In this document: piece by piece, positions 1-64,000 of the stretch | Layout: each line of letters opens with the position of its first letter | Position numbering within the stretch: the first letter of the stretch is position 1 | Source: Chloroflexota bacterium | Lineage (GTDB): Bacteria > Chloroflexota > Dehalococcoidia > SZUA-161 > SpSt-899 | Direction of reading: 5' to 3' | Assembly (NCBI GenBank): GCA_013203045.1 | Contig: JABMQN010000275.1 | Location: forward strand, 4,515-68,514 | DNA: 64,000 nucleotides | Translations under genes and position numbers: made by a program | The notes under the pieces: model-generated | What the model was told of the DNA's origin: nothing | What the model saw: the letters and a program-made list of their open reading frames with translations, nothing else | Database searches by the model: none

Positions 1-301
1 CAAGCTGGAACATATAATCATCGGGCAGATCAATCCCCGGTATCTTCATTTTCATGGGGAAGATGCCGAGAGCCTGCATCTGAAGTGGTGTAGCGCCAAT
101 TGGATACAGGCTGTCCCACCCTCCGTATGTGTCGAAAATCTCGAGAGCGGCATCCACCAGTATCGTATTATCGTTACAGACCTGGGCGCCCGTCAGGCCT
201 GCCAGTCCGGCCACAGGTTCCGGTAAAAGGGTAGGTATTACGGGAACACGGTCAGGCTTTTCAAGGCGAATAGCCGACCAAAGTCTTTCTTCGGATGTCA
301 T
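1..301 (-). CDS. MtaA/CmuA-family (uroporphyrinogen-decarboxylase-like) corrinoid methyltransferase, 5' part only (3' end beyond window start)
   Basis: Minus-strand ORF starting ATG at 301..299. Translation MTSEERLWSAIRLEKPDRVPVIPTLL... is typical of MtaA/MtbA URO-D-fold methyltransferases. It lies 16 nt downstream of the corrinoid protein gene. Confidence 0.6.
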   Translation of the reverse strand, partial: MTSEERLWSAIRLEKPDRVPVIPTLLPEPVAGLAGLTGAQVCNDNTILVDAALEIFDTYGGWDSLYPIGATPLQMQALGIFPMKMKIPGIDLPDDYMFQL

Positions 302-317
302 CGATTCGCCTGCCATG

Positions 318-1040
318 CTATTTGCCTCCCGCTATTTTCATGCAATACGCTACACCTTCGGTGGCATCAACCGTCTGGAAATCAGCCCCAATATAATCTT
401 TAACTTCCGGGGTGGTAACCCCACCTCCAACCATCAGCTTAAATCTGTTTCTGATGCCGGCTTCTTCAAACATAGTTACAGCTTCTTTCATACTATCAAA
501 AGCAACTGTTATAAGCGCTGAAAAACCGACAAACTCAGGTTCTATTTCCCGTGCTTTTTCAACGATTACCTCAGGAAGCACATCCACCCCAAGATCATGC
601 ACCTCAAACCCATGGGCTTTGAGCAACGTGGCCACAATGTTTTTGCCTAAATCGTGGATATCACCTTTGGGAGTTGCCAGCATCACCTTTCCCAAGGATT
701 GGGATGAACGTACACCAGCCAAATGCGGATCAAGAATAGCGACCGCCGATTTGAAGACTTCAGCAGAAAGCATCAATTCAGCCAGATAGTAGTCTCCCGC
801 CTGAAAGCGTTCGCCCACAATGGTCATACCTTTGCGGCACTCATTGAGAACTGAAATTGGGTCTTCCCCCTTTTCCAACTTACTCTTCACAGCTTCCACA
901 GCATCATCTCTTTTTAGCTCTACAACATATGTACTTATGTCGTCTGACATCTGAACTCCTTTCACACCATCGATGGTTGCCAAGAAATCGGTGTGCGCAC
1001 GATTAAAGTGAGTATGGCATTCATATGCGAAGGGTGTCAA
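318..1040 (-). CDS. cobalamin-binding corrinoid protein (MtaC/MtbC/MttC family)
   Basis: 240-aa ORF with a B12-binding DxHxxG motif (GDIHDLGKNIVATLL) and a Rossmann-like C-terminal half. It is tightly linked to the MtaA-like gene. Confidence 0.8.
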   Translation of the reverse strand: MTPFAYECHTHFNRAHTDFLATIDGVKGVQMSDDISTYVVELKRDDAVEAVKSKLEKGEDPISVLNECRKGMTIVGERFQAGDYYLAELMLSAEVFKSAVAILDPHLAGVRSSQSLGKVMLATPKGDIHDLGKNIVATLLKAHGFEVHDLGVDVLPEVIVEKAREIEPEFVGFSALITVAFDSMKEAVTMFEEAGIRNRFKLMVGGGVTTPEVKDYIGADFQTVDATEGVAYCMKIAGGK

Positions 1041-1119
1041 TTCGTAGCACTACTTAATTCTTCTGAATAAACGAGTTTGATCTCAAAGTAAAACAGAAAG
1101 AGGAAAAAGCGGTTAGGTT

Positions 1120-1779
1120 CTATAAAGATATAATTCCTTTTCGTAAAGCAAATCGAATAAGATCAGTTTTGTTACGCAGCCCGAGTTTGCTCATGGCATT
1201 GGACCTGTGTGCCTCTGCCGTTCGAGGACTAATACACAACTGATCAGCAATTTCAACACGATCATATCCGATTGCAGTGAGTTCGAATATTTCCTTTTCT
1301 CTTGAAGTAAGGATATCCCATGCATCAGATAACGGAATGTTTAGAGACAATCTATCATTACAATAATTTATTACATTTTTTCTATTTTTGAACTTTGTAA
1401 TATCCTGAGAGATCACCTGGATAGCAAACACTTTCCCGTTGTCGTCTATTAACGGTTGAGCCATAGACGAGAACCATCGAGTTCCCGATGATAATTCAAT
1501 CGCATCTTCGTACTGTTGGCCAATCCCGCGCTCGGTTAACATGCGATTCCTGATGCGTAGTTCGTCTGCCAAACTCGGAAGTAGATCATATAGTGATGTT
1601 CCCCAAAAACTACTGTTGGCATGCCTCAAATTACGGGTTGTAAATTCGTTCATAAATAGAAAACGGCCATCAGTGGCATAGTACACCATCGGCATGTTTG
1701 CATTTTCCAGTAATTTTCTGTGTTTTTCGCTGTTTTGCGGTTGTTTCTCTTCCGTGCTTGGTTGATTCTTGTTTGCCAT
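1120..1779 (-). CDS. PAS-domain LuxR-family (GerE HTH) transcriptional regulator
   Basis: The C-terminus LTSREKEIFELTAIGYDRVEIADQLCISPRTAEAHRSNAMSKLG is a LuxR HTH. A PAS-like region precedes it. Start chosen at MANKNQ (1779), which has an AAGGGAG RBS; the track ORF extends to 1941. Confidence 0.65.
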   Translation of the reverse strand: MANKNQPSTEEKQPQNSEKHRKLLENANMPMVYYATDGRFLFMNEFTTRNLRHANSSFWGTSLYDLLPSLADELRIRNRMLTERGIGQQYEDAIELSSGTRWFSSMAQPLIDDNGKVFAIQVISQDITKFKNRKNVINYCNDRLSLNIPLSDAWDILTSREKEIFELTAIGYDRVEIADQLCISPRTAEAHRSNAMSKLGLRNKTDLIRFALRKGIISL

Positions 1780-2041
1780 TTTAGACTCCCTTTCAGCCTG
1801 TGAAATAACCTTAAATGGATCGATTGCGAAGAGTATCGCATACGATGCAATGTCTGTCAATTTGCTGCTATGGCATACGCTCTCTATAGATATATCCCAG
1901 CAGTGATTAACTCTTAGATTCTGTAAGTATTTTCTAGCCAATACCTCGGTGTTGACAAAAGTAGTTATGCTTATTAGACTTTTCAGTAATTAATTATCCC
2001 AAGATTATGGCTGCTCAATGCGGATAAAGTAAGGAGGTCAA

Positions 2042-2287
2042 ATGCTGGTCACCTCACGTATGGCAGGGATCATCTTTGTGGCCATCATGTTACTGTCACT
2101 GCTGAGTGCCTGCGGCGGCAACGATGATAAGGAATCACCCCCGCCATCATCAAACCCCACTTCTCAGCCAACATCCCAACCAACTTCAGTCCCAACACCA
2201 GCAGAAGATGCAGTAATCACTATTGGCAACCTCACTGATAAGACAGGCCCAGGCGCAATCGCTTTCACTCTACAAGTGGCACATTGA
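2042..2287 (+). pseudogene. N-terminal remnant (signal peptide + TP-rich linker) of a PBP1-type solute-binding lipoprotein paralog
   Basis: Carries a lipobox LLSACGG, a P/T/S/Q-rich linker and VITIGNLTDKTG, matching the N-termini of the intact paralogs at 27029..28327 and 55432..56709. It stops after ~80 aa and the rest of the gene is absent. Confidence 0.5.
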
Positions 2288-2327
2288 CTGGCACTTCCTT
2301 ATACAAAAGTTGTAACTTGGTAAATAT

Positions 2328-2906
2328 TCACGATAAAACACGGACTCCAAATTCTTTTAAACTATCTGCTACTGCATTCAATGGCAACCCTACAACATTA
2401 GAATAATCGCCTTCTATCCGTTCCACAATCACGCCGCCCAATCCTTGGATAGCATATGCTCCTGCCTTGCCAATTGACTCTTTTGTAGCTATATATGCTT
2501 CGATATCCTCACGGGACATATCCCTCATGTGCACCGTGGTCTCCACGGAGTCAGTTACTACTTTGGTAGCATCTGTATCCAGAATAGTGAAACCAGTGAT
2601 CACCAAATGGTCTTTCCCATTCAATATTGTCAACATTTCCCTCGCTTCACTATCCGTTCCCGGCTTACCGAGAATTTTATCGCCCAGAACGATAAAAGTA
2701 TCAGCCGCAATGATGATTGCGTCTGTATGATTTTTGGCCACAACCTGTGCTTTTTCGAGGGAAAGTGATTTTGCCAATTCGTGCGGAGAGAGATCAGGAT
2801 TCACTTGTTCGTCATGATTGCTCGATTCTATAACAAACTGCAGCCCGATTTGCTCCAACAATTCTTTTCTTCTCGGCGATGCCGATGCCAACACAATCTT
2901 CTTCAT
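2328..2906 (-). CDS. maf: Maf-like nucleoside triphosphate pyrophosphatase
   Basis: 192 aa. The start MKKIVLASASPRRKELLEQIGL and the body are a full-length match to the Maf family. Confidence 0.9.
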   Translation of the reverse strand: MKKIVLASASPRRKELLEQIGLQFVIESSNHDEQVNPDLSPHELAKSLSLEKAQVVAKNHTDAIIIAADTFIVLGDKILGKPGTDSEAREMLTILNGKDHLVITGFTILDTDATKVVTDSVETTVHMRDMSREDIEAYIATKESIGKAGAYAIQGLGGVIVERIEGDYSNVVGLPLNAVADSLKEFGVRVLS

Positions 2907-4261
2907 AACTTGATGCTCTTTCTCACCCGCCCTGCTACTTCTCTGGCACTCTCTGCCGCTGCGGATGTCCCACCAGATCCTAACTCTTGTACACCATCGC
3001 CCACATTAAAAAGATTCTCAACAGGTGTCTCACGTGGTATACGTACACGCCCGGGTTGAGGCAAATCCTGAAACACCACCTCAAATTTAATTATCTTACC
3101 GGACTTATCGTATTCGGGGAACTGATCTTTTAAATCCAACGTCGTCTGCTCCAATTCTTCATCAAGATTCACCGTTTCAAGATATGACGGCGGTGATCCC
3201 ACGCAGTAAAGCAAATGCTTTCCTATTGGAGCAAGATCACGTGAAAAGTTGGTCAGAGGAAATGCGGATGTCAATCTGCGCAATCCAATGAGCAGAGCGC
3301 CTCCCAGTTCTCCATCCTCCAAACAGAGTGGCCTGTCACTGGCAACATGCACCAGAATCATGCCAACCGGATTGAGCTTACTCACAAGGTCCAGATAATC
3401 CTTATCGAGGCTCTCAGCACCAACCAGTTGGACCGTGTTCTTTGGACCCACATTGCTGATCACTACTCGGCTGGGTATTTTTATTTCTGCGCCATTTTTC
3501 TCAATTATAATCCCCTTTGCTACACCATTTTTCACAATGATCCGCTTAGCCGGGCAACCGACCCAAATATCACCTCCATTTTTCTCAATTATAATCCCCT
3601 TTGCTAGCGATTTCATATTTTCTTCATTACCCTGCGGAGAGATTCCTAGTGCAGCGTACGTACCCATTCCAGCAAAAAGAGCGAACATCTCAGACGCCGT
3701 GACTTCATAGGTATGATAGCTAGTCACGTTGCACACCATAGAATCGAAAGTCTTGTGTGCCATTTCGTTTTCCGTATATTTTGCTAGCCAATCCCGAAAT
3801 GTGATGTCGTCCGCTTTTTCTTCACCACGAACTCCACGCCCAAAAAAATTCATGACTTTCCCAACAGCCACCTCTTTGGCCATATGTCCCAGCAGTTTCG
3901 CTCGGTTCGTTTCCAAGCTATTGGCAATATCCAGCATCGCTGGTATCGCTCCTTTAGCTGGCATTTCATAATTTTCCCCTTCGATGCTTCCAATTCGATA
4001 AAACTGGTGAGGCATATCAACAAGGTCCAGTTTCGCACCAACCTCCCTGTAAATCTCTTCAAAAGCCCCGCCGCGGTGGAGAGCAACAGCCCCAGTCGAT
4101 AGCTTGAAGCCTTCTACTTCTTCAGTAGAGCATCGGCCACCCAGACGGTCCGTACTTTCGACAACCAGTGTTTTGTATCCCCAATGCGATAGCAACACCG
4201 CCGCGCATAATCCTCCCACTCCAGCACCAATTACTACAACATCATATTCCCTATCCATCAT
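2903..4261 (-). CDS. FAD-dependent oxidoreductase, phytoene-desaturase (CrtI)-like family
   Basis: N-terminal dinucleotide-binding motif YDVVVIGAGVGGLCAA..LVVES..LGGR. 452 aa. A 4-nt overlap with maf suggests an operon. Confidence 0.75.
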   Translation of the reverse strand: MMDREYDVVVIGAGVGGLCAAVLLSHWGYKTLVVESTDRLGGRCSTEEVEGFKLSTGAVALHRGGAFEEIYREVGAKLDLVDMPHQFYRIGSIEGENYEMPAKGAIPAMLDIANSLETNRAKLLGHMAKEVAVGKVMNFFGRGVRGEEKADDITFRDWLAKYTENEMAHKTFDSMVCNVTSYHTYEVTASEMFALFAGMGTYAALGISPQGNEENMKSLAKGIIIEKNGGDIWVGCPAKRIIVKNGVAKGIIIEKNGAEIKIPSRVVISNVGPKNTVQLVGAESLDKDYLDLVSKLNPVGMILVHVASDRPLCLEDGELGGALLIGLRRLTSAFPLTNFSRDLAPIGKHLLYCVGSPPSYLETVNLDEELEQTTLDLKDQFPEYDKSGKIIKFEVVFQDLPQPGRVRIPRETPVENLFNVGDGVQELGSGGTSAAAESAREVAGRVRKSIKL

Positions 4262-4440
4262 AATCTCTTTACCTGTTTCAACTATTACTGTACAACCAAG
4301 TTTTACAGTTTACCAGAAAATCATCGGATTTAAAACCATAAGATTCGATACTGGATTGTCATTACTCTGTCATCGGTTTTTGCTTGCTATTAGATTTGTA
4401 GCTATTGTACACTTCATTTATCAGAAAAAGGAGGTTAGTC

Positions 4441-5481
4441 ATGATAAACTTGAGTAACAAACTCTGGATCCATTTTCTCCTTATTATTGCCATGCTGTCG
4501 CTATTGATGATTGGATGTAATGATGTAATGAGGAAGACACAACTGAAGCCGTACCAACCCAACCAATCCCCACGGCAACAGTCAGATCAGGCGAAACAGC
4601 AGCCCCAACGCCAACTGTGACAGCAACAATACCTGACACTACAGATACACCCACGGTATCTCCGACACCGACATCAACTATTCCAAATGAGCCCCTCACT
4701 TCCACCATCGTTTCTGATTGATTTTGACTCTTTCACATCATCGAATGACGTTTCCTCGGTTATTCCAGACGGTATGGAGCAGCAATTCCAATTCGCTTCA
4801 TTCAGTCCATCAGATGATGTGACGTCACCTTTTACCACGGCTGTCTTTGGTGATAACTCCTACTGGAATCATGCGGCTTTCAATGTTGGTTTCTGGAGCA
4901 TTGTTGTAGTAGTAGGTTTGGCAGTACCAGTGGCAGCATTTGTGGCATCTTTCCATAATATTCCGTACCAACAAGATGATGGATCGTGGATATGGTCATA
5001 CGACGTCCCAGTTGCAGGTGTCAAACACACCGCTGAGCTTCACGGAATATACATCGATAATGGGGTCCGTTGGGAAATGTACGTTACCAAAGCAGGAGAT
5101 TATACGGATTTCCTCTGGTATTATGGGGAATCCGATCGACCCGGCACGGAAGGCTTTTGGATTCTGAAGGAGAGTCCTACAAAGAACCACGATCTGCTAC
5201 AGATTGACTGGCACCGTAATATAGCCGATGGCACTGGATACATCAAATACACCAACATAGTTCCCGGCGGCCCTGAGAATGGTGGCTATATTCAGGTTGA
5301 GACCACCACTCAAACACCTTACGACTCCTTCTGGGATATCTATAACAAGGGCCAGGATAATCATACATATATCGACTGGCGCAGTAAAAGTCAGGAAGGA
5401 CGTGTGAAGGATCAGAAACGTTTCGCCGCCGACAACTGGCATTGCTGGGACGGTGACCATCGGAATATAGTTTGCCCGTAA
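4441..5481 (+). pseudogene. lipoprotein gene apparently disrupted: signal peptide (frame 1), TP-rich linker (frame 3), globular C-terminal domain (frame 1, 4687..5481)
   Basis: 4441.. encodes MINLSNKLWIHFLLIIAMLSLLMIGCN, a lipobox. From ~4530 an alternative frame reads EEDTTEAVPTQPIPTATV...PTPTSTIP, a linker like those of the other lipoproteins here. From 4687 a 264-aa domain of unknown function is open. An in-frame TGA sits at 4618..4620. An intrinsic terminator follows at 5526..5557. Confidence 0.4.
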
Positions 5482-5525
5482 CAAAGTAAATCGTAGTTGA
5501 TTATCTACCAACGTTCACTTACCTC

Positions 5526-5557
5526 AAAAAGGCGCTCTTCACAAAGAGCGCCTTTTT
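5526..5557 (+). terminator. rho-independent terminator
   Basis: AAAAAGGCGCTCTTcacaAAGAGCGCCTTTTTT: a 10-bp GC-rich stem followed by a T6 run. Confidence 0.7.
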
Positions 5558-5764
5558 TCGTACTCCATGCCCCCACAAAATTTCGTGTAAGTCATAATAT
5601 GCCAGAGTCCGCTTGTACTATTGTCCAGAAGAGGCTAAAAAGGGTATAATAACTGTTTGGTGATCAAAGCGAACTAACGAGATGAAGAGGGGCTCAAGGT
5701 GAGCCCTTTCATTTTGAGTTCAGTAGAAAAGAACAACGTAAATCAAGAACACCAAGGGGGTTAA

Positions 5765-7216
5765 ATGACAGGAATTATTTCATACGGAGCATATGTCCCA
5801 TACCATCGAATAAACCGAAAAACCATTTTCGGCGCGATGGGTTGGCTGGACGCAGCCACTAATGTAAAGGGCGAAAAGGCCATCTGCAACTACGATGAAG
5901 ACACTGTCACCATGGCAGTAACGGCCGGTATCCACTGTCTCAAGAATGTGGATCGGGGCAAGGTCGATGGTGTGTACTTGGCCACTATCAGTTCTCCCGC
6001 CGTCGAAAGGCAGGCAGCCGGAACAGTTGCCTCAGCGCTGGACATGGAAGGCAATATACGTTCGGCCGATTTCTCTGGTTCCACCAAGGTGGGAACCGCC
6101 GCAATTGTCGCAGCCTGTGATGCCGTCAAGGCCGGATCACTCAGTAACGTTCTGGCCTGTGCCTCGGATTCCCGCACCGGAAAACCCGGAAGTGGTGATG
6201 AACAGAATTACGGAGATGCCAGTACCGCTTTTCTCATTGGAAACGACGGCGTGATCGCTGAGATAGCAGGTTCGCATTCGGTTTCCTACGACTTCATGGG
6301 TCACTGGGAAGGAGATACGGATGACTACGGTCACTTCTGGGAAGCCCGCTGGATAACAGACGAAGGCTACAATCCCCATCTGATTGAAGCGGCCAAAGGC
6401 GTCCTCAAGCAATGCAGCGTGGAAATCGACGGCATCTCAAAAGTCATTATTCCGTCCATTAATGCCAGAGCCGCCAAAATTGTTGCCAAGAAACTCAAAC
6501 TCGCTGATGAGCAGGTTCAGACTCCTGTGTTCGATATGGTTGGCGATTGCGGCAATGCCCAGTCACCGCTCATGCTTGCGGCGGCTTTGGACGAAGCCAA
6601 GCCGGGAGACAAAATCCTGGTCTTAAGTTACGGAAACGGCGCGGATGCGATTCTCATCGAGGCCACCGAGGCCATCACCGGTTTCACTCCGGCCAAGACA
6701 GTATCAAAAATGCTGGAAACCAAACGTGAAATCACCAACTACAACCAGTACCTCGTCTTCCGCGAAGTACTGCCTGTCGAGACCGGTATTCGTGGTGAAG
6801 AACTTGATGCCGCTCCCACGCAGGTTGCCCGATTGTGGAGAGAGCGAAAAGAGATCATGGCGCTCTGCGGTTCCAAGTGTAAGAAGTGCGGCACTCCGCA
6901 GTATCCTTTCCAGAAGGTATGCGTGAACCCGGATTGCGGCGCTATTGATGAGGGAGAGTGGTACCGCTTCTCCGATAAGAAAGGGAAACTCTTTACCTAC
7001 ACTGTCGATAGCCTTGCTTTCACTTTCAACCCGCCACAGGTATATGGCGTCATCGAGTGGGAAGGCGGTGGAAAATTCTGGTTTGATATCTCCGATTGTG
7101 ATCCGGATAATCTTGAAGTTGGTATGGAGATGGAAATGTCTTTCCGCCGCAAATATCACGATAAATGGCGAGGACTTTCCGCATATTTCTGGAAGGCAAT
7201 CCCTGTACTCGACTAA
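5765..7216 (+). CDS. HMG-CoA-synthase-like thiolase-fold protein fused to a C-terminal DUF35 zinc-ribbon/OB-fold domain
   Basis: The N-terminal 350 aa align to HMGCS/initiation-condensing enzymes (GVYLATIS..., VLACASDSRTG, GDASTAFLIG). The C-terminus has CxxC...CxxC (CGSKCKKCG..CVNPDCG) plus an OB fold typical of DUF35. The track ORF is 483 aa. Where HMGCS has NACYGGTAAL, this protein reads GSTKVGTAAI, so the Cys nucleophile appears replaced by Thr. Confidence 0.75.
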   Translation: MTGIISYGAYVPYHRINRKTIFGAMGWLDAATNVKGEKAICNYDEDTVTMAVTAGIHCLKNVDRGKVDGVYLATISSPAVERQAAGTVASALDMEGNIRSADFSGSTKVGTAAIVAACDAVKAGSLSNVLACASDSRTGKPGSGDEQNYGDASTAFLIGNDGVIAEIAGSHSVSYDFMGHWEGDTDDYGHFWEARWITDEGYNPHLIEAAKGVLKQCSVEIDGISKVIIPSINARAAKIVAKKLKLADEQVQTPVFDMVGDCGNAQSPLMLAAALDEAKPGDKILVLSYGNGADAILIEATEAITGFTPAKTVSKMLETKREITNYNQYLVFREVLPVETGIRGEELDAAPTQVARLWRERKEIMALCGSKCKKCGTPQYPFQKVCVNPDCGAIDEGEWYRFSDKKGKLFTYTVDSLAFTFNPPQVYGVIEWEGGGKFWFDISDCDPDNLEVGMEMEMSFRRKYHDKWRGLSAYFWKAIPVLD

Positions 7217-7233
7217 CAGGAGGACAAACGAAA

Positions 7234-8442
7234 ATGGCTGATGGAATTAGAGATAAAGTTGCAATTATCGGAATGGGCTGCACCAAATTCGGTGAGCACT
7301 GGGACAAAGCCGGCGAAGATTTGATGGTGGAAGCTTTTCAGGAATGCCTTGGTGATGCTGGCGTTGAAAAGAAGTCCATCGATGCTGCCTGGATGGGGCA
7401 TTACTTTGATGAAGTGAATGTTGGCAAAACTGCCCTCTTGATGTCCCAGGCACTGAAGCTCCCGTACATTCCGGTTACTCGCGTGGAAAATGCCTGTGCC
7501 AGCGGATCGGAATCACTGCGCGCAGCGTGCTATGCCGTTGCCTCCGGCGCCATTGATATTGGCCTGGCGATGGGTGTGGAAAAGCTCAAGGACTGTGGTT
7601 ATGGCGGTTTGCCTCAGGCAGCCATCATGTCTTTACTGGGAACCAAGAGCCGATTCGTCAATCCAAACAGAACGGCACCCGGCGGATTCGCCATGGTGGC
7701 TACCAAGTATTTTGCTCAGTATGGCCTCACTGCTGAAGAGGGTAAGCATATGATTGCTTACGTCTCATACAAGAGCCACAAGAATGCCGAGTTCAGTCCC
7801 AAGGCGCACCTTCGCAAAGGGGTATCTATTGAGCAAATCATGAAAGCCCCTATTATCGCGTGGCCGCTGGGATTGTTCGACTGTTGCGGCGTCAGTGATG
7901 GCGCGGCTTGTGCCATTGTTTGCCGAGCGGAAGATGCCAAGAATTTCCAGGCTGATCCCATATATGTGAAGGCGATGCAAATCGGCATCAGTTCCGGTGA
8001 AGAGATGATGTACAACAACTGGGATAACGCTCATATCGAAACCACTGTTCGTATAGCACAGAAGGCATATAAAGAAGCTGGAATCACCAATGCGCGCGAG
8101 GAGATCAGCGTGGCGGAAGTGCACGACTGCTTCTCGATTACCGAAGCGGTGACTATGGAAGACCTGCAATTTAGCCCGAGAGGCAAAGTGAGAGAGGATA
8201 TCGAGTCGGGCTTCTTCGATTTGGATGGCGGACTCCCGGTTCAGCCTGATGGCGGACTGAAATGCTTCGGGCATCCCATCGGCGCTTCGGGACTGCGCAT
8301 GATGTACGAAATCTATAAACAGCTTCAGGGCAAGGCGCAGACACAAGAGCGCCAGATCAAGGATCCAAAACTCGGCCTGACACACAACATGGGCGGCGTT
8401 CCCGCGGCCAATGTTTCCAGTGTGATGATTGTAGGGAGATAG
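7234..8442 (+). CDS. SCP-x-type thiolase (acetyl-CoA acetyltransferase family, DUF35-partner class)
   Basis: Catalytic Cys in VENACASGSESLRAA, His in GHPIGASGLRMMYE, and an HNMGG C-terminal motif. Start ATG at 7234 is preceded by AGGAGG; the track ORF extends to 7165. Confidence 0.85.
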   Translation: MADGIRDKVAIIGMGCTKFGEHWDKAGEDLMVEAFQECLGDAGVEKKSIDAAWMGHYFDEVNVGKTALLMSQALKLPYIPVTRVENACASGSESLRAACYAVASGAIDIGLAMGVEKLKDCGYGGLPQAAIMSLLGTKSRFVNPNRTAPGGFAMVATKYFAQYGLTAEEGKHMIAYVSYKSHKNAEFSPKAHLRKGVSIEQIMKAPIIAWPLGLFDCCGVSDGAACAIVCRAEDAKNFQADPIYVKAMQIGISSGEEMMYNNWDNAHIETTVRIAQKAYKEAGITNAREEISVAEVHDCFSITEAVTMEDLQFSPRGKVREDIESGFFDLDGGLPVQPDGGLKCFGHPIGASGLRMMYEIYKQLQGKAQTQERQIKDPKLGLTHNMGGVPAANVSSVMIVGR

Positions 8443-8655
8443 ATTGTTAAGTCCGTTCGTATTGAGTCCAGTCGAAGTACGAGCGGGTTAATGTTCACCC
8501 TTCGACAAGCTCAGGGCGAACGAATGAAAAGTGCAGGAATTTTCTTGCCGGGGGTTTGCGGGGGTGTCCCCCGCTCCTCTTCTTCCCCCAAGAGTGGGGG
8601 ACAGGGGGTTGGTCCGAACCGGGTAGAATATTGATAAAACAAAGGAGGCTTTAAA

Positions 8656-9414
8656 ATGGCAACATTAGGAAAACTTGTTGAAGGAAAAGTAGCTATCGTC
8701 ACCGGTTCCAGCCGGGGTATTGGGCGAGCCATCGCTCTTAAACTGGCTGAGTGCGGCGCTGATGTAGCTATCAATTACTCGAAGAGCGCAGACGCGGCTA
8801 AGGAAGTCGCTGCTCAGATCGAGGGAATGGGCCGCAAATGCCTGGTTGTTCAGGCGGATGTATCCAGCTTTGCTGATGCTCAAAAGATGGTTGATGAAGT
8901 AGTTGAAAAGTTGGGAACCCTAGATATTATGGTTTGCAACGCCGGCATCAATAAAGACGGTGTTATTTGGAAAATGACCGAGGAGCAGTGGGATCAGGTA
9001 ATTGATGTTAACCTGAAAGGTTATTTCAATTATTGCAGAGCCGCAATTCCTGTCTTCCGCGAAAAGCAATACGGCAAGATCGTGAATATTGCTTCCATCA
9101 ACGGACTGCGCGGCAAGTTCGGCCAATCCAACTACACTGCAGCCAAAGGTGGAATCATAGCTTTCACCAAGACCATGGCTCGTGATTTGGGCAATAAGAA
9201 TATTAATTGTAACGTGGTTGCTCCCGGCCTTATCGCCACCGAAATGGTTCAGGCGATGGACGAGGAAGCCAAGGACAAATCACGCAAAGAGATCATCCTG
9301 GGACGTATCGGAGAACCTGAAGAAGTGGCCAACGTGGTTGCCTTCCTTGCCTCTGATTTTGCCAGTCATATCACAGGGCAGACCCTCAATGTGGATGGCG
9401 GCCAACTGATGTAA
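8656..9414 (+). CDS. short-chain dehydrogenase/reductase (FabG-like 3-oxoacyl reductase)
   Basis: TGSSRGIGRAIA glycine motif, NAG, and a YxxxK (NYTAAK) catalytic tetrad. 252 aa. Confidence 0.9.
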   Translation: MATLGKLVEGKVAIVTGSSRGIGRAIALKLAECGADVAINYSKSADAAKEVAAQIEGMGRKCLVVQADVSSFADAQKMVDEVVEKLGTLDIMVCNAGINKDGVIWKMTEEQWDQVIDVNLKGYFNYCRAAIPVFREKQYGKIVNIASINGLRGKFGQSNYTAAKGGIIAFTKTMARDLGNKNINCNVVAPGLIATEMVQAMDEEAKDKSRKEIILGRIGEPEEVANVVAFLASDFASHITGQTLNVDGGQLM

Positions 9415-9524
9415 TAATTGCCACTAAGGCACGAAGACACGAAAAATATAGAAAGTCTTCTTAATTTTTAAAGCTTGGTGCCTTAGAGCCTTAGTGGCTG
9501 AATTTATAACTAAGGAGTTTGAAA

Positions 9525-10427
9525 ATGGGAGACAGACTGAAAGGCCGAGTGGCCGTGATTTCCGGTTCCAGCATGGGAATCGGCCGGGCGCTGGCCGTCG
9601 ATATGGCCAAAGAAGGCGCTGACATCATTGTCAATGCCCGTAACGTGGACAAATGCAAAGAGGTCGTTGCTGAAATCGAAGCGCTGGGACAGAAGGCTGT
9701 AGCAGTTGCTGCCGATATCTCCATCAAGGAACAGGCGGAAAACCTGATCAATGCCGCGGTAGAGAATTTCGGCAAGATCGATATTCTGGTCAACAATGCC
9801 GGTTTCTTAAAAGACCGTATGCTCTGGAAGATGTCCGATGAGGAATACGACGATATTATGAAGGTCTTCATTTACGGGTACTTCTACTGCCTGCGCCGTG
9901 CCGGTACCCTGATGAGAGATAATGGCTATGGCAGGATCATCAACATGTCCTCCCGCGTTGCTCTCGGGAACGTGGGACAGGTCAATTATGGTACCGCCAA
10001 AACCGGTATTCTGGGGATGACCCGCTGTGCCGCCCGTGACTTGGGAAGAAAGAGCATAACCGTCAATACCATTTTCCCCGGAGCTGCCAGCCGCTTAACA
10101 ACGACCACGGAGGTTATGGATAGCAAACAGAAGCGGACGGAAAAGGATATAACCACTACCGCCAAGATCGGTGACCAGCTGGAAGAACCCGAGTGCTTCA
10201 CACCGTTCATAACCTGGCTTTGCAGTGAAGAGGCCGCCAATGTTAATGGCCAGACTTTCTTCGTACGCGGACGCCAGATCAGCAAGTACTCCGCCGCACC
10301 AGTTATGGAGGGCACTATTTATGCTCCTAATGAAGGCTGGACAGTTGACGAGGTAGCAGAGTTGTTCCCGAAGACTTTGGGTGAAGGCATTGTCAATCCG
10401 GCACCACCCCAGCCACCGAAAGAATAG
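9525..10427 (+). CDS. short-chain dehydrogenase/reductase with ~50-aa C-terminal extension
   Basis: ISGSSMGIGRALA, NNAG, and YGTAK. The start is likely MGDRLKGRVAV at 9525. Confidence 0.85.
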   Translation: MGDRLKGRVAVISGSSMGIGRALAVDMAKEGADIIVNARNVDKCKEVVAEIEALGQKAVAVAADISIKEQAENLINAAVENFGKIDILVNNAGFLKDRMLWKMSDEEYDDIMKVFIYGYFYCLRRAGTLMRDNGYGRIINMSSRVALGNVGQVNYGTAKTGILGMTRCAARDLGRKSITVNTIFPGAASRLTTTTEVMDSKQKRTEKDITTTAKIGDQLEEPECFTPFITWLCSEEAANVNGQTFFVRGRQISKYSAAPVMEGTIYAPNEGWTVDEVAELFPKTLGEGIVNPAPPQPPKE

Positions 10428-10595
10428 ATACTGGAAGATCTTTCTGAAATTTATCAAACCTCCCTTCGGTAAACCGTGGGGAGTTTTTAAATTAGATGGT
10501 GTCATTCTGAAGGAGCAACGTGACTGAAGAATCTCCATTGCAGGAAAAGAGATTCTTCGCTACGCTCAGAATGACAATTCAACTCTGGTAACGAA

Positions 10596-11381
10596 ATGAC
10601 CGACCGACTCAAAAACAAAGTAGCCATTATAACCGGCTCCGGTTCCGAATACGGGATCGGGAGGGCGACTGCTCTGCTCTTTGCCAAAGAAGGGGCAAAA
10701 GTAGTGGTTGCCGATATCAACGAGGAAGCTTCCAGGGCGGTGGTCACGGAAATCAAAGATGCCAGGGGAACAGCCATTCAGATTCCTACAGACGTCACCG
10801 AAGTAAGTCAGGTAAAACGTATGGTCAAAGGTGCCATCCGATCATTCGGAACTATCGATATTCTGGTGAACACCGCGGCTAACTATCGTGATAAATCCAT
10901 CCTGAAGATGACCGAACAGGATTTCCACGAAATCATTGATGTTTGCCTCAATGGCGCCTTTTATTGTACCAAGTATGCCGTCGAATACATGATAGCTGCG
11001 GCCAGAAACGAGGCCAAAGAGGGTAATCCGGTTCCCTGCCGCAAGATTATTCACTTCACTTCGGGAGCCGGACTGCGGGGTAATCCGGGTCAGGCCAACT
11101 ACAGCGCAGCCAAAGCGGGAATCATTGGACTTGCCAAATCGAATGCCAAGGAATTCGCTCGATATAATATCACCGTCAATGCCATCTCTCCGTTCGCGTT
11201 GACCCCCCTAACAGACCTGATGCCGGATGATCTTAAAGAAACATTTGAGACCAAGGTCCCACTGGGACGCTGGGGTGACCCTGAAAAGGATATCACCCCT
11301 GTTGCTTTGTTCCTGGCTTCAGAGGATTCCAATTACATTACCGGACAGGTCATTATTGCCAGTGGTGGTTTGGATATTTAG
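10596..11381 (+). CDS. short-chain dehydrogenase/reductase
   Basis: ITGSGSEYGIGRATA, NTAA, and YSAAK motifs. 261 aa. Confidence 0.85.
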   Translation: MTDRLKNKVAIITGSGSEYGIGRATALLFAKEGAKVVVADINEEASRAVVTEIKDARGTAIQIPTDVTEVSQVKRMVKGAIRSFGTIDILVNTAANYRDKSILKMTEQDFHEIIDVCLNGAFYCTKYAVEYMIAAARNEAKEGNPVPCRKIIHFTSGAGLRGNPGQANYSAAKAGIIGLAKSNAKEFARYNITVNAISPFALTPLTDLMPDDLKETFETKVPLGRWGDPEKDITPVALFLASEDSNYITGQVIIASGGLDI

Positions 11382-11569
11382 GCGGTTGTGTTGGCCCTCC
11401 GCTTGCGTGTACTTCTTTTGTCCTGTATGCTTATATCAGTGGTTTAATAAAGGTTACCAGTTCCACAGGCACCCCCTGGACTTCCCCTTAAGGGCTTTTC
11501 AAGGCAAGGTTCTAAAAGATATTGGATGACCGGAATTGAGTTCACAATACTTGAAAAGGAGGTCATTCA

Positions 11570-11866
11570 ATGAGTTTCACTGATAGAGAACTGCAATGCG
11601 CCGATTGTGGAGCAACGTTCACCTTTAGTGCTAACGAGCAGGAGTTCTTTGCCGAGAAGGGTTTCACCAACGATCCCAAACGCTGTCCTGACTGTCGTTC
11701 AGCCAGAAAGATGGAACGTGGTGACAGGCGTGGTCCCAGGCAAATGTACCCGGCCGTATGCGCCGAATGTGGTATCGATACCGAAGTGCCGTTCCTGCCC
11801 AAACAAGACAGGCCGGTATATTGCAGCCAGTGCTATAATAGCGTTGGCTCTGCAAGCAGGCGATAG
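11570..11866 (+). CDS. zinc-ribbon domain protein (zf-trcl-like, two CxxC pairs x2)
   Basis: MSFTDRELQCADCGATFTFSANEQEFFAEKGFTNDPKRCPDCR ... CAECG...CSQCY is the characteristic probable-zinc-ribbon family. An AAGGAGG RBS sits upstream. Confidence 0.7.
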   Translation: MSFTDRELQCADCGATFTFSANEQEFFAEKGFTNDPKRCPDCRSARKMERGDRRGPRQMYPAVCAECGIDTEVPFLPKQDRPVYCSQCYNSVGSASRR

Positions 11867-11985
11867 CCTCAAACACAACAAAGTGATGAAAGAGAGGCCG
11901 GGGCCAGTTTCCGGTCTCTCTTTTATGATATCATTGATGCAGGAGTGAGAGCCTGTGGACAACAGATTCTTTTGAGGAGGTTATC

Positions 11986-12351
11986 ATCACCAATAAGATT
12001 TTTGTAGGAAATCTGAATTTCGAAACGATGCGAAGCGATATCGAAGGTCTTTTTGCTCAGTCTGGCGGTGTTATTGACGTATCAATCCCAACCGACCGGG
12101 ATACCGGTCGTCCAAGAGGATTCGCTTTTGTGGAATTTGTCGATGAACCATCTGCCATGAAAGCTATCGAAATGTTCGATGGGTATGATCTGCAGGGCAG
12201 GACGCTTCGAGTGAATCTGGCAGAAAAGCAACAGCAGCGCCCTCGTAGCTTTAGCGATTCCGGTCCATCTGGTGGGGGGTATCAAGGTTCGCGCGGTTCC
12301 AAACCAAAGGGCAGTCGCCGTAATATTCGTGCTCAAAAACGTGGGTATTGA
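11986..12351 (+). CDS. RNA-binding protein, RRM domain (RNP-2 IFVGNL, RNP-1 RGFAFVEF) with Gly/Arg-rich tail
   Basis: The first ATG (12028) lies downstream of the RNP-2 motif KIFVGNLNF, which is encoded in-frame at 11995..12021. A strong GAGGAGG at 11974..11980 points to a non-canonical start (ATC/ATT) near 11986; see findings. Confidence 0.7.
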   Translation: MTNKIFVGNLNFETMRSDIEGLFAQSGGVIDVSIPTDRDTGRPRGFAFVEFVDEPSAMKAIEMFDGYDLQGRTLRVNLAEKQQQRPRSFSDSGPSGGGYQGSRGSKPKGSRRNIRAQKRGY

Positions 12352-12391
12352 AGATTTGCTCAAATGAGATATCCCAGACGTCCCGATGTGA

Positions 12392-12425
12392 AAACAGGCT
12401 GACCGGAAGGTCGCCTGTTTTTTTG
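12392..12425 (+). terminator. rho-independent terminator after RRM gene
   Basis: ACAGGCtgaccggaaggtcGCCTGT followed by TTTTTTT. Confidence 0.75.
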
Positions 12426-12715
12426 TTAATCGGGTTTTTAAATTACTAGCGCTGTGCATCAAGTGACAGGCATACCGATTTACCATTACTCTGGCAATTA
12501 AATATTGTTAGAATAACGAGCTCTATCTTAATATTAATGACTCTCGCGAAGCCGCTAAGATCGCAAAGAAGTGAAAATACAAACTTTACGTTCATTGCGT
12601 CTTAGCGAGGAAATATGAACTCCAGCAGCAAAACGTGGAGGGGTGGGAGGACTGACAGCCGACAAATGATAGCTGACAGCACACTAGATGCCGGCACCGA
12701 TTTGCGAGTTACCGT

Positions 12716-12743
12716 TTTCGAACACCTTCCATCTTTGTTATAA
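12716..12743 (+). promoter_or_regulatory. sigma70-like promoter candidate for SDR gene at 12769
   Basis: TTCGAA - 16 nt - TATAAT. A GAAGGAGG RBS and the ATG at 12769 lie downstream. Confidence 0.45.
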
Positions 12744-12768
12744 TTTTCATGACTTGAAGGAGGTAATA

Positions 12769-13566
12769 ATGGGAACACTTGATGGGAAAGTAGCAGTGAT
12801 TACAGGTTCCGGCCGAGGTATCGGCAAAGAAACTGCCAGAATATTTGCCCGCGAGGGCGCCAGCGTGGTGATAAATGATGTGGATGAAGCTGTGGCTGCT
12901 GAAGCGGTTAAAGACCTTGAGGCCGAAGGCGGAACAGCGGCCTATTGCGTTGCCGATATACGCCAACTTGAAGAAGCCAAGAAACTGATGAAAACAGCCG
13001 TTGATGAGTTTGGCAAACTGGATATCCTGGTCAATAACGCCGGGATCGCCCGGGATACACTTGCCGGAAGGATGAGCGAGGAGCAATGGCAACTGGTCAT
13101 CGATATCAATCTGACAGGCACTTTCAACTGCATCCGGGCAGCATCCAAATATATGATGAAGAAAAGCCATGGCGGAAGAGTGATAAACATCTCTTCTGTA
13201 GTTGGTTTGGCAGGAAACATGGGACAGATCAATTATGCGGCCTCAAAAGCTGGCATTATCGGCATGACAAAAACTCTTGCCCGCGAATGGATGCGTTATG
13301 GCGTGACGGTCAACGCGGTCGCTTTCGGCGGTGTGGATACTCGATTCACCGCGGTAAAAGATGCTTCAGAAGAGGCTTTTGGCGAAAAGATCGGCATTCC
13401 GGAAAAGGCCCGTGAGGGGATGGTGGAACGGATGGAGACGCAGACCATTTTTGGCGGGATGACTACTCCAGAGCAGGCTGCTCAGTGTATCTACCTTTTA
13501 GCCCTTGATGAGGCTTCCTACATCACTGGTAACGTTTTGAATGCTACCGGTGGGTTGTACATGTAA
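12769..13566 (+). CDS. short-chain dehydrogenase/reductase
   Basis: MGTLDGKVAVITGSGRGIGKETA, NNAG, and YAASK motifs. A GGAGG RBS sits upstream; the track ORF started further upstream at 12688. Confidence 0.85.
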   Translation: MGTLDGKVAVITGSGRGIGKETARIFAREGASVVINDVDEAVAAEAVKDLEAEGGTAAYCVADIRQLEEAKKLMKTAVDEFGKLDILVNNAGIARDTLAGRMSEEQWQLVIDINLTGTFNCIRAASKYMMKKSHGGRVINISSVVGLAGNMGQINYAASKAGIIGMTKTLAREWMRYGVTVNAVAFGGVDTRFTAVKDASEEAFGEKIGIPEKAREGMVERMETQTIFGGMTTPEQAAQCIYLLALDEASYITGNVLNATGGLYM

Positions 13567-13567
13567 A

Positions 13568-13610
13568 ATAAAAGGGCGGGTTTTCAAACCCGCCCTTTAA
13601 CCTTCTTTTA
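13568..13610. terminator. bidirectional intrinsic terminator between convergent SDR (+) and GNAT (-) genes
   Basis: AAAGGGCGGGTTTtcaaAACCCGCCCTTT is a perfect 13-bp stem flanked by A/T runs on both sides. Confidence 0.7.
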
Positions 13611-14130
13611 GGGAAGCAACAGCTTCCATCTCAATAAACTCCTGCCCTTTCCTTACAATACGGCCACATGGAGTAAATCCACATCTTTCAAAGCATTCCT
13701 GCGCCCTGATATTCCATTCCAAAGTATGTAGAAATATCCTTTTCATCCCCATATCTTCAAAAATATGTTGCATCAGGGTCTTCACTGCGTCGGTGCCGTA
13801 TCCTTTTCCCCAGTATTCCCGATCGCCGATCAAAATGCCCATTTCTGCTTCTTTGCTCACCTTATCAAAGTTATAGCAAACACAATTGCCAATATGTTCA
13901 CCACTCAGCGTTTCAATGGCAAATTGCTTTTTGTCTAGATCACTTATTCCTTCATGATAGGCTACTAAGTATACAGAAAAAGGTATTTGGTAGGTTTCAG
14001 CAGCATCTAGACGTGTGAGCTCACGGTCAGTAGCCCAAGCATAATCGTTACTTGCATCCTCAAGTTGCTTTTCGCGCAGGATTACTTTCTGGCCATATAA
14101 CCGCTTGACTTGCCCTTCGTTCGTCATCAT
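13597..14130 (-). CDS. GNAT-family N-acetyltransferase (RimJ/RimL-like)
   Basis: 177 aa with an acetyl-CoA-binding region IGDREYWGKGYGTDAVKTL. Confidence 0.75.
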   Translation of the reverse strand: MMTNEGQVKRLYGQKVILREKQLEDASNDYAWATDRELTRLDAAETYQIPFSVYLVAYHEGISDLDKKQFAIETLSGEHIGNCVCYNFDKVSKEAEMGILIGDREYWGKGYGTDAVKTLMQHIFEDMGMKRIFLHTLEWNIRAQECFERCGFTPCGRIVRKGQEFIEMEAVASLKEG

Positions 14131-14412
14131 TGTTGCTATTCTATGGCCCGTTCCAGATGTGTGTCAAGAAAAGTGATGCATGATTCGTTTCCCTTAATAG
14201 AGAAAGTTTCCTAACAAACTGGGAAGTTTGTATCACCGGTTTGTACATATAGTCAAGCCGATATCTCCATCAAGAACTGACAACTACATCTTGATTCGAC
14301 TATAAGAGGTTTGAACTTAAACATTCAGATACTCGAGGTCTCACGTAATACCAGGACTGGCATTTCACTCTACAGCTAGAATGGATTCGTGAAAAACTGC
14401 TGAGATGCTAGT

Positions 14413-15051
14413 TCATAGGGACAATAGTTCATCCAGCTCAGCAATGGCGAGAGAGAGATCGTTTCCCACATGAACTGTTTGCATACCAAGCGAGCTTGCA
14501 GCTTCAATGTTGGCCGGGAAGTCATCGAGAAAAACGGTGCACTCTGGAGTCAATCCGCCCAAGCGTTCCAAAGTGATCCGGAATATCTTCGGATCAGGCT
14601 TTCGTATTCCCTCGTGGCTGGAATCTACCACCAAATCGAACAGGTCATCAACTGGCAAGAGTCCCCGCCAGCCATCAGAAAACTCCCTGATATTATTGGT
14701 AAGCAAGGCAGTAGGGTAACCTTTCTTCTTGAGGTCTGCCACCCGATCCACCAGTTCGTAGCGCAAGCCAGCATCGCGGGGCATCTTTTCGAAGAACTGA
14801 TAGATATCTACCTCCAGACCACAAATTTCATGACCTAGATGGAGGATTTCATCGCGCGCCTGCTCCAAAGTGATTTCACCACGCTCCAGGCAATGCCATG
14901 GATGGTCGCTGTCTTCCGCAGGGGGGCCAAACATAATTTCAACAATTTGTCCCGGTGCAGCGCCGAGTTCTGATCCTAGGTCTTCGCAAGAGGGCAACGG
15001 AGATGCGGTAAATACACCTCCGAAATCAAATATCACAGCATCGATTTTCAC
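14413..15051 (-). CDS. HAD-superfamily hydrolase (subfamily IA)
   Basis: Motif I KIDAVIFDFGGV and HAD motifs II-IV. I prefer a GTG start at 15051 (AAGGTG RBS, giving MKIDAVIFDFGGV) over the track start at 15117, because the latter would overlap the upstream gene by 53 nt. Confidence 0.7.
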   Translation of the reverse strand: MKIDAVIFDFGGVFTASPLPSCEDLGSELGAAPGQIVEIMFGPPAEDSDHPWHCLERGEITLEQARDEILHLGHEICGLEVDIYQFFEKMPRDAGLRYELVDRVADLKKKGYPTALLTNNIREFSDGWRGLLPVDDLFDLVVDSSHEGIRKPDPKIFRITLERLGGLTPECTVFLDDFPANIEAASSLGMQTVHVGNDLSLAIAELDELLSL

Positions 15052-15064
15052 ATTAGGCACCTTA

Positions 15065-16228
15065 TCAAATACGTCGTTTCGATTCCTCAAGGATCGGCAG
15101 GAAAACATTGCGTTCATTAGGCTTCATCTGAATCACATCATCCGGACAATGCAATGCACATAATCCACAGCCGCAGCACATTTCCGAGTTTATCACGGCA
15201 ATACCTTCCTCGCCAACTGCAATCGCGCTGACAGGACAGTACTCTTCGCATGTGCCGCATCCGGTGCAAGCATCCGGATCAACAATATTGGCAATATAAT
15301 ACGCTTTCAGCATAAATGGGATGATCCCTCGATTATAGTTACCAAAAGCTGCGCAGCAATCCCAGCAACAATTGCACAGGATATCAACATCATACTTGGC
15401 ATTGAAATCCTTGAGCGGCATGAGCCTGCCGACCTGGTGAATGCACCCTTTTTGCTGGTATTCCTTAATAAGCCGAATCGCCTCCTCTTTAGTAATACGG
15501 CGCGCAATGCCACGATTGATCAAGTGCTCTGCCGCAGGACCCAAAGCCATGCAGCTTTCATATGGGAGATGCTGCCTGCACGGGTCCCCATCCACCCTAC
15601 GATGTTCCCGGCAAAAGCAATGACTGAGAGTGATCACTTCGTCTTCGTCCAGCTTCTCAAAAATGTTAAGAATACTATGAGCCGGGTAGATCTCATTTAC
15701 GTCCGGGCGTACAGCCTCTTGAACAGGTATGATCTTGGAACCATCCGGATTCACCACGGCCAGGGAACGATGGGGGGCTACGTCCTGCATGACCTCGTTG
15801 ATGATCTCAGGGGGAATGGCCTTAGCCGCATTAAAGAAGGTAATGAGGCGTTTGCAAAATTCCTGTCTATCCGGCGTATTGGCTCCTCTCATTATATACA
15901 TTTCGAACCAGCCCGGGAAGATGGACATTAAATGGTAAATAGGCTCAGTATCACCCTCTGCCGGTGATGGCTGAGCGATATGGGTTTTATCCAGCAGGAT
16001 ATTGAATATACGATCGAACTCCTCTTTAGTAAGGCTAACTCGCTCTTCTATATCCGCACGTGTCCTGTTCCCGCCACCCATTTTGAGAAGGAAATCGACC
16101 TCCTCCGGTTCCAGCGCCGGATCGAAGACGTATAGCAGGTCATCCGTAACCATGGTAGGTGCTTCGGACTGTTCATTCATCAGGTTTGCCAGTTCCGCCA
16201 GCTTGTCCTTATTATTCTTGAATTCCAT
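15065..16228 (-). CDS. Cys-rich iron-sulfur protein with C-terminal 2x[4Fe-4S] ferredoxin domain (paralog of 21661..22632)
   Basis: CTGCGTCEEYCP and CCGCGLCALHCP are two CxxCxxCxxxCP motifs. An unusual cluster LCNCCWDCCAAFG is also present. The N-terminal ~250 aa are of unknown function. Confidence 0.6.
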   Translation of the reverse strand: MEFKNNKDKLAELANLMNEQSEAPTMVTDDLLYVFDPALEPEEVDFLLKMGGGNRTRADIEERVSLTKEEFDRIFNILLDKTHIAQPSPAEGDTEPIYHLMSIFPGWFEMYIMRGANTPDRQEFCKRLITFFNAAKAIPPEIINEVMQDVAPHRSLAVVNPDGSKIIPVQEAVRPDVNEIYPAHSILNIFEKLDEDEVITLSHCFCREHRRVDGDPCRQHLPYESCMALGPAAEHLINRGIARRITKEEAIRLIKEYQQKGCIHQVGRLMPLKDFNAKYDVDILCNCCWDCCAAFGNYNRGIIPFMLKAYYIANIVDPDACTGCGTCEEYCPVSAIAVGEEGIAVINSEMCCGCGLCALHCPDDVIQMKPNERNVFLPILEESKRRI

Positions 16229-16282
16229 TGCTCATTCCTCCGTTTTAGCCTTGTTTATTCCAGCGTGTAAACACGCCCTTTT

Positions 16283-16750
16283 CTACGTGATAGGTTCTAT
16301 GCTTACCCCACGCTCGACTGCTTTTTCCTGATATGAAGTGTACGTTTGAGTGACTTTTCCCCCCGTACTACCGGCAAGAAGATGGTTTGTTAAAATTGCC
16401 AGATCCCAGTATTCACGCCACACCGCAATCTTGCCATCACATATCACAAATGAATCCATCACTGGAACCATAACAGAACTGCCGTCTTTCAGGAAAGTCA
16501 GCTCTTCGCGTTCGAGTAATACAATGTCACCTTCCCCGACTATGTTGAGCAGCTTTCCTTCAAAATGATCGCACATATCTCGATAGGCATCAAGGATAGC
16601 ATAGATTTCATCTGGTCCCTGAACTGAAGGGCCTTTATCACATCGGTTCTCGTAAATTGCATCTTCTGTGAACCACTCCCGCGCCATGTCAGGAGTAAGG
16701 ATATACCACTCTAATGCGCAACGAGTGGTAAGGTCTTTGTTAGCCGACAT
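16283..16750 (-). CDS. NTF2-like / SnoaL-fold protein (limonene-epoxide-hydrolase-like size and fold)
   Basis: 155 aa with an alpha+beta cone-fold signature (EWYILTPDMAREWFTEDAIYEN...) and no other domains. Confidence 0.5.
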   Translation of the reverse strand: MSANKDLTTRCALEWYILTPDMAREWFTEDAIYENRCDKGPSVQGPDEIYAILDAYRDMCDHFEGKLLNIVGEGDIVLLEREELTFLKDGSSVMVPVMDSFVICDGKIAVWREYWDLAILTNHLLAGSTGGKVTQTYTSYQEKAVERGVSIEPIT

Positions 16751-16807
16751 GCTAATACCTCCTCAGTAACGCTGTTGCCCACGGTTTTTATCGCGAAACT
16801 CGGACTG

Positions 16808-18181
16808 TTATCCATCTAACTTTGCGATAACATCCTCGAGCAGATGGAGCACAGCGTGATCACCATCAATTTGAAGTTCGCCGCTCGTCCAGGCATGAAA
16901 CTGGTTCATCTCCCCTTTTCGAATCGCTGCCCAGATTTCAGCCGGCATGGTAACTGTAGTGGTGGGATTTGCAGCCATTCCCTCATGACGGCTCACGCTA
17001 CCGTTTTCACAAATCAGATACCAGTCAGTTGCCTCAGGTCCGGTAAGCCGATACTGAACCGTTGCCTCCAGATCCTCAATTCTGGTGATCTCTCTCCCCG
17101 CCGTGCCAGGAACCGGCAAGTTGAGTATTCTGGCGAGATACTGGGTGCAGAAATTATCTCTATCAGGATCATCGCCAGGCAGTGAAACACCTATCTGCTT
17201 CAGGTTCCGCTGAACCTTGACCACATGCAAACCCATAACACACGCTGCCCGGACCTCATTGTAGAAATAATGTTTTACTTTCCTGCCGGTTAACTCTTCG
17301 TATCGCTGAATGGTCTCTTCTTTGCTCGGGAAGCCATCTAGCCTCGGGACACCGATACCCTCACCTAATAGATAATCAGTAGTAATGAGAAACGCCAAAT
17401 CTGATTCGGGGTCTCCGATGTGAGAGATATCCCAGTCCAGCAATCCTAACAAGTCTCCTGCCGGGCTAAAGATCGAATTGGGAAACCGGGCATCGCCCCA
17501 GCACAACGAGACATGTTCAGGCTCATACCGATTCTCTTTGAGCCAGGCCAGCGCTGCTTCAAGGATTGGGTGTGTTTCGTCTGGAGTATCTTTAGTCCAA
17601 TCGAGGAATTTCTCCCAGCGGTCAAGGTCCTGATCTACCGGACCGGTGCCATGGGGGGGAATCGTAAGGAAAGAGAAGTCCATACTCTTCCAGTCCAACG
17701 TATGCAAACGGGCCATGCCTTCGATGAGTTGCCACCACATCTTTTCCCGTAATTCGGGACTGGCGTCATAGCAAATCCCAAAAGAGTGATAAGGCGGGAA
17801 TTCGGAGGGCACAGTGCCATCTAGTTTGTTCATTAGGTAAAACGGTGTGCCGAAAATGCTTGTATCGCTTTCAAACCAGTAAACCCTGGGCGCCGGAACA
17901 TTCGTATTTCCCAGCTGTTCCAGTATGCGGAATTGCATCTCGACCTTAGGTTCCGGATAGATGGGATAGACCGTGCCTTCACATCTTAGAATCATCCCAG
18001 CGGACTTGTGTTCCCCGCCTTCATCCCATGACAGGTCGAAGAGGAAACTTTCGTTGGTAAAGCCTGCCCCTGATCGTTCTAAATCCGAAATCGCGAAATT
18101 CGAGGCTTGGGGCATCTTCTTTCGAAGCCAGCCCAGAAGTTTCGATTGCATGTCCAGCAGGTCAACGTCACGGGACATCAT
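16808..18181 (-). CDS. APH-like phosphotransferase (ACAD10/11-kinase-like) fused to C-terminal SCP2 sterol/lipid-binding domain
   Basis: Brenner-like catalytic segment LCWGDARFPNSIF and the metal-binding motif LLDWDISHIGDPESD. The C-terminal ~100 aa (TGPEATDWYLICENG...MNQFHAWTSGELQIDGDHAVLHLLE) is SCP2-like. Confidence 0.7.
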   Translation of the reverse strand: MMSRDVDLLDMQSKLLGWLRKKMPQASNFAISDLERSGAGFTNESFLFDLSWDEGGEHKSAGMILRCEGTVYPIYPEPKVEMQFRILEQLGNTNVPAPRVYWFESDTSIFGTPFYLMNKLDGTVPSEFPPYHSFGICYDASPELREKMWWQLIEGMARLHTLDWKSMDFSFLTIPPHGTGPVDQDLDRWEKFLDWTKDTPDETHPILEAALAWLKENRYEPEHVSLCWGDARFPNSIFSPAGDLLGLLDWDISHIGDPESDLAFLITTDYLLGEGIGVPRLDGFPSKEETIQRYEELTGRKVKHYFYNEVRAACVMGLHVVKVQRNLKQIGVSLPGDDPDRDNFCTQYLARILNLPVPGTAGREITRIEDLEATVQYRLTGPEATDWYLICENGSVSRHEGMAANPTTTVTMPAEIWAAIRKGEMNQFHAWTSGELQIDGDHAVLHLLEDVIAKLDG

Positions 18182-18192
18182 GTCGCACCTCT

Positions 18193-18251
18193 TTTTCGTA
18201 GCGCGACCCTTCAGGATCGCTTTTTGGCGGGGCTAAAGCCTCGCGCTACAT
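18193..18251. repeat. palindromic extragenic repeat copy A (TIR TTCGTAGCGCGA ... TCGCGCTACAT)
   Basis: Its 11-bp terminal inverted repeats and the core CCTTCAGGATCGCTT match the longer copy at 32068..32189. Confidence 0.55.
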
Positions 18252-18259
18252 GTTAATGA

Positions 18260-20224
18260 TTATGCCAGGAGACTTCTTGTTTCTAGGTCATCAGCGATAT
18301 CACCAAGGTTAAGTCCTTCCATCTGTGCCTTCGTTTGCAGACCAGTGGCCACGTCCCATCGCCGCAGTTCGTAGTACTCATCTTTCATTTTCTCGAACTT
18401 CTCTCGATCGATAACCTCACCCTTTCGAGAGACCACTTCCCAATTCTTTCCGGGAACCTGGCAGTGAGGATTCGAAATATCATAATTCAACGGCACATTG
18501 TAACATTGATCAGAAAGGATATCGAAGTCTCTCCCTCGGTGACCTTCCCTGACAAGAATTGCCCTTTGCAGATTAAATATTCTCTCCCCAACTTTGTATA
18601 GCCCTACCTCATCTATCTCATTACCCGTGACTGCGGAAAGAAGCTTGCTTTCCAGCGTGGGATCGCCAACGTGGTCCTCAGTGTTGGGCAGATCAGTCAG
18701 AGGCCATATATAGTCGCATAGAATAAGCGATTCTTTCACATATTGCCGATCCTGGATCATTTTTGCTGCCAATGCTTTGCCTTCGTAAGTCGAGAAATCT
18801 GCGGCGATCTCACTTCCCCAGAACCTTTTGGCAATCGCACGGAGCACATCAGTGGTGACGTGGCCCAAACCCATTGTAGCTGAGACTGTCCAGAGAGGAA
18901 GAAGCAATCCTACTTCATGGATTTGCTGGATAGGAATCCGCGGTTCCATGGCATATGGGAACGCATTCGTTATGTAGAGTCGCGGTCCATATATGTCAGT
19001 GCCGGGCTCATCCAGATAGCCAGCCAGTTCGAGCTCTCTGATCGCATCAGGGCCAACTGCTTCTGCAGCTTTCTCGATCCCTTGAGCAAGTATATCCCCA
19101 AAGCCTTCTCTGAAGGCGATCTTGCGTATCAGAGTCTCGATGTACTCCTGACTTCCCAGCTTTGAGAGCGGGATGCCGGTGCTTGCATCGGTGAGGATAC
19201 CAGCTTTATAACAACGCTCAAGCCAGTTGATTAATAAATCAACAGCCACAGCATCGAGCCCGAGATCATCACAAAGCTTATTGGCAATAAACGGGACGTC
19301 ATTCCAGTCTTCGTAATACTCGTCGGTGTGCGGCTGATAGAAAAAGGCGGAGTGGCACACGAATTTCCCCTTCTTGCCATCCTGAGCCACGTACACTTTT
19401 CGAGGACACCTGCCAATACATCCGTAGCATGGCTCTTTTTTCATATCCTGGTTGGGGACAACCTTGAAATCCGCAATGATATCCCTTGACCATCTGCCCA
19501 GGTATTCGGTGAAACCCCTTTCCAGGGCTTTGTAATACTGAGTCAGTTCTTTCAGCCTTTCCGGACTGGCTACATTCGATCCCTTCTTGGTACCTTTCAC
19601 TACAACTGCTTTGAGATTCTTTGAACCCATTACAGCACCCAATCCACCAGTACAGACAGCATCATTATCCGCGGTCAGGATAGCCGCTACACACATGTTC
19701 TCGCCAGCGGGGCCAATCGCCACTACTCGTGCAGAGTCCCCCAGCTCATCTTTAAGAATTTGCCTGGTTTCGATGGCACCTTTTCCCAAAAGACTGGAAG
19801 CACCTTTCAGTTCTGCGGATTCTTCATCGAAGCGGATATAGACTGGCTTTTCGGACTTCCCATGGATCACTATGGCATCGTAGCCAGCAAACTTCATTTC
19901 GGCTCCGAACCGACCTCCCAGGTTGCCATAGGAGAACGATTCCGGAATTGGCTCGGGAGATTTTCCACAGATGGTCCACCGTGAACCACCGATCACTGGG
20001 ATTCCGCAAAGTGGCCCAGTGGCAAATATAAGTCTGTTTTCGGCATCAAAGGCGCCGATTTCCGGGGGAACCTCGTCCCAGTAGATTTTGGCTGCGATTC
20101 CCCTCCCCCCCAGGAATCTGTCTGCATAGTCTGCGGTGGAGGTCTCGGTTATTTTTCCCGAAGTTAGATCGATCCGAAGGATCTTTCCTGCATATCCGAA
20201 TGATGTCATTTCTCTGCCTTTCAT
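18260..20224 (-). CDS. aor: tungsten-containing aldehyde:ferredoxin oxidoreductase (AOR family)
   Basis: FGYAGKILRIDLTSGKI N-terminus plus the pterin- and [4Fe-4S]-binding regions typical of AOR. ~650 aa. The real start is probably MTSFGYAGK at 20209. Confidence 0.85.
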   Translation of the reverse strand: MKGREMTSFGYAGKILRIDLTSGKITETSTADYADRFLGGRGIAAKIYWDEVPPEIGAFDAENRLIFATGPLCGIPVIGGSRWTICGKSPEPIPESFSYGNLGGRFGAEMKFAGYDAIVIHGKSEKPVYIRFDEESAELKGASSLLGKGAIETRQILKDELGDSARVVAIGPAGENMCVAAILTADNDAVCTGGLGAVMGSKNLKAVVVKGTKKGSNVASPERLKELTQYYKALERGFTEYLGRWSRDIIADFKVVPNQDMKKEPCYGCIGRCPRKVYVAQDGKKGKFVCHSAFFYQPHTDEYYEDWNDVPFIANKLCDDLGLDAVAVDLLINWLERCYKAGILTDASTGIPLSKLGSQEYIETLIRKIAFREGFGDILAQGIEKAAEAVGPDAIRELELAGYLDEPGTDIYGPRLYITNAFPYAMEPRIPIQQIHEVGLLLPLWTVSATMGLGHVTTDVLRAIAKRFWGSEIAADFSTYEGKALAAKMIQDRQYVKESLILCDYIWPLTDLPNTEDHVGDPTLESKLLSAVTGNEIDEVGLYKVGERIFNLQRAILVREGHRGRDFDILSDQCYNVPLNYDISNPHCQVPGKNWEVVSRKGEVIDREKFEKMKDEYYELRRWDVATGLQTKAQMEGLNLGDIADDLETRSLLA

Positions 20225-20255
20225 ACAGCCTGTAAAAAACTGAAATTATATTTGA

Positions 20256-21626
20256 CTATGACTGGGTGAACTCTGCGATTACGTCTTCAAGGAGCGAGAG
20301 TAGTCCCAGATCACCTTCAGTCACCAGTCTACCCGTTGTCCATGCGTCTATCTGGTTCAGTTCCCCAGCACGAATTGCCTTCCAATCCTCGAGTGAGGCT
20401 TTGATGGTACAATTCGGATTCTCAATAATGCCCTCGTGTCGAGTTCCCTTGCCTTTGTCTGAAATCAAATACCAGTCACTTCCACCGGGTCCGGTGAAGC
20501 GAAACTGGACACTGACAGTCACTTCGTTGATGTCCGTAATAACTTCTTTCTTCTCACCCGGAGGCGGCAACTGCAAAAGGTCAGCCAGATGCTGGGTAGA
20601 GAAGTTATTGAAAAGCAAGTCGTCTTCGATTGGCATGCCTTGTGAGCGGAACCTCTTCAGAGCAGAAATCACGGTCAAACCATATCGAAAGGTGGCCATG
20701 ACTTCGTTGTAGAAGAGGTTCTTGACCTTCCACCCGGTGAGTTCCTCGTATCTGCGGACAATCTCCTCATCCTCCGGTGTTCCGGGCAAACGCGGTAGCC
20801 CGTAACCTTTGCTGTGTTGTTTATCCAGAGTGAAGAACCAGGCCAGGTCAAATTCCGGGTCCCCAATGAAGACCATCTCCCAGTCCATAATGGCCAGCAC
20901 GTCTCTCTCTGGAATACTATAGAGCGTATTTCCAATGCGGGCATCTCCCCAGCACAGACAGATGCGCTCCGGTACATAGCGGTTTTCCTTAAGCCATTCC
21001 AGAGTGGCTTCCATGGTCGGGTGCGATTCCTGAGGATCATCTTTCACCCAGTCGTTTAAGTAGCTGTCCCAGTAGATTAGCTGTTGATCGATAGGATCGG
21101 TGCCCCCACCTGGTATTTTGAGGAAGTCGATACCCATGTTTCTCCAGTCCAGTTTGTGGATCTCGGTTATCGCTTCAAGACATCCCCACCACATTTTGGC
21201 ACGTTTTTCAGGTGTGGCTTCAAAATACATCCCAGATCCGTGATACGAAGGATAATCCTGGGGAACATCCCCTTCCAGTTTCTCCATAAGGAAGAACGGA
21301 ACCCCAATAATAGCAGGGTCTTCTTCCAGCCAGAGCATTTTGGCCACCGGCACTTTCGTGGGATATAAAATCTTCATAGTTCGGAACTGGAGACCGAGAT
21401 CATATTCAGGGAAACTCCCCTGGCCCCATGGTGCGGCCCGGAGAACTACGCCCATTGATTTTTTCTCGCCGGATTCCTCCCATTCCATATCAAACAGATA
21501 GGTTTCGCTGGAGAGGCCCATGCCGGGTTTGTTTAAATCACTAATCGATATTTTGTCAGCCTGGGGCATCTTCTTTTGAACCCAGGCAGTGAGCTTAGCT
21601 TGAATTTCGGAAAGGTCCGGCTCCAT
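20256..21626 (-). CDS. APH-like phosphotransferase fused to C-terminal SCP2 domain (paralog of 16808..18181)
   Basis: Same architecture as 16808..18181: CLCWGDARIGNTLYS, IMDWEMVFIGDPEFD, and a C-terminal SCP2-like FRFTGPGGSDWYLISDKG...AWTTGRLVTEGD. Confidence 0.7.
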   Translation of the reverse strand: MEPDLSEIQAKLTAWVQKKMPQADKISISDLNKPGMGLSSETYLFDMEWEESGEKKSMGVVLRAAPWGQGSFPEYDLGLQFRTMKILYPTKVPVAKMLWLEEDPAIIGVPFFLMEKLEGDVPQDYPSYHGSGMYFEATPEKRAKMWWGCLEAITEIHKLDWRNMGIDFLKIPGGGTDPIDQQLIYWDSYLNDWVKDDPQESHPTMEATLEWLKENRYVPERICLCWGDARIGNTLYSIPERDVLAIMDWEMVFIGDPEFDLAWFFTLDKQHSKGYGLPRLPGTPEDEEIVRRYEELTGWKVKNLFYNEVMATFRYGLTVISALKRFRSQGMPIEDDLLFNNFSTQHLADLLQLPPPGEKKEVITDINEVTVSVQFRFTGPGGSDWYLISDKGKGTRHEGIIENPNCTIKASLEDWKAIRAGELNQIDAWTTGRLVTEGDLGLLSLLEDVIAEFTQS

Positions 21627-21660
21627 TGCAATCTCCTATCGATTCATTCAGAATCACAGT

Positions 21661-22632
21661 TTAGGCGGGTTTTAGCGCGCTCTTGATTTCATCTAAATCC
21701 AGCGGTTCGCCCTTGGAAGGATCAAGACGAAGACTGATTGCTCCATCAGGACATACGCCTTCACAACCACCGCATCCCATACATTTTTCAAGATCGATGA
21801 CAGGTTGCTGCTTTTCTTCATCCATTTTCATACAATCGAAGTTGCATGAATCCACACACGTACCACATCCTGTGCATACATCAGTATCTACTTCGGCAAC
21901 ATATCCAGATGGAACCAGGAAGCATAGATCCCCCATTGCCTTGGCCATCGGGATTCCGCCCATCAGATTCCACATCTTCACACCCATGCAGCAGCAACTG
22001 CAACAATTGCAGATAGCGAAAAACCGACTACCAATTTCCCTCTTGAAATAAGCACAATGGACTTCGCCGCGCTTATGAGACTCCTCCAATACCTGAACTG
22101 CCTCTTCCGGCGTAATCTTGCGGAACTTTGGATTCAGGTCCGCAATGAACTGGGCAGCCGGGTCCCCCACCATCAGGCACACTTCCATTGGGTAGGGCAA
22201 GCATGGATTATCCGAATTCAACCGGCATCCGCACGGGCCAATTGCAAGAGACTGTGGATTCTGCAGGATAACATCTCTGGCGATTTTCCAGGGAACCACT
22301 TGTTCCGGCAAGGGCATATTAAGATCTTCTTTCTGTGATACCAATTTGACCGCATCGAGGAATTTCACTACTTTCGTATGGTATATATCCGTTTCCGGAC
22401 CTCCTTGAGCCCCCTCTGCAATCTCCTTGACATAGGCCTCCAGCATCTCCGCGATTCCTTCTTCCAGTGGACCCAAATCCTCATGGACGATTTCTTTGTA
22501 AGGCAAATCAATATCCCTGCAGGCGATGGATGCGAATCGATTGATGTACTTCAGATACATGTACCCGCCAAAGAAATCATTCCGATTTTCCGGACCAAAC
22601 ATGTTGAAAAATTCTTCCGTCGAATTATGCAT
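21661..22632 (-). CDS. Cys-rich iron-sulfur protein with C-terminal 2x[4Fe-4S] ferredoxin domain (paralog of 15065..16228)
   Basis: CTGCGTCVDSC and CMGCGGCEGVCP are the ferredoxin motifs. A cluster ICNCCSCCCMGVK matches LCNCCWDCC in the paralog. Confidence 0.6.
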   Translation of the reverse strand: MHNSTEEFFNMFGPENRNDFFGGYMYLKYINRFASIACRDIDLPYKEIVHEDLGPLEEGIAEMLEAYVKEIAEGAQGGPETDIYHTKVVKFLDAVKLVSQKEDLNMPLPEQVVPWKIARDVILQNPQSLAIGPCGCRLNSDNPCLPYPMEVCLMVGDPAAQFIADLNPKFRKITPEEAVQVLEESHKRGEVHCAYFKREIGSRFFAICNCCSCCCMGVKMWNLMGGIPMAKAMGDLCFLVPSGYVAEVDTDVCTGCGTCVDSCNFDCMKMDEEKQQPVIDLEKCMGCGGCEGVCPDGAISLRLDPSKGEPLDLDEIKSALKPA

Positions 22633-22664
22633 ATTAATCCCCTTTATCTTAATTCATTTAAAAT

Positions 22665-23840
22665 TCAGTTTTCTGATTCCGTAGCTATTTGCTCCGTGAG
22701 TGTTCCGTATGTACCATATCCTTCATAACCGTACTTGAGGTATTTGCCCGGGATCATTAACTCCGTAGTCCCATATCCCACATCTCCGTCGCAGGTGAAT
22801 TTTGAACCATAGTCGCAGTATCCCCAGATCTCCTTCATTACCTCAGGATCGCTGACATTCAGTTTGTAACCATCCATCCACTGCGGCCCCATCCACAAAC
22901 CGTGAATGAATCCCTTGTAAAGCCCCCCGTATCCACCGGGCGACTGGTAGCAAATGGTTATCGGCTCAATGGTGACTTCTTTGGTTGTACCGTCGATGGC
23001 TGTCATCACCACTTTCCCACCGGAAAAGCGTCGCAGTTGCTCTGGTTTCTCATCGCTAAACTCAAAGTAATGCTCGACGTTTGCTAACTCCAGCGGTTCT
23101 TTATTACTCCCGTATGGATAGTAAAGTCCACCACTGAAATGCCATCTTCTGGGCATGTTTAAATTGTCATCCCAGATCTCCCGAATGTGAAAGGTGGCAC
23201 CCCAATCCTGAAATTGCATCAGTACAAAATTGAAAAGTTGTCCAGCGTGAATCTCCGGGAACTGCACACCGGTTTCTACGAAATCCGCTCCGGCCATTCT
23301 GACACCCCAAGATCGATCCCTTTCACCCACCCACTTCTCTTTATTAAGCTGAAAGGTCTCGTCGCCAGCCTTGATCCACCCGGTTGGTCTTCCGCTCTGG
23401 ACCATGCGCTTAATATTCTCTCTTTCCCTGCCACGGCTGATTTGCTGCTGGGCACCCTCTTCATACAGGGGACTTACCCCATCCAATTCTATGTCATAGC
23501 TCAATCCATACTCGTTCTCATCGAGCTTGAACCTGACTTTCTTTAATGGCTCAGTCACCTCGTAGGAAAACGGACCGACTTTGAAAACGCCGATGTCAGG
23601 TCTGAGTTCGCGCGAGGCACGCACAATGTACTCCGTTTCATCCCGAATTGTGAAGCACACATAGGCATCCATTACGTTCCGATTGGGGTAGTACCCGAAG
23701 CCGGTAGCAATGTGAGCTGTGCCATCGATATCGTGCACCTGGAGCCAGGATCTTTCCGTCCATTCTCTGGCACTCGTGCCGGGACGGTCGAATGTTGATA
23801 CCGCCTGATGGCAGAACAGCTCGTCATATTTGGTAATCAT
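22665..23840 (-). CDS. hypothetical protein (unrecognised fold; Gly/Tyr-rich C-terminus)
   Basis: 391-aa ORF running co-directionally within the gene array. I recognise no motif. Confidence 0.45.
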   Translation of the reverse strand: MITKYDELFCHQAVSTFDRPGTSAREWTERSWLQVHDIDGTAHIATGFGYYPNRNVMDAYVCFTIRDETEYIVRASRELRPDIGVFKVGPFSYEVTEPLKKVRFKLDENEYGLSYDIELDGVSPLYEEGAQQQISRGRERENIKRMVQSGRPTGWIKAGDETFQLNKEKWVGERDRSWGVRMAGADFVETGVQFPEIHAGQLFNFVLMQFQDWGATFHIREIWDDNLNMPRRWHFSGGLYYPYGSNKEPLELANVEHYFEFSDEKPEQLRRFSGGKVVMTAIDGTTKEVTIEPITICYQSPGGYGGLYKGFIHGLWMGPQWMDGYKLNVSDPEVMKEIWGYCDYGSKFTCDGDVGYGTTELMIPGKYLKYGYEGYGTYGTLTEQIATESEN

Positions 23841-23869
23841 AGTTGATCCTCCTTCTTACGTACTGGTTA

Positions 23870-24673
23870 CTATTCCAAACCCATGAGCCTCGTTATTCCA
23901 AAGCGATGGCCAACAGTGAATCCGCCATCGACCATCAGTGCATGCCCGGTTATGAATGAAGCTTCATCCGATGCCAGGAAAAGGACTGCGTTGGCGATCT
24001 CCTCTGGGCGTCCAATCCTTCCTAGTAGAATAGCTTCGATGATGTGGTCGCGGAAGTCCTTGAGGATTTCGTTATCCAGCACCGTTTCTGAAGCCAATGG
24101 CGTATCAACAAATCCGGGACAAATCGTATTCACCCGAATGCCTTTACGAGCATAGTCCATGGCCATGTTCCGGGTGAGCAGGATGACGCCACCCTTGGAG
24201 ACATTGTACGCACTCCCCCCCTCAGAACCTTCAATCCCCTCGATACTCGAGATATTTACAATGCTGCCGGAGCCCTGCTCGACCATCTGTCCGACTGCGT
24301 ATTTACACACGAGGAAAGTTCCCTTGAGATTGATGTCCATCACGCGATCCCATTCTTCCGTGGGAAGCATATGTACCGGTCCGCCACTTGCTATACCCGC
24401 GCAGTTCACAACGATATCAAGACGACCAAACCGTTTCACAGTTCCTTCTATAACACTTCGGATGCGTTCCTCATCTCGGACGTCGCCGATTTCAAAATAG
24501 GATTCCGGGGCAATTTCGACGGCCTTTTTCCAAGTGTCATTCGTAGTCTCGCCGATATCGAAGCCCACAACCCATGCCCCCTCCTGAACAAATCGCAATG
24601 CACATGCAGCTCCTATCCCTGAAGCAGCACCTGTTATGAATGCCACCTTGTCTTTCAATCGAGTCATGTTCAA
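23870..24673 (-). CDS. short-chain dehydrogenase/reductase
   Basis: ITGAASGIGAACA, NCAG, and YNVSK motifs. Confidence 0.85.
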   Translation of the reverse strand: MNMTRLKDKVAFITGAASGIGAACALRFVQEGAWVVGFDIGETTNDTWKKAVEIAPESYFEIGDVRDEERIRSVIEGTVKRFGRLDIVVNCAGIASGGPVHMLPTEEWDRVMDINLKGTFLVCKYAVGQMVEQGSGSIVNISSIEGIEGSEGGSAYNVSKGGVILLTRNMAMDYARKGIRVNTICPGFVDTPLASETVLDNEILKDFRDHIIEAILLGRIGRPEEIANAVLFLASDEASFITGHALMVDGGFTVGHRFGITRLMGLE

Positions 24674-24691
24674 TCTCCAAATGACTTGCTT

Positions 24692-25114
24692 TTATTCTGA
24701 ACGGACCAGTCGAGAGCCGAAAGCGACTGTCTCTGCATATGCCGTATCAGGGAATTCGAATACCTCAACAACCTTCTCATCCTTAAAACGGAAAAAGAAT
24801 ACATATAAATTATTGTAGTCATTTCCCGTTTTTGTCTTTGCTTCCCCTCGTGCCCGAACTACGACTGTATTTCCTTCAGCGATCAGTTCTTCCGGATGTA
24901 CCATTATATACTCAAGCTGTTCGAAGAAGCTGAGCCACATATTCATGATTTGTTCTTTGCCATGAAACGTACCAGATACCGGCATATCACCCGGTACTAC
25001 ATATTGAACATCATCGGCAAATATTTCAAGTAAATCCGGGTCCGAAGCATTAAGCTTTTCAAAGTACCGGATGATTGCTTCTTTGTACTGATTTTTCATT
25101 GCTTGGCTTTTCAA
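24692..25114 (-). CDS. NTF2-like / SnoaL-like (ketosteroid-isomerase-like) protein
   Basis: 140-aa cone fold, comparable in size and pattern to SnoaL/KSI-like proteins. Confidence 0.5.
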   Translation of the reverse strand: MKSQAMKNQYKEAIIRYFEKLNASDPDLLEIFADDVQYVVPGDMPVSGTFHGKEQIMNMWLSFFEQLEYIMVHPEELIAEGNTVVVRARGEAKTKTGNDYNNLYVFFFRFKDEKVVEVFEFPDTAYAETVAFGSRLVRSE

Positions 25115-25153
25115 TTACAGGCTGCTGTCTATAATCAGGATTTCATTTTGCTG

Positions 25154-25666
25154 CTATTGCCCAAGGGCTTCCAGCAATGCTCCTCTATTCTTGGCCCAAC
25201 CTTCATTATAGGGGCTAATGTAGTTCCATTTCGTCTTTATCGAATCGAATTTCCACCTGCCATCTTCCCTTACATACTCCTCGAAGTATGTTCCCATCAT
25301 CCATTGAGCTACACCCGTTGAAGTATCGGTGGTCGGAGCTTCATAATACCAGCGACCTGTCGCTCTATCACCATCCACTTCGATGATCGGATTATGTACC
25401 ATATGAATGCAGAAGGAAACCGCTCCCGGGACAACTTCCCCGAAGAATACTTTCAATCCTTCGGGGCCCTCAAAATGAGATCCCTCGCCAAGACCGAAGT
25501 CTACTTTGGCACCTTTAGTGAAGTGGGAAATCAGTTCATCTCGATTCTTGGGATCATCCAAGCCTGCATCGCACAAATAGCAATATGTAGCCTTGAGCTT
25601 CTTAATTTCTTCGATATCCTCCAGCACCTTGATCCGTGCTTCCAAATCTTCCAGGGTCATATACAA
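25154..25666 (-). CDS. NTF2-like protein (SnoaL_4 / DUF4440-like)
   Basis: 170 aa. The N-terminus MTLEDLEARIKVLEDIEEIKKLKATYCY is typical of SnoaL_4. Confidence 0.5.
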   Translation of the reverse strand: MYMTLEDLEARIKVLEDIEEIKKLKATYCYLCDAGLDDPKNRDELISHFTKGAKVDFGLGEGSHFEGPEGLKVFFGEVVPGAVSFCIHMVHNPIIEVDGDRATGRWYYEAPTTDTSTGVAQWMMGTYFEEYVREDGRWKFDSIKTKWNYISPYNEGWAKNRGALLEALGQ

Positions 25667-25804
25667 TCCTCCTTTGGGTTCTTCGGGAGTCTATCTCTAC
25701 ATCACTCAAAAACGGAAAAAGGAACCCTGATGCAAGTTTGCCACAAACAGCGAAAAAAACAACGCTGCTTTAGTGAGTATAAAACGCGTAGAACATACTA
25801 CGCA

Positions 25805-26752
25805 TTATTCGATGGAAAGCAGGTAGGTTCTGAGGTTGACCTTCTTGTTCGATATGCCAAGTTTCGTTCTGATGTTATATCGGTGAGTATCAACAGTCCT
25901 TGAAGATATGCCCAACTGGCTGGCAATTTCCTTCGCAGATTTACCCTGCTTAATAAGATTTGCTACCGTAATTTCCGTGGGAGTAAGCTTCAAGAACTTC
26001 ATGGAAGCACCATGTGGAAATGATAACGCAATTTCATGTAAGTTGGTCTCTAATTCGTCCAGGTAGGCGTGCTGAACTTGGTTCAAACTGGCCTTTTTCA
26101 ACTTCTCTAGATAAGGCAAAACGAATTCTTTCATGTTAGAAAGCACCTTATCTTCCAACTCCGTTTTCACCTCTTCCGACTTTTCCAGCATAACTCGCAG
26201 GGCAATATTCGCGTCTTCAAGGCTGGAAGTGCTCTCGCTTACCAATCTTTCCAGATCATCTTTATGCCTGCGCAGTAATTCCTGTTCCCGTTTGCGAGCA
26301 GTAATATCTCGAGTAATCGCGAGAATACCTTTGATTTCACCATTGCCACTAACCAACCGAGGGTTTACCTCAATAAAGACTTTAGTCCCGTTTTTATGCT
26401 TCGCCTGCAATTCCAATACCTGAGTCTCAGCGGTCTTTCCTTCAAGCAGTTCTTTGCTCAACTCAATGCAACGTTGCCAGTCCTCTGCACTCAAGGCGCC
26501 AAATTCGAAGAATTTCTTTCCTACAACCTCTTCTCGTTTATAGCCAAAGAGATCCTCCACCTTATCATTGACATCGATGACTGTTCCATCGGTACTGATA
26601 TAAACAATGTGGTCATTAGCATTTTCGAAGATTGTCTTGAATTTCTCCTCACTGTCTCGAAGTTGTCGGTTAGCCTCGATAAGCAGTGCATTCTGTTCCC
26701 GCGAACGTATCAACTGCTTTCTTGTTTCGTCATTGGTTAGCATGGTTCTCAC
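25805..26752 (-). CDS. PAS-domain LuxR-family transcriptional regulator
   Basis: PAS core EEKFKTIFENANDHIVYISTDGTVIDVN...ITARK. LuxR HTH LTPTEITVANLIKQGKSAKEIASQLGISSRTVDTHRYNIRTKLG. Confidence 0.75.
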   Translation of the reverse strand: MRTMLTNDETRKQLIRSREQNALLIEANRQLRDSEEKFKTIFENANDHIVYISTDGTVIDVNDKVEDLFGYKREEVVGKKFFEFGALSAEDWQRCIELSKELLEGKTAETQVLELQAKHKNGTKVFIEVNPRLVSGNGEIKGILAITRDITARKREQELLRRHKDDLERLVSESTSSLEDANIALRVMLEKSEEVKTELEDKVLSNMKEFVLPYLEKLKKASLNQVQHAYLDELETNLHEIALSFPHGASMKFLKLTPTEITVANLIKQGKSAKEIASQLGISSRTVDTHRYNIRTKLGISNKKVNLRTYLLSIE

Positions 26753-27028
26753 CTACGAAATCCGGTTAGCAATAAGTATTTGACCTAGTGTAGTATCCCC
26801 AACGGTTCTGAACATCCCAGCACCCCCCGTTTCAATCCGGCATTGGCGCTTCCACCGCCCACCCTTCAGGTTATTTTGGGGACACCCCTCCGCCATTGCA
26901 TTCTGGCGGGCACGCCCAAACCCCGCCATAGGGGCTCTTCGCCCCTATGGACTCCCCGTTATTCATGTGTCAAGGATTCTAAGGGCCAATACGCTAGTTC
27001 GATTCTCTGCGAACCGACGTAATCTCTG

Positions 27029-28327
27029 TTATGGTGCCTCGAGAATAGCAACCCACTCATTGTTATACCTGAAAACATCTTCTTCTGCTGCCCGAATCTG
27101 GTACATACCAAGATGATCAACAGCCGTTCGTCGTGACTCATTGAAACCAAATTCAAAACCATCGATAGTCATATTAAACGACTTTGCAGCCTGATAAAGG
27201 GCCTCAGAATCGAATTTCTCCGGGCCTACAGCCTCAACTGCATCAGCTATGACCTCCAGCATGATGTATATGGGCATTACAGAAATGTATCCGTTACCCA
27301 TTCGAATAGTCTCTTCAGCATCGATTTCAGAATGATTCTCATAAAGCAATGTCCTGGCCAGATTGATCAAGGTACTATCTTCGGTCCACCACCACGGAGA
27401 CTGTATTATCAGCATCTCATCGACTTCAGTCCAAAGGTCCGCGTCATCTATCAACCCCAGAAATGCGCCATGTGCATCAGTACCAATGAGTTTTGCCTTA
27501 TGGCCTGCGTCTCGGAACTCCTTTACAAAATTGTTCATTGGAACAGGTGGCAACACATAATCACAGTCTTTCAATGCCGCTATTTCAGGCCCCCAAGTAA
27601 AAGTGAACCCAGTTAAATGTCCGCCATCCCACTCATACAGCTCCGGATGTTCTTTCGCGTATTTCTCAGATCCACCTAGAATTTCTTCTCCGTAAGCTTC
27701 GGCCCAATAAGCTCCACCGATTACAGCCGGCCTGTCTTTAGGAAAACGAGGATCGTTTTCAGCGATCCATTTGAGAAGGGTATAGCTAATATCCCTGGGG
27801 AAAGTGTTTGCGGGACAAAATGCATGTCCCGGAGGCAACAGTCCCTCTTTACTTGGAGCCAGAGCAAACAACACCATCCCATCGTCCTCGATACGAGGCC
27901 TGAGCGTTTCAGTCGTCGATGGCAAGGGGGCAAAAATCAGATCTGCATCTCTCCTTTTGAGCCACTCATATCCAGGGATATCTTTTGCAGGATCAAATTG
28001 CCCATCGTACAAAACTACCTTTAATTCGACTCCCGGGATAAGGTTTTCATCATTATAGTATTCAATCATATCTTCCAATGCCATGTTTACGATACTCATC
28101 GCATTTGAGGCAACGCCCGTAATATCCGTTAAATTCCCGATTGTTATTACCTTGTCTTCCACAGTAGGTGAAAACGTAGGTATCGACGTTGGTTCAATTG
28201 TAACTGATACAGTGGGAACCGATGTGTTCTCACTCTCGTTATTATCCCCACATGCAATCGTTAAAAGTAGCATCAAACACAACGATACACAAACAGTTAT
28301 TCTAATCTCTCTGGAAGCCCTTCCCAT
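27029..28327 (-). CDS. PBP1-type (Liv-like) solute-binding lipoprotein, orphan (no cognate permease adjacent)
   Basis: Lipobox LLLTIACG, a TP-rich linker, and a type-I periplasmic-binding-fold body. It is paralogous to 55432..56709. Confidence 0.65.
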   Translation of the reverse strand: MGRASREIRITVCVSLCLMLLLTIACGDNNESENTSVPTVSVTIEPTSIPTFSPTVEDKVITIGNLTDITGVASNAMSIVNMALEDMIEYYNDENLIPGVELKVVLYDGQFDPAKDIPGYEWLKRRDADLIFAPLPSTTETLRPRIEDDGMVLFALAPSKEGLLPPGHAFCPANTFPRDISYTLLKWIAENDPRFPKDRPAVIGGAYWAEAYGEEILGGSEKYAKEHPELYEWDGGHLTGFTFTWGPEIAALKDCDYVLPPVPMNNFVKEFRDAGHKAKLIGTDAHGAFLGLIDDADLWTEVDEMLIIQSPWWWTEDSTLINLARTLLYENHSEIDAEETIRMGNGYISVMPIYIMLEVIADAVEAVGPEKFDSEALYQAAKSFNMTIDGFEFGFNESRRTAVDHLGMYQIRAAEEDVFRYNNEWVAILEAP

Positions 28328-28549
28328 GTCTCCTCCTCATTAATCGGCTACGTGTCCAACCGACTCTCAAGTTTATCCTCCCCTTATTATCCTTCATAAT
28401 AATAACAACGACTGGATGTTGCAATACTCCAAAAAAACAGCGAAACTAAACCTAACACTTATTAAAGATCGAATGAATTGCATAATAGCAACATGATACA
28501 ATAGGTAGCAAATTAAAATCGCATTGGATCAATAAGGTAGGGATGCATA

Positions 28550-29005
28550 TTGAAAATCGGTGTCATCTCAGATACACATGCCAGTACATTAAGCGATATT
28601 CCAGTATCTGTGTTAAGAGCCCTGGAAAATGTAGATCTGATTGTTCACGCCGGGGATTTCACAGACAAAGCGGTACTTGACGAATTACGGAATCTGGGAG
28701 ATGTGAAAGCAGTCTGCGGAAATATGGACTCCGGTGAACTCAAAAGAATGCTCTCTCCCAAAGAGACTTTCACAGCCAATGGAAAACGTATTGGACTTAC
28801 ACATGGATCTGGAAGTCGCCTGGGAATAGCCTCAAGAATACGAGATATGTTCGATGATGCGGATATATTTATATATGGTCACTCGCATGAACCCGATTCT
28901 CAGACGATACGGGGGATTCTCATGTTCAATCCCGGGCCTGTAAGGAGGTCGTTCGGGATGATTACTATTGATAAAGATATCAAAACGGAAATAGTCACTA
29001 TCTAA
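28550..29005 (+). CDS. YfcE/MJ0936-family metallophosphoesterase
   Basis: MKIGVISDTHAS, GDF.D, and GHSHE motifs. TTG start. Confidence 0.75.
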   Translation: MKIGVISDTHASTLSDIPVSVLRALENVDLIVHAGDFTDKAVLDELRNLGDVKAVCGNMDSGELKRMLSPKETFTANGKRIGLTHGSGSRLGIASRIRDMFDDADIFIYGHSHEPDSQTIRGILMFNPGPVRRSFGMITIDKDIKTEIVTI

Positions 29006-29038
29006 AATACGTTGCAATATCCATTTTGACATGGAGAA

Positions 29039-29935
29039 TTGATAATGGGACTTAGAATATACCGGGAACCCGATATTACCAAACCGGACTTGATTGCCGC
29101 CTGGCCAGGTATCGGTAATATTGGGCTGATCGCTGTCGACACCTTGAGAAGAGCCGTTGGGGCTGAACCTTTCGCAGAGATAGAGCCCTGGCATTTCTTC
29201 TATCCGAACGGGATAACCGTTCAGAATGGCGAACTCATCGATATGGGTTTTCCTCGGAGCCGATTCTTTTACAAGAAACTTGGCACAAAGGACTTGATAT
29301 TTTTTGTAGGAGAAGAACAACCCTCCGGCGGGAGAAAAGGTTACGAAATGGTTGACCTCGTACTTAATTTAGCATCGATGTTCAGGTGTCAAAGGGTGTA
29401 CACCGCCGCTGCCGCAGTTAATACCATTCATCACTCGGTAAAACCCAAAGTCTGGGCAGTCCCCAATAACAAAACCCTCATACAAGAAGTAAAACAATAC
29501 CCTAACACTGTTTTAATGAGCGATGTGGCGGGTAGAATAGGTGAGGGTAATATATCAGGACTTAACGGTCTTCTGTTGGGCGCAGCTAGCAAAAGAGACC
29601 TGCCGGGCATCTGCCTCCTCGGGGAAATCCCGGTGTACGTCTCTCAGTTCATGACACCTTATCCCAAGGCCTCGCGATCCATAATAGAGATCTTAAACCA
29701 CAACTTAGGAATTGATCCTGACCTGAGCCGATTGGACGAAATGGACCGGGAAGTCGACGAAAATATCGAGAGATTATACACTATGATTCCTCAGGAAATG
29801 AGAGATCATATCGATCATCTGAAATATGTAGAGCAGCCTGAAGCAGAATCTACTGGCAAGATAACAGAAGAGGACAAGAAAGATATCATGCAACATATCG
29901 AAGAATTCTTTAAGAAAGGCGGACAAGAGGATTGA
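29039..29935 (+). CDS. PAC2-family protein (proteasome-assembly-chaperone-2-like)
   Basis: ~300-aa PAC2-like body (PDLIAAWPGIGNIGLIAV...). Confidence 0.6.
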   Translation: MIMGLRIYREPDITKPDLIAAWPGIGNIGLIAVDTLRRAVGAEPFAEIEPWHFFYPNGITVQNGELIDMGFPRSRFFYKKLGTKDLIFFVGEEQPSGGRKGYEMVDLVLNLASMFRCQRVYTAAAAVNTIHHSVKPKVWAVPNNKTLIQEVKQYPNTVLMSDVAGRIGEGNISGLNGLLLGAASKRDLPGICLLGEIPVYVSQFMTPYPKASRSIIEILNHNLGIDPDLSRLDEMDREVDENIERLYTMIPQEMRDHIDHLKYVEQPEAESTGKITEEDKKDIMQHIEEFFKKGGQED

Positions 29936-30738
29936 CTGATGGTGATCTTCAGAAGCCTTCGCTTATAGTGATCTGGACTCACGAGGTGGGTGGTTTATCG
30001 AAGGGACTTGTTACCCATCTTGAAGAGAAACTGGGATGGGTATGCATCGAGGAGATTGAGCCAGCCGGTTTCTTCTCTCTCTCCGGTGTTGAAGTGAAAA
30101 ATGACCTCATCCAGTTCCCTGCTAGCAGATTCTATTCCTGCCTGAAAGAGAATGTCTTCTTTTTTGTAAGCCATGCTCCCAGTCGAGAACCGTACCAATT
30201 TCTTACAAAAGTTATAGATTTGGCAATTGACAGTTGTGGAATCAAGGAACTCTATACTATTGGTGGAGTGGTTACATCAGTCACTCACACCAGTCCCAGA
30301 CGTGTGTTTGGCATTGTTAATCACGCAGAGCTCAACGATACATTGACACAATGCGGGGTGGAAACGGGCATGGATTATCAGACTCCCCCCGGTGGCGGCA
30401 CAAGTCTCAGTAATTATTTGTTATGGGTCTCCAAGACAAGGAACCTCGCAGGCTGTACATTATGGGTTGAGGTGCCGTTCTATCTCGCTAACGTCCGCGA
30501 TCCTATGGCTTGCAAAAAGATGCTTGAAATCCTGAATCTCAGGTTTTCCATGGAATTGGATCTGCACCCGATTGATATTGCCATAGAAAGACTTAATACG
30601 GACATACAAAGTCTTAGGGCTGAAAACACGGATATCAGCCGATATATTGAACTTCTGGAAAGAGGTATCGCGCTCAGTGAAGATGAGGGTGAAACTTTAT
30701 CACGAGAAGTAATCAAACTCCTCTATAACTATGATTAA
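29932..30738 (+). CDS. PAC2-family protein (tandem paralog)
   Basis: Second PAC2-like ORF. Its start overlaps the upstream stop (ATGA). Confidence 0.55.
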   Translation: MTDGDLQKPSLIVIWTHEVGGLSKGLVTHLEEKLGWVCIEEIEPAGFFSLSGVEVKNDLIQFPASRFYSCLKENVFFFVSHAPSREPYQFLTKVIDLAIDSCGIKELYTIGGVVTSVTHTSPRRVFGIVNHAELNDTLTQCGVETGMDYQTPPGGGTSLSNYLLWVSKTRNLAGCTLWVEVPFYLANVRDPMACKKMLEILNLRFSMELDLHPIDIAIERLNTDIQSLRAENTDISRYIELLERGIALSEDEGETLSREVIKLLYNYD

Positions 30739-30909
30739 TTTCTGTTCTACCCTTTTGTTCACTCTTGAGCAATTGCATTTTAACTTCAGAGGGATACTGT
30801 AAATTTAAGTTAGACTTACCTGACAAAAGCAATTTTCTGCATCACCCAAAAAAATAAACATCGATTAAGATTTGCCATCTTCACCTGTCCGGTGAAGGAT
30901 ACAGTGTTA

Positions 30910-31206
30910 TGTCATTCCGGCCTTCGCAGACTGTGTCACAATGGCTTCACGTGCCCTTCCCACATGAGAAGGGTTCCAGTATCGGAAGGATGGCGTGGCA
31001 AATCCCCCTTCTATTTCCCCTTTATCAAAGGGGGTTAGGGGGATTTCAATCTCCTCTGGAGGACAAGAAAATTGAGAAACAAAAGGCTGAGATCGAAAAG
31101 AAGATTGGGAAACTTAGTGGGTAGTCTTTGCTATGTCATTCCCATGCAAATGGGAATCCAGAGGGGCGGCGGTGAAGTGGATTCCGGATCGGCGTCCGGA
31201 ATGACA
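30910..31206. repeat. non-coding hairpin-rich element bounded by 11-bp inverted repeats TGTCATTCCGG (MITE-like)
   Basis: The left end is TGTCATTCCGG and the right end is CCGGAATGACA. An internal third copy TGTCATTCC and several nested perfect hairpins (AAATCCCCCT..AGGGGGATTT; ATTCCCATgcaaATGGGAAT) are present. Confidence 0.45.
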
Positions 31207-31488
31207 CGAACGGCTCAGAATTTCATACTTGTACGAAAGTCGTAGATGCGCCTTGGAGTGTCAAAATCCAGAGGAGTGAGACAGTTTCAAATCTCCGAAA
31301 GATTAAATTCCCTCCTTTTTTGTCGAGCAACTTCCCATCCCAATCCCTCAAAAACCTTTACCACCTGAAGGCCACTAAGGACAGCGGGCAGGTTGGATCA
31401 TCGGCACCATTCAAACTGAGAATGGTGGGTTTCACTGCATTTCACCCACCGTACGTTAACTAAGATAGCTCGGTTGCATGAGGTCACC

Positions 31489-31908
31489 TTAATCCACAGT
31501 CTGGTTCTGCCCCGCTGCAAATGCAGCCCGAATATCTCCCGTCAAAGGAATCGGTTTGTTCGTTTTCGCATCTATCATTACAAAGGTAACATCCGCATCA
31601 GCAACCGGGGTCTCTTTTCCTTTCAGTACTAATTCCTGCCGAATGGTAGCACTCGCATTACCAAGTTTAGATACCCAGGTTCGAATCTCTATTACCTCTC
31701 CCATAAAGGCAGGCCGACGATAGTTGATATTGATGTTGACCACAGAAAAGGCGATTCCCCTTCGCTGCCACTCATCGATATCAAGACTCTCCTCCGCAAA
31801 AGACCAGCGTGCCTCTTCAAGGAATTCCAGATAGCGGGCATTATTGACATGCCCATATAGATCAAGGTGATATCCACGCACTTTAATCTCTGTGATGCTC
31901 GGTATCAT
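31489..31908 (-). CDS. acyl-CoA thioesterase, 4HBT (YbgC/FadM) family
   Basis: HLDLYGHVNNARYLEFLEEAR is the hot-dog-fold signature. 139 aa. Confidence 0.85.
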   Translation of the reverse strand: MIPSITEIKVRGYHLDLYGHVNNARYLEFLEEARWSFAEESLDIDEWQRRGIAFSVVNININYRRPAFMGEVIEIRTWVSKLGNASATIRQELVLKGKETPVADADVTFVMIDAKTNKPIPLTGDIRAAFAAGQNQTVD

Positions 31909-32067
31909 GAATTAAGAAGCTCCTTCCAATACTCGATGAAAATGGATGGTTTCACATCCATATCTGCAAAATACTCCATTCACTGAGGAAATGCAATGCA
32001 CCTAAATATAAGGCATTTCTTTGCTCCAAATCCCAATAAATCTGGCACATACGTTTTACCTCACTGG

Positions 32068-32189
32068 TTTCGTAGCGCGATTCTTCAGGGTCGCTTCAGT
32101 CGAGGCCGTGCCCGCCGAAGCCAACCTTCATCTAACCCCCGCTGGCGCAGCTACAAGGGCAAAGGCGAGGATGAAGCCTCGCGCTACAT
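32068..32189. repeat. palindromic extragenic repeat copy B (long variant)
   Basis: The termini TTTCGTAGCGCGA ... TCGCGCTACAT and an adjacent CTTCAGG core match copy A at 18193..18251. An extra ~60-bp internal palindromic segment is present. Confidence 0.55.
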
Positions 32190-32416
32190 TCCAAATGGCC
32201 TCATCAAAGCTTCCCCTTGAAACACTACATCATAAATGGGGGATAGCCCTAATAGAAAACTCAGATAAGCACTGATTCATTTCTCGATCGATAGTGGCAA
32301 ACTTGTTTAATAGTGGGATGGTTTATTTGGACCAAATCCAGAAGGAGACGTATGCCTAGACAAGTTTACTTGGCCTGTTTTGATACAAGACAAAACGGCT
32401 CATTTGTCATGCTTAG

Positions 32417-33271
32417 TTGCAATCACGTAACCACCGGGACATTTTCATGAAAAGAACTGACATAGAGAACCTCGAAACAAAATTGCTGCTGGATGCCATT
32501 TACAAACGGTATGGGTATGATTTTAGTCATTATGCCACCGCCTCACTCAAGCGGCGGATTGAACACTTTTTGAACGAAAGTAATCATGATAAGATCACAG
32601 AAACGATTCCCCGGTTACTTTATGATGAGGTATTCTTCGAAGAATTGATCCAGACCCTTTCCATCACCGTGACCGAGATGTTCAGAGATCCTTTTGTCTA
32701 CCGTGCGATCAGAGGGAAAATCATCCCCACCTTAAAAGACCTTCCCTTTCTGAAGATATGGCACGCAGGGTGTGCCACAGGAGAAGAGGTATATTCTATG
32801 GCCATTCTGCTCAAAGAGGCCGGTATCTTTAAAAATTTCCACATTTATGCTACCGATTTCAACAACCATGCTTTAGAGAGAGCAAGAGAGGGGATTTATC
32901 CTTTGAAGAACGCTCGTATAAGCACAGTCAACTATCAGAAATCGGATGGGGAAACGTCCTTTTCGGATTACTACCAATCAAAATATGACTCCGTGATCAT
33001 GAACCGTGATCTGAAGAAGAACATTACTTTTGCCAATCACAACCTCGTTACCGACTCTGTCTTCGGTGAAATGAACTTCATAATCTGCCGTAATGTGATG
33101 ATATATTTCGATAAAATACTGCAAGAACGAGTATTTCATCTGTTCAACGATAGCCTGAGCATAGGTGGATTCCTGTGCATTGGCAGTAAGGAATCCCTAC
33201 AATTCTCCGAAGTGTACGATAACTTCGAAGAGGTTGCACGCAAAGAGAGGATATACCGAAAAATCAGGTAG
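32417..33271 (+). CDS. cheR: CheR-type protein-glutamate O-methyltransferase
   Basis: SAM-binding region LKIWHAGCATGEEVYSMAILL plus the CheR N-terminal helical domain. Confidence 0.85.
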   Translation: MQSRNHRDIFMKRTDIENLETKLLLDAIYKRYGYDFSHYATASLKRRIEHFLNESNHDKITETIPRLLYDEVFFEELIQTLSITVTEMFRDPFVYRAIRGKIIPTLKDLPFLKIWHAGCATGEEVYSMAILLKEAGIFKNFHIYATDFNNHALERAREGIYPLKNARISTVNYQKSDGETSFSDYYQSKYDSVIMNRDLKKNITFANHNLVTDSVFGEMNFIICRNVMIYFDKILQERVFHLFNDSLSIGGFLCIGSKESLQFSEVYDNFEEVARKERIYRKIR

Positions 33272-33930
33272 TGACAGCAGAAAGGTCGATAGGAGATGGC
33301 TGGAAAGCTATGAGCAAGAAAAACGGTTACAAAGCAGTGGTTGTGGGGGTATCCGCCGGTGGTATGGATGCCCTTCCTCGAATTTTGAAACCTTTGCCGA
33401 AAAATTTCCCGTTGCCGATCATCATTGTTCAGCACACCCATCCAAGTGGCGATGACGGCTTTTTCGTTCGTTATCTTAACCAGAGATGCAAACTCGAAGT
33501 CATTGAGGCAACCGAGAATCAACCAATCGAAGACGGAAAAGTGTACCTCGCACCTGCCGATCGTCATCTTCTCATTGAACAAGACAGATTACTTGCACTA
33601 TCCACCGCAAGCAAGGTCAATCACTCCAGACCCTCCATCGATGTGCTATTCGAAAGTGCGGCAGATGCTTATGATTCAGGACTCATTGGTATTATCCTTA
33701 CTGGTGCCACTTCAGACGGGGCAAAGGGAATGAAAAAAATCGACGATTGTGGCGGTATAACAATAGCTCAAAACCCGGAAACTGCAAAAGCACCCGCCAT
33801 GCCCAAAGCGGCCATTGAAGCCTGTGAGATCGATTATGTACTTCCTCTGGAGAATATTCCAGAGGAGTTATTGAAGTTAACCAGAAAAGTAATCTTTACA
33901 TCTTCTCTGAATCAAGGAGATATATCATGA
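33271..33930 (+). CDS. cheB: CheB-type protein-glutamate methylesterase, catalytic domain only (no receiver domain)
   Basis: AVVVGVSAGGMDAL, IVQHTH, and the GD/GTS motifs of CheB_methylest. The real start may be ATG 33310 (MSKKNG). Confidence 0.8.
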   Translation: MTAERSIGDGWKAMSKKNGYKAVVVGVSAGGMDALPRILKPLPKNFPLPIIIVQHTHPSGDDGFFVRYLNQRCKLEVIEATENQPIEDGKVYLAPADRHLLIEQDRLLALSTASKVNHSRPSIDVLFESAADAYDSGLIGIILTGATSDGAKGMKKIDDCGGITIAQNPETAKAPAMPKAAIEACEIDYVLPLENIPEELLKLTRKVIFTSSLNQGDIS

Positions 33931-36900
33931 AAAAACCCACCATTCCACAAAACCCCCAAAGTAAGTTCTTGAGCCTGCGAGGTAAATTGACCTTACTAAT
34001 ACTACTCATCGGCATACTGCCCATAATTATTATTGGTTTCATCTCGTATAGCAGTTATGGTCAGTCCGTTACAAGCGCAAAAAAGGGAATCAGTACTTCC
34101 GAACAGAAACTATCGGATGGTTTTGTCGGCCTGAATTTGCAGAACATAGCTCATGACACAGCTAAAGAAGTTGATGAATTCTTTGAATCAACCATGGCTG
34201 ATGTTATAGCTAGTGCCAAATACTCTTTAATTGTAGATGCGACCCAGGAGTCCCTTGGTGTAGCTGAAGAGTATGGATTTTCAAATGTGCCAAAGGAAGA
34301 TATCCAAAGAGTGATGGTATCTGCTCACAACAAAGCACCGAATGCATCCGCAGACAACTACCTCGCTCTGTTAGATATGGATCACCCAGCTACTGAACAC
34401 ATCCTGCAAATGAAGAGTAGCTCAAGATATTTTATCGATTTATTCTTCACTGATGTACTTGGATACAATGCATCGGTAACCGGTCCAACCGAGCGCTTTG
34501 TCCAATCAGATGAAAAGTGGTGGAAAGACGCATGGAATGAAGGAATCAGCATTGGCGATATCGAAGATATCGATGAAGACGAGTCCACCGAAATCTGGGC
34601 ACTCAGTATAGCCGTTCGCATCGACAATGAAGCCGGTGATCCTGTAGGTGTGATGAGAGCCGTGCTGGATATAGCCGCAATTCAAGATATAGCAACAACA
34701 AATGCAGGCAAGGTTGAAAGCGGACAAGTATTGATAGTCACCGAAAACGGGAGTCCGCTGGCAGAAACCGCCTCTGAACACGATCCCAAACGGATCATGA
34801 ATAAAGGAACATGGCAAAGTGACAATGAGGTAAGGAAAAAAGTCGATTCTGTCTTCAATGCCAGCACCCGCAATGGTTCTGAACTAATTGAGGACTCTAT
34901 GATAGGATTCGCCCGTTCTGCTTCAGCAGACTACTACAGCGAAATCGAAGGTTTCAACGGATTCAGTTGGGCTGTGATCGTTGAGCAACCCCAAGAAGTG
35001 GCCTTCGCGCTTCTAGCCAGTCTAAATGAATTGGAAAATGATCTTAGTAATTCTCAGAGAGCCACGGGGATGACTATCCTTGTGGTAGCCATAGGGATGG
35101 TTCTGATTGGAATACTTATTGCTTTCAGCGTCAGCCGCAGTATTACCAGACCAATGAACCGTCTCCGTAGTGCAACTGAACAGTTCCGCATGGGTAATGA
35201 AGATATCGTAATTGATATTGATTCCAAGGATGAGGTTGGTGATTTGGCCAAAGCTTTCAATCGGATGTTATCTGAACGAAAACTGGCAAACGAGGCACTG
35301 CGCACAGAACGTGATTATTCCACGGGAATTGTTGAACGCACACCGGCCGTCATTGTAGGTATTGCACCTGATGGCTCAGTAACATTCATTAATCCCGCTG
35401 GTGAAGAGATCACAGGATACAATTCGGAAGAACTTATTGACAAGAACTGGTGGCAAACCTTCCATCCGGGCGATGAATACAAGCAAGTCAAAGAGTTATT
35501 CCAGGTTTTACACGAGGGCGGTGATACACACAACTATGAGATGACCCTGACAGCGAAAGATGGAGAGAAGCATACCTGCGAATGGAATATTATCGAACGA
35601 TTTGATGAGAGTGGCGAAATTGTAGAGATCATTGCTTTCGGAAATAATATCACGGAACGCAAACAGTCGGAAGAAGACCTTAGAAAAGCGAACGAGGAAA
35701 TCAATCTGATTCTGGAAAACGTTACTTCAGTCAGTCAAGCTATTGTGGATGGGGACTTCAGTAAAGAAATCGAACTGACCACTGAAAAACCTGAACTGGG
35801 TTCTGCCTTGCAGGAAATGATCAGGATTCTCAAGGGAGTGGTAGATCAGGCAAATACTATCGCCGCCGGTAATTATGAAATGGATATCATCCCAAGATCA
35901 GAAATGGATGAACTTGGGATTGCTCTACAAAACATGACCCAGGCCTTGCGGGAAATGAAACAGGTAAACTATAAGCAATTGTGGTTCGCCGAACGCCAGG
36001 CACGATTGAACGACGTAATGCGCGGTGAACAAGATATCCCCGATCTTGCCAGAAATCTCACCGGTTATCTGGCCAAAACACTGAATGCTCAGATGGCTAC
36101 TCTATATGTATTAAATCCGGAAGATAACAAACTTCTCTTAGTAGGAAGTTATGCCTTCACTCACCGTAAGGGTAATCCCGGCATGTTTGAATTAGGCGAA
36201 GGACTGGTAGGACAAGCAGCACTTGAAAAGGAACTCATCGTTTTTTCCAACATTCCGGAAGATTATATCAAGATTGGCTCGTCTCTGGGTGATACCATCC
36301 CTCGCAATATCATGGTGATCCCATTCCTATACGATGGTAACACTACAGGTGTTATAGAGTTGGCGTCAGTTGAAGAATTTTCTGATGATACGATCGCTTT
36401 CCTCAATAGTGTTATGGAATCCATCGCTATCGCTGTTAACTCGGCTGAGGCTCGCGTGAAAATGCAGGAATTGCTTCATTACTCACAAGAACAGGCAGAA
36501 CAACTTCAATTCCAGGAGCAGGAACTGCGAACAGCCAATGAAGAACTGACTCTTAAAACCGAAAAACTGGAAGCATCCGAAAAGGGTCTTAAGAGCCAGC
36601 GAGAAGAGTTGCAGGCAACTAACGAAGAGCTGGAAGAGAAAACACAAAAACTGCAAACCTCACAGACCCAACTCACGGCCCAACAGGAACAATTGCAGGC
36701 TGCTAACGAGGAGTTGGAGGAGAAGACCTTTTCTCTGGAAAAACAGAGGGAAGAGGTTTTCAAGAAGAACGAGCAGCTTGAAATTGCGAGTCAGGAATTG
36801 GAACTACGAGCAGAAGACCTTAGATTGGCCAGTAAGTATAAGAGCGAGTTCCTGGCGAACATGTCACACGAACTCCGCACTCCCTTGAACAGTTTACTAG

Positions 36901-38906
36901 TACTGGCACAAGATCTAGCTTCCAACAAAACAGGGAATCTTGACGAAGATCAAATGGAATCGGCAGATATTATACATAAAAGCGGGCAGGATCTACTTAC
37001 ACTTATTAATGAGATTCTCGACCTTTCGAAGATTGAAGCTGGTAAGATGCCTGTAAATATTTGCCCTGTCCTCCTCCCTGATATAGCCAACAGTATCAAC
37101 ACCAACTTCAAGCATGTCATGGCAGGGAGAGGCGTAGAGCTAATAATAAATGTGGATGAGTCCATTCCCGAAACAATCGAGACAGATCAGCAAAGGTTGT
37201 TACAGATAATCAAGAACCTTATGTCCAATGCTATCAAGTTTACCGATACTGGCAGCATTACAGTCGATTTCTTCAAGCCTGCCGCTAACGCTAATCTCTC
37301 CAGAAGTGGGCTCGATCAACAGCAAACTATCGGTATTAGTGTTACCGATACCGGTGTTGGTATTCCAAAGGAGAAGCAAAAACCAATTTTCGAGGCTTTC
37401 CAACAGGCTGACGGGAGTACTTCACGACAATATGGCGGAACCGGATTGGGGCTGTCAATTTCCAGAGAGCTTGCCAGACTTCTCGGTGGAGAGATTCAAC
37501 TGGAAAGTGAAGAGAATAAAGGTTCTAAATTCACTATTTTTATCCCAGCAGAAATGATCGAACCGGACGAAGCTGATGAACCTTCCGATACGGTATCAGC
37601 TAAATCCACAGAACAACCGCAAACCACAGAATCAAATATGGCATCTGTAAAGATTGCTGAACCGGTAACCGAGAATGACGAGAGAAAATCCGCTCCCTCA
37701 ATTAAAGACGACCGTGATGTAATCGAGGGAAACAACCGGGTGATTCTGGTCATTGAAGATGACCTCAACTGGGCCAAAACTCTTTACAAGTTCTGTCATC
37801 AAAGGAATTTCAAATGCTTGCATGCAGGAGACGGAGAGACCGGATTACAGCTTGCTGAGCAATATCAACCCACTGCCATAGTTCTGGATATCAGGTTGCC
37901 CGGGCTGGATGGATGGGGTGTCCTTGAGTTGCTGAAAGATAATTCCAACACGCGCCATATTCCGGTGCACATGATGTCAGCATCTGAAGAATCCATTGAT
38001 GCTTATAAGAAAGGCGTTATCGGATTCCTGACAAAACCGATAGACAGCAACCAGCTTGATGACGCATTCACGAAGATCGAAGACGTCATTTCACGAGACG
38101 TGAAAGAGCTTTTGATAATTGAAAAAGATGCAAAACTCCGCAAGAACATCGCGAAGCTCATTGGTGACGATGATGTAAATACAACGGCTGTTGGTTCTGG
38201 TAAACAAGCGTTAGATGAATTACGATCAAAGACTTATGACTGTATGATTCTTGATCTGGCCCTCTCCGATATATCCGGTTTCGATGTACTCAAACAAATG
38301 AACGATTCCGAGGACATTTCGGCGCCACCAGTTGTGGTATACGCAGGAAGAGAACTCACACCGGATGAAGAACTTAAGTTACAGATGTACGCCGGGTCCA
38401 TAATGGTCAAAGGTGTCAAATCTGAAGATCGATTGCTGGACGAGACAGCCCTCTTCCTCCATAGGGTCATAGATGATTTACCCGCACCCAAGAAAGAAAT
38501 AATTACTCGCCTTCACGATAAAGACAGCATCTTCGAAGGCAAGAAAATCCTGCTGGTTGACGACGACATGCGCAACGTTTTTGCCCTCTCAAAGGTGATG
38601 GAAGGTGTAGGAATGGAGATAATAAAGGCTTCCAATGGGAAGAAGGCTCTGGAGGCTCTGGAAAAAGATGCGGATGTTGATTTGGTATTGATGGACATAA
38701 TGATGCCCGTCATGGATGGCTATGAAGCTATGCATCATATCAGGGACCAGGAGCGCTTTGCCGACTTGCCCATATTAGCATTAACTGCAAAAGCGATGGT
38801 CGATGACCGCGAGAAATGCATTGCTGCGGGTGCTAATGACTATATGCCAAAACCGGTAGATGTCGAAAGATTACTCTCACTTATTCGGGTGTGGTTATAC
38901 AAATAA
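33927..38906 (+). CDS. multisensor hybrid histidine kinase: TM-periplasmic sensor-TM-HAMP-PAS-HAMP-GAF-coiled coil-HisKA-HATPase-REC-REC-REC
   Basis: 1659 aa. Two TM segments flank a ~340-aa extracytoplasmic domain. It carries an H-box SHELRTPLN, an HATPase G-box [10 protein letters not shown], and three receiver domains. Its ATG overlaps the cheB stop. Confidence 0.85.
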   Translation: MKKPTIPQNPQSKFLSLRGKLTLLILLIGILPIIIIGFISYSSYGQSVTSAKKGISTSEQKLSDGFVGLNLQNIAHDTAKEVDEFFESTMADVIASAKYSLIVDATQESLGVAEEYGFSNVPKEDIQRVMVSAHNKAPNASADNYLALLDMDHPATEHILQMKSSSRYFIDLFFTDVLGYNASVTGPTERFVQSDEKWWKDAWNEGISIGDIEDIDEDESTEIWALSIAVRIDNEAGDPVGVMRAVLDIAAIQDIATTNAGKVESGQVLIVTENGSPLAETASEHDPKRIMNKGTWQSDNEVRKKVDSVFNASTRNGSELIEDSMIGFARSASADYYSEIEGFNGFSWAVIVEQPQEVAFALLASLNELENDLSNSQRATGMTILVVAIGMVLIGILIAFSVSRSITRPMNRLRSATEQFRMGNEDIVIDIDSKDEVGDLAKAFNRMLSERKLANEALRTERDYSTGIVERTPAVIVGIAPDGSVTFINPAGEEITGYNSEELIDKNWWQTFHPGDEYKQVKELFQVLHEGGDTHNYEMTLTAKDGEKHTCEWNIIERFDESGEIVEIIAFGNNITERKQSEEDLRKANEEINLILENVTSVSQAIVDGDFSKEIELTTEKPELGSALQEMIRILKGVVDQANTIAAGNYEMDIIPRSEMDELGIALQNMTQALREMKQVNYKQLWFAERQARLNDVMRGEQDIPDLARNLTGYLAKTLNAQMATLYVLNPEDNKLLLVGSYAFTHRKGNPGMFELGEGLVGQAALEKELIVFSNIPEDYIKIGSSLGDTIPRNIMVIPFLYDGNTTGVIELASVEEFSDDTIAFLNSVMESIAIAVNSAEARVKMQELLHYSQEQAEQLQFQEQELRTANEELTLKTEKLEASEKGLKSQREELQATNEELEEKTQKLQTSQTQLTAQQEQLQAANEELEEKTFSLEKQREEVFKKNEQLEIASQELELRAEDLRLASKYKSEFLANMSHELRTPLNSLLVLAQDLASNKTGNLDEDQMESADIIHKSGQDLLTLINEILDLSKIEAGKMPVNICPVLLPDIANSINTNFKHVMAGRGVELIINVDESIPETIETDQQRLLQIIKNLMSNAIKFTDTGSITVDFFKPAANANLSRSGLDQQQTIGISVTDTGVGIPKEKQKPIFEAFQQADGSTSRQYGGTGLGLSISRELARLLGGEIQLESEENKGSKFTIFIPAEMIEPDEADEPSDTVSAKSTEQPQTTESNMASVKIAEPVTENDERKSAPSIKDDRDVIEGNNRVILVIEDDLNWAKTLYKFCHQRNFKCLHAGDGETGLQLAEQYQPTAIVLDIRLPGLDGWGVLELLKDNSNTRHIPVHMMSASEESIDAYKKGVIGFLTKPIDSNQLDDAFTKIEDVISRDVKELLIIEKDAKLRKNIAKLIGDDDVNTTAVGSGKQALDELRSKTYDCMILDLALSDISGFDVLKQMNDSEDISAPPVVVYAGRELTPDEELKLQMYAGSIMVKGVKSEDRLLDETALFLHRVIDDLPAPKKEIITRLHDKDSIFEGKKILLVDDDMRNVFALSKVMEGVGMEIIKASNGKKALEALEKDADVDLVLMDIMMPVMDGYEAMHHIRDQERFADLPILALTAKAMVDDREKCIAAGANDYMPKPVDVERLLSLIRVWLYK

Positions 38907-38918
38907 AGGAGTGATGCC

Positions 38919-40172
38919 ATGAAGGTTAAACCAAAAATCCTCATTGTTGATGACAAGGGCGAAAACCTGGTCGCGCTTGAGAAAACCCTGGCCGATCTGA
39001 ATGTGGATTTCGTACGGGCCACGTCTGGCAACGATGCACTTGCAGTAACCCTCGAGCAGGAATTTGCCCTTGCCCTGGTTGATGTGCAAATGCCTGGCAT
39101 GGATGGTTTTGAAACAGTAGAGCTAATGCGCCAGGACAAAAAAACCAGGCATATACCTATCATCTTTATATCTGCTATTTATACTGAGGAATATCATAAG
39201 ATCAAAGGGATAGAAACCGGGGCAATCGATTTTATTACCAAACCTATTAATCCCAAGATTGTACTAGGTAAAGTTCGCATATTCCTTGAACTCCATGAAT
39301 ACAAAAGGTCCTTAGAGGAACAAAACAAGATCATCACCGCTTCCCACAAAGAACTTCAGATTGCCTTGGATGAACTGGGACTAATGCATGAAGAGTTGGT
39401 GAAAAGCCAGGAACAGCTCGTTCAATCCCAGAAATTGGCAGCCATCGGTCAGCTTGTCTCCGGTATTGCACACGAAATAAACAATCCATTGATGGCGATT
39501 TCCGGTAATGCACAACTGCTTTTAGAGGACGCTGAGGATGAGGATACACTTGAAAGCCTGGAAGTGATTCGTTGTGAAACCCAGCGTGCTACTGATATAG
39601 TGCAAAACCTGCTGGCTTTTGCACGATCACACAAATCTGATAGGGATCTCGTTTCCATTAATGAGGTTGTAGAGAACGCCGTCAAGTTATGTTCGAACAA
39701 ATCGAAAATCGACAACATTCAGATAGTATACGATTTCACCAGCGACATGCCAAATATAAATATTGATTCACTACAAATACAGCAAGTCTTTCTGAATTTG
39801 ATTAACAATGCGATTCAGGCAATGACAAAAACCAAAGATAGTGGCAAGCTCATAATCCGCACACAACAACCCTCAGAAGAAACGGTTCAAATATCTTTTG
39901 AGGATGATGGGCCTGGGATTCCCGCCGAAAACATTGATAGGGTATTTGAACCTTTCTTTACAACCAAGGACATCGGTGAGGGAACCGGGTTAGGGCTTAG
40001 TATTTGTTATGGTATCATCCAAAGTCACAATGGAAAAATCTATGCTGAAAGTACAGAATCCAACGGAGCAACCTTTAATATTGAACTTCCCATTATCGAT
40101 GATACTTCAAATAACCAGTCAGATATAGCAGTCTTGGAACCGGCAGGAGCAACTCAAGATACACAAGGATAG
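38919..40172 (+). CDS. receiver-domain histidine kinase (REC-HisKA-HATPase)
   Basis: N-terminal REC ([20 protein letters not shown]), H-box AHEINNPL, and HATPase GTGLGLS. Confidence 0.8.
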
Positions 40173-40187
40173 ATAGAGGAGTAAGAA

Positions 40188-41798
40188 ATGGATGCCAAAC
40201 CCAAGATGCTAATTGTTGATGATAGAGTCGAAAACCTGGTCGCTTTGGAAAAGACTTTGGGTGACCTCGATGTTGATTTCGTGCGCGCCCTTTCGGGCAA
40301 CGAAGCGTTAGCCCACACCTTGGAGCACGACTTCGCCATTGTGCTTTGTGACGTTCAAATGCCGGAAATGGATGGCTTTGAAACCGTCGAATTTATGCGT
40401 CAGGATAAGAAGACAAAACACCTGCCTGTAATTTTTGTTTCTGCAATATACACAGAAGATTTTCACATGGTAAAAGGGATAGAGACGGGTGCTGTCGACT
40501 TTATCACCAAACCTATCATTCCTGAAATTCTTCGTGGTAAAGTACAGGTATTTCTTGATCTTCACGCTAATAGGTTGTCACTTGAGGAAGAGATCAAACT
40601 CCGAACTGAAGCAGAACAGACGATTCAAGAGCAATATGACGATATCCAAATACACACACACGAACTGGAGGCAGCTAACCAGGAACTGCGTGAAACCCAG
40701 ACAAAACTTCTGGAACTCAATCAGGAAGTCCAGGAAAGCGAAGAGAGATACCGTGACCTGTTTGAAAACGCCAATGACCTGATTCAGAGCGTTGATGCAG
40801 AGGGTAACTTCGTATATGTGAATTCCGCCTGGCTCGAAGTTCTGGGATACGAAATGAAAGAGGTAGAGAATCTGAATTTCACTGATGTCGTGCCGGAAGA
40901 AGAATGGGCTCATTGCCAGGAACAATTCCAACAAATTCTGCAAGGCGAACGCTTGACGAATATGCAGACTATTTTCTTGACCAAGGATGGAAGACATATC
41001 TACGTTGAAGGTAATGCTGGGGCGAGATTCAAGAATGGGGAATTCGTAGCTAACAGAGGAATATTCAGAGATATCACTGAGCGTAAGATCGCAGAAGAGA
41101 AACAGCTTGAACTCGACCGTATGAAACAGGAGTTCATCTCCAATGTTTCCCATGAATTACGTACGCCCCTGCACTCCCTCAAAGGGTTTGTCAAACTATT
41201 GCTTGGCGGTAAAGTGACAGATTCGGAAACACAAAGCGAGTTCCTTAGCATTATCGAGAAAGAAAGCGACCGTCTTAGCGGTTTAATAGATGACTTGCTT
41301 GATATATCACGCCTCGAATCTGGGCGTTTTAAAGTTTACAAAGAACTGGTATCATTGGAGAATATAATTCGCGACGCTATCCAAAGGGTAGGAAGTCTGG
41401 CAAACGAACGGGGAATCACCATCACTGACGAAATCCAACCAGAATTGCCAGAGATAGAAGTAGACCAAAAACGCATAAGACAGGTTGTGACCAACCTGCT
41501 AAGCAATGCCATCAAGTATAATAATGAAAATGGTAGTATTACTGTACGGAGTGAGGTCACCGATAATGAGTTGCTCGTACAGGTTGCTGATGGTGGAATT
41601 GGGATAGCTGATGAGGATATCCCGAAGCTGTTCGAAAGGTTTTATCGGGTGGAAGCTTCTGATAGAATCGAGGGAACAGGTCTGGGGCTCCATATCAGCC
41701 AGCAAATCGTCGAAGCCCATTCCGGCAAAATATGGATAGAGAGCGAGTTGGGAGAAGGCAGTACTTTTAGTTTTGCTTTACCTTTGAATGAAAACTGA
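40188..41798 (+). CDS. receiver-domain PAS histidine kinase (REC-coiled coil-PAS-HisKA-HATPase), paralog of 38919
   Basis: The REC domain is ~70% identical to that of 38919. H-box SHELRTPLHSL. HATPase GTGLGLHIS. Confidence 0.8.
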   Translation: MDAKPKMLIVDDRVENLVALEKTLGDLDVDFVRALSGNEALAHTLEHDFAIVLCDVQMPEMDGFETVEFMRQDKKTKHLPVIFVSAIYTEDFHMVKGIETGAVDFITKPIIPEILRGKVQVFLDLHANRLSLEEEIKLRTEAEQTIQEQYDDIQIHTHELEAANQELRETQTKLLELNQEVQESEERYRDLFENANDLIQSVDAEGNFVYVNSAWLEVLGYEMKEVENLNFTDVVPEEEWAHCQEQFQQILQGERLTNMQTIFLTKDGRHIYVEGNAGARFKNGEFVANRGIFRDITERKIAEEKQLELDRMKQEFISNVSHELRTPLHSLKGFVKLLLGGKVTDSETQSEFLSIIEKESDRLSGLIDDLLDISRLESGRFKVYKELVSLENIIRDAIQRVGSLANERGITITDEIQPELPEIEVDQKRIRQVVTNLLSNAIKYNNENGSITVRSEVTDNELLVQVADGGIGIADEDIPKLFERFYRVEASDRIEGTGLGLHISQQIVEAHSGKIWIESELGEGSTFSFALPLNEN

Positions 41799-41822
41799 AT
41801 AAAATATCCTGGGGGGAGTTAT

Positions 41823-42206
41823 ATGAACGGTAAAATTCTAATTGTTGAAGACGATGCAAGTGCACTGAGATTGATAGAGTTTGCTTTGCAGCAAGAACGC
41901 TATGAAGTTATCGTTGCAACCAATGGATTGACCGGGCTCAAGAAAGCTCAAACCGAAAACCCGGACCTCGTCATTCTTGATCTAATGCTTCCAGGTTTGG
42001 ATGGTTTCGAGATCTGTAGTCGATTGAGAAAGGATCCTGAAACTGAGAAAGTACCAATCCTGATACTGTCTGCCAAGACTCACGAATCAGATGTAGCGAC
42101 AGCACGCGCAGTAGGAGCAGATGCCTATCTCACCAAGTCAGGAGACCCCTCAGAGATAGTAGCCCAGGTACAGACTCTGATATCACAAAAACCCCTCATA
42201 ATATAG
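41823..42206 (+). CDS. single-domain response regulator (CheY-like)
   Basis: 127-aa REC domain only (ILIVEDD..LDLMLPGLDG..K). Confidence 0.8.
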   Translation: MNGKILIVEDDASALRLIEFALQQERYEVIVATNGLTGLKKAQTENPDLVILDLMLPGLDGFEICSRLRKDPETEKVPILILSAKTHESDVATARAVGADAYLTKSGDPSEIVAQVQTLISQKPLII

Positions 42207-42212
42207 AATCTC

Positions 42213-42260
42213 ATCCAGATCGGTGACGCGATGATCCCAACATCATCACCGATCTGGTAT
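42213..42260. terminator. long hairpin between convergent genes (candidate bidirectional terminator)
   Basis: CCAGATCGGTGAcgcGATGATcccaacATCATCACCGATCTGG gives a ~18-bp stem. Confidence 0.4.
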
Positions 42261-42348
42261 CTACAAATGAAGTTAGGCAGTCACTTCTTCAACCCCATGT
42301 TTTCCCAGTACATACTTTTCGAGCAACCATAGTCACTGCCCTCGCCAT

Positions 42349-42795
42349 TCACCTGCCAGTCGAGCCATGCCCACCAGTATCCCGCTCTGTTTTCGAAAGT
42401 TCTGCAACTTCCTCAATCGTTAGGTCTGCAAGTTTGGTGACCACCAATTGAGCAATTCGATCACCGTGCTTGACTTCAAATGCTGAGTCTTCCCCAAATA
42501 GATACATGGTTACCATCACTTCGCCCCGATAATCACTATCGATAGTGCCGAACGTAATACCAACCCCTTTCGATGAAAGCCCAGACCTCGGCCGCACCTG
42601 GACATCATATCCTGATGGTATTTCAATAGCAATCCCGGTGCTAACCAGTGTTGGTTTCCTTTCGATCACTACCTGATCTTCCCCATCGATACAGGCATAT
42701 ACATCGAAACCACTGGCACCCTCGGAACTTCGCTGAGGCAACTTAGCAGCAGATTTGAGTTTTTTGATTTTGAGAACCGATGGTGTTTGTGTCAC
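42349..42795 (-). CDS. dut: dUTP diphosphatase
   Basis: Motif III GTIDSDYRGEV and the overall trimeric dUTPase pattern. 148 aa. Confidence 0.85.
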   Translation of the reverse strand: MTQTPSVLKIKKLKSAAKLPQRSSEGASGFDVYACIDGEDQVVIERKPTLVSTGIAIEIPSGYDVQVRPRSGLSSKGVGITFGTIDSDYRGEVMVTMYLFGEDSAFEVKHGDRIAQLVVTKLADLTIEEVAELSKTERDTGGHGSTGR

Positions 42796-43268
42796 CAGAA
42801 AACCTCCATTCCATACTCCATCCAGATTCTAGTAGGCTGTCACTCCTTAATTTTCAGGTGGGCGTTTTCCTCACAGGAATCCCGGGTAGCCGGGAGCATC
42901 CGCTATCGGTAGGTTGGAGCGGATGCTCCAACCTACCCAAACCAGGATGAGTATTCGGGTAGAATTGACCGATGTCGGTCAATTCTACCCGGTTCCAAAT
43001 GGCAGGACCACCAAGATTAATGTTGACAGTGTACTAGTATTACCGCCCCATCAGATTATTTTATCACACTGACCTTGAACCAGCGCATTAGTGAACAGTC
43101 TGTCGTGGTCATCCATACCGAGATATAAATCGTATGCTGAAAAACGATTTATATGCTATACTAATGGGCAAATCAAGCTAATAAACGAAATTCGGAAAAT
43201 ATATTTCGTCGCGTTTTACCTATAGATTTCGCTATGCATTACTCATCAGGTTTAATAGCATCTCTTTG

Positions 43269-45001
43269 ATGAAAATGTTCGATATCCCATTGGGGGTAAT
43301 TATCTGATAGAGATCAAACCCTGGCTGAAACACTACGATGAGGGAGTACCACACACTCTCGAACCATACCCAAAACATACGCTACTGGACGTTGTAAGTG
43401 AAACAGCACGCCAAAAACCAGACCACCCGGCTCTACTGTTCAAGGGCACGAGTCTCTCATACGCAGAACTTGAAAAGTTAAGTAATGCTTTCGCTGCTGC
43501 GCTGGCGGCCAAAGGGGTTAAGAAAGGCGACCGCGTTGCTTTGTTATTGGTAAACAGTCCGCAATCCCTCATTGCACAACTTGGTGCATGGAAGGCAGGG
43601 GCCATTGTCGCTCCAGTGAATCCACTTTACACTGAACCAGAGTTAGAGCACGCTTTGCAAGAGTGCGGTGCCGAAACCATTATAGTACTGACTCCGTTTT
43701 ATGAGAAAATTAAAACCATACAACCCCGTACCAACGTACGCCTCATCATCGCTACAAATATCAAAGAGTATTTGCCACCGTTTATGCGCATCCTGTTCAC
43801 ATTGTTCAAGGAAAAGAAAGAAGGTCACCGCATTACACTCCAGTCTGATGATTTATGGATGAAAGACATGATCCGCCAGTACAGCAATGCACATCGTCCG
43901 GAAGTGGTTGTAAGTCAAGATGATCCAGCATTACTCTTGTTTTCCGGGGGAACTACCGGAACTCCCAAAGCGGCTCTGGGTAGTCACCGGGCACTGCTGA
44001 TAAGTGGTATGCAAATCCATTCATGGCTGACCGGTACTCTTGAAAACTGGAAGGACACAATCATGTTGAACATGCCACTCTTTCATGTATATGGCAACGT
44101 CGGCGTATTATGTCCTTGTCTGGTCGGTCATAATACTATGACCCTGGTGCCTAATCCACGAGACCTCGATGATCTCATTAAGACCATCCGAAAAACTCGC
44201 CCTTCTCTTCTACCGGGAGTCCCAACGCTTTTTGCAGCCTTACTCAATCACCCCGAAGTTCAAGCTGGCAAGGTTGACTTCAAATCCATAAAAATATGCA
44301 TCTCAGGAGCTGCTTCGTTGCATACTGAAACCAAGAATCGCTTTGAAAGTCTTACCGGCGGACGCCTGGTAAGGGGGTACGCACTTACTGAATCCATGAT
44401 GGCGGCAGTCATCTCACCAGTTCGAGAGTCAAGCAAAGCTGACGCTGTAGGCTTACCCTTACCGGATGTCGAGATTCGCATAGCAGATTCAGATACCGGT
44501 GAAGGTAGTCTCCCACCTGGCGAAATTGGAGAGATACTGATTGCTGCTCCGCAGTTAATGATGGGATATTGGGAACGCCTCACTGAAACAGAAGAGATTC
44601 TTCGTGACGGATGGCTCTATACTGGAGATATTGGATATCTCGATGAGGATGGCTATCTCTTCATCGTTGATCGCAAGAAAGAAGTCATTAAACCAAGTGG
44701 TTTTCAGGTATGGCCCGTGGAAGTGGAAGAGGTCATCGCTTCACATCCCGCTGTAGCCGAAGTTGGGGTTGCTGGCGTACCCGATATGTATCAGGGAGAA
44801 GCGGTCAAGGCATGGGTAGTATTGTGTCAAGGGCACGAAGTCACAGTCGATGAGCTTCGAGACCACTGCCGTGCGAGACTGGTTGGATACAAGGTGCCCA
44901 AACACATGGAATTCCGGGATAGTCTGCCTAAGACTCTGGTTGGTAAGGTACTGCGGCGAGAACTAGCAGCAGAAGATGCAACTGAACAATGCAAAGAATA
45001 A
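43269..45001 (+). CDS. AMP-dependent acyl-CoA synthetase (long-chain-fatty-acid--CoA ligase family); N-terminus apparently frameshifted
   Basis: AMP-binding motifs (FSGGTTGTPK, GYALTE, YTGDIG, KPSGFQVW). The conserved N-terminus IEIKPWLKHYDEGVP is in frame 2 with no start codon. ATG 43269 (MKMFDIPLGV..) is in frame 3 and is joined across a G5 run at 43292..43296. Confidence 0.7.
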
Positions 45002-45201
45002 TTACTGGTCCTTACTGTATAACAGTAACACGTTTACACTGACATTTTGTTACCAGTTTTAGGGGAACCCTCAAACCGTTACACATGGAAAACGAATATG
45101 GTGAAGTCTAAATGGATAGTCTGAGATTGCCAAGAGGAAAAAGATGGTGATGAAGCTGGGGATGTTACTTGCATGCGAAGAAAATTCGGGCTCGGTATCA
45201 C

Positions 45202-45738
45202 CTAATCCTGGTCATAACCAACAACAAGCCCTTTTCTGTATTTCTCGATAACGTCTTCATACATCTGTGGCGTAACATCGTTTATCGTCTTTTCTTCATC
45301 TGAAAGTTCGCGAATCAGTTTGGCAGGGATTCCGGTTATCAGTGAATTCGGTGGAAATTTCTTATTATATGGAATAAAACTGTTTGCTCCCACAACACTG
45401 TATTCCCCGATTTCTACACCGGACATAATTGTGGCACTCATTCCCACCATTACATGGGTTGCAATCTTACATCCTCGAATGACAGCAGAATGACCAACTG
45501 TGACATTATCTGCAATTTCTACGGGAATCGTCCCGTCGCTGTGTATTACGGCGTTATCCTGAATGTTTGTATTCTTACCAATAACGATCTTTCCTTCGTC
45601 TCCCCTGATGACTGCGTTGAACCAAACGCTTGCCCCCTCGTGAATATCCACATCCCCATATATTCGAGCACCTTTTGCGATGAAAACAGAATCGTGAACG
45701 CGAGGCCTGAGAACAATATCATTTCTCTCGTTTTGCAT
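45202..45738 (-). CDS. gamma-carbonic-anhydrase-like hexapeptide-repeat protein (YrdA/PaaY family)
   Basis: Left-handed beta-helix hexapeptide repeats with His ligands (NIQDNAVIHSDG..GHSAVIRG). Confidence 0.75.
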   Translation of the reverse strand: MQNERNDIVLRPRVHDSVFIAKGARIYGDVDIHEGASVWFNAVIRGDEGKIVIGKNTNIQDNAVIHSDGTIPVEIADNVTVGHSAVIRGCKIATHVMVGMSATIMSGVEIGEYSVVGANSFIPYNKKFPPNSLITGIPAKLIRELSDEEKTINDVTPQMYEDVIEKYRKGLVVGYDQD

Positions 45739-45807
45739 AGTATTTCCTCCGCATGACAATCTGGGCAGTTGGAATGATTGACTCTTGTGTTTCGGGTTTA
45801 GTCTTAA

Positions 45808-46206
45808 TTATGTACTCTCGTCAGATGCATCGTTGGCTGAATGTTCTTCCTGATTCAGCAATGCTTCGAGACCAGCGAATGGTTTATAGGTGGAAACAGG
45901 CTTATTCTCTCCGCCTGGTTGGGGTCCGTACGATTCCGCATCCAAATATCGCAAGTGCTCATTCTCGTGGCAATAGAGGCATAATAATTCCCAGTTGCTG
46001 CCGTCACGGGGATTATTTTCATGGTCATGATCTATGTGATGGACTGTGAGTTCACGGAGCCTCTCACCTGTGAATTCGCGCCCGCACCGCGCACAGATCC
46101 GAGGGTACATCTTGAGCGCTCGCTCCCGATACGTTTTCTCTCTGCGCCGGACCTCGGCAAGAGCTTGGTCCAGGTTATCGGTTTCTCTGCGCTTCTTCGG
46201 TGACAT
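45808..46206 (-). CDS. yajD: YajD-like HNH nuclease family protein
   Basis: LKMYPRICARCGREFTGERLRELTVHHIDHDHENNPRDGSNWELLCLYCHENEH is near-colinear with E. coli YajD. Confidence 0.8.
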   Translation of the reverse strand: MSPKKRRETDNLDQALAEVRRREKTYRERALKMYPRICARCGREFTGERLRELTVHHIDHDHENNPRDGSNWELLCLYCHENEHLRYLDAESYGPQPGGENKPVSTYKPFAGLEALLNQEEHSANDASDEST

Positions 46207-46222
46207 CGGTGTACATCCAGCT

Positions 46223-46999
46223 TTACTTTCGTATTTTATTCATAATGTTAGTGAATCTTGTGTTACTTATGGGATGCTCTGCAATAATCTTTCCATCGTA
46301 CACAATACAGAAAACGCCAAACGCACAGGGACTGTTTTGGGCTTCCTTGTGATTCTTGAGACTGATTACATTGGGCTGTATTCCAAATTCGTTTTGAGCA
46401 GTTTTACTTATTTCATTGACGTTCTTTACGGTGTAAGGACATTGATCGGCTCGAATTATCGTCAGGCCTTTACTGTATTTGCTGAGACTCTTTTCCCAAT
46501 TTGATTTGAATTTGGGTGTAGGAGAACTTTCCTTGAACTTTTTTACCAGCAACTCAAAATCAGATGGCGCTGAATCGACAACTTCAAAACCGTGTTTAAT
46601 AAAGATGCCTTTATCTGCCATGAAAGAACTTTTACGTGTCACTACAGCGACTCCGTATGTCTGTTCTTTTTTAGCATCTTCCAGGCATTCATGGAGTAAC
46701 AGCGAACCGTAACCTTTGTTTTTGTAAACCCGTTTAAAACCGGAAAAAATGCAGTGGATGAACGTATATCCAGTTGCTTCCACCGGTCGCCAGCAGTATT
46801 TCCCAGGAATATACTCAATCATGCCCTGAGTTCCATCCGCTTCAGAATACAGGGTTTTGATTTTCAAGCCTTCAGAGAATCTGTTTCTTAGCCATTCAAC
46901 TTTTTCTGGAAATCCGGCGCGCTTGATGTTTTTATATCCACAAACACCGTATTCCAGGATATTATCCGCATTCATGTCAATTATCTTTATTTCAGGCAT
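46223..46999 (-). CDS. GNAT-family acetyltransferase with C-terminal YoaP-like domain
   Basis: GNAT core (RVYKNKGYGSLLL) and a C-terminal ~60 aa with a CPYT motif. Confidence 0.55.
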   Translation of the reverse strand: MPEIKIIDMNADNILEYGVCGYKNIKRAGFPEKVEWLRNRFSEGLKIKTLYSEADGTQGMIEYIPGKYCWRPVEATGYTFIHCIFSGFKRVYKNKGYGSLLLHECLEDAKKEQTYGVAVVTRKSSFMADKGIFIKHGFEVVDSAPSDFELLVKKFKESSPTPKFKSNWEKSLSKYSKGLTIIRADQCPYTVKNVNEISKTAQNEFGIQPNVISLKNHKEAQNSPCAFGVFCIVYDGKIIAEHPISNTRFTNIMNKIRK

Positions 47000-47042
47000 T
47001 ACTGCTTCCCACTATGTATTCATGGCCGCTTGTTTTAAGATG

Positions 47043-47585
47043 CTAACTGTTTTGATCTTGTTTGGCGGCACCCTTTTTTATTCGACTTAGTTTTGCAGGC
47101 GTGACACGTTCGCCGGATTCGTAATACGCTTTCATACTAAGTGCCACATCCCTGATCTTACCTTTGATTATTCTGTTGAGCAAAATACAATCCAGCATTT
47201 GTCCAAAGAGCCCCCAACGTACCGTATAGATCAGCGAAGTGTTCAATCGAGTATCAATACCATCATCGGAAATCGAATAACGAAACCAGGCCTGTTTGAA
47301 CGGAAAGGGTGGTCCAGCATTGTTGCGGTGAAGGCGAAGCAGAAATCCATATCCTTCATTCCATTCCTCGATTGTTTCGTCAATTGCTTTTGTTTCTGTT
47401 TGGAACACCTTGCGACTCGCATCGATCCCGTACTTGCGTTTAGTTGTGATTTCAGTTTTGATAACGCCGGGCACGTAGTTGTGTGCGATCGAAAAGTCTT
47501 GCAGTAGCTCCCAGGCTTTATCTCGTGATATTCCTATGGTGATTTCTGCAGAAGCCTCACGATTTCGTGTAATGCTGGCCTTCAT
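47043..47585 (-). CDS. SRPBCC (START/Bet v1/polyketide-cyclase-like) family protein
   Basis: Ligand-binding cone-fold pattern. Start chosen at MKASITRN. Confidence 0.45.
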   Translation of the reverse strand: MKASITRNREASAEITIGISRDKAWELLQDFSIAHNYVPGVIKTEITTKRKYGIDASRKVFQTETKAIDETIEEWNEGYGFLLRLHRNNAGPPFPFKQAWFRYSISDDGIDTRLNTSLIYTVRWGLFGQMLDCILLNRIIKGKIRDVALSMKAYYESGERVTPAKLSRIKKGAAKQDQNS

Positions 47586-47873
47586 AATATATTTCCTCAA
47601 GCATGTTAGCATTTGCCATACAACTACTTGGCGGAATGATACTACACTGCGCACAATTTAGCAACAGGGTGGGAGGAGTTCAAAATGGCGAGCAGCTTCT
47701 ACTAGTCAGGTTTCCATTATTGGAGAAGCTATGTATAATGTGCACATTAGTTTATGACTGAATAAGCAGTGGCAATTCTATTCTTTGGACTTTGGAAAAC
47801 TTAATTTATTACATGTACAACATTGTTTTGTGTTGTGATCGAATTGAAATTGGTGTAGGAAAGGTAAATCCAT

Positions 47874-49358
47874 ATGAGATACAAGATTCAAATTTTGTGT
47901 ATAGGTCTACTTTTGATCTGGACTGTTACGCAAGCGGCTTGTGATAACGATAGGGCAAGCCCGAGTAGTGACACAAGTGATCCAACACATGACAGTGAAA
48001 CTGCTGAACCGTCTCTTCCCCTCAAAGTACACCCGGACAATCCCCGATATTTTTCGGATTCATCTGGCGATATTGTATATTTGACCGGTTCGCATACATG
48101 GGCCAATCTGGTTGACATCGCACCCGATGATCCGCCTACTGTATTTGACTTCATTGAATATCTCGATTTTCTCAAAGATCGAAACCACAATTTCATACGT
48201 CTTTGGACTTGGGAGTTAACTAAGTTTAGCTATAATGACAAAATACGATATTCGGCTCCACATCCGTGGCTTCGTACTGGGCCAGGCAATGCTCTTGATG
48301 AACTCCCTAAATTCGATCTATCACAATTTGACACTGAATACTTCTCCAGGTTGCGCGAGAGGGTTGAAGCTGCCGATGAGAGAGGTATCTACGTTTCGAT
48401 AATGTTGTTTGAGGGGCATGCGGTGAAACATTCTGATTATCCTTGGAAATGGCAAGGCCACCCGTTCAATACTGAAAATAATATGAATGGTATCGACGGA
48501 AATCCGGATAATAGCTACACAGGGGATGAAATCTATACCATTTCGGATTCGGTATACGATGTCACCAGATTGCAGGAATCGTATGTCCGAAAAATCATCG
48601 ATACGGTCAATGATTTTGATAACGTTCTTTTTGAAATCGGTAATGAGGTGGTACCTGCGTCAACCCAATGGCAATACCATATGATCGAATATGTCAAGAA
48701 TTACGAGGCAAGTAAGCCGTTCCAGCATCCTGTGGGCATGACCTTCCAAATCCAGGGTGGCAATAATGCTACGCTATTTGATAGTCCTGCTGATTGGATA
48801 TCGCCCAACAGCATTGCAGATATGGTTGACTACTTTGGAAATCCACCGGCAGCAGATGGAAGCAAGGTCATCATCATTGATACCGATCATTTATGTGGTA
48901 TCGGGTGTGGACCAAATGCATATAGATGGGTTTGGAAGAGTTTTTTACGAGGCTACAATCCTATCTATATGGATCCATGGGGTGATATGGATCATTTCGA
49001 ACTGCATGATGCTGGTGATGAAGCCATCCGGGATAACATGGGGTATACCCTTACTTATGCCAATAAAATGAATCTTGTTGATATGATACCCCGTCCTGAA
49101 TTGTCAACAACAGGATATTGCTTGGCAAACCCGGGATCCGAATATCTTTTCTATCAGCCTGTGTCCGGAGCGTTTACCGTTACTCTTGATTCAGGAGATT
49201 ATTATTACGAATGGTTCAACCCAGATACTGGCAAGATAGTTGAAAGCGGAGACTATGCCGCACCTACAGGGGACAACTCGTTTCTTCCACCGTTTGGTGG
49301 TCATGCAGTTCTTTACCTGAAATCTTTGGAGGGTTTCAAGCCTGTTGTTGCGATGTGA
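47874..49358 (+). CDS. lipoprotein, putative TIM-barrel glycoside hydrolase (GH5-like / DUF4038-like)
   Basis: Lipobox TVTQAAC and a FEIGNE acid/base-like motif. 494 aa. Confidence 0.45.
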   Translation: MRYKIQILCIGLLLIWTVTQAACDNDRASPSSDTSDPTHDSETAEPSLPLKVHPDNPRYFSDSSGDIVYLTGSHTWANLVDIAPDDPPTVFDFIEYLDFLKDRNHNFIRLWTWELTKFSYNDKIRYSAPHPWLRTGPGNALDELPKFDLSQFDTEYFSRLRERVEAADERGIYVSIMLFEGHAVKHSDYPWKWQGHPFNTENNMNGIDGNPDNSYTGDEIYTISDSVYDVTRLQESYVRKIIDTVNDFDNVLFEIGNEVVPASTQWQYHMIEYVKNYEASKPFQHPVGMTFQIQGGNNATLFDSPADWISPNSIADMVDYFGNPPAADGSKVIIIDTDHLCGIGCGPNAYRWVWKSFLRGYNPIYMDPWGDMDHFELHDAGDEAIRDNMGYTLTYANKMNLVDMIPRPELSTTGYCLANPGSEYLFYQPVSGAFTVTLDSGDYYYEWFNPDTGKIVESGDYAAPTGDNSFLPPFGGHAVLYLKSLEGFKPVVAM

Positions 49359-49722
49359 TCGATTGTGGAGTCTTTGAGTTAGGAAGAATCGTCGCCAATC
49401 CCAATATTCCTCCCAGTATAATAAGGTAAACACCGGCACCTACTGAAGCTTCGGCAGAGAGATTCGATGCTTCAACCTCAGCACTAATGTTAGCTACTAG
49501 AATAGCCCCGAATGCTATTGCCAGAAACGAGAAAACCAAAGCAGCATAAGCTCGATTGCCAGGCCGGTTAAAACGTATAAATGCACCAATGATGATTAGC
49601 AGACCCAGTGCCATTGAGATTCCCCCGGCCCCATCCATACCATTATAAGCATAGGATCGACCTGCGTCGTTTGCCGTAGCCCATGGAAGCAGTGAACTTG
49701 TTACTACAAGGATACCCCCCAC
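49336..49722 (-). CDS. small integral membrane protein (3-4 TM), hypothetical
   Basis: Hydrophobic segments (GLLIIIGAFIRF; ALVFSFLAIAFGAILVANI; VYLIILGGILGLATIL). It converges on the GH gene with a 23-nt overlap. Confidence 0.4.
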   Translation of the reverse strand: MGGILVVTSSLLPWATANDAGRSYAYNGMDGAGGISMALGLLIIIGAFIRFNRPGNRAYAALVFSFLAIAFGAILVANISAEVEASNLSAEASVGAGVYLIILGGILGLATILPNSKTPQSITSQQQA

Positions 49723-50307
49723 GATAGCGGCTACGCGGCCCGCGGTCCCGTAGTCAAAGAGCCACTAGTTGCACTGACAGCCCCTATCCGAATTCCGCAT
49801 GATTGGCAGAATGTACTCCCCTCGGGAACCGATTCTCCACATTGATTGCAATACATAAAACTCCTTTCATGTGTATCACTTAAAAATGACAAGATGCCAA
49901 TGGTGATTCACGTCAGCTGCATCCGATATTTCTGGAAATATTCCTTATTCTATTATCGAAAGATAGACCGTTCAATGAAATTTAGATTGTTTTCTGCTAT
50001 CGAATCACTATCAAATAAATTGAGTAACTCAATCGTCTATCTCAATACACATGTATTTTGATGGCTTGTTCATGAAATGCAAGTCCCCGAAAAATCTAAG
50101 GGTATTAAAAATTCTCCGCAATGTTTCCTGAATATTTTCGCAAATTAACCAATTTTTTACCTTTACTTAACCGTTACTTAACGGGATTGTTACGTTTATT
50201 GACCATGGTTTTTACTTATGGCTGGTATCCTTTACTCAGGCTGGAATAGATTTGTTTTCGAGGTTATTCTCCCGTTCGACAAGACGGATGTAACCGAAAG
50301 TACATAT

Positions 50308-50326
50308 ATTGGTATCTGATACCAAT
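50308..50326. promoter_or_regulatory. perfect palindrome ATTGGTATCtgATACCAAT upstream of pilin operon (candidate operator)
   Basis: 9-bp arms lying 43 bp upstream of the pilin ATG in an AT-rich leader. Confidence 0.35.
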
Positions 50327-50368
50327 GAAACGCAGTAACTGGCGAATCAAAAAGAGGCCCTGAGAGCT

Positions 50369-50740
50369 ATGAGGAAAATCATACTAGGTGGACAAGGTTT
50401 TACTCTCGTGGAGCTGCTCACGGTGATAGGTATCATGGCTATACTCGCTGCAGTGGTATTGCCTGTCGTTGTTGGATTTGTTGGCAGTGGTGAGACTGAA
50501 GCTGAAGATACAGAATATGATGCCATGAAGTTTGCCGTGAGAGCTATGCTAGTGGATGCCGGTGCAACGAACCTATCAGGGTTTGATAATGATGTTGATG
50601 AATTGGCAGAGGTAAAAAACATAACAGCTACTAGTGCGGATGGTATTGAATACTCGTTAGACAAGTATCTCACTTTTGGAAGTTTTCCGCTGTCTCAATC
50701 ATACGATATTAGTGAAGATGGCGCAGTGACTGTGTATTAA
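50369..50740 (+). CDS. type IV pilin-like protein (prepilin-type N-terminal cleavage/methylation domain)
   Basis: QG/FTLVELLTVIGIMAILAAVV is a class III signal peptide. 123 aa. Confidence 0.8.
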   Translation: MRKIILGGQGFTLVELLTVIGIMAILAAVVLPVVVGFVGSGETEAEDTEYDAMKFAVRAMLVDAGATNLSGFDNDVDELAEVKNITATSADGIEYSLDKYLTFGSFPLSQSYDISEDGAVTVY

Positions 50741-50864
50741 TCGGAGCGTGTTCAATTAGAAAAACAACGAATCTGAACCAATCAAGGAAAAGACAGAAGG
50801 TGCATGTTGAAGTGTGCCATGCCCTTATTGTCTAAACTTGGAGGTTCAGAAAGGTAGGTAGTAT

Positions 50865-51599
50865 ATGCTAGCAAATCCGGTTCTCAGAACAAGTTTAAGT
50901 TTGCCCAGGATGATCTTGTTGCCTTTTGAGCCGATTACGTCATTCATAATTAGCATTGGGCTCCTGGTTCCAATTCTGCACCCTTTGTACAAGTTGATAA
51001 TGAACATAATATGGTTTCCATTTTATTGCTATATGAAGTCTACAGGCTGCATATATCGAGAGATATGGATGTTCCGTCCAATAATGGCCATTATCACAAT
51101 ACCTGTGTTGATCGTGCTGGATGTTTTTATACTCATAATGCCGGGCACCAGCAAGCGTGACAAGTTTGAAAAAGCCTCGATGATAGATTCATGGCCATGC
51201 AAATCTGAGAGTAAAATATGGGATTCATCTAATGGACAATGTATACCTATCAACAGGAAAGCTCATTCTTATTCTGTTGATGTGTCTTCTGGTGGAAGGT
51301 CTAGTGTGAATCACTGTACTTTGTGTGGTGATATGGTGAGAGATGACTGGACTCGATGTCCCAGTTGTCATGAGCCATTGGATGCAGTTTTACCGTTGCC
51401 CTCCACTCGGTATAAGAAAGTCGTACTGAACAAAAACGAAGTCTCTCAACGGTGGGTGGATGAGCATTATAACAAAAATATGCCGTGGATAAGAGAATGC
51501 ACTTTATGTGGCGACATTGTGAGGGCAGACTGGACAAAGTGTCCCCGGTGTGGGGAGGTATTGATTCAAGCAGGTCGCCCATCTGTAATGGCTTACTAA
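50865..51599 (+). CDS. membrane protein with tandem C-terminal zinc ribbons
   Basis: Three or four TM helices, followed by CTLCGDMVRDDWTRCPSCHEPL and CTLCGDIVRADWTKCPRCGEVL. Confidence 0.5.
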   Translation: MLANPVLRTSLSLPRMILLPFEPITSFIISIGLLVPILHPLYKLIMNIIWFPFYCYMKSTGCIYREIWMFRPIMAIITIPVLIVLDVFILIMPGTSKRDKFEKASMIDSWPCKSESKIWDSSNGQCIPINRKAHSYSVDVSSGGRSSVNHCTLCGDMVRDDWTRCPSCHEPLDAVLPLPSTRYKKVVLNKNEVSQRWVDEHYNKNMPWIRECTLCGDIVRADWTKCPRCGEVLIQAGRPSVMAY

Positions 51600-51638
51600 A
51601 ACGAGTAAATGATAGAAATAACTAATATGAGGAATGAA

Positions 51639-52040
51639 ATGAAAAAAAGGCCGAGAAATCAGGAAGGGTTTGCTTTTATCGAGGCATTATTGGCTTTGGT
51701 GATTCTGGGTACATTCGGTACTGTTCTTTTAGGAGGGCTGGCTGTTGCCGCCAAGGCTACTCCACTTGCCGATGAAACCAGCACTGCACAGAATCTAGCC
51801 GAAACTCAAATGGAGTATGTGCTGAACCAGGATTATGATTATATCAACGATACGCCACAATACCTTGTTATTTCTGACACCGACGTGCCTGAAGGATACA
51901 GTATTTCCAGTGTTGCTGAGCGTTTGGATGCCGATGATGACGATGACGATGACGATGATGGCATTCAGAAAATTGAGGTTTCAGTCCAACACTGGGATGA
52001 AACAGTCACCATTCTAGAAGGTTACAGGATAAGACAATGA
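51639..52040 (+). CDS. pseudopilin / minor pilin with prepilin-type N-terminus and poly-Asp tract
   Basis: EG/FAFIEALLALVILG, then a DADDDDDDDDDG run encoded by (GAT/GAC)n at 51931..51960. The track ORF starts at 51609. Confidence 0.7.
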   Translation: MKKRPRNQEGFAFIEALLALVILGTFGTVLLGGLAVAAKATPLADETSTAQNLAETQMEYVLNQDYDYINDTPQYLVISDTDVPEGYSISSVAERLDADDDDDDDDDGIQKIEVSVQHWDETVTILEGYRIRQ

Positions 52041-52594
52041 AATTGAGTAGGTTAATTTCGATGATAAAAGCCCAGGGCGGAGTAACTCTCGTTGAGCTAA
52101 TGGTAGGCATTGCTATAACCGGTGCAATTGGCGGCGTTATAGTAATGACGATTATACAATTGGATACCGTGGGAAGCTCCAATACAAATCGAATTGTCAG
52201 TGTTAATTATGTGCAAAATGCGGGGTACTGGATTCAAGTTGATACCAAGGTGGCTCAGACTATAGAACTGGATGCAGGGGATTCAGGTTTGCCCCTGATA
52301 TTAAACTGGGTTGATTGGGACAATACAGAGCATCAGGTCAGCTATTCTTTGGATGGTGATAAACTGCAACGTATTCAATCGATTAATAGCGGATCACCGA
52401 ATGTGCTTGTTGTTGCACAGTCCGTTGATGCTGAACCTGATTTGACCAATTGTGAATTTGTTGATGGGATGCTCAATTTCACGTTGACTACCACGGAGGG
52501 CTCTGGTACGCGGGGAAACACTGAGACCCGCGTGTTCAGTTTTAAACCGAGGGCGGAACTTGTGGTGTTGAAAGGTAATGGGGAGGAAGTCTAG
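52037..52594 (+). CDS. pseudopilin / minor pilin (prepilin-type N-terminus)
   Basis: GG/VTLVELMVGIAITGAIGGVIV. Confidence 0.7.
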   Translation: MKLSRLISMIKAQGGVTLVELMVGIAITGAIGGVIVMTIIQLDTVGSSNTNRIVSVNYVQNAGYWIQVDTKVAQTIELDAGDSGLPLILNWVDWDNTEHQVSYSLDGDKLQRIQSINSGSPNVLVVAQSVDAEPDLTNCEFVDGMLNFTLTTTEGSGTRGNTETRVFSFKPRAELVVLKGNGEEV

Positions 52595-55137
52595 TGAAAG
52601 CGGCAATATTGAACAGGGTAAAAAGAGAGTTCGGTGGGGCAATGATTTGGGTCCTGCTACTCATAAGTGTAGGAAGTCTTACGCTGCCTCCTCTTCTGTC
52701 TTTAGCAACTAGCAGTCTTGGCGCTTCCCAAATGTATGAGAAGAAGACTAATCAGGCTTACGCGGCAGATGCTGGTGTGGGGGATGGTTTGTGGGAAATA
52801 AAATATGGTGATTTGGGAACTGTGTTCCCAACCTATGACCCGTACGATTATGACTTGATTTGGACCTATAATCTAACTGATCAGAAACATGGAAATTCAA
52901 TTAATGGTTACGATACAGAAGTCTCAATAGGAAATATCTGGATTCCAAAAGATATAGCAACTCCGGGTACAGCCCAGGCACGGAGCATTATTGAGGATGG
53001 AAAACTGATAGTAACGGGATGTACCTCAGGGGATTCAACGTACCAAATTAAAATCACCTATAATCCTGAGGAAGGTGATTTGATTGTAGAATCACTCGGA
53101 GTGTGGTTACCTGCCGGTTTCACGTATGACGATGAAGTTCACAACAATAGCATGAAAGATGAGTGTGACGGAGATGACCCCCCAGTATACTGTGATGACT
53201 TGAGCCTTGCGATAGGACCTCATAAAGGTGGAACTTCCATAGTCTGGGATTTCAGTGGCACATGTGTTGCTGTTACTGATCTCCCCAATGTAGACCCGTT
53301 GGAGTTCCCGATAGAAGCGGAAATAACCTTTGAATATGATTCAGAGCAGGAAGCGATCAATCCTGCAGCGGTTGCCTGGATTGAGACAAGTGGAGTTGAT
53401 GGCATCGAGTTATCATGGGACGCTGATACCAAGATTTATGAGATCACCGCGATAGCCGGTGATGCTAGAGTTGAAGCCCATGCCGCCAAAAGTGAGGCGC
53501 GTGAACTTGGGGGGCCCATAGGCGGAGACTACTTCATCATTGGAAACTCGCTGCTTGATTACACCGATGACGAGCGTTACCGAAACAGACTTCACCAGGA
53601 AACCAGCGCCACTGTCGCCGAGGATGACATCCCATCCAGCGCCACTATAGATCGCGCTTATCTTTACTGGACAGGCTGGATGGACTGGCAACCTTATGCG
53701 GATTCCTATGAACCACCTTATCTATTCTTTGATGATGGTGACAACATGAGCGCCTGGACTTGCTCTGGCAACTTTTGGAGACCTGATAATTCGACAGGGA
53801 GCATTGAAGGACATCATGTGGGCGGTGGCACAGCCAAGTATCTCCATATGACGAAACCAGTGGATTTACATGAATACACAGATGGAGAAATTACTGTATC
53901 CTGGGATCAAAGTGTAGGACCTGGGGACCAGTTGGAAAGTACTGATAAGCTCTACTTTATCTATGATGGTGACGGTGATTTTGATAACGATAACGGTTAT
54001 GTACAGGAACTTGCTTTCAGTAATGACATTTCGCCTTCTTCTCGCGAGGTCACCATCCCTAAAGATCACCGGACTGCCGATTTCAAAATAGGTTTCTATT
54101 ATGATGGCTTTGATACTTCAGGAGAATACTGCTACATTGATAACATCAAGATCATCCACACAGCATCCGGTGAAGAGGAAACGGGTGGTGCCGGTGAGAG
54201 TGCAATGAAATACCCGGATGATCCAACCTACGAGAACCTCAGAATTCTGGTTGAGGAAACTGCCAGGGTGAATACGGTTATATTTAGCGGTACTCAAGTA
54301 ACGGCCGATGAATGGCGTATAGCTGAATCGACTGACTTACCAGGCGAGACTATTTATGAGGATCGCTGGTCTTATGCATGCCGCTATGATGCTACCGACC
54401 TTATAAATAAGTGGATTGAAGATGACGAAGATTTTGTAGATATTGCCAGCAATGGCGCTGGTGAGTATACGCTTGGTCACGTGATGACACAAAATGAGGG
54501 AAACCCAGAGTATTCCATTGACCTCTGGCCAGCGGGCACTACCGGGTATCCCCTCGCGTCCCCGGCCGAATGGCCCGACCCACCACAAAGGCATGACTTT
54601 TGTTATGGTGGTTGGTCACTGATCCTTATCTATTCCAGTGCAGAAACGGAAGGCCATCAGTTATACCTCTTTGATGACACATTGGCTGAAATCTGGCACT
54701 ATAATCCTGATGTCGATGGTGACGGTGAAGCCGGCATTACAGTTGATGGGTTCTTGGTACCGGATGGTATCACCACTGATGACGAAGTAGCAAGGGTCAC
54801 CGTATTCGCAGGTGAAGGAGATCGAGGAATTACTGGAGATAAATTCTTCTTCAACAAAGGAATTGCCTTATCAAGTGATACCAGTTCTTTTAACAATATA
54901 TGGGACTCTCAATTACCTGGAGGTTTGGTACCGGGTATAGATATTGACACTTTCACCATCAATCACCCAACTTTGGAAGCAGGAGCCACCGAAGCTCATA
55001 TTGACTATTTGGGTATTAATGAGAATCCTGACCAATACTATTCGGCCAGTGACGAATTTACCCCAGTCTATGTTATTCTCTCTTTCCGTAGCGAAGTCAC
55101 CACTGGTGGAACCCTCGATTACTTACTGGAATTCTAA
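52594..55137 (+). CDS. large pilus-associated protein (PilX-like N-terminal hydrophobic segment; possible tip adhesin)
   Basis: 847 aa. N-terminus EFGGAMIWVLLLISVGSLTL is PilX-like (no Glu5). The body is rich in D/G/T/Y. Its start overlaps the upstream stop. Confidence 0.55.
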   Translation: MKAAILNRVKREFGGAMIWVLLLISVGSLTLPPLLSLATSSLGASQMYEKKTNQAYAADAGVGDGLWEIKYGDLGTVFPTYDPYDYDLIWTYNLTDQKHGNSINGYDTEVSIGNIWIPKDIATPGTAQARSIIEDGKLIVTGCTSGDSTYQIKITYNPEEGDLIVESLGVWLPAGFTYDDEVHNNSMKDECDGDDPPVYCDDLSLAIGPHKGGTSIVWDFSGTCVAVTDLPNVDPLEFPIEAEITFEYDSEQEAINPAAVAWIETSGVDGIELSWDADTKIYEITAIAGDARVEAHAAKSEARELGGPIGGDYFIIGNSLLDYTDDERYRNRLHQETSATVAEDDIPSSATIDRAYLYWTGWMDWQPYADSYEPPYLFFDDGDNMSAWTCSGNFWRPDNSTGSIEGHHVGGGTAKYLHMTKPVDLHEYTDGEITVSWDQSVGPGDQLESTDKLYFIYDGDGDFDNDNGYVQELAFSNDISPSSREVTIPKDHRTADFKIGFYYDGFDTSGEYCYIDNIKIIHTASGEEETGGAGESAMKYPDDPTYENLRILVEETARVNTVIFSGTQVTADEWRIAESTDLPGETIYEDRWSYACRYDATDLINKWIEDDEDFVDIASNGAGEYTLGHVMTQNEGNPEYSIDLWPAGTTGYPLASPAEWPDPPQRHDFCYGGWSLILIYSSAETEGHQLYLFDDTLAEIWHYNPDVDGDGEAGITVDGFLVPDGITTDDEVARVTVFAGEGDRGITGDKFFFNKGIALSSDTSSFNNIWDSQLPGGLVPGIDIDTFTINHPTLEAGATEAHIDYLGINENPDQYYSASDEFTPVYVILSFRSEVTTGGTLDYLLEF

Positions 55138-55431
55138 TAGCCTAAAAAGTGTTCGCCGGCACCCAAACGCCGGCGAACACATCATACTCCCTTTTTTCCG
55201 TTCAACTGAAAATATTCGACCTTTTTTGAGTTCGAATAGTCTTACGTATTTCCTCAAACACATCTGCATTCCCTCATGTCCCTCTGTTGCGTATTTCTTA
55301 AACTGTTTATCAATTCCTGGGAGCATGTTTGATTTATTATTCTCAGTTCTGGTACTATCTCTTTTATAATCGTCCTATAATAGATAGTGAGTGGTTATGG
55401 ATTTAAGATACGACAACTCTGTGGGGAGAGA

Positions 55432-56709
55432 ATGATGAGAAATTGGATTAAGATTGGAGCAATCTTGTTAGCGGGCACATTGTTGTCAGTAATGTTGCTT
55501 GCCGCATGCGGAAATAGCAATGGTGAGAATGGCAATGGAACTTCGCCCACTCAGCCTTCACCCACTGGGGAACAAGTATTGATTACGATAGGAAATCACA
55601 CTGATATGACAGGCGTGGCGTCAACCGCGATGATTGTTATAACCAAAGCACTAGAAGATATGGCAGCGTATTATACTGATGAGCAACTCATACCTGGAGT
55701 CAAATTCGAAGTAATTACTTTTGATGGTAGTTATAACCCCGATTATGACATACCCGGATATGAAGAATTGAAAAGGCAGGGAGCTGATCTATTTTTTGGT
55801 AACGTGGCTCCCACTCCTGTAAATCTAAAACATCTTCTTGAACGTGACAAAATGGTATTTTTCACTGCAGCTCCTGCCTTGGAAGCATTTGATCCGCCAG
55901 GATGGGTCTTTGCTTGTGGGCAGACGCTGATTCAGTATGAAGCTGCCACTCTTCTTAAATGGATAGCGGAGAATGACCCCGATTTTCCTAAGAAAACGCA
56001 GAACAGGCCAGCCAAAGTTGGTGGGGCTTTCTGGAAAGAAAACTATGGTGAAGATTGTTTGGAAGGGGCAGAGGAATATGCAAATGCCCATCCGGACCAG
56101 TATGAATGGGTTGGTGGATTTCTCAGTGACTGGAGCTTTCTATGGGACGAGGAAGTTGAAGCATTGAAAGATTGCGATTATGTATTTCCGGCAATTCCCC
56201 CCAATCAGTTTGTGAAACAGTATCGGGCAGGTGGAGGCAAAGCAACGTTCATAGGTAGTGACGCACATATCGCATTCCTAACAGATATTGAGAGGGATAA
56301 TCTTTGGAACGAATTCGATGGAATGTGGCTTGTCAAGCCTTCCCAATGGTGGAATGATGAGGGTGACATAATCGACTTGACTTATGAAATATTGCATAAA
56401 TATAACACTCCTGACGAAGTGGACGAAATCATGGAGACCGGGATTGGGTACATGGCAACCCAGCAAATATACGTCATGTTTGAACTAATAAAGGCAGCAT
56501 CTGCATCTGTAGGCCCTGATAATCTAAACTCGCAGGCTATTTTTGATGAGGCAAAGTCATTTTCTATTATCGTCGATGATTGTCACCATAGCTATAACGA
56601 GGACAAACGGACTTCCAGCGATGAATTAGCGATCTATGAGATTCGAGCTTCACAGAAGGATATCTTTCGGGCTGATCCCAGGTGGCTTCCCGTGATTGGT
56701 GATGACTAG
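55432..56709 (+). CDS. PBP1-type solute-binding lipoprotein, orphan
   Basis: MMRNWIKIGAILLAGTLLSVMLLAACG lipobox, a linker, and a body paralogous to 27029..28327. The track ORF starts at 55387. Confidence 0.65.
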   Translation: MMRNWIKIGAILLAGTLLSVMLLAACGNSNGENGNGTSPTQPSPTGEQVLITIGNHTDMTGVASTAMIVITKALEDMAAYYTDEQLIPGVKFEVITFDGSYNPDYDIPGYEELKRQGADLFFGNVAPTPVNLKHLLERDKMVFFTAAPALEAFDPPGWVFACGQTLIQYEAATLLKWIAENDPDFPKKTQNRPAKVGGAFWKENYGEDCLEGAEEYANAHPDQYEWVGGFLSDWSFLWDEEVEALKDCDYVFPAIPPNQFVKQYRAGGGKATFIGSDAHIAFLTDIERDNLWNEFDGMWLVKPSQWWNDEGDIIDLTYEILHKYNTPDEVDEIMETGIGYMATQQIYVMFELIKAASASVGPDNLNSQAIFDEAKSFSIIVDDCHHSYNEDKRTSSDELAIYEIRASQKDIFRADPRWLPVIGDD

Positions 56710-56733
56710 TTTCTGCCACTTATAAAAGGGGCA

Positions 56734-57390
56734 TCAGGATAATCCTCCTGCAGTCCTGGCAAAGTCCCACGCATATTCATAGAGATGGAGCCCTTTGCTC
56801 AAACATATCATCTCACCATCTTCCACTCCGATCTCTTTGGCCATATACTCTTTGAGCAGTTGCAATCCCCCGAGGTTTGTCGGAAACCCGGCCCATAGGT
56901 CCCAGCTGCGGAAGTAGATGATGAAATGCATCTTTCCATATCGTATTCGAGTATCTACTAACCTGAGACACTGTGAATGTTCCAGATCGATCGAATCCCG
57001 ACTGCCCACTGACATACAAAGCTGGTTGCATTCCGGCCCATCTGCCTTGTAGCGCTCAATAACAGTATCGACTTGAGGGGCAATATCTTCACCATAAGTG
57101 TATAGTTCGTGGGGCTGTTTACTGTCTGTCATCAGATAGGCCATATATTCTTCAATATATTCTTGATTGGTAGGAGGCGGAACGCCTTGAGGGACGTCAG
57201 GTGTAATGGGCCTCATGCCGGGATGATGTATGTGAATTGTCACGAAATCGAGTTCCTTGCGTTTCGTGCCCTCAAAACTGCCTTTATCGATGGTGTACTC
57301 ATAACCCTCAGTAATTACGTACCTACAACACTTGAAGAATGCTTCTGAAAGGTCTCTTGCATCTATGTTTGTGATATTCACTCCAGCCAT
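56734..57390 (-). CDS. thyA: thymidylate synthase, archaeal (methanogen) type ThyA
   Basis: The C-terminal half MHFIIYFRSWDLWAGFPTNLGGLQLLKEYMAKEIGVEDGEMICLSKGLHLYE is colinear with M. jannaschii-type TS (..MIVYMRSNDIWLGFPYDIFFFSLLQEML..GSLHLYE). Confidence 0.7.
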   Translation of the reverse strand: MAGVNITNIDARDLSEAFFKCCRYVITEGYEYTIDKGSFEGTKRKELDFVTIHIHHPGMRPITPDVPQGVPPPTNQEYIEEYMAYLMTDSKQPHELYTYGEDIAPQVDTVIERYKADGPECNQLCMSVGSRDSIDLEHSQCLRLVDTRIRYGKMHFIIYFRSWDLWAGFPTNLGGLQLLKEYMAKEIGVEDGEMICLSKGLHLYEYAWDFARTAGGLS

Positions 57391-57547
57391 CCTCTTTTCG
57401 CTTTTCTATATCTTCTCTCATGTAGCCATCCAATGCAAGAGCATGTTCATTTCCAATAAACTTGGCCAAATGTTCTTTGAGAGCGTATAATGCGAACTAA
57501 CTGAAAGAGCGGGTTCTTTTACGATAGATGGTCAAGGAGGGTAGTCA

Positions 57548-58260
57548 ATGAGAAAGGTGACGATTGTATTACTGTCTCTCTTGATATTGGTTGGTATACC
57601 TGTAATGGCAGCTTGTGGGGGCGGGGGTGACTCAACCCCAACACTGGGCCAAACTCCCGATATCACCACTACATCCTCTCCTACACCTTCGCCGGTGTTG
57701 ACATCGACTCCTTCTCCTACGATAACGCCGACACCTTCACCAACATCGGATTCAGTTCGTCAAGCAATATCGAAATGCGGGTTATACGGCGAAGTTCGTT
57801 GGTACTGATTGGCACATCGCTTCCCTCGACTCGGTAGATGATGCAGGTCTTTGGCCTGAAATCGATGGAATGCTACTGCTGCAATCTATTCAATGGTGGG
57901 AATGATGAGGGTGAGGTATTGGACATGACCAAGTCGATTTTGAATGAATATCGACCTGATGAAGCTGAAGCGATAATTCGCTCAGGTGGGGGATATCTGA
58001 AGATGCAGCAACTGTACATCATGTTTGAACTCATTTCAGATACGGTCGAAGAAATAGGTCCGAAAAATTTCAGTTCCCAGGCAGTCTATGACACTGCAAA
58101 GACGTTTTCGATAGACGTTGATGGTTGTCCCCATAGTTATACCGATACTAAACGGGTTTCCAACGATGCACTCGCTTCATTTGAGGTACGTGCTGATGAG
58201 AAGGACATATTTAGGAGAGAGTCAGGACCCAAGTGGTATCCGGTCCTCAATGAACCATAA
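57548..58260 (+). pseudogene. decayed PBP1-type solute-binding lipoprotein paralog (internal deletion + frameshift)
   Basis: 57548.. has a signal peptide/lipobox MAACGGGG and a TP linker. 57790..57905 reads AKFVGTDWHIASLDSVDDAGLWPEIDGMLLLQSIQWWE in a second frame, matching ATFIGSDAHIAFL...PSQWWN of 55432. 57838..58260 is the C-terminal 140 aa in a third frame. ~250 codons of the middle are missing. Confidence 0.6.
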
Positions 58261-58546
58261 ATACTGCTGGGTCTCGTATCTATGATAAAGGAAAATGTTC
58301 CTCCCAGGGAACCTTAATGGCTCAAAGTTCGTCTTAATGGCAAAGGAAAGATATGAGGAGGTTCGAAATGACACTTCTCAAATGGTACGGAGTATGGCAA
58401 GTGGATTTGTGAAGCCCTGTCTTAGGGACAGGGCGCTTAGACTGACAACCATGCCCGTTTTCAACAACAAGACCAGTCCTAACTAAGGATAGTCTACTCC
58501 GGGTGCAAACCCGGGAAAGGGCCAAGATTGTCGAGAGGCAGATAGC

Positions 58547-58580
58547 GAGGGCCGCTGAGAAAGTGGCCCTCGTTTTTTTG
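58547..58580 (+). terminator. rho-independent terminator
   Basis: GAGGGCCgctgagaaagtGGCCCTC followed by GTTTTTTT. Confidence 0.7.
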
Positions 58581-58806
58581 GGATTTCGTTTTTGCTTACT
58601 AAGAAAGAGTGTGATTAAGGACCAATCTTTCCGTCCATATTCCTGGTAGCTGCCAAGGTGGTTTGGGGTTTATTGAGGGAGCGGGGGACCTGTGTGATGA
58701 AGAGGATTTACGTTCACTCGTAGCCAGAAAAAGAGGCTAAACCTCTACTAGGAGGTTTAGCCTCCATCACAAATTCCTGATTATACTGGTCTATGTGATG
58801 CTTGTT

Positions 58807-58947
58807 TTAGCTCTTGCCAATTCTGAAGACTTTCGTGCCGCATTTCGGGCAGACGCCCTGCGTTGCTGGCCTACCATTCTTCATGGTGATCTTCTTCGGG
58901 TTCTTGATATCCTTCTTGGCGCGGCATTTCATGCAGTATGCTTGCAT
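58807..58947 (-). CDS. 46-aa zinc-ribbon small protein (unannotated, below ORF-track threshold)
   Basis: The reverse complement encodes MQAYCMKCRAKKDIKNPKKITMKNGRPATQGVCPKCGTKVFRIGKS. It has two CxxC pairs and is Lys-rich. Intergenic DNA flanks it. Confidence 0.5.
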   Translation of the reverse strand: MQAYCMKCRAKKDIKNPKKITMKNGRPATQGVCPKCGTKVFRIGKS

Positions 58948-59086
58948 AGCTACACCTCCTTTGCCGTGAATCATAAACCAATTCTACGTGAAATGTCAAT
59001 ACGTACTCGAATTCTCAATTTGAACGAATACGAAAACAAAAACCGTTTTTTAATTTGACTGGCGTTGTATTTTTGCTAATAGACAC

Positions 59087-59116
59087 TTGCCTGGTTTACT
59101 CTCAGGGACGTATAAT
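59087..59116 (+). promoter_or_regulatory. sigma70-like promoter candidate for LRR lipoprotein gene
   Basis: TTGCCT - 18 nt - TATAAT, 55 bp upstream of ATG 59171. Confidence 0.4.
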
Positions 59117-59170
59117 GCTATTAAAGTGTCGAGAGAATTGAATGTGAAAACCGTTGAAAGGAACGACTAA

Positions 59171-59971
59171 ATGAAGAAACCGGAATGTCTGTTGGGATTA
59201 TTGGTATTATTACTCGTTACGATAGTATCGGCTTGTGGTAGTGGAGATGGGACCTCTTCGCCAGTAGTGACACCATGCAATAACCAAGTGAGTTTCCCCG
59301 ATAGCAATCTTGAGACCGCAATTCGTGAGGCAATCGAAAAACCGTTCGGGGATATATGCCAATCTGATCTTGAGAAGCTCACTGCTTTTAACGCGAATTA
59401 TGCCAATATTACTGATATCACTGGATTGGAGCACTGCATTAATCTTGAGAATCTCTCGCTTCTGGGAAACCAGATAAGCGATACCTTCCCACTTGCCAAT
59501 CTAACGAATCTGACTCTGCTCATGATTGGAGAAAATCAGATAAAAGATTTATCTTCCATTTCTGAACTCACCAACTTGATAAGTCTTGCCATGCCATCGA
59601 ATGAGATTAGTGACATATCTCAATTATCACAACTCACCAATCTGGAAGTACTATGGATCATGAATAACCAAATAAGCGATATCACTCCACTTGCCAATTT
59701 CACCAATCTCAATACACTGTTTTTGGGAGATAATCAGATCAGTGACCTGTCGCCTCTCTCAGGTCTCCCCAATTTAACTGCCATCGAAATCAAAAACAAC
59801 GAAATCGCTGATATCGCTCCGCTGGTAGAGAATGGTGATTTAGCTGAAGAGGATATTGTGGATTTGCAGGGCAATCCCCTGAGCGAAACATCGGAGAATG
59901 TGTATGTTCCTCAACTTGAAGAACGGGGAGTAATGGTCTTCTGGGGACCACTTCCTGAATCGAATAGTTAG
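59171..59971 (+). CDS. leucine-rich-repeat (internalin-like, 22-residue LRR) lipoprotein
   Basis: Lipobox TIVSACG, then ~8 repeats LxxLTNLxxLxLxxNQISDIxP. Confidence 0.75.
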   Translation: MKKPECLLGLLVLLLVTIVSACGSGDGTSSPVVTPCNNQVSFPDSNLETAIREAIEKPFGDICQSDLEKLTAFNANYANITDITGLEHCINLENLSLLGNQISDTFPLANLTNLTLLMIGENQIKDLSSISELTNLISLAMPSNEISDISQLSQLTNLEVLWIMNNQISDITPLANFTNLNTLFLGDNQISDLSPLSGLPNLTAIEIKNNEIADIAPLVENGDLAEEDIVDLQGNPLSETSENVYVPQLEERGVMVFWGPLPESNS

Positions 59972-60138
59972 TTTTCTGTATCACTCCAACTAATGCGTAC
60001 TTGAATACATGAGAAGATTGGAGGATTAATCTCCGAATACAGAAATACAATATCCAATAGAGAAATCTCAAAGTGGTGGTAATGAAACCTTAAAGGCTGT
60101 CCTCCAATTAATTCGGGGTTGATGTGGTGCTTCGGAGG

Positions 60139-61737
60139 TTATCCACTAGTGATCGGTAAGCGATCAACATGTCCATTGTGGGTCCAGAACCAGCTAATAT
60201 GACCGTTGGAAGACTCGAATTTCAAGTATCCCGCGTCAACAAGTGATTGTGTGGTTCTATGCACGAAGTCATTCTCTGTCTCAGTGAGTGATGCAATTTT
60301 ATAAGCGAGTTCGCTTGTGGGATTATCTCCGTTTTTGGGGAAAGTGCCTGTGTCTGCAATGATGTCTTCTGAGAGTAACTTGAAGATGAGTCTCATACGC
60401 CGATCGCCCTCGACTCTGAGAGATTCGTATGGGGTGCATCGGTTCTCGCTATGGCGTCTTTGAATATCTTCCCAATCTTTTTGCTGTATTTTATCGAAGG
60501 CATTAGCAAAGTCGTCCATCTCGGAGGAACTGAGCGCTGAAGTTCGAACAACTGCACGGTTGGCATCGTAGCAATCCCAATCATCGGTGATGATCTCGAG
60601 ATCATATTGGTCTATCTCTTCCACCACAGTTGTCCCCGGGAAGGGAGCTAGCATATGGTACCCGTAGTAGATTTCGAGTTCATCTGCAAATTTACTGCTA
60701 TCGCTGAGAGTCTGATGGTTCTCACCGGGCAATCCTATCATAAAGGACGCGTGGGTTCCCATACCGATTTCTTTGCAATACCGCACTGCTGCGCGGGCCT
60801 GATCCAGTGTGATACCTTTCTTTACCCGTTTTAGCATTTCGGGATTCCCCGATTCTATACCAAAGCTTATGCTATCGCATCCGGCATCTTGCATTATTTT
60901 CAGAGTTTCTCTATCGACGGTGTTGACCCTCGAGAAAGCACTCCATCCAAAATTTATACCGCGTCTGATGATTTCACCGCAGAGTTCCTTCACACGTTGC
61001 TTATTGGCGGTGAAAATGTCATCGGCGATATTGATCCTGTCAACACCATAGTAAGTGATAAGATGCTCTATCTCGTCTACTACCTTCGAAGGTGAACGGT
61101 GGCGCACTTTATATCCAACCATGCGCCGTCCCAGACAGAAGATACATCGATTTGGACAGCCGCGACTGGTGATGACACTAACTGGAAAACCAAGTGCTCC
61201 ATATCTTGACATTGGAAGTAGATGTCGTGCCGGTAGAGGTAATGTATCCAGATCCTCAATTAGCGGACGTGGAGGGGTCGTGACTATTTCCTCACCACTG
61301 CGGAAGGCAATGCCGTTGATTTTGGGCCATGATTCCCTATCAGTTATGAGGGGCAGGAGTTCCATTAGTGTCTGCTCGCCCTCGCCTTTGATGATCAGAT
61401 CGATCTCCGGATATTGGCCAAGTGTGGCTTCAATATCAAAAGATACATGTGGCCCACCCATCATGGTGATAAGTGATGGTTTATATTGTTTGGCTTCCCT
61501 GATAATACCAGCGGCGGCACGAAAGTTCATGGTTACCGCAGTAGTTCCCACAATATCAGGGTTGAACGAATCAATATCTTGTCTGAGTTTTTCCGGAGTA
61601 TAGCGGCTGACAATGTAATCGAATATTGCTACTTTGGCACCGGCTGCTTCACATATTGCGGCAACATAAGAAAGACCCAAAGGAGGAGAAGGTGCCTCTT
61701 CGAGAGGATACGGAGGAGCAATTAGAGCTATTTTCAT
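60139..61737 (-). CDS. B12-binding-domain radical SAM protein (class B rSAM family)
   Basis: N-terminal cobalamin-binding Rossmann domain (KIALIAPPYP...). Radical SAM CxxxCxxC in SRGCPNRCIFCLG. A ~150-aa C-terminal extension follows. Confidence 0.75.
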   Translation of the reverse strand: MKIALIAPPYPLEEAPSPPLGLSYVAAICEAAGAKVAIFDYIVSRYTPEKLRQDIDSFNPDIVGTTAVTMNFRAAAGIIREAKQYKPSLITMMGGPHVSFDIEATLGQYPEIDLIIKGEGEQTLMELLPLITDRESWPKINGIAFRSGEEIVTTPPRPLIEDLDTLPLPARHLLPMSRYGALGFPVSVITSRGCPNRCIFCLGRRMVGYKVRHRSPSKVVDEIEHLITYYGVDRINIADDIFTANKQRVKELCGEIIRRGINFGWSAFSRVNTVDRETLKIMQDAGCDSISFGIESGNPEMLKRVKKGITLDQARAAVRYCKEIGMGTHASFMIGLPGENHQTLSDSSKFADELEIYYGYHMLAPFPGTTVVEEIDQYDLEIITDDWDCYDANRAVVRTSALSSSEMDDFANAFDKIQQKDWEDIQRRHSENRCTPYESLRVEGDRRMRLIFKLLSEDIIADTGTFPKNGDNPTSELAYKIASLTETENDFVHRTTQSLVDAGYLKFESSNGHISWFWTHNGHVDRLPITSG

Positions 61738-61890
61738 ACCATTCTGGTTATCTTGATCTCTTCTTTTGGAAATCAACCAAAAGATACCTTATAAGCAAAG
61801 GTTGATCGATTGTCTGTTCTCTAGTGTACCACACTCAAACCCAAACAGGGAGGATTCTCTGAGGACAGGAGAATAGAGGCGAATACGACC

Positions 61891-62277
61891 CTAACGCAGG
61901 GAGGTTTCTTGCTGTTGGGAGCGCATCACTGCTGCCACACGTGCAAGGAGTTCATCGATAGCAAAAGGTTTGGTAAGATAGTCATCAGCTCCAAGGTTGA
62001 GTAATTCAATCTTGTCCGTCAAATCATTCTTTGCACTAAGCATTATTATTGGTACTTCAGATGATTTGCGAATCTGTTGGCATACTTCCAGGCCGTCGGT
62101 CCCAGGTAACATGATATCCAGGATCACCAGATCTAGCTTTCTTTCCGTGAAAAACTTGAGTGCAGATTCGCCATCCTCGGCTGCAATAACATCAAAATCA
62201 CGCGCTCTCAGGTTAGCGCTGACGAATTTTAAAATCAAGGGATCGTCATCAACGACGAGGATTGTTGGATTAGTCAT
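61891..62277 (-). CDS. stand-alone receiver domain protein (OmpR-like REC without DNA-binding domain)
   Basis: ILVVDDD..LDIMLPGTDG..K followed by an OmpR-type linker, then a stop. There is a 4-nt overlap with the upstream kinase gene. Confidence 0.7.
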   Translation of the reverse strand: MTNPTILVVDDDPLILKFVSANLRARDFDVIAAEDGESALKFFTERKLDLVILDIMLPGTDGLEVCQQIRKSSEVPIIMLSAKNDLTDKIELLNLGADDYLTKPFAIDELLARVAAVMRSQQQETSLR

Positions 62278-64000
62278 TTCTGGGTACCCCCATCATGAGA
62301 ATAAGTTGGAACAGTTTTTCTATTTTGGGAACGAGTGGGAGCATCCTGTAGAATCGGTATACTAAAACTGAATTTGGATCCTTCACCAAGCTTGCTCTCT
62401 ACCCAGATTTTGCCATCGTGTCCTTCCACGATTCCTTTACAGATAGCTAATCCCAGGCCAGTTCCGCCTCTCCTGCGAGCTATACCGCTCTCTAACCGAT
62501 AGAAACGGTCGAAAACCATACCAATGTGCTGGTTAGCAATGCCGATGCCCTGGTCGGAAACGGATACCACAATACTACCGTTTTGGCTTTTAGCCTTTAA
62601 AGTGATACGTGTGCCTTCTTCGGAATAAGACGCGGCATTCGATACCAGATTGGTAATAACCTGTCCGATCCGTATTTGGTCGGCATAGATCTGTGGCATG
62701 CCCTGAGAAATGTTCATCTCAAATTCGTGTTTTCTCACCAATCCTTTTAGGTGGTCGCTGAGTTGGCTTACGACTGCAGAGATGCTGCTAGGTAACTTGT
62801 GCATAGTCATGATACCTGATTCCATTTGAGACATTTGCATCAAGTCTTCTACGATGTGTGTGAGAATATCTGATTCTCGGTCGATGATTTTAAGGAAGTC
62901 CTTCTGTGTTTCGCTATCCCACTCTACGTCTTCTTGGGTGAGCGTGCTGGCAAGTCCTTTAATGGATGTTAAGGGAGTCCGCAGTTCATGAGATACACTG
63001 GCCAGGAGTTCGGTTCTCAGGAGATCAAGTTCCTCCAACGCTTCGGCTCGCGAAGCTTCTTCGAGTAGCAGGGCATTTTCGATAGCCGTACCAATTTGAT
63101 GACCAATGGTGACCAAGAGTTCCCTTTCTTCCGGATTAAATACGCGATCTTCCCGTGTTAAAGAGCACATCACGCCCAACAATTCCCCCCTCGCTTTGAG
63201 CGGTACGGCCATAGCCGATTTCAACTGTTGTTCGGTCGCTATGCTTATGGCTTTGTGTGGTAATGATTGAAGCAAATCGGGGATCGATTCAAGGAATACA
63301 GGCTCCCATGATTCGCTCATTAGCTTGAAAATATCACTGTCTTCAAGCTTTATCGGTGAAATGTCCTTGATTTGTTCATCAGTAGCACCACGAGTTACTG
63401 TAAGAACTAAGCTCTTCTCTTCTTTATCCAGTAGAGCGATGATACCATTTTCAATGTTAAGTATCTGCAGGGTTTTATCCAGGGTATTGTTGAGGATTCT
63501 ATCAAGGTCAAAGGATTGACTGATCGTTTGGGCGATGTCATTAAGGGCAGTGAGCTCTTTGTTATGCTGCAGAATTAACTCTTCATCACGTTTTCGCGCA
63601 GTGATATCCCTCAGGATAATCAAGATACCCTCTAAATTTTCGTCTTGATTCACAAGCCTAGAACTTGCTTCAACGAATACCGTGCTCCCATCCCGGTGTT
63701 TAGCTTGAACTGTGATATGGCTTTCAGTCCGATTTTTGAAGGCATTAGTGAAGAGATTTGTCAGATTTCTATAGGCATCCGGTTCGATCTGCATATATTC
63801 TGTGAAAACACTACCTATTACCTCTTCCCGCTTCCATCCAAAAATATCTTCAACCCGATCATTTACGTCAATAACAACTCCTTTCATATTCAGGTAGATG
63901 ATCTCATCGTTAACGTTTTCAAAGATAGTTCTGAATTTCTCTTCGCTTTCCCGCAAGGCATCTTCAGCTTTTTTACGCTCAGTAGCGTCTCTCAAGTTAA
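62274..64000 (-). CDS. PAS-GAF sensor histidine kinase, 5' end beyond window
   Basis: PAS (EEKFRTIFENVNDEIIYLNMKGVVIDVN...ITARK), GAF, H-box SHELRTPLTSI, and HATPase GGTGLGLAICKG. The frame is open to the window edge. Confidence 0.8.
   Translation of the reverse strand, partial: NLRDATERKKAEDALRESEEKFRTIFENVNDEIIYLNMKGVVIDVNDRVEDIFGWKREEVIGSVFTEYMQIEPDAYRNLTNLFTNAFKNRTESHITVQAKHRDGSTVFVEASSRLVNQDENLEGILIILRDITARKRDEELILQHNKELTALNDIAQTISQSFDLDRILNNTLDKTLQILNIENGIIALLDKEEKSLVLTVTRGATDEQIKDISPIKLEDSDIFKLMSESWEPVFLESIPDLLQSLPHKAISIATEQQLKSAMAVPLKARGELLGVMCSLTREDRVFNPEERELLVTIGHQIGTAIENALLLEEASRAEALEELDLLRTELLASVSHELRTPLTSIKGLASTLTQEDVEWDSETQKDFLKIIDRESDILTHIVEDLMQMSQMESGIMTMHKLPSSISAVVSQLSDHLKGLVRKHEFEMNISQGMPQIYADQIRIGQVITNLVSNAASYSEEGTRITLKAKSQNGSIVVSVSDQGIGIANQHIGMVFDRFYRLESGIARRRGGTGLGLAICKGIVEGHDGKIWVESKLGEGSKFSFSIPILQDAPTRSQNRKTVPTYSHDGGTQK

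What the first reader, a model, noticed from the sequence alone, without database searches (positions are those of the whole stretch)
36530..36790. Three ~27-residue-spaced ANEELxxKT repeats in the kinase stalk resemble chemoreceptor methylation heptads
Nucleotides 36538, 36616 and 36697 start near-identical units. They read TANEELTLKTEKL, ATNEELEEKTQKL and AANEELEEKTFSL, embedded in a Q/E-rich coiled coil just N-terminal of the H-box. The pattern A/S-x-x-E-E-x-x-x-T is close to the methyl-accepting consensus of MCPs. It is also close to the (S/A)TNEELQ repeats I recall from CheB/CheR-fused PAS kinases. CheR and CheB are encoded immediately upstream.
Basis: partly seen in the sequence, partly recalled or inferred. 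Interest (0 to 1): 0.55.

Follow-up and report, generated by a model that had tools for sequence, protein, structure and literature searches.

The report
Probable methylation stalk of a kinase
The three repeats are real four-heptad modules of a long coiled-coil stalk in an RsbK-type sensor kinase, and their exposed glutamate pairs are plausible targets of the CheR/CheB enzymes encoded next door, as already shown for a Bacillus cereus relative.

Summary
The repeats exist, but their spacing is exactly 28 residues (four heptads), not about 27. They start at nt 36531, 36615 and 36699.

They lie in one uninterrupted helix of about 140 residues between the GAF domain and the phospho-acceptor His981. 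Leu sits at heptad position d, a polar residue (Asn, Thr, Gln) at a, and Glu-Glu at b and c.

The chemoreceptor (MCP) methylation consensus is not met at the NEEL pairs (3 of 6 positions). It is not conserved in homologues either.

The functional idea is still supported. The kinase belongs to the RsbK family. B. cereus RsbK is methylated on this same helix by RsbM, a CheR-type enzyme encoded next to it (PMC4574943).

In 50 genome loci, stalks next to a CheR gene carry about five times more xEEL heptads than stalks without one. In 80 loci found with this CheR as query, most assessable ones hold this kinase family; one had an MCP-like hit and none a CheW hit.

The distance from GAF to His is 5 mod 7 in all 190 family members measured.

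Verdict: a new member of a known kind. It has a paired CheB without a receiver domain and an unusually long stalk of three units. Methylation and the exact sites are untested.

The parts
32417..33271 (+). cheR-type protein-glutamate methyltransferase (RsbM-like); the true start codon is uncertain
   Evidence: Pfam CheR 2e-40 and CheR_N. Counterparts of E. coli R98, E129, D154 and Y235 are kept. It is 45-47% identical to the CheR genes beside Firmicute RsbK-type kinases, but 30% to E. coli CheR.
33271..33930 (+). cheB-type methylesterase/deamidase, catalytic domain only (no receiver domain)
   Evidence: Pfam CheB_methylest 7e-60. The Ser28/His55/Asp149 triad aligns to E. coli S164/H190/D286, and the N-terminal REC domain is absent.
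33927..38906 (+). Hybrid sensor histidine kinase, 1659 aa: dCache_1, TM, HAMP, PAS, GAF, stalk, HisKA, HATPase and three REC domains
   Evidence: ORF list and Pfam scan.
36030..36437 (+). GAF domain (aa 702-837). Its last-strand motif GVIELAS starts at aa 808.
   Evidence: Pfam GAF_2 1e-18; motif position.
36450..36869 (+). Continuous coiled-coil stalk (aa 842-981) running into DHp helix 1 and ending at the phospho-acceptor His981
   Evidence: Unbroken heptad register with Leu at d in 16 of 18 heptads. Hydrophobicity peaks at periods 7, 3.5 and 2.35. AlphaFold2 gives a single helix over aa 842-998, with 10-residue-block mean pLDDT 77-97, lowest at the N-terminal end.
36516..36599 (+). 28-aa unit 1 (aa 864-891): EQELRTA NEELTLK TEKLEAS EKGLKSQ; b/c pairs Q865-E866 and E872-E873
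36600..36683 (+). 28-aa unit 2 (aa 892-919): REELQAT NEELEEK TQKLQTS QTQLTAQ; b/c pairs E893-E894 and E900-E901
   Evidence: KSQREELQAT matches 5 of 6 MCP consensus positions (read from the sequence).
36684..36767 (+). 28-aa unit 3 (aa 920-947): QEQLQAA NEELEEK TFSLEKQ REEVFKK; b/c pairs E921-Q922, E928-E929 and E942-E943
   Evidence: TAQQEQLQAA (aa 917-926) is the only full MCP-consensus match in the protein.
36768..36788 (+). Fourth, diverged N-heptad NEQLEIA (aa 948-954)
36840..37553 (+). HisKA (aa 972-1039, H-box SKYKSEFLANMSHELRTP) and HATPase_c (aa 1086-1209)
   Evidence: Pfam. The H-box is shared by the family.
37734..38906 (+). C-terminal region with three receiver domains
   Evidence: Pfam Response_reg, three stretches, the best at aa 1541-1653; the start coordinate (37734, aa 1270) is an estimate read from the translation, not a Pfam boundary. 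The same 650-706 aa tail after the His is seen in CheR-linked homologues.
38919..40172 (+). REC-HisKA-HATPase protein, a probable downstream partner
   Evidence: Pfam. Relatives lie right after CheR/CheB in 7 of 24 CheR-positive genome loci and 13 of 80 metagenome loci.
40188..42206 (+). REC-PAS-HisKA-HATPase protein (40188..41798) and a single-domain REC protein (41823..42206)
   Evidence: Pfam.

Best explanation
**Structure (shown by sequence and prediction).** The three repeats are four-heptad (28-residue) modules of a rigid parallel-dimer-type coiled coil of about 140 residues. This signalling-helix stalk links the GAF domain to the DHp helix that carries His981, in an RsbK-type hybrid histidine kinase. 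In each heptad Leu fills position d. A polar residue (Asn, Thr, Gln, Arg) fills position a. Positions b and c point to solvent and are often Glu-Glu.

**Function (inferred).** CheR, encoded in the same operon and related to RsbM, methyl-esterifies some of these b/c glutamates, most likely the second Glu (position c) of the xEEL heptads. The CheB without a receiver domain removes the methyl groups and may deamidate Gln at equivalent positions. Neutralising charge along the helix would change stalk stability or register. That would alter the kinase/phosphotransfer output toward the kinase's own three receiver domains and the downstream REC-HK proteins. The result would be chemoreceptor-style covalent adaptation built onto a two-component kinase.

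**Status.** The structure and the gene linkage are shown. Methylation of this protein, the exact sites and the sign of the effect are inferred.
For: **Register and helix**
- The heptad register is unbroken, and the AlphaFold2 model gives one continuous helix over aa 842-998.
- The distance from the GAF last strand to the His is 5 mod 7 in all 190 family members measured (89 to 173 residues). The stalk therefore changes length only by whole heptads.

**Precedent**
- RsbK is methylated on its S-helix by the adjacent CheR-type RsbM, shown in vitro with 14C-SAM and with genetic consequences (PMC4574943).
- In 120 Bacillales RsbK orthologues, His-67/-66 and His-60/-59 are nearly invariant Glu-Glu pairs in [ST]EELQxQ heptads. 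These are followed by NEQLEERT, the same motif as NEELEEKT here.

**Gene linkage**
- Genome loci: xEE[LMIV] heptads average 2.83 per stalk beside a CheR gene (n=18) and 0.47 without one (n=32), Mann-Whitney p = 4e-7. The difference survives collapsing to sequence clusters (p 0.0002-0.006).
- NEEL heptads occur in 10 of 18 CheR-linked stalks and 5 of 32 others (p = 0.008). xEEL heptads just before an N-heptad occur in 13 of 18 and 7 of 32 (p = 0.0008).
- Reverse test: of 80 metagenome loci found with this CheR, a strict H-box pattern finds the family kinase in 44; my hand tally over with a looser pattern is about 51-55 of about 62 assessable loci. The 44 average 4.25 EEL heptads per stalk; one locus has an MCP-like hit and none has CheW.
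- No MCP or CheW is found in the 64-kb window.

**Enzymes look active**
- The CheR residues and the CheB catalytic triad are kept.

**Geometry**
- The Glu pairs occupy heptad positions b and c, as I assign them for the Tar sites E301-E302 and E308-Q309 (MEQL against NEEL).
Against: - No biochemical data exist for this protein or for any member paired with CheB.
- The canonical MCP consensus is not met at the NEEL pairs and is absent from homologues.
- The strict S-helix 'ERT' signature is missing.
- Some CheR-linked stalks have no Glu-Glu heptad (L021, L044). One long stalk has no CheR within 8.5 kb (L032).
- About 9 of about 62 assessable CheR-anchored loci show no family kinase.
- The correlations are not formally corrected for phylogeny.
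- The RsbK site numbers (E439, E446) come from my memory of Chen et al. 2012. They could not be read here, and the B. cereus sequence itself was not retrieved.
- Stalk length as such is not a strict correlate: short stalks with CheB exist in the metagenome set.
Confidence: 0.6

Rival explanations
1. The repeats are purely structural. They form a heptad-quantised spacer or ruler that sets the distance and phase between GAF and DHp. Acidic b/c positions are simply typical of signalling helices. CheR and CheB act on another substrate, such as MCPs encoded elsewhere or the downstream REC-HK proteins.
For: - The NExL/N-heptad motif and the stalk also occur in family members with no CheR nearby.
- S-helices in general have acidic b/c positions and an Asn at position a (PMC1592074).
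- The MCP consensus is absent.
- The genome outside the window is unknown.
Against: - It does not explain the 5-fold enrichment of Glu-Glu heptads in CheR-linked stalks.
- It does not explain why this CheR clade sits beside these kinases with almost no MCP or CheW genes.
- In B. cereus the kinase helix itself is the substrate (PMC4574943).
Confidence: 0.25
2. The repeated units are docking surfaces for the kinase's own receiver domains or for the REC-HK partners. Methylation, if it occurs, only tunes that binding.
For: - In RsbK the REC domain interacts partly with the S-helix, and co-expressed RsbM strengthens this (two-hybrid data, PMC4574943).
- The window kinase has three units and three receiver domains.
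Against: - The C-terminal tail of 650-706 aa (consistent with three REC domains, as in the window) is nearly constant in CheR-linked homologues, while stalk length varies from 110 to 166 residues in the same loci (unit number read as 1 to 3 from the printed stalks). The 3:3 match is therefore probably coincidence.
- No interaction data exist for this protein.
Confidence: 0.1
3. The similarity is a chance product of low-complexity, Glu/Gln/Leu-rich coiled-coil composition.
For: The stalk is 23% Glu, 16% Gln and 16% Leu. Any heptad coil gives some self-similarity.
Against: - The offset-28 identity exceeds shuffles that keep heptad-position composition (p about 0.001).
- The unit is conserved across phyla.
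Confidence: 0.03

Closest known systems
Bacillus cereus RsbK-RsbM (-RsbY) module: a hybrid kinase methylated on its S-helix by a CheR-type methyltransferase (Chen et al. 2012 Environ Microbiol 14:2788, not readable here; Chen et al. 2015, PMC4574943; de Been et al. 2011)
   Same: - Same core: GAF, coiled coil, HisKA, HATPase, REC, with the YKSEFLANMSHELRTP H-box.
- Glu-Glu pairs in x-E-E-L heptads upstream of an N-E-[EQ]-L-E-E-[KR]-T heptad.
- A CheR-type gene directly adjacent. The window CheR is 45-47% identical to the CheR genes beside Firmicute RsbK-type kinases.
   Different: - The sensor is dCache_1 plus PAS instead of CHASE3.
- Three receiver domains instead of one.
- 28-aa modules rather than tandem 7-aa SEELQxQ heptads.
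- The stalk is 42-49 residues longer than in the Firmicute relatives measured here (D = 173 against 124-131).
- A paired CheB esterase is present, whereas RsbM is described as an orphan with no demethylation.
- No PP2C response regulator or sigma-B genes are in the window; the outputs are REC-HK proteins.
- Gene order is CheR, CheB, kinase.
Methylation helices of methyl-accepting chemotaxis proteins (E. coli Tar/Tsr) with CheR/CheB adaptation
   Same: - Glu/Gln pairs at solvent-exposed heptad positions b/c of a long coiled coil.
- Enzymes of the CheR and CheB families.
- Length variation by whole heptads (the MCP part of this last point is my recollection of Alexander and Zhulin 2007).
   Different: - A single continuous helix (parallel dimer expected), not an antiparallel hairpin forming a four-helix bundle.
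- No MCPsignal domain, CheW or CheA.
- The consensus [ASTG][ASTG]xx[EQ][EQ]xx[ASTG][ASTG], which recovers all four Tar sites, is not met at NEEL and is not conserved in the family.
- CheB lacks the receiver domain.
Signalling helix (S-helix) of Anantharaman, Balaji and Aravind 2006 (PMC1592074)
   Same: - A parallel coiled-coil linker between a sensor domain and DHp.
- Asn at an a position.
- Acidic b/c positions.
- Glu at e and Lys/Arg at g after the Asn heptad.
   Different: - About 20 heptads instead of about 5.
- The defining E-R-T signature at c-d-e of the central heptad is absent; position d is Leu throughout.
CheB/CheR-fusion PAS kinases (KEGG K13924 type) with NEELQS[ST] heptad repeats between CheR and PAS_10
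   Same: - The same N-E-E-L heptad: Asn at a, Glu-Glu at b/c, Leu at d.
- Physical coupling to CheR-family enzymes.
   Different: - There the coil is fused to the enzymes and precedes a PAS_10 domain, with 7-aa units.
- Here the enzymes are separate proteins and the coil precedes the DHp.
- No function is known to me for the fusion coil.

Membership tests
RsbK-type methylatable hybrid histidine kinase | GAF domain joined by a long helix to HisKA/HATPase, with C-terminal receiver domain(s) | tested here: met
   Pfam; AlphaFold2 helix; 45-52% identity over GAF-stalk-HisKA to thousands of relatives.
RsbK-type methylatable hybrid histidine kinase | A CheR-type methyltransferase gene directly adjacent | tested here: met
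   cheR 32417..33271 and cheB 33271..33930 abut the kinase gene. The same linkage is seen in 24 of 80 genome loci and in most CheR-anchored loci.
RsbK-type methylatable hybrid histidine kinase | Glu-Glu pairs in x-E-E-L heptads of the stalk, upstream of an NE[EQ]LEE[KR]T heptad | tested here: met
   Five xEE[LV] heptads in the window. Bacillales orthologues have invariant Glu-Glu at His-67/-66 and His-60/-59.
RsbK-type methylatable hybrid histidine kinase | CHASE3 sensor, and an RsbY (REC-PP2C) / sigma-B output | tested here: not met
   The sensor is dCache_1 plus PAS. No PP2C or anti-sigma genes were found in the flanking ORFs scanned, which span 25.8-56.7 kb of the window.
RsbK-type methylatable hybrid histidine kinase | The stalk is actually methylated by the CheR-type enzyme | not testable with these tools
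   Needs mass spectrometry or radiolabelled SAM.
MCP methylation site | Consensus [ASTG][ASTG]-x-x-[EQ][EQ]-x-x-[ASTG][ASTG] | tested here: not met
   - NEEL pairs match 3 of 6 positions.
- There is one full match at aa 917-926, with 0.04 expected by chance.
- None of 14 close homologues checked has a match, and none of 235 EEL heptads does.
- The pattern recovers all four Tar sites.
MCP methylation site | Glu/Gln pair at exposed heptad positions b/c | tested here: met
   Window register. The Tar register is my own a/d assignment read from the sequence printed.
MCP methylation site | Antiparallel methylation helices within an MCPsignal four-helix bundle | tested here: not met
   No MCPsignal hit; a single helix over aa 842-998; no tblastn hit with the Tar signalling domain.
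S-helix (Anantharaman et al. 2006) | A parallel coiled-coil linker between sensor and output domains, with Asn at a and acidic b/c positions | tested here: met
S-helix (Anantharaman et al. 2006) | E-R-T signature at c-d-e of the central heptad; about 5 heptads | tested here: not met
   Position d is Leu, Met, Ser or Val in all 18 heptads (never Arg), and there is no ERT. The stalk has about 20 heptads.
CheR methyltransferase | CheR_N and SAM-binding domains, with catalytic and SAM-binding residues | tested here: met
   Pfam. R90, E124, D147 and Y230 align to E. coli R98, E129, D154 and Y235; the functional roles of these residues come from my memory.
CheB methylesterase | Ser-His-Asp triad; N-terminal receiver domain | tested here: inconclusive
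   The triad is met (S28, H55, D149). The receiver domain is absent: the protein is 219 aa, catalytic domain only.

The most novel reading that the evidence does not exclude
The xEEL heptads form a modular adaptation cassette. Kinases of this family would gain or lose whole-heptad methyl-acceptor modules when paired with a dedicated CheR and a CheB without a receiver domain. That would give two-component kinases reversible, chemoreceptor-like sensory memory. The site motif ([Q/N/S]-E-E-L-x-x-[Q/T/S]) would differ from the MCP consensus and would be shared with the coil of CheB/CheR-fusion kinases. The number of modules (three here, the longest stalk measured) would set the adaptation range.
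Probability: 0.3. Interest if true: 0.7.

Novelty: new member of a known kind. Interest (0 to 1): 0.45.

Why it matters
Covalent adaptation by CheR and CheB is textbook for chemoreceptors but barely studied for histidine kinases. The only tested case I found is B. cereus RsbK with an orphan methyltransferase.

This locus belongs to a large and phylogenetically wide group: more than 7000 relatives in the protein search, and many loci with a paired CheR and CheB and almost no MCP or CheW genes. In this group the same chemistry is probably reversible.

The analysis gives concrete residues to test. It also gives two simple sequence rules that could guide annotation and experiments on how long signalling helices transmit and store information. 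The rules are heptad-quantised stalk length and Glu-Glu heptad density that tracks the presence of CheR.

Tried and rejected
- **Strict MCP consensus scan.** One hit in the window, none in 14 close homologues or in 235 EEL heptads. Rejected as the basis of the resemblance.
- **Delimiting the stalk by the last Gly or Pro.** Unreliable, because Gly occurs inside stalks. Replaced by the distance from the GAF last-strand motif to the His.
- **Stalk length as the CheR correlate.**
  - It held in the genome set: 14 of 15 against 4 of 34.
  - The apparent restriction of CheB to long stalks in that set failed, because the CheR-anchored set has short stalks with CheB.
  - Glu-Glu heptad density is the better correlate.
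- **Three units matching three receiver domains.** Rejected as coincidence: the C-terminal tail length is constant while unit number varies.
- **Literature.**
  - Searches for CheR/CheB with hybrid kinases, Flavobacterium, or specific RsbK residues found nothing useful.
  - Chen et al. 2012 and de Been et al. 2011 are not held.
- **Retrieving B. cereus RsbK.** A search with a Planococcaceae orthologue returned 120 other Bacillales orthologues but not the B. cereus protein.
- **Solved structures.** None covers the stalk. The best match, 7z8n (which I read as BarA/GacS-like from its sequence; the PDB name is only "Histidine kinase"), starts about 65 residues before the His.
- **REC-HK partner.** It is found right after CheR/CheB in only a minority of loci, so it is not claimed as a fixed part of the module.
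Full report
**1. What is there**

- The finding lies inside a 1659-aa ORF (33927..38906, +). Pfam resolves it as dCache_1 (aa 124-352), HAMP (402-448), PAS (468-580), GAF (702-837), HisKA (972-1039), HATPase_c (1086-1209) and three receiver domains.
- Directly upstream, with overlapping stop and start codons, are a CheR-type methyltransferase (32417..33271) and a CheB-type methylesterase with no receiver domain (33271..33930).
- Downstream follow a REC-HisKA-HATPase protein, a REC-PAS-HisKA-HATPase protein and a single receiver protein.
- A tblastn search of the whole 64-kb window found no MCP or CheW, and Pfam scans of the flanking ORFs (25.8-56.7 kb) found no PP2C or anti-sigma gene.

**2. 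The observation**

- The three units are real: TANEELTLKTEKL, ATNEELEEKTQKL and AANEELEEKTFSL. They start at nt 36531, 36615 and 36699.
- Their Asn codons are exactly 84 nt apart, which is 28 residues or four heptads, not about 27. A fourth N-heptad (NEQL) follows after three more heptads.
- From aa 843 to 968 the heptad register never breaks.
  - Position d is Leu in 16 of 18 heptads.
  - Position a is polar (N, T, Q, R, E, S).
  - Positions b and c are mostly Glu or Gln.
- Hydrophobicity shows the 7, 3.5 and 2.35 harmonic series.
- AlphaFold2, run with a 13-sequence alignment, predicts one uninterrupted helix from aa 842 to 998. That covers the stalk plus DHp helix 1, with mean pLDDT of 77-97 per 10-residue block, lowest at the N-terminal end.
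- The 28-residue period exceeds what the heptad pattern alone gives: 36 identities at offset 28 against 24.7 +/- 3.2 (p about 0.001).
- The units are only 36-46% identical in protein and about half identical in DNA, so the duplication is old.

**3. Family context**

- The GAF-stalk-HisKA segment has more than 7000 relatives at E <= 1e-10, from many phyla. They share the stalk consensus ELQxQQEELxxTNEELEEKAxLL...KNREVE...TSKYKSEFLANMSHELRTP.
- The distance from the GAF last-strand motif (GVIELAS) to the phospho-acceptor His is 5 mod 7 in every member measured:
  - 55 of 55 genome loci;
  - 25 of 25 metagenome loci;
  - 109 of 109 database proteins;
  - the window itself at 173, the longest seen.
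- The stalk therefore grows and shrinks only by whole heptads. A continuous coiled coil that must hold the phase between sensor and DHp would behave this way.

**4. Link to CheR and CheB**

- *Genome set.* In 80 genome loci found through the H-box, 24 have a close CheR homologue directly after the kinase gene, and 15 of those also have CheB.
  - xEE[LMIV] heptads (b, c = Glu-Glu) average 2.83 per stalk (0.22 per heptad) in the 18 CheR-linked stalks measured. In the 32 assessable stalks without CheR the figures are 0.47 (0.046 per heptad), Mann-Whitney p = 4e-7.
  - The result survives collapsing to clusters at 80, 70 or 60% identity.
  - NEEL heptads are enriched (10 of 18 against 5 of 32). 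xEEL heptads just before an N-heptad are enriched more strongly (13 of 18 against 7 of 32).
- *Reverse test.* I took 80 metagenome loci found with the window CheR (44-62% identity).
  - A strict H-box pattern finds the family kinase in 44; my hand tally over with a looser pattern is about 51-55 of about 62 assessable loci.
  - The 44 strict-pattern stalks average 4.25 EEL heptads.
  - The 650-706 aa tail after the His is the same as here.
  - One locus has an MCP-like hit and none has CheW.
  - The order CheR, CheB, kinase seen in the window occurs in 11 loci; kinase, CheR, (CheB) occurs in 33.
- *Enzymes.* CheR keeps the counterparts of E. coli R98, E129, D154 and Y235. CheB keeps the Ser-His-Asp triad.
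- *Exceptions.*
  - L021 and L044 have CheR but no Glu-Glu heptad.
  - L032 has a long stalk but no CheR.
  - About nine CheR loci show no family kinase.

**5. Precedent**

- Bacillus cereus RsbK (CHASE3-HAMP-GAF-S-helix-HK-REC) is methylated on its signalling helix by RsbM, the CheR-type enzyme encoded next to it. Methylation is needed to keep sigma-B off.
- The authors report 127 RsbK-like kinases in 10 phyla (PMC4574943, citing Chen et al. 2012; also PMC12848376).
- The window CheR is 45-47% identical to the CheR genes beside Firmicute RsbK-type kinases, against 30% to E. coli CheR.
- In 120 Bacillales RsbK orthologues the stalk reads ...TEELQxQSEELQxQSEELQMQxEELxxINEQLEERT... Positions His-67/-66 and His-60/-59 are almost invariant Glu-Glu.
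- My memory of the 2012 abstract is that the mapped sites are E439 and E446, with His505. These would be His-66 and His-59, the second (c-position) Glu of SEEL heptads. I could not read that paper or fetch the B. cereus protein, so this mapping is a lead and not a result.
- The motif after these heptads, NEQLEERT, is the homologue of the window's NEELEEKT.

**6. Comparison with chemoreceptors**

- The pattern [ASTG][ASTG]xx[EQ][EQ]xx[ASTG][ASTG] recovers exactly the four Tar sites. There the pair sits at heptad positions b/c and the second residue is modified. Tar M307-E308-Q309-L310 is therefore geometrically equivalent to N-E-E-L.
- The small-residue flanks are missing at the NEEL pairs, which match 3 of 6 positions.
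- The heptads before each NEEL fit better:
  - KSQREELQAT matches 5 of 6;
  - TAQQEQLQAA matches 6 of 6 and is the only match in the protein, with 0.04 expected.
- This is not conserved. None of 14 close homologues and none of 235 EEL heptads has a full match. If CheR acts here, it reads a different motif, roughly [Q/N/S]-E-E-L-[E/Q/R]-x-[Q/T/S], usually in runs of adjacent heptads.
- The helix is single and continuous, not an antiparallel methylation-helix pair.
- The strict S-helix signature (E-R-T at c-d-e; PMC1592074) is also absent. 'S-helix' is the label used by the RsbK authors rather than a tested membership.

**7.

- A query built from the recalled NEELQS[ST] repeat found 33 short fragments. 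Thirteen are named 'CheB/CheR fusion protein' by JGI and five carry PAS_10.
- One locus shows CheR_N/CheR, then the coil, then PAS_10, PAS and HisKA/HATPase, broken into several ORFs.
- N-E-E-L heptad coils are thus tied to CheR-family enzymes in a second, independent architecture.

**8. Conclusion**

- The structural reading is secure: four-heptad modules of a long signalling stalk.
- The functional reading is the best explanation, but it is inferred from a homologous precedent and from gene linkage, not shown. In that reading the b/c glutamates are substrates of the operon's CheR and CheB.
- Which pairs are used is open. By homology, the [Q/R]EEL heptads are at least as likely as the NEEL heptads.
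- The system is a new member of the RsbK-type methylatable kinases. It differs in its sensor domains, its three-unit stalk, its three receiver domains and above all its paired esterase, which suggests reversible adaptation rather than the one-way methylation proposed for B. cereus.

Noticed in passing
window 36348..36869 (aa 808-981), and loci L001-L161: The distance from the GAF last-strand motif to the phospho-acceptor His is 5 mod 7 in all 190 family members measured (89-173 residues). The window's 173 is the longest.
   Followed up: yes
window 33271..33930: The CheB has only the catalytic domain (219 aa, triad intact) and no receiver domain, so the usual phospho-control of the esterase cannot apply.
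   Followed up: partly
L102, L106, L111, L115, L120, L121, L135 (stalks): In these loci, which I take to be of Bacteroidota type (the contigs carry no taxon label), the stalk repeats a 21-residue unit (QQEELxxxNEELEEQxQxLxx) instead of the 28-residue unit. They share the window's gene order CheR, CheB, kinase.
   Followed up: partly
L021, L044, L032: These are exceptions to the correlation. Two CheR-linked short stalks have Asp-Glu or Asp-Gln instead of Glu-Glu heptads. One long stalk (D = 152) has no CheR within 8.5 kb.
   Followed up: no
window ~35700..36030 (aa ~600-700): Between PAS and GAF the sequence looks like two degenerate HAMP units (GDFSKEIEL..., GNYEMDIIP...) that the local Pfam scan did not call. 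Homologues carry PF18947 in their precomputed domain lists.
   Followed up: no
window 29039..29935 and 29932..30738 (+): Two adjacent, overlapping PAC2-family genes.
   Followed up: no
window 52594..55137 (+): An 847-aa ORF with no Pfam hit at E <= 0.001.
   Followed up: no
window 25805..26752 (-); 27029..28327 (-); 55387..56709 (+): A PAS plus LuxR/GerE regulator, and two Peripla_BP_6 solute-binding proteins, flank the signalling cluster.
   Followed up: no
L162 3116..7189: A CheR, NEELQS coil, PAS_10, PAS, HisKA/HATPase gene is split into at least six small ORFs, probably by assembly frameshifts. Many hits are such 53-84 aa fragments.
   Followed up: partly
window aa 913-922 (nt 36663..36692): At His-66 and His-59, the distances of the RsbK Glu-Glu heptads, the window has Gln915 and Gln922 at c positions. 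With a CheB deamidase present these could be pre-sites, as in MCPs. This is speculative, because heptad insertions make the alignment by distance uncertain.
   Followed up: no

What the first reader, a model, noticed from the sequence alone, without database searches (positions are those of the whole stretch)
50369..55137. Orphan type IV pilin/pseudopilin operon with a poly-Asp pseudopilin, a double-zinc-ribbon membrane protein and an 847-aa putative tip protein
Four consecutive ORFs carry class III signal peptides (G/FTLVE, G/FAFIE, G/VTLVE, and a PilX-like variant). No PilB/C/D/M-Q genes lie nearby. One pseudopilin has a D9-10 tract encoded by an in-frame GAT/GAC repeat, which is a possible cation- or mineral-binding feature and also a slippage-prone trinucleotide repeat. 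An intervening membrane protein has duplicated CTLCGD..W..CP.C zinc ribbons. This may be a novel pseudopilus or adhesion fibre.
Basis: partly seen in the sequence, partly recalled or inferred. Interest (0 to 1): 0.5.

Follow-up and report, generated by a model that had tools for sequence, protein, structure and literature searches.

The report
Detached type IV pilus tip module
This is a stand-alone copy of the three-gene set that most likely builds the tip of type IV pili in Dehalococcoidia bacteria, including a giant, fast-diverging, probably adhesive pilin from an unnamed protein family; it appears to work like known pilus-tip complexes, not as a new kind of fibre.

Summary
Five co-oriented ORFs at 50369-55137 encode three pilins with G|F/V-x-x-x-E signals, a 2-3-TM protein with two zinc ribbons, and an 847-aa protein with a pilin-like N-terminus lacking Glu5. 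The window has no PilB/C/M/T.

The "novel orphan fibre" reading is only partly right. The last three genes form a module found in 323 species genomes, almost all Dehalococcoidia. In about half of the fetched loci it sits inside a complete pilus cluster: PilB-PilC-[module]-p209-PilM-PilT. Elsewhere it is detached, and some genomes carry both kinds.

The Asp9 tract is a substitution variant of a conserved, fixed-length Asp-rich loop. It is not a slippage expansion.

The zinc-ribbon gene is confined to a narrow lineage but is under purifying selection.

Verdict: a new, uncharacterised member of a known kind, the minor-pilin tip complex with a modular pilin.

The parts
50369..50740 (+). 123-aa type IV pilin of the short, major-pilin/GspG-like type (leader MRKIILGGQG, mature FTLVELL...)
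   Evidence: Pfam N_methyl and TIGR02532 both score above their cut-offs, and the N-terminal 58 aa match GspG. It is homologous (phmmer E 1e-8 to 1e-15) to the short pilins that lie next to core pilus clusters, and to those beside the detached module of L063 and the short-flank module of L023. The orthologue in the sister lineage L086-88 has Thr at -1.
50865..51599 (+). 244-aa membrane protein with two C-x2-C...C-x2-C zinc ribbons; an accessory gene confined to a narrow lineage
   Evidence: Pfam Zn_Ribbon_1 matches twice, with a sub-threshold DZR hit, and there are TM segments. Only 7 homologues exist (41-81% identical to the window protein, apart from the window's own shorter NCBI gene call), and they are syntenic wherever context is known. 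dN/dS is 0.21 against L086. A 9-bp gap separates it from the next gene.
51609..52040 (+). Small minor pilin of the GspI/PilV/ComGE ('I') class; the likely start is the ATG at 51639 (133 aa)
51927..51962 (+). Asp-rich loop D-A-D9-G between strands 1 and 2 of the small pilin (nine Asp codons at 51933-51959)
   Evidence: Searches give the DNA. The loop aligns without gaps to the conserved motif RLDxxGDGxDxDDGIQ, in which D-D-G and Q are invariant. Three assemblies are identical here.
52037..52594 (+). 185-aa minor pilin, provisionally GspJ/PilW ('J') class; its start overlaps the upstream stop codon by 4 bp
   Evidence: Invariant Glu5. Members match HpsC (31/34), PRK10557 (30/34) and GspJ (29/34), all sub-threshold and driven by the N-terminus. 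It always lies between the I-like gene and the large gene. dN/dS is 0.26.
52594..55137 (+). 847-aa modular, K-like minor pilin; its GTG start shares one base with the upstream stop codon
   Evidence: AF2 pLDDT 81.9 with an N-terminal helix 2-71 followed by all-beta structure. Gly-1 is invariant and Glu+5 is never present. No Pfam, NCBIfam or PDB sequence hit. Family size: 323 species genomes, and 406 clusters at 50% identity with E<=1e-30.
55149..55180 (.). Perfect 14-bp-stem GC-rich palindrome 12 nt after the stop codon; probable end of the transcription unit
   Evidence: The T-run lies on the minus strand, so a terminator function for the plus-strand operon is inferred, not shown.

Best explanation
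Genes 51609-55137 encode a detached copy of the minor-pilin module of the Dehalococcoidia type IV pilus. It comprises an I-class pilin (143 aa, Asp-rich loop), a probable J-class pilin (185 aa), and a giant K-like pilin (847 aa).

Proposed mechanism, by analogy with GspIJK/PilVWX and S. sanguinis PilABC:
1. A prepilin peptidase encoded elsewhere processes the proteins.
2. The three pilins assemble through their N-terminal helices into a staggered complex in the membrane.
3. This complex primes polymerisation of a short major pilin on a PilB/PilC platform that is also encoded elsewhere.
4. The complex ends up at the pilus tip. The Glu5-less 847-aa subunit caps it and displays its beta-sandwich, CBM-like modules as the binding surface.

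The upstream 123-aa pilin is a candidate cognate major-type or linker pilin. The zinc-ribbon membrane protein is a co-transcribed accessory gene of unknown role, confined to a narrow lineage. The Asp9 tract is a derived version of a conserved acidic loop on the I-subunit head and possibly binds divalent cations.

Shown: sequence motifs, predicted folds, synteny, purifying selection, and mosaic divergence of the large protein.
Inferred: peptidase processing, complex formation, tip location, adhesion, and cation binding.
For: 1. Synteny. In Dehalogenimonas lykanthroporepellens the homologue Dehly_1225 lies in PilB-PilC-pilin139-pilin179-991aa-209aa-PilM-PilT. Among the fetched loci, 33 large-protein genes are core-linked in this way and 15 are detached with at least 8 kb of upstream and 3 kb of downstream sequence. 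The trio order is invariant.
2. Genomes with both types: W589 (L067 core, L030 detached) and W156 (L070 core, L080 detached), plus CAZTBG (L069 core, L028) and CAZPSP (L013 core, L068), whose second copies have shorter flanks. The window's own MAG (HQ553 locus tags) carries a second trio, HQ553_13500, on contig L085.
5. Adhesin-like modules: CBM, reelin, MAM and gingipain-adhesin jelly roll.
6. Functional constraint versus the syntenic orthologue L086: dN/dS is 0.17 (small), 0.26 (mid) and 0.21 (Zn), with dS of 0.3-0.7, similar to the flanking housekeeping genes.
7. Mosaic divergence of the large protein. Residues 1-320 are 64% identical. Residues 321-847 are 35-46% identical with indels and saturated dS, while the neighbouring genes are 78-85% identical. 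Family members range from about 760 to 1900 aa, with breakpoints at the jelly-roll region.
8. The published framework for tip complexes, Glu5-less capping subunits and modular pilins is in PMC9934059.
Against: - No PilB/C/D/M/T lies in the 64-kb window, and the rest of the MAG could not be examined, so machinery in this organism is assumed from relatives.
- The J-class call for the 185-aa pilin rests only on sub-threshold, N-terminus-driven HMM ranks and on gene order.
- No H-class subunit was identified in the module.
- There is no experimental evidence for pili containing these proteins in any Dehalococcoidia; the literature searches found none.
- CBM-like folds are generic and do not identify a ligand.
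Confidence: 0.72

Rival explanations
1. One reading: a self-contained, novel pseudopilus or adhesion fibre that does not use a conventional PilB/PilC/PilD machine.
For: No assembly genes lie in the 64-kb window. The locus has its own short pilin and an unusual zinc-ribbon membrane protein found only in this lineage.
Against: The same trio is an integral part of complete PilB-PilC-...-PilM-PilT clusters in many Dehalococcoidia. The window's large protein is closest to core-linked copies. The class III signal motifs imply dependence on a prepilin peptidase. No known type IV filament assembles without an ATPase and a platform protein (established knowledge). The zinc-ribbon protein has no ATPase, platform or peptidase domain.
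Confidence: 0.04
2. The module serves a non-adhesive type IV filament: a Com-like DNA-uptake pilus, or a T2SS-like pseudopilus that pushes or presents proteins through the S-layer of a monoderm cell. The large subunit would bind DNA or cargo, not a surface.
Against: Core clusters include a PilT-type retraction ATPase and PilM_2, which are typical of retractile type IV pili and not of ComG or T2SS operons (established knowledge). No secretin is expected in these monoderm bacteria, and none turned up in the fetched loci, although no dedicated secretin search was run (own knowledge for the cell-envelope type). The distal domains resemble carbohydrate-binding and adhesion modules, not known DNA-binding pilins. 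All HMM matches are sub-threshold and driven by the N-terminus.
Confidence: 0.14
3. The locus is a decaying remnant of a pilus cluster split by rearrangement and no longer makes functional proteins.
For: It is detached from the core genes. The orthologue of the 123-aa pilin in the sister lineage has lost Gly-1. One detached copy elsewhere (L080) appears fragmented into three ORFs.
Against: All five ORFs are intact. Gene order is conserved in a lineage with dS of about 0.3-0.7. dN/dS is 0.17-0.26 for the zinc-ribbon, small and mid genes. The genes have coupled or overlapping start and stop codons. The invariant motifs (Gly-1, Glu5, DDG-Q) are retained.
Confidence: 0.08

Closest known systems
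GspI-GspJ-GspK (T2SS) and PilV-PilW-PilX (T4aP) minor-pilin tip/priming complex
Streptococcus sanguinis PilA-PilB-PilC tip complex of a monoderm type IV pilus (PMC9934059, PMC8179133)
   Different: In S. sanguinis the Glu5-less subunit is the small PilA, and two modular pilins carry vWA and ConA-like modules. Here the Glu5-less subunit is itself the single giant modular pilin, and its modules are CBM/reelin-like. There is no detectable sequence homology.
Multiple minor-pilin/PilY1 gene sets in Myxococcus xanthus (PMC7541494, PMC8833165, PMC9109919)
   Same: One pilus machine is served by several paralogous tip/priming gene sets encoded at separate loci. The adhesin component is the most divergent part. 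At least one set is under two-component control, which compares with the PAS kinase and response regulator directly downstream of the second trio, L085.

Membership tests
Type IV pilins (class III signal peptide proteins) | Short charged leader ending in Gly/Ala, then about 20 hydrophobic residues with Glu at +5 | tested here: met
   Met for the 123-, 143- and 185-aa proteins. Glu5 is invariant in both minor-pilin families. The 847-aa protein has Gly-1 and the hydrophobic stretch but no Glu5, as in K-type subunits.
Type IV pilins (class III signal peptide proteins) | Lollipop fold: a long N-terminal alpha-helix packed on an antiparallel beta-sheet | tested here: met
Type IV pilins (class III signal peptide proteins) | Cleavage and N-methylation by a PilD-family prepilin peptidase | not testable with these tools
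   No PilD candidate lies in the window, and the rest of the genome is unavailable.
GspI / PilV / ComGE ('I') minor pilin class | Small head with a three-stranded sheet that superposes on GspI | tested here: met
GspI / PilV / ComGE ('I') minor pilin class | Score above the curated cut-off of TIGR01707, TIGR02523 or NF041013 | tested here: not met
   The window protein scores 21.0 bits on ComGE (cut-off 49) and 19.4 on PilV (cut-off 52.2). It is therefore not a sequence-level equivalog, only the same structural class.
GspJ / PilW ('J') minor pilin class | J-type head, and pairing with the I subunit | tested here: inconclusive
   There are only sub-threshold hits at family level: GspJ 29/34, PRK10557 30/34, HpsC 31/34. 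The window protein itself gives none.
GspK / PilX ('K') capping minor pilin class | Absence of Glu5, and last position in the minor-pilin operon | tested here: met
   0 of 58 members have Glu at +5, and Gly-1 is present in 58 of 58. The gene is always third in the trio.
GspK / PilX ('K') capping minor pilin class | PilX_N or T2SSK domain match, or a GspK-like fold | tested here: not met
PilY1 / PilC tip adhesins | Sec signal peptide and a C-terminal beta-propeller with a Ca-binding site | tested here: not met
Complete type IV pilus system locus | PilB ATPase, PilC platform and PilM/N/O alignment proteins (plus or minus PilT) encoded with the pilins | tested here: not met
   None is present in the window. 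They are present around the homologous module in 33 fetched loci.
Carbohydrate-binding module / reelin-MAM jelly-roll superfold | Beta-sandwich jelly roll of about 130 residues | tested here: met
DxDxDG-type calcium-binding loop (recalled from memory: Rigden & Galperin 2004) | An Asp-x-Asp-x-Asp-Gly loop that coordinates Ca2+ | tested here: inconclusive
   The closest homologues read D-A-D-D-D-G and D-A-D-G-D-G at the start of the loop. The window reads D-A-D9-G, so the pattern survives only at the end of the tract. Metal binding cannot be tested here.

The most novel reading that the evidence does not exclude
Dehalococcoidia cap their type IV pili with a single 760-1900-aa pilin that merges the K capping subunit with the adhesin role played by PilY1 in diderm bacteria. 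Genomes would keep several detached I-J-K cassettes, some beside sensor kinases, whose distal modules are exchanged by recombination. One pilus machine could then be re-tipped for different substrates. The acidic loop of the I subunit and the lineage-specific zinc-ribbon membrane protein would tune assembly of a particular cassette.
Probability: 0.3. Interest if true: 0.5.

Novelty: new member of a known kind. Interest (0 to 1): 0.3.

Why it matters
Dehalococcoidia include the organohalide-respiring bacteria used in bioremediation and abundant subsurface and marine lineages. How these S-layer-bound, wall-less cells attach to particles or partner cells is poorly known.

This work assigns a likely role to a large protein family that Pfam and NCBIfam do not cover, and that was named 'hypothetical protein' in nearly every case where a source gave a name. 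The family has relatives in 323 species genomes and comprises 406 clusters (50% identity) at E<=1e-30. It also identifies the fast-diverging distal region as the likely determinant of binding specificity.

This would extend the 'modular pilin at the tip' concept from streptococci to another phylum that lacks an outer membrane. It is an annotation and evolution result, not a new mechanism.

Tried and rejected
- tRNA and Rfam scans of the window found nothing.
- Pfam and NCBIfam on the 847-aa protein, and a profile search of PDB sequences, found nothing.
- The promoter and terminator scan was uninformative: 9 promoter-like sites against 13 expected, and 4 terminator-like sites against 4.1 expected. 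Only the palindrome after the operon stands out.
- The cluster at 32-42 kb, checked as possible pil genes, encodes sensor kinases, response regulators and neighbouring genes that I read as CheR/CheB-like from their sequences; no pil genes.
- The zinc-ribbon protein as a PilD substitute was rejected. It has no Peptidase_A24 hit and only 2-3 TM segments.
- The slippage hypothesis for the Asp tract was rejected. The loop length is the same in all homologues and the three assemblies are identical.
I repeated it with alignment A4, built from homologues found.
- One search was a malformed script of mine. It computed nothing and only cost one script call.
- Two literature searches for Dehalococcoidia pili and minor pilins found no characterisation of this family.
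- The NJ tree has no support values and is used only as a rough guide.
- The NG86 dS for the distal part of the large protein was not computable because it is saturated, and it may be inflated by alignment error.
Full report
**1. The observation**

- Three have canonical class III signal sequences: GQG|FTLVE, QEG|FAFIE and QGG|VTLVE.
- Pfam N_methyl scores 24.2, 20.1 and 20.8 bits against a cut-off of 21.2, so one passes and two narrowly miss.
- At family level the motif is solid. TIGR02532 is matched by 33 of 35 homologues of the small pilin and 32 of 34 homologues of the mid pilin. Profiles of both families hit the N-terminal helices of solved type IV pilins.
- The 847-aa ORF begins ...KREFG|GAMIWVLLL. 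In 58 aligned homologues the Gly is invariant and position +5 is never Glu.
- The Asp tract is nine consecutive Asp codons at 51933-51959, preceded by Asp-Ala.
- The 244-aa protein has N-terminal TM segments and two zinc ribbons.
- phmmer with PilB, PilC, PilM, PilT and the 209-aa protein from Dehalogenimonas finds nothing else in the window. No window ORF looks like a polytopic PilD.

**2. What the locus is**

The 847-aa protein has no Pfam, NCBIfam or PDB sequence match, but it has hundreds of homologues. Every one that carries a source name is from Chloroflexota/Dehalococcoidia apart from one MAG labelled Planctomycetes, and those names are 'hypothetical protein' with one exception. A scan of one genome per species found relatives in 323 genomes. 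An exhaustive profile search found 406 clusters (50% identity) at E<=1e-30 and 1616 at E<=1e-10.

In the closed genome of Dehalogenimonas lykanthroporepellens BL-DC-9, the homologue Dehly_1225 lies in this cluster: PilB (MshEN+T2SSE) - PilC (T2SSF) - pilin 139 - pilin 179 - Dehly_1225 (991 aa) - 209 aa - PilM_2 - PilT.

I called ORFs in the fetched loci and labelled them with phmmer.
- The trio of a small pilin (about 115-155 aa), a pilin of about 175 aa and a large protein is present, in that order, wherever the contig reaches far enough upstream.
- Among large-protein genes of at least 700 aa, 33 are embedded in the core cluster, 15 are detached with at least 8 kb of upstream and 3 kb of downstream sequence, and 30 lie on loci too short to judge.
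- Four genomes hold both a core-linked copy and a second copy with no core genes in the fetched locus: W589, W156, CAZTBG and CAZPSP. The flanks are long enough to call the second copy detached in W589 and W156 (L030, L080); L028 and L068 are shorter.
- The window's own MAG (locus tags HQ553_) has a second trio on another contig: HQ553_13500, on L085.

Detached minor-pilin modules are therefore a regular feature of this class. They are not a sign of a separate fibre.

**3. The subunits**

*Mid pilin.* It ranks HpsC, PRK10557 and GspJ, again sub-threshold. I could not model it, so the J assignment is provisional.

*Large protein.*
- The model has pLDDT 81.9, with a helix over residues 2-71 followed by all-beta domains.
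- Fifteen of 60 relatives give weak Reelin_subrepeat-B hits and 9 of 60 give weak PilX_N hits.
- A Glu5-less, last-in-operon, oversized subunit is what the literature describes for the capping K subunit. Bulky modules grafted on a pilin define 'modular pilins' (PMC9934059).
- GspK itself is not among the top hits, so I call the protein K-like, not a GspK/PilX family member.

**4. Evolution within the lineage**

A sister lineage (L086-L088) keeps the same locus: HNH, YoaP, Polyketide_cyc2 ... short pilin, zinc-ribbon, small, mid, large, Peripla_BP_6 ... thymidylate synthase.

| Gene | Amino-acid identity to L086 | dN/dS |
|---|---|---|
| Zinc-ribbon | 78% | 0.21 |
| Small pilin | 80% | 0.17 |
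| Mid pilin | 84% | 0.26 |

dS for these three is 0.3-0.7, like the flanking housekeeping genes at 0.5-0.7. These genes are under purifying selection, which argues against a dead remnant.

The large protein is mosaic:
- Residues 1-320 are 64% identical.
- Residues 321-680 are 35% identical.
- Residues 681-847 are 46% identical.
- The distal parts have indels and synonymous divergence too high to compute.

Across the family, lengths range from about 760 to 1900 aa, with alignment breakpoints around the jelly-roll region. This fits an exposed, exchangeable or diversifying binding module on a conserved pilin base. The dS estimate in the poorly aligned part is unreliable, so I cannot separate module replacement from rapid in-place divergence.

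By best BLAST hits and a rough NJ tree, the window's large protein groups with core-linked copies (L026, L005, L007, L008, L054). The MAG's second copy (L085) groups with copies that have no core genes in their loci.

**5. The Asp tract**

The tract lies in the loop between strands 1 and 2 of the I-type head. It aligns without gaps to a conserved motif, RLDxxGDGxDxDDGIQ, in which D-D-G and Q are invariant.

| Source | Identity to window | Loop |
|---|---|---|
| Window | - | DADDDDDDDDDG |
| P0129 | 89% | DADDDGSDNDDG |
| P0130 | 80% | DADDDGSDDDDG |
| P0133 | 74% | DPDSDGYDDDDG |
| P0135 | 63% | DADGDGIDDDDG |

All loops are the same length. The window and two independent metagenome contigs are identical across it.

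The tract therefore arose by Gly/Ser/Asn-to-Asp substitutions within a structurally fixed acidic loop, and I found no sign of length instability. Several relatives carry a D-x-D-x-D-G pattern, which I recall as a calcium-binding motif. Cation binding is a reasonable guess but is untested.

**6. The zinc-ribbon protein and the 123-aa pilin**

The zinc-ribbon protein has only seven homologues in 5.8 billion sequences. They are 41-81% identical to it (apart from the window's own shorter NCBI gene call), and are syntenic wherever context is known. It is absent from all 80 genome loci. It sits 9 bp upstream of the small pilin gene and is under purifying selection, so it is probably co-expressed. 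It is not part of the general system, and I cannot assign it a role. It is not a PilD substitute.

The 123-aa pilin resembles the short pilins that flank core clusters, which are presumably the major pilins. Similar short pilins sit next to the detached module in L063 and the short-flank module in L023. Its orthologue in L086-88 has Thr instead of Gly at -1, so its importance is uncertain.

**7. Mechanism, rivals and verdict**

*Most likely (0.72).* The trio is a minor-pilin priming and tip complex that uses a PilB/PilC/PilD machine encoded elsewhere. The 847-aa subunit caps the filament and presents adhesive modules. Processing, complex formation, tip location and adhesion are inferred by analogy with GspIJK/PilVWX, S. 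sanguinis PilABC and the multiple minor-pilin/PilY1 sets of M. xanthus (PMC9934059, PMC7541494, PMC8833165).

*Rivals.*
- A Com-like or secretion-type filament: 0.14.
- A decaying remnant: 0.08.
- A self-contained novel fibre: 0.04.

*Verdict.* The finding is real. It is best described as a new, uncharacterised member of a known kind of system. Its main value is the annotation of a large Dehalococcoidia protein family.

One search was a malformed script of mine and produced no result.

Noticed in passing
L027:16564-17025 (-) and L022:9931-10392 (-): In core pilus clusters of other Dehalococcoidia, a second short pilin carries a C-terminal tail of (Pro-Asp)n or (Pro-Glu)n followed by Pro-Trp/Gly-Pro-Trp repeats, for example ...PDPDPDPDPDPDPDPDPDPWPWPWKPWEPWDPWGPKWPW.
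   Followed up: no
L085:640-7089 (same MAG as the window; JGI 3300032737 contig Ga0335112_10768306): The MAG's second I-J-K trio (150, 188 and 781 aa; HQ553_13500) is followed by an 880-aa PAS histidine kinase whose start codon shares one base with the large gene's stop codon, and then by a response regulator. This suggests two-component control of that cassette.
   Followed up: partly
L086:9599-9898, L087:8852-9151, L088:2267-2566: The orthologue of the window's 123-aa pilin in the sister lineage reads MQT|FTPSES, with Thr instead of Gly at -1 and Pro/Ser in place of Leu/Val. Gene callers start it downstream at 99 aa, so its prepilin signal may be degenerating.
   Followed up: partly
L008, L040, L041, L072, L034, L071 (for example L040:6002-7898): Several loci, most of them core clusters, carry a second tandem I-J pair followed by a short (about 290-377 aa) K-like protein that matches only the N-terminal part of the large family.
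   Followed up: no
window 55149-55180: A perfect 14-bp-stem, GC-rich palindrome lies 12 nt after the stop of the 847-aa gene. Its T-run is on the minus strand.
   Followed up: no
window 32417-42206: A plus-strand cluster encodes two proteins I read as CheR-like and CheB-like from their sequences (no family scan was run), a 1659-aa hybrid sensor kinase, two further response-regulator/kinase fusions and a single-domain response regulator. I saw no link to the pilin locus.
   Followed up: no
window 27029-28327 (-), 55387-56709 (+), 57838-58260 (+): The window holds several paralogous lipoprotein-type solute-binding proteins. JGI's gene call for the 55387-56709 copy hits Peripla_BP_6. The 140-aa ORF at 57838-58260 resembles only the C-terminal end of the family and may be a fragment.
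   Followed up: no
window 45808-47654 (-): The HNH, YoaP-like and Polyketide_cyc2 genes upstream of the pilin locus are syntenic with the sister lineage L086-L088. The window has a DUF6298 gene (47874-49358) where the sister lineage has a different 301-aa gene.
   Followed up: no
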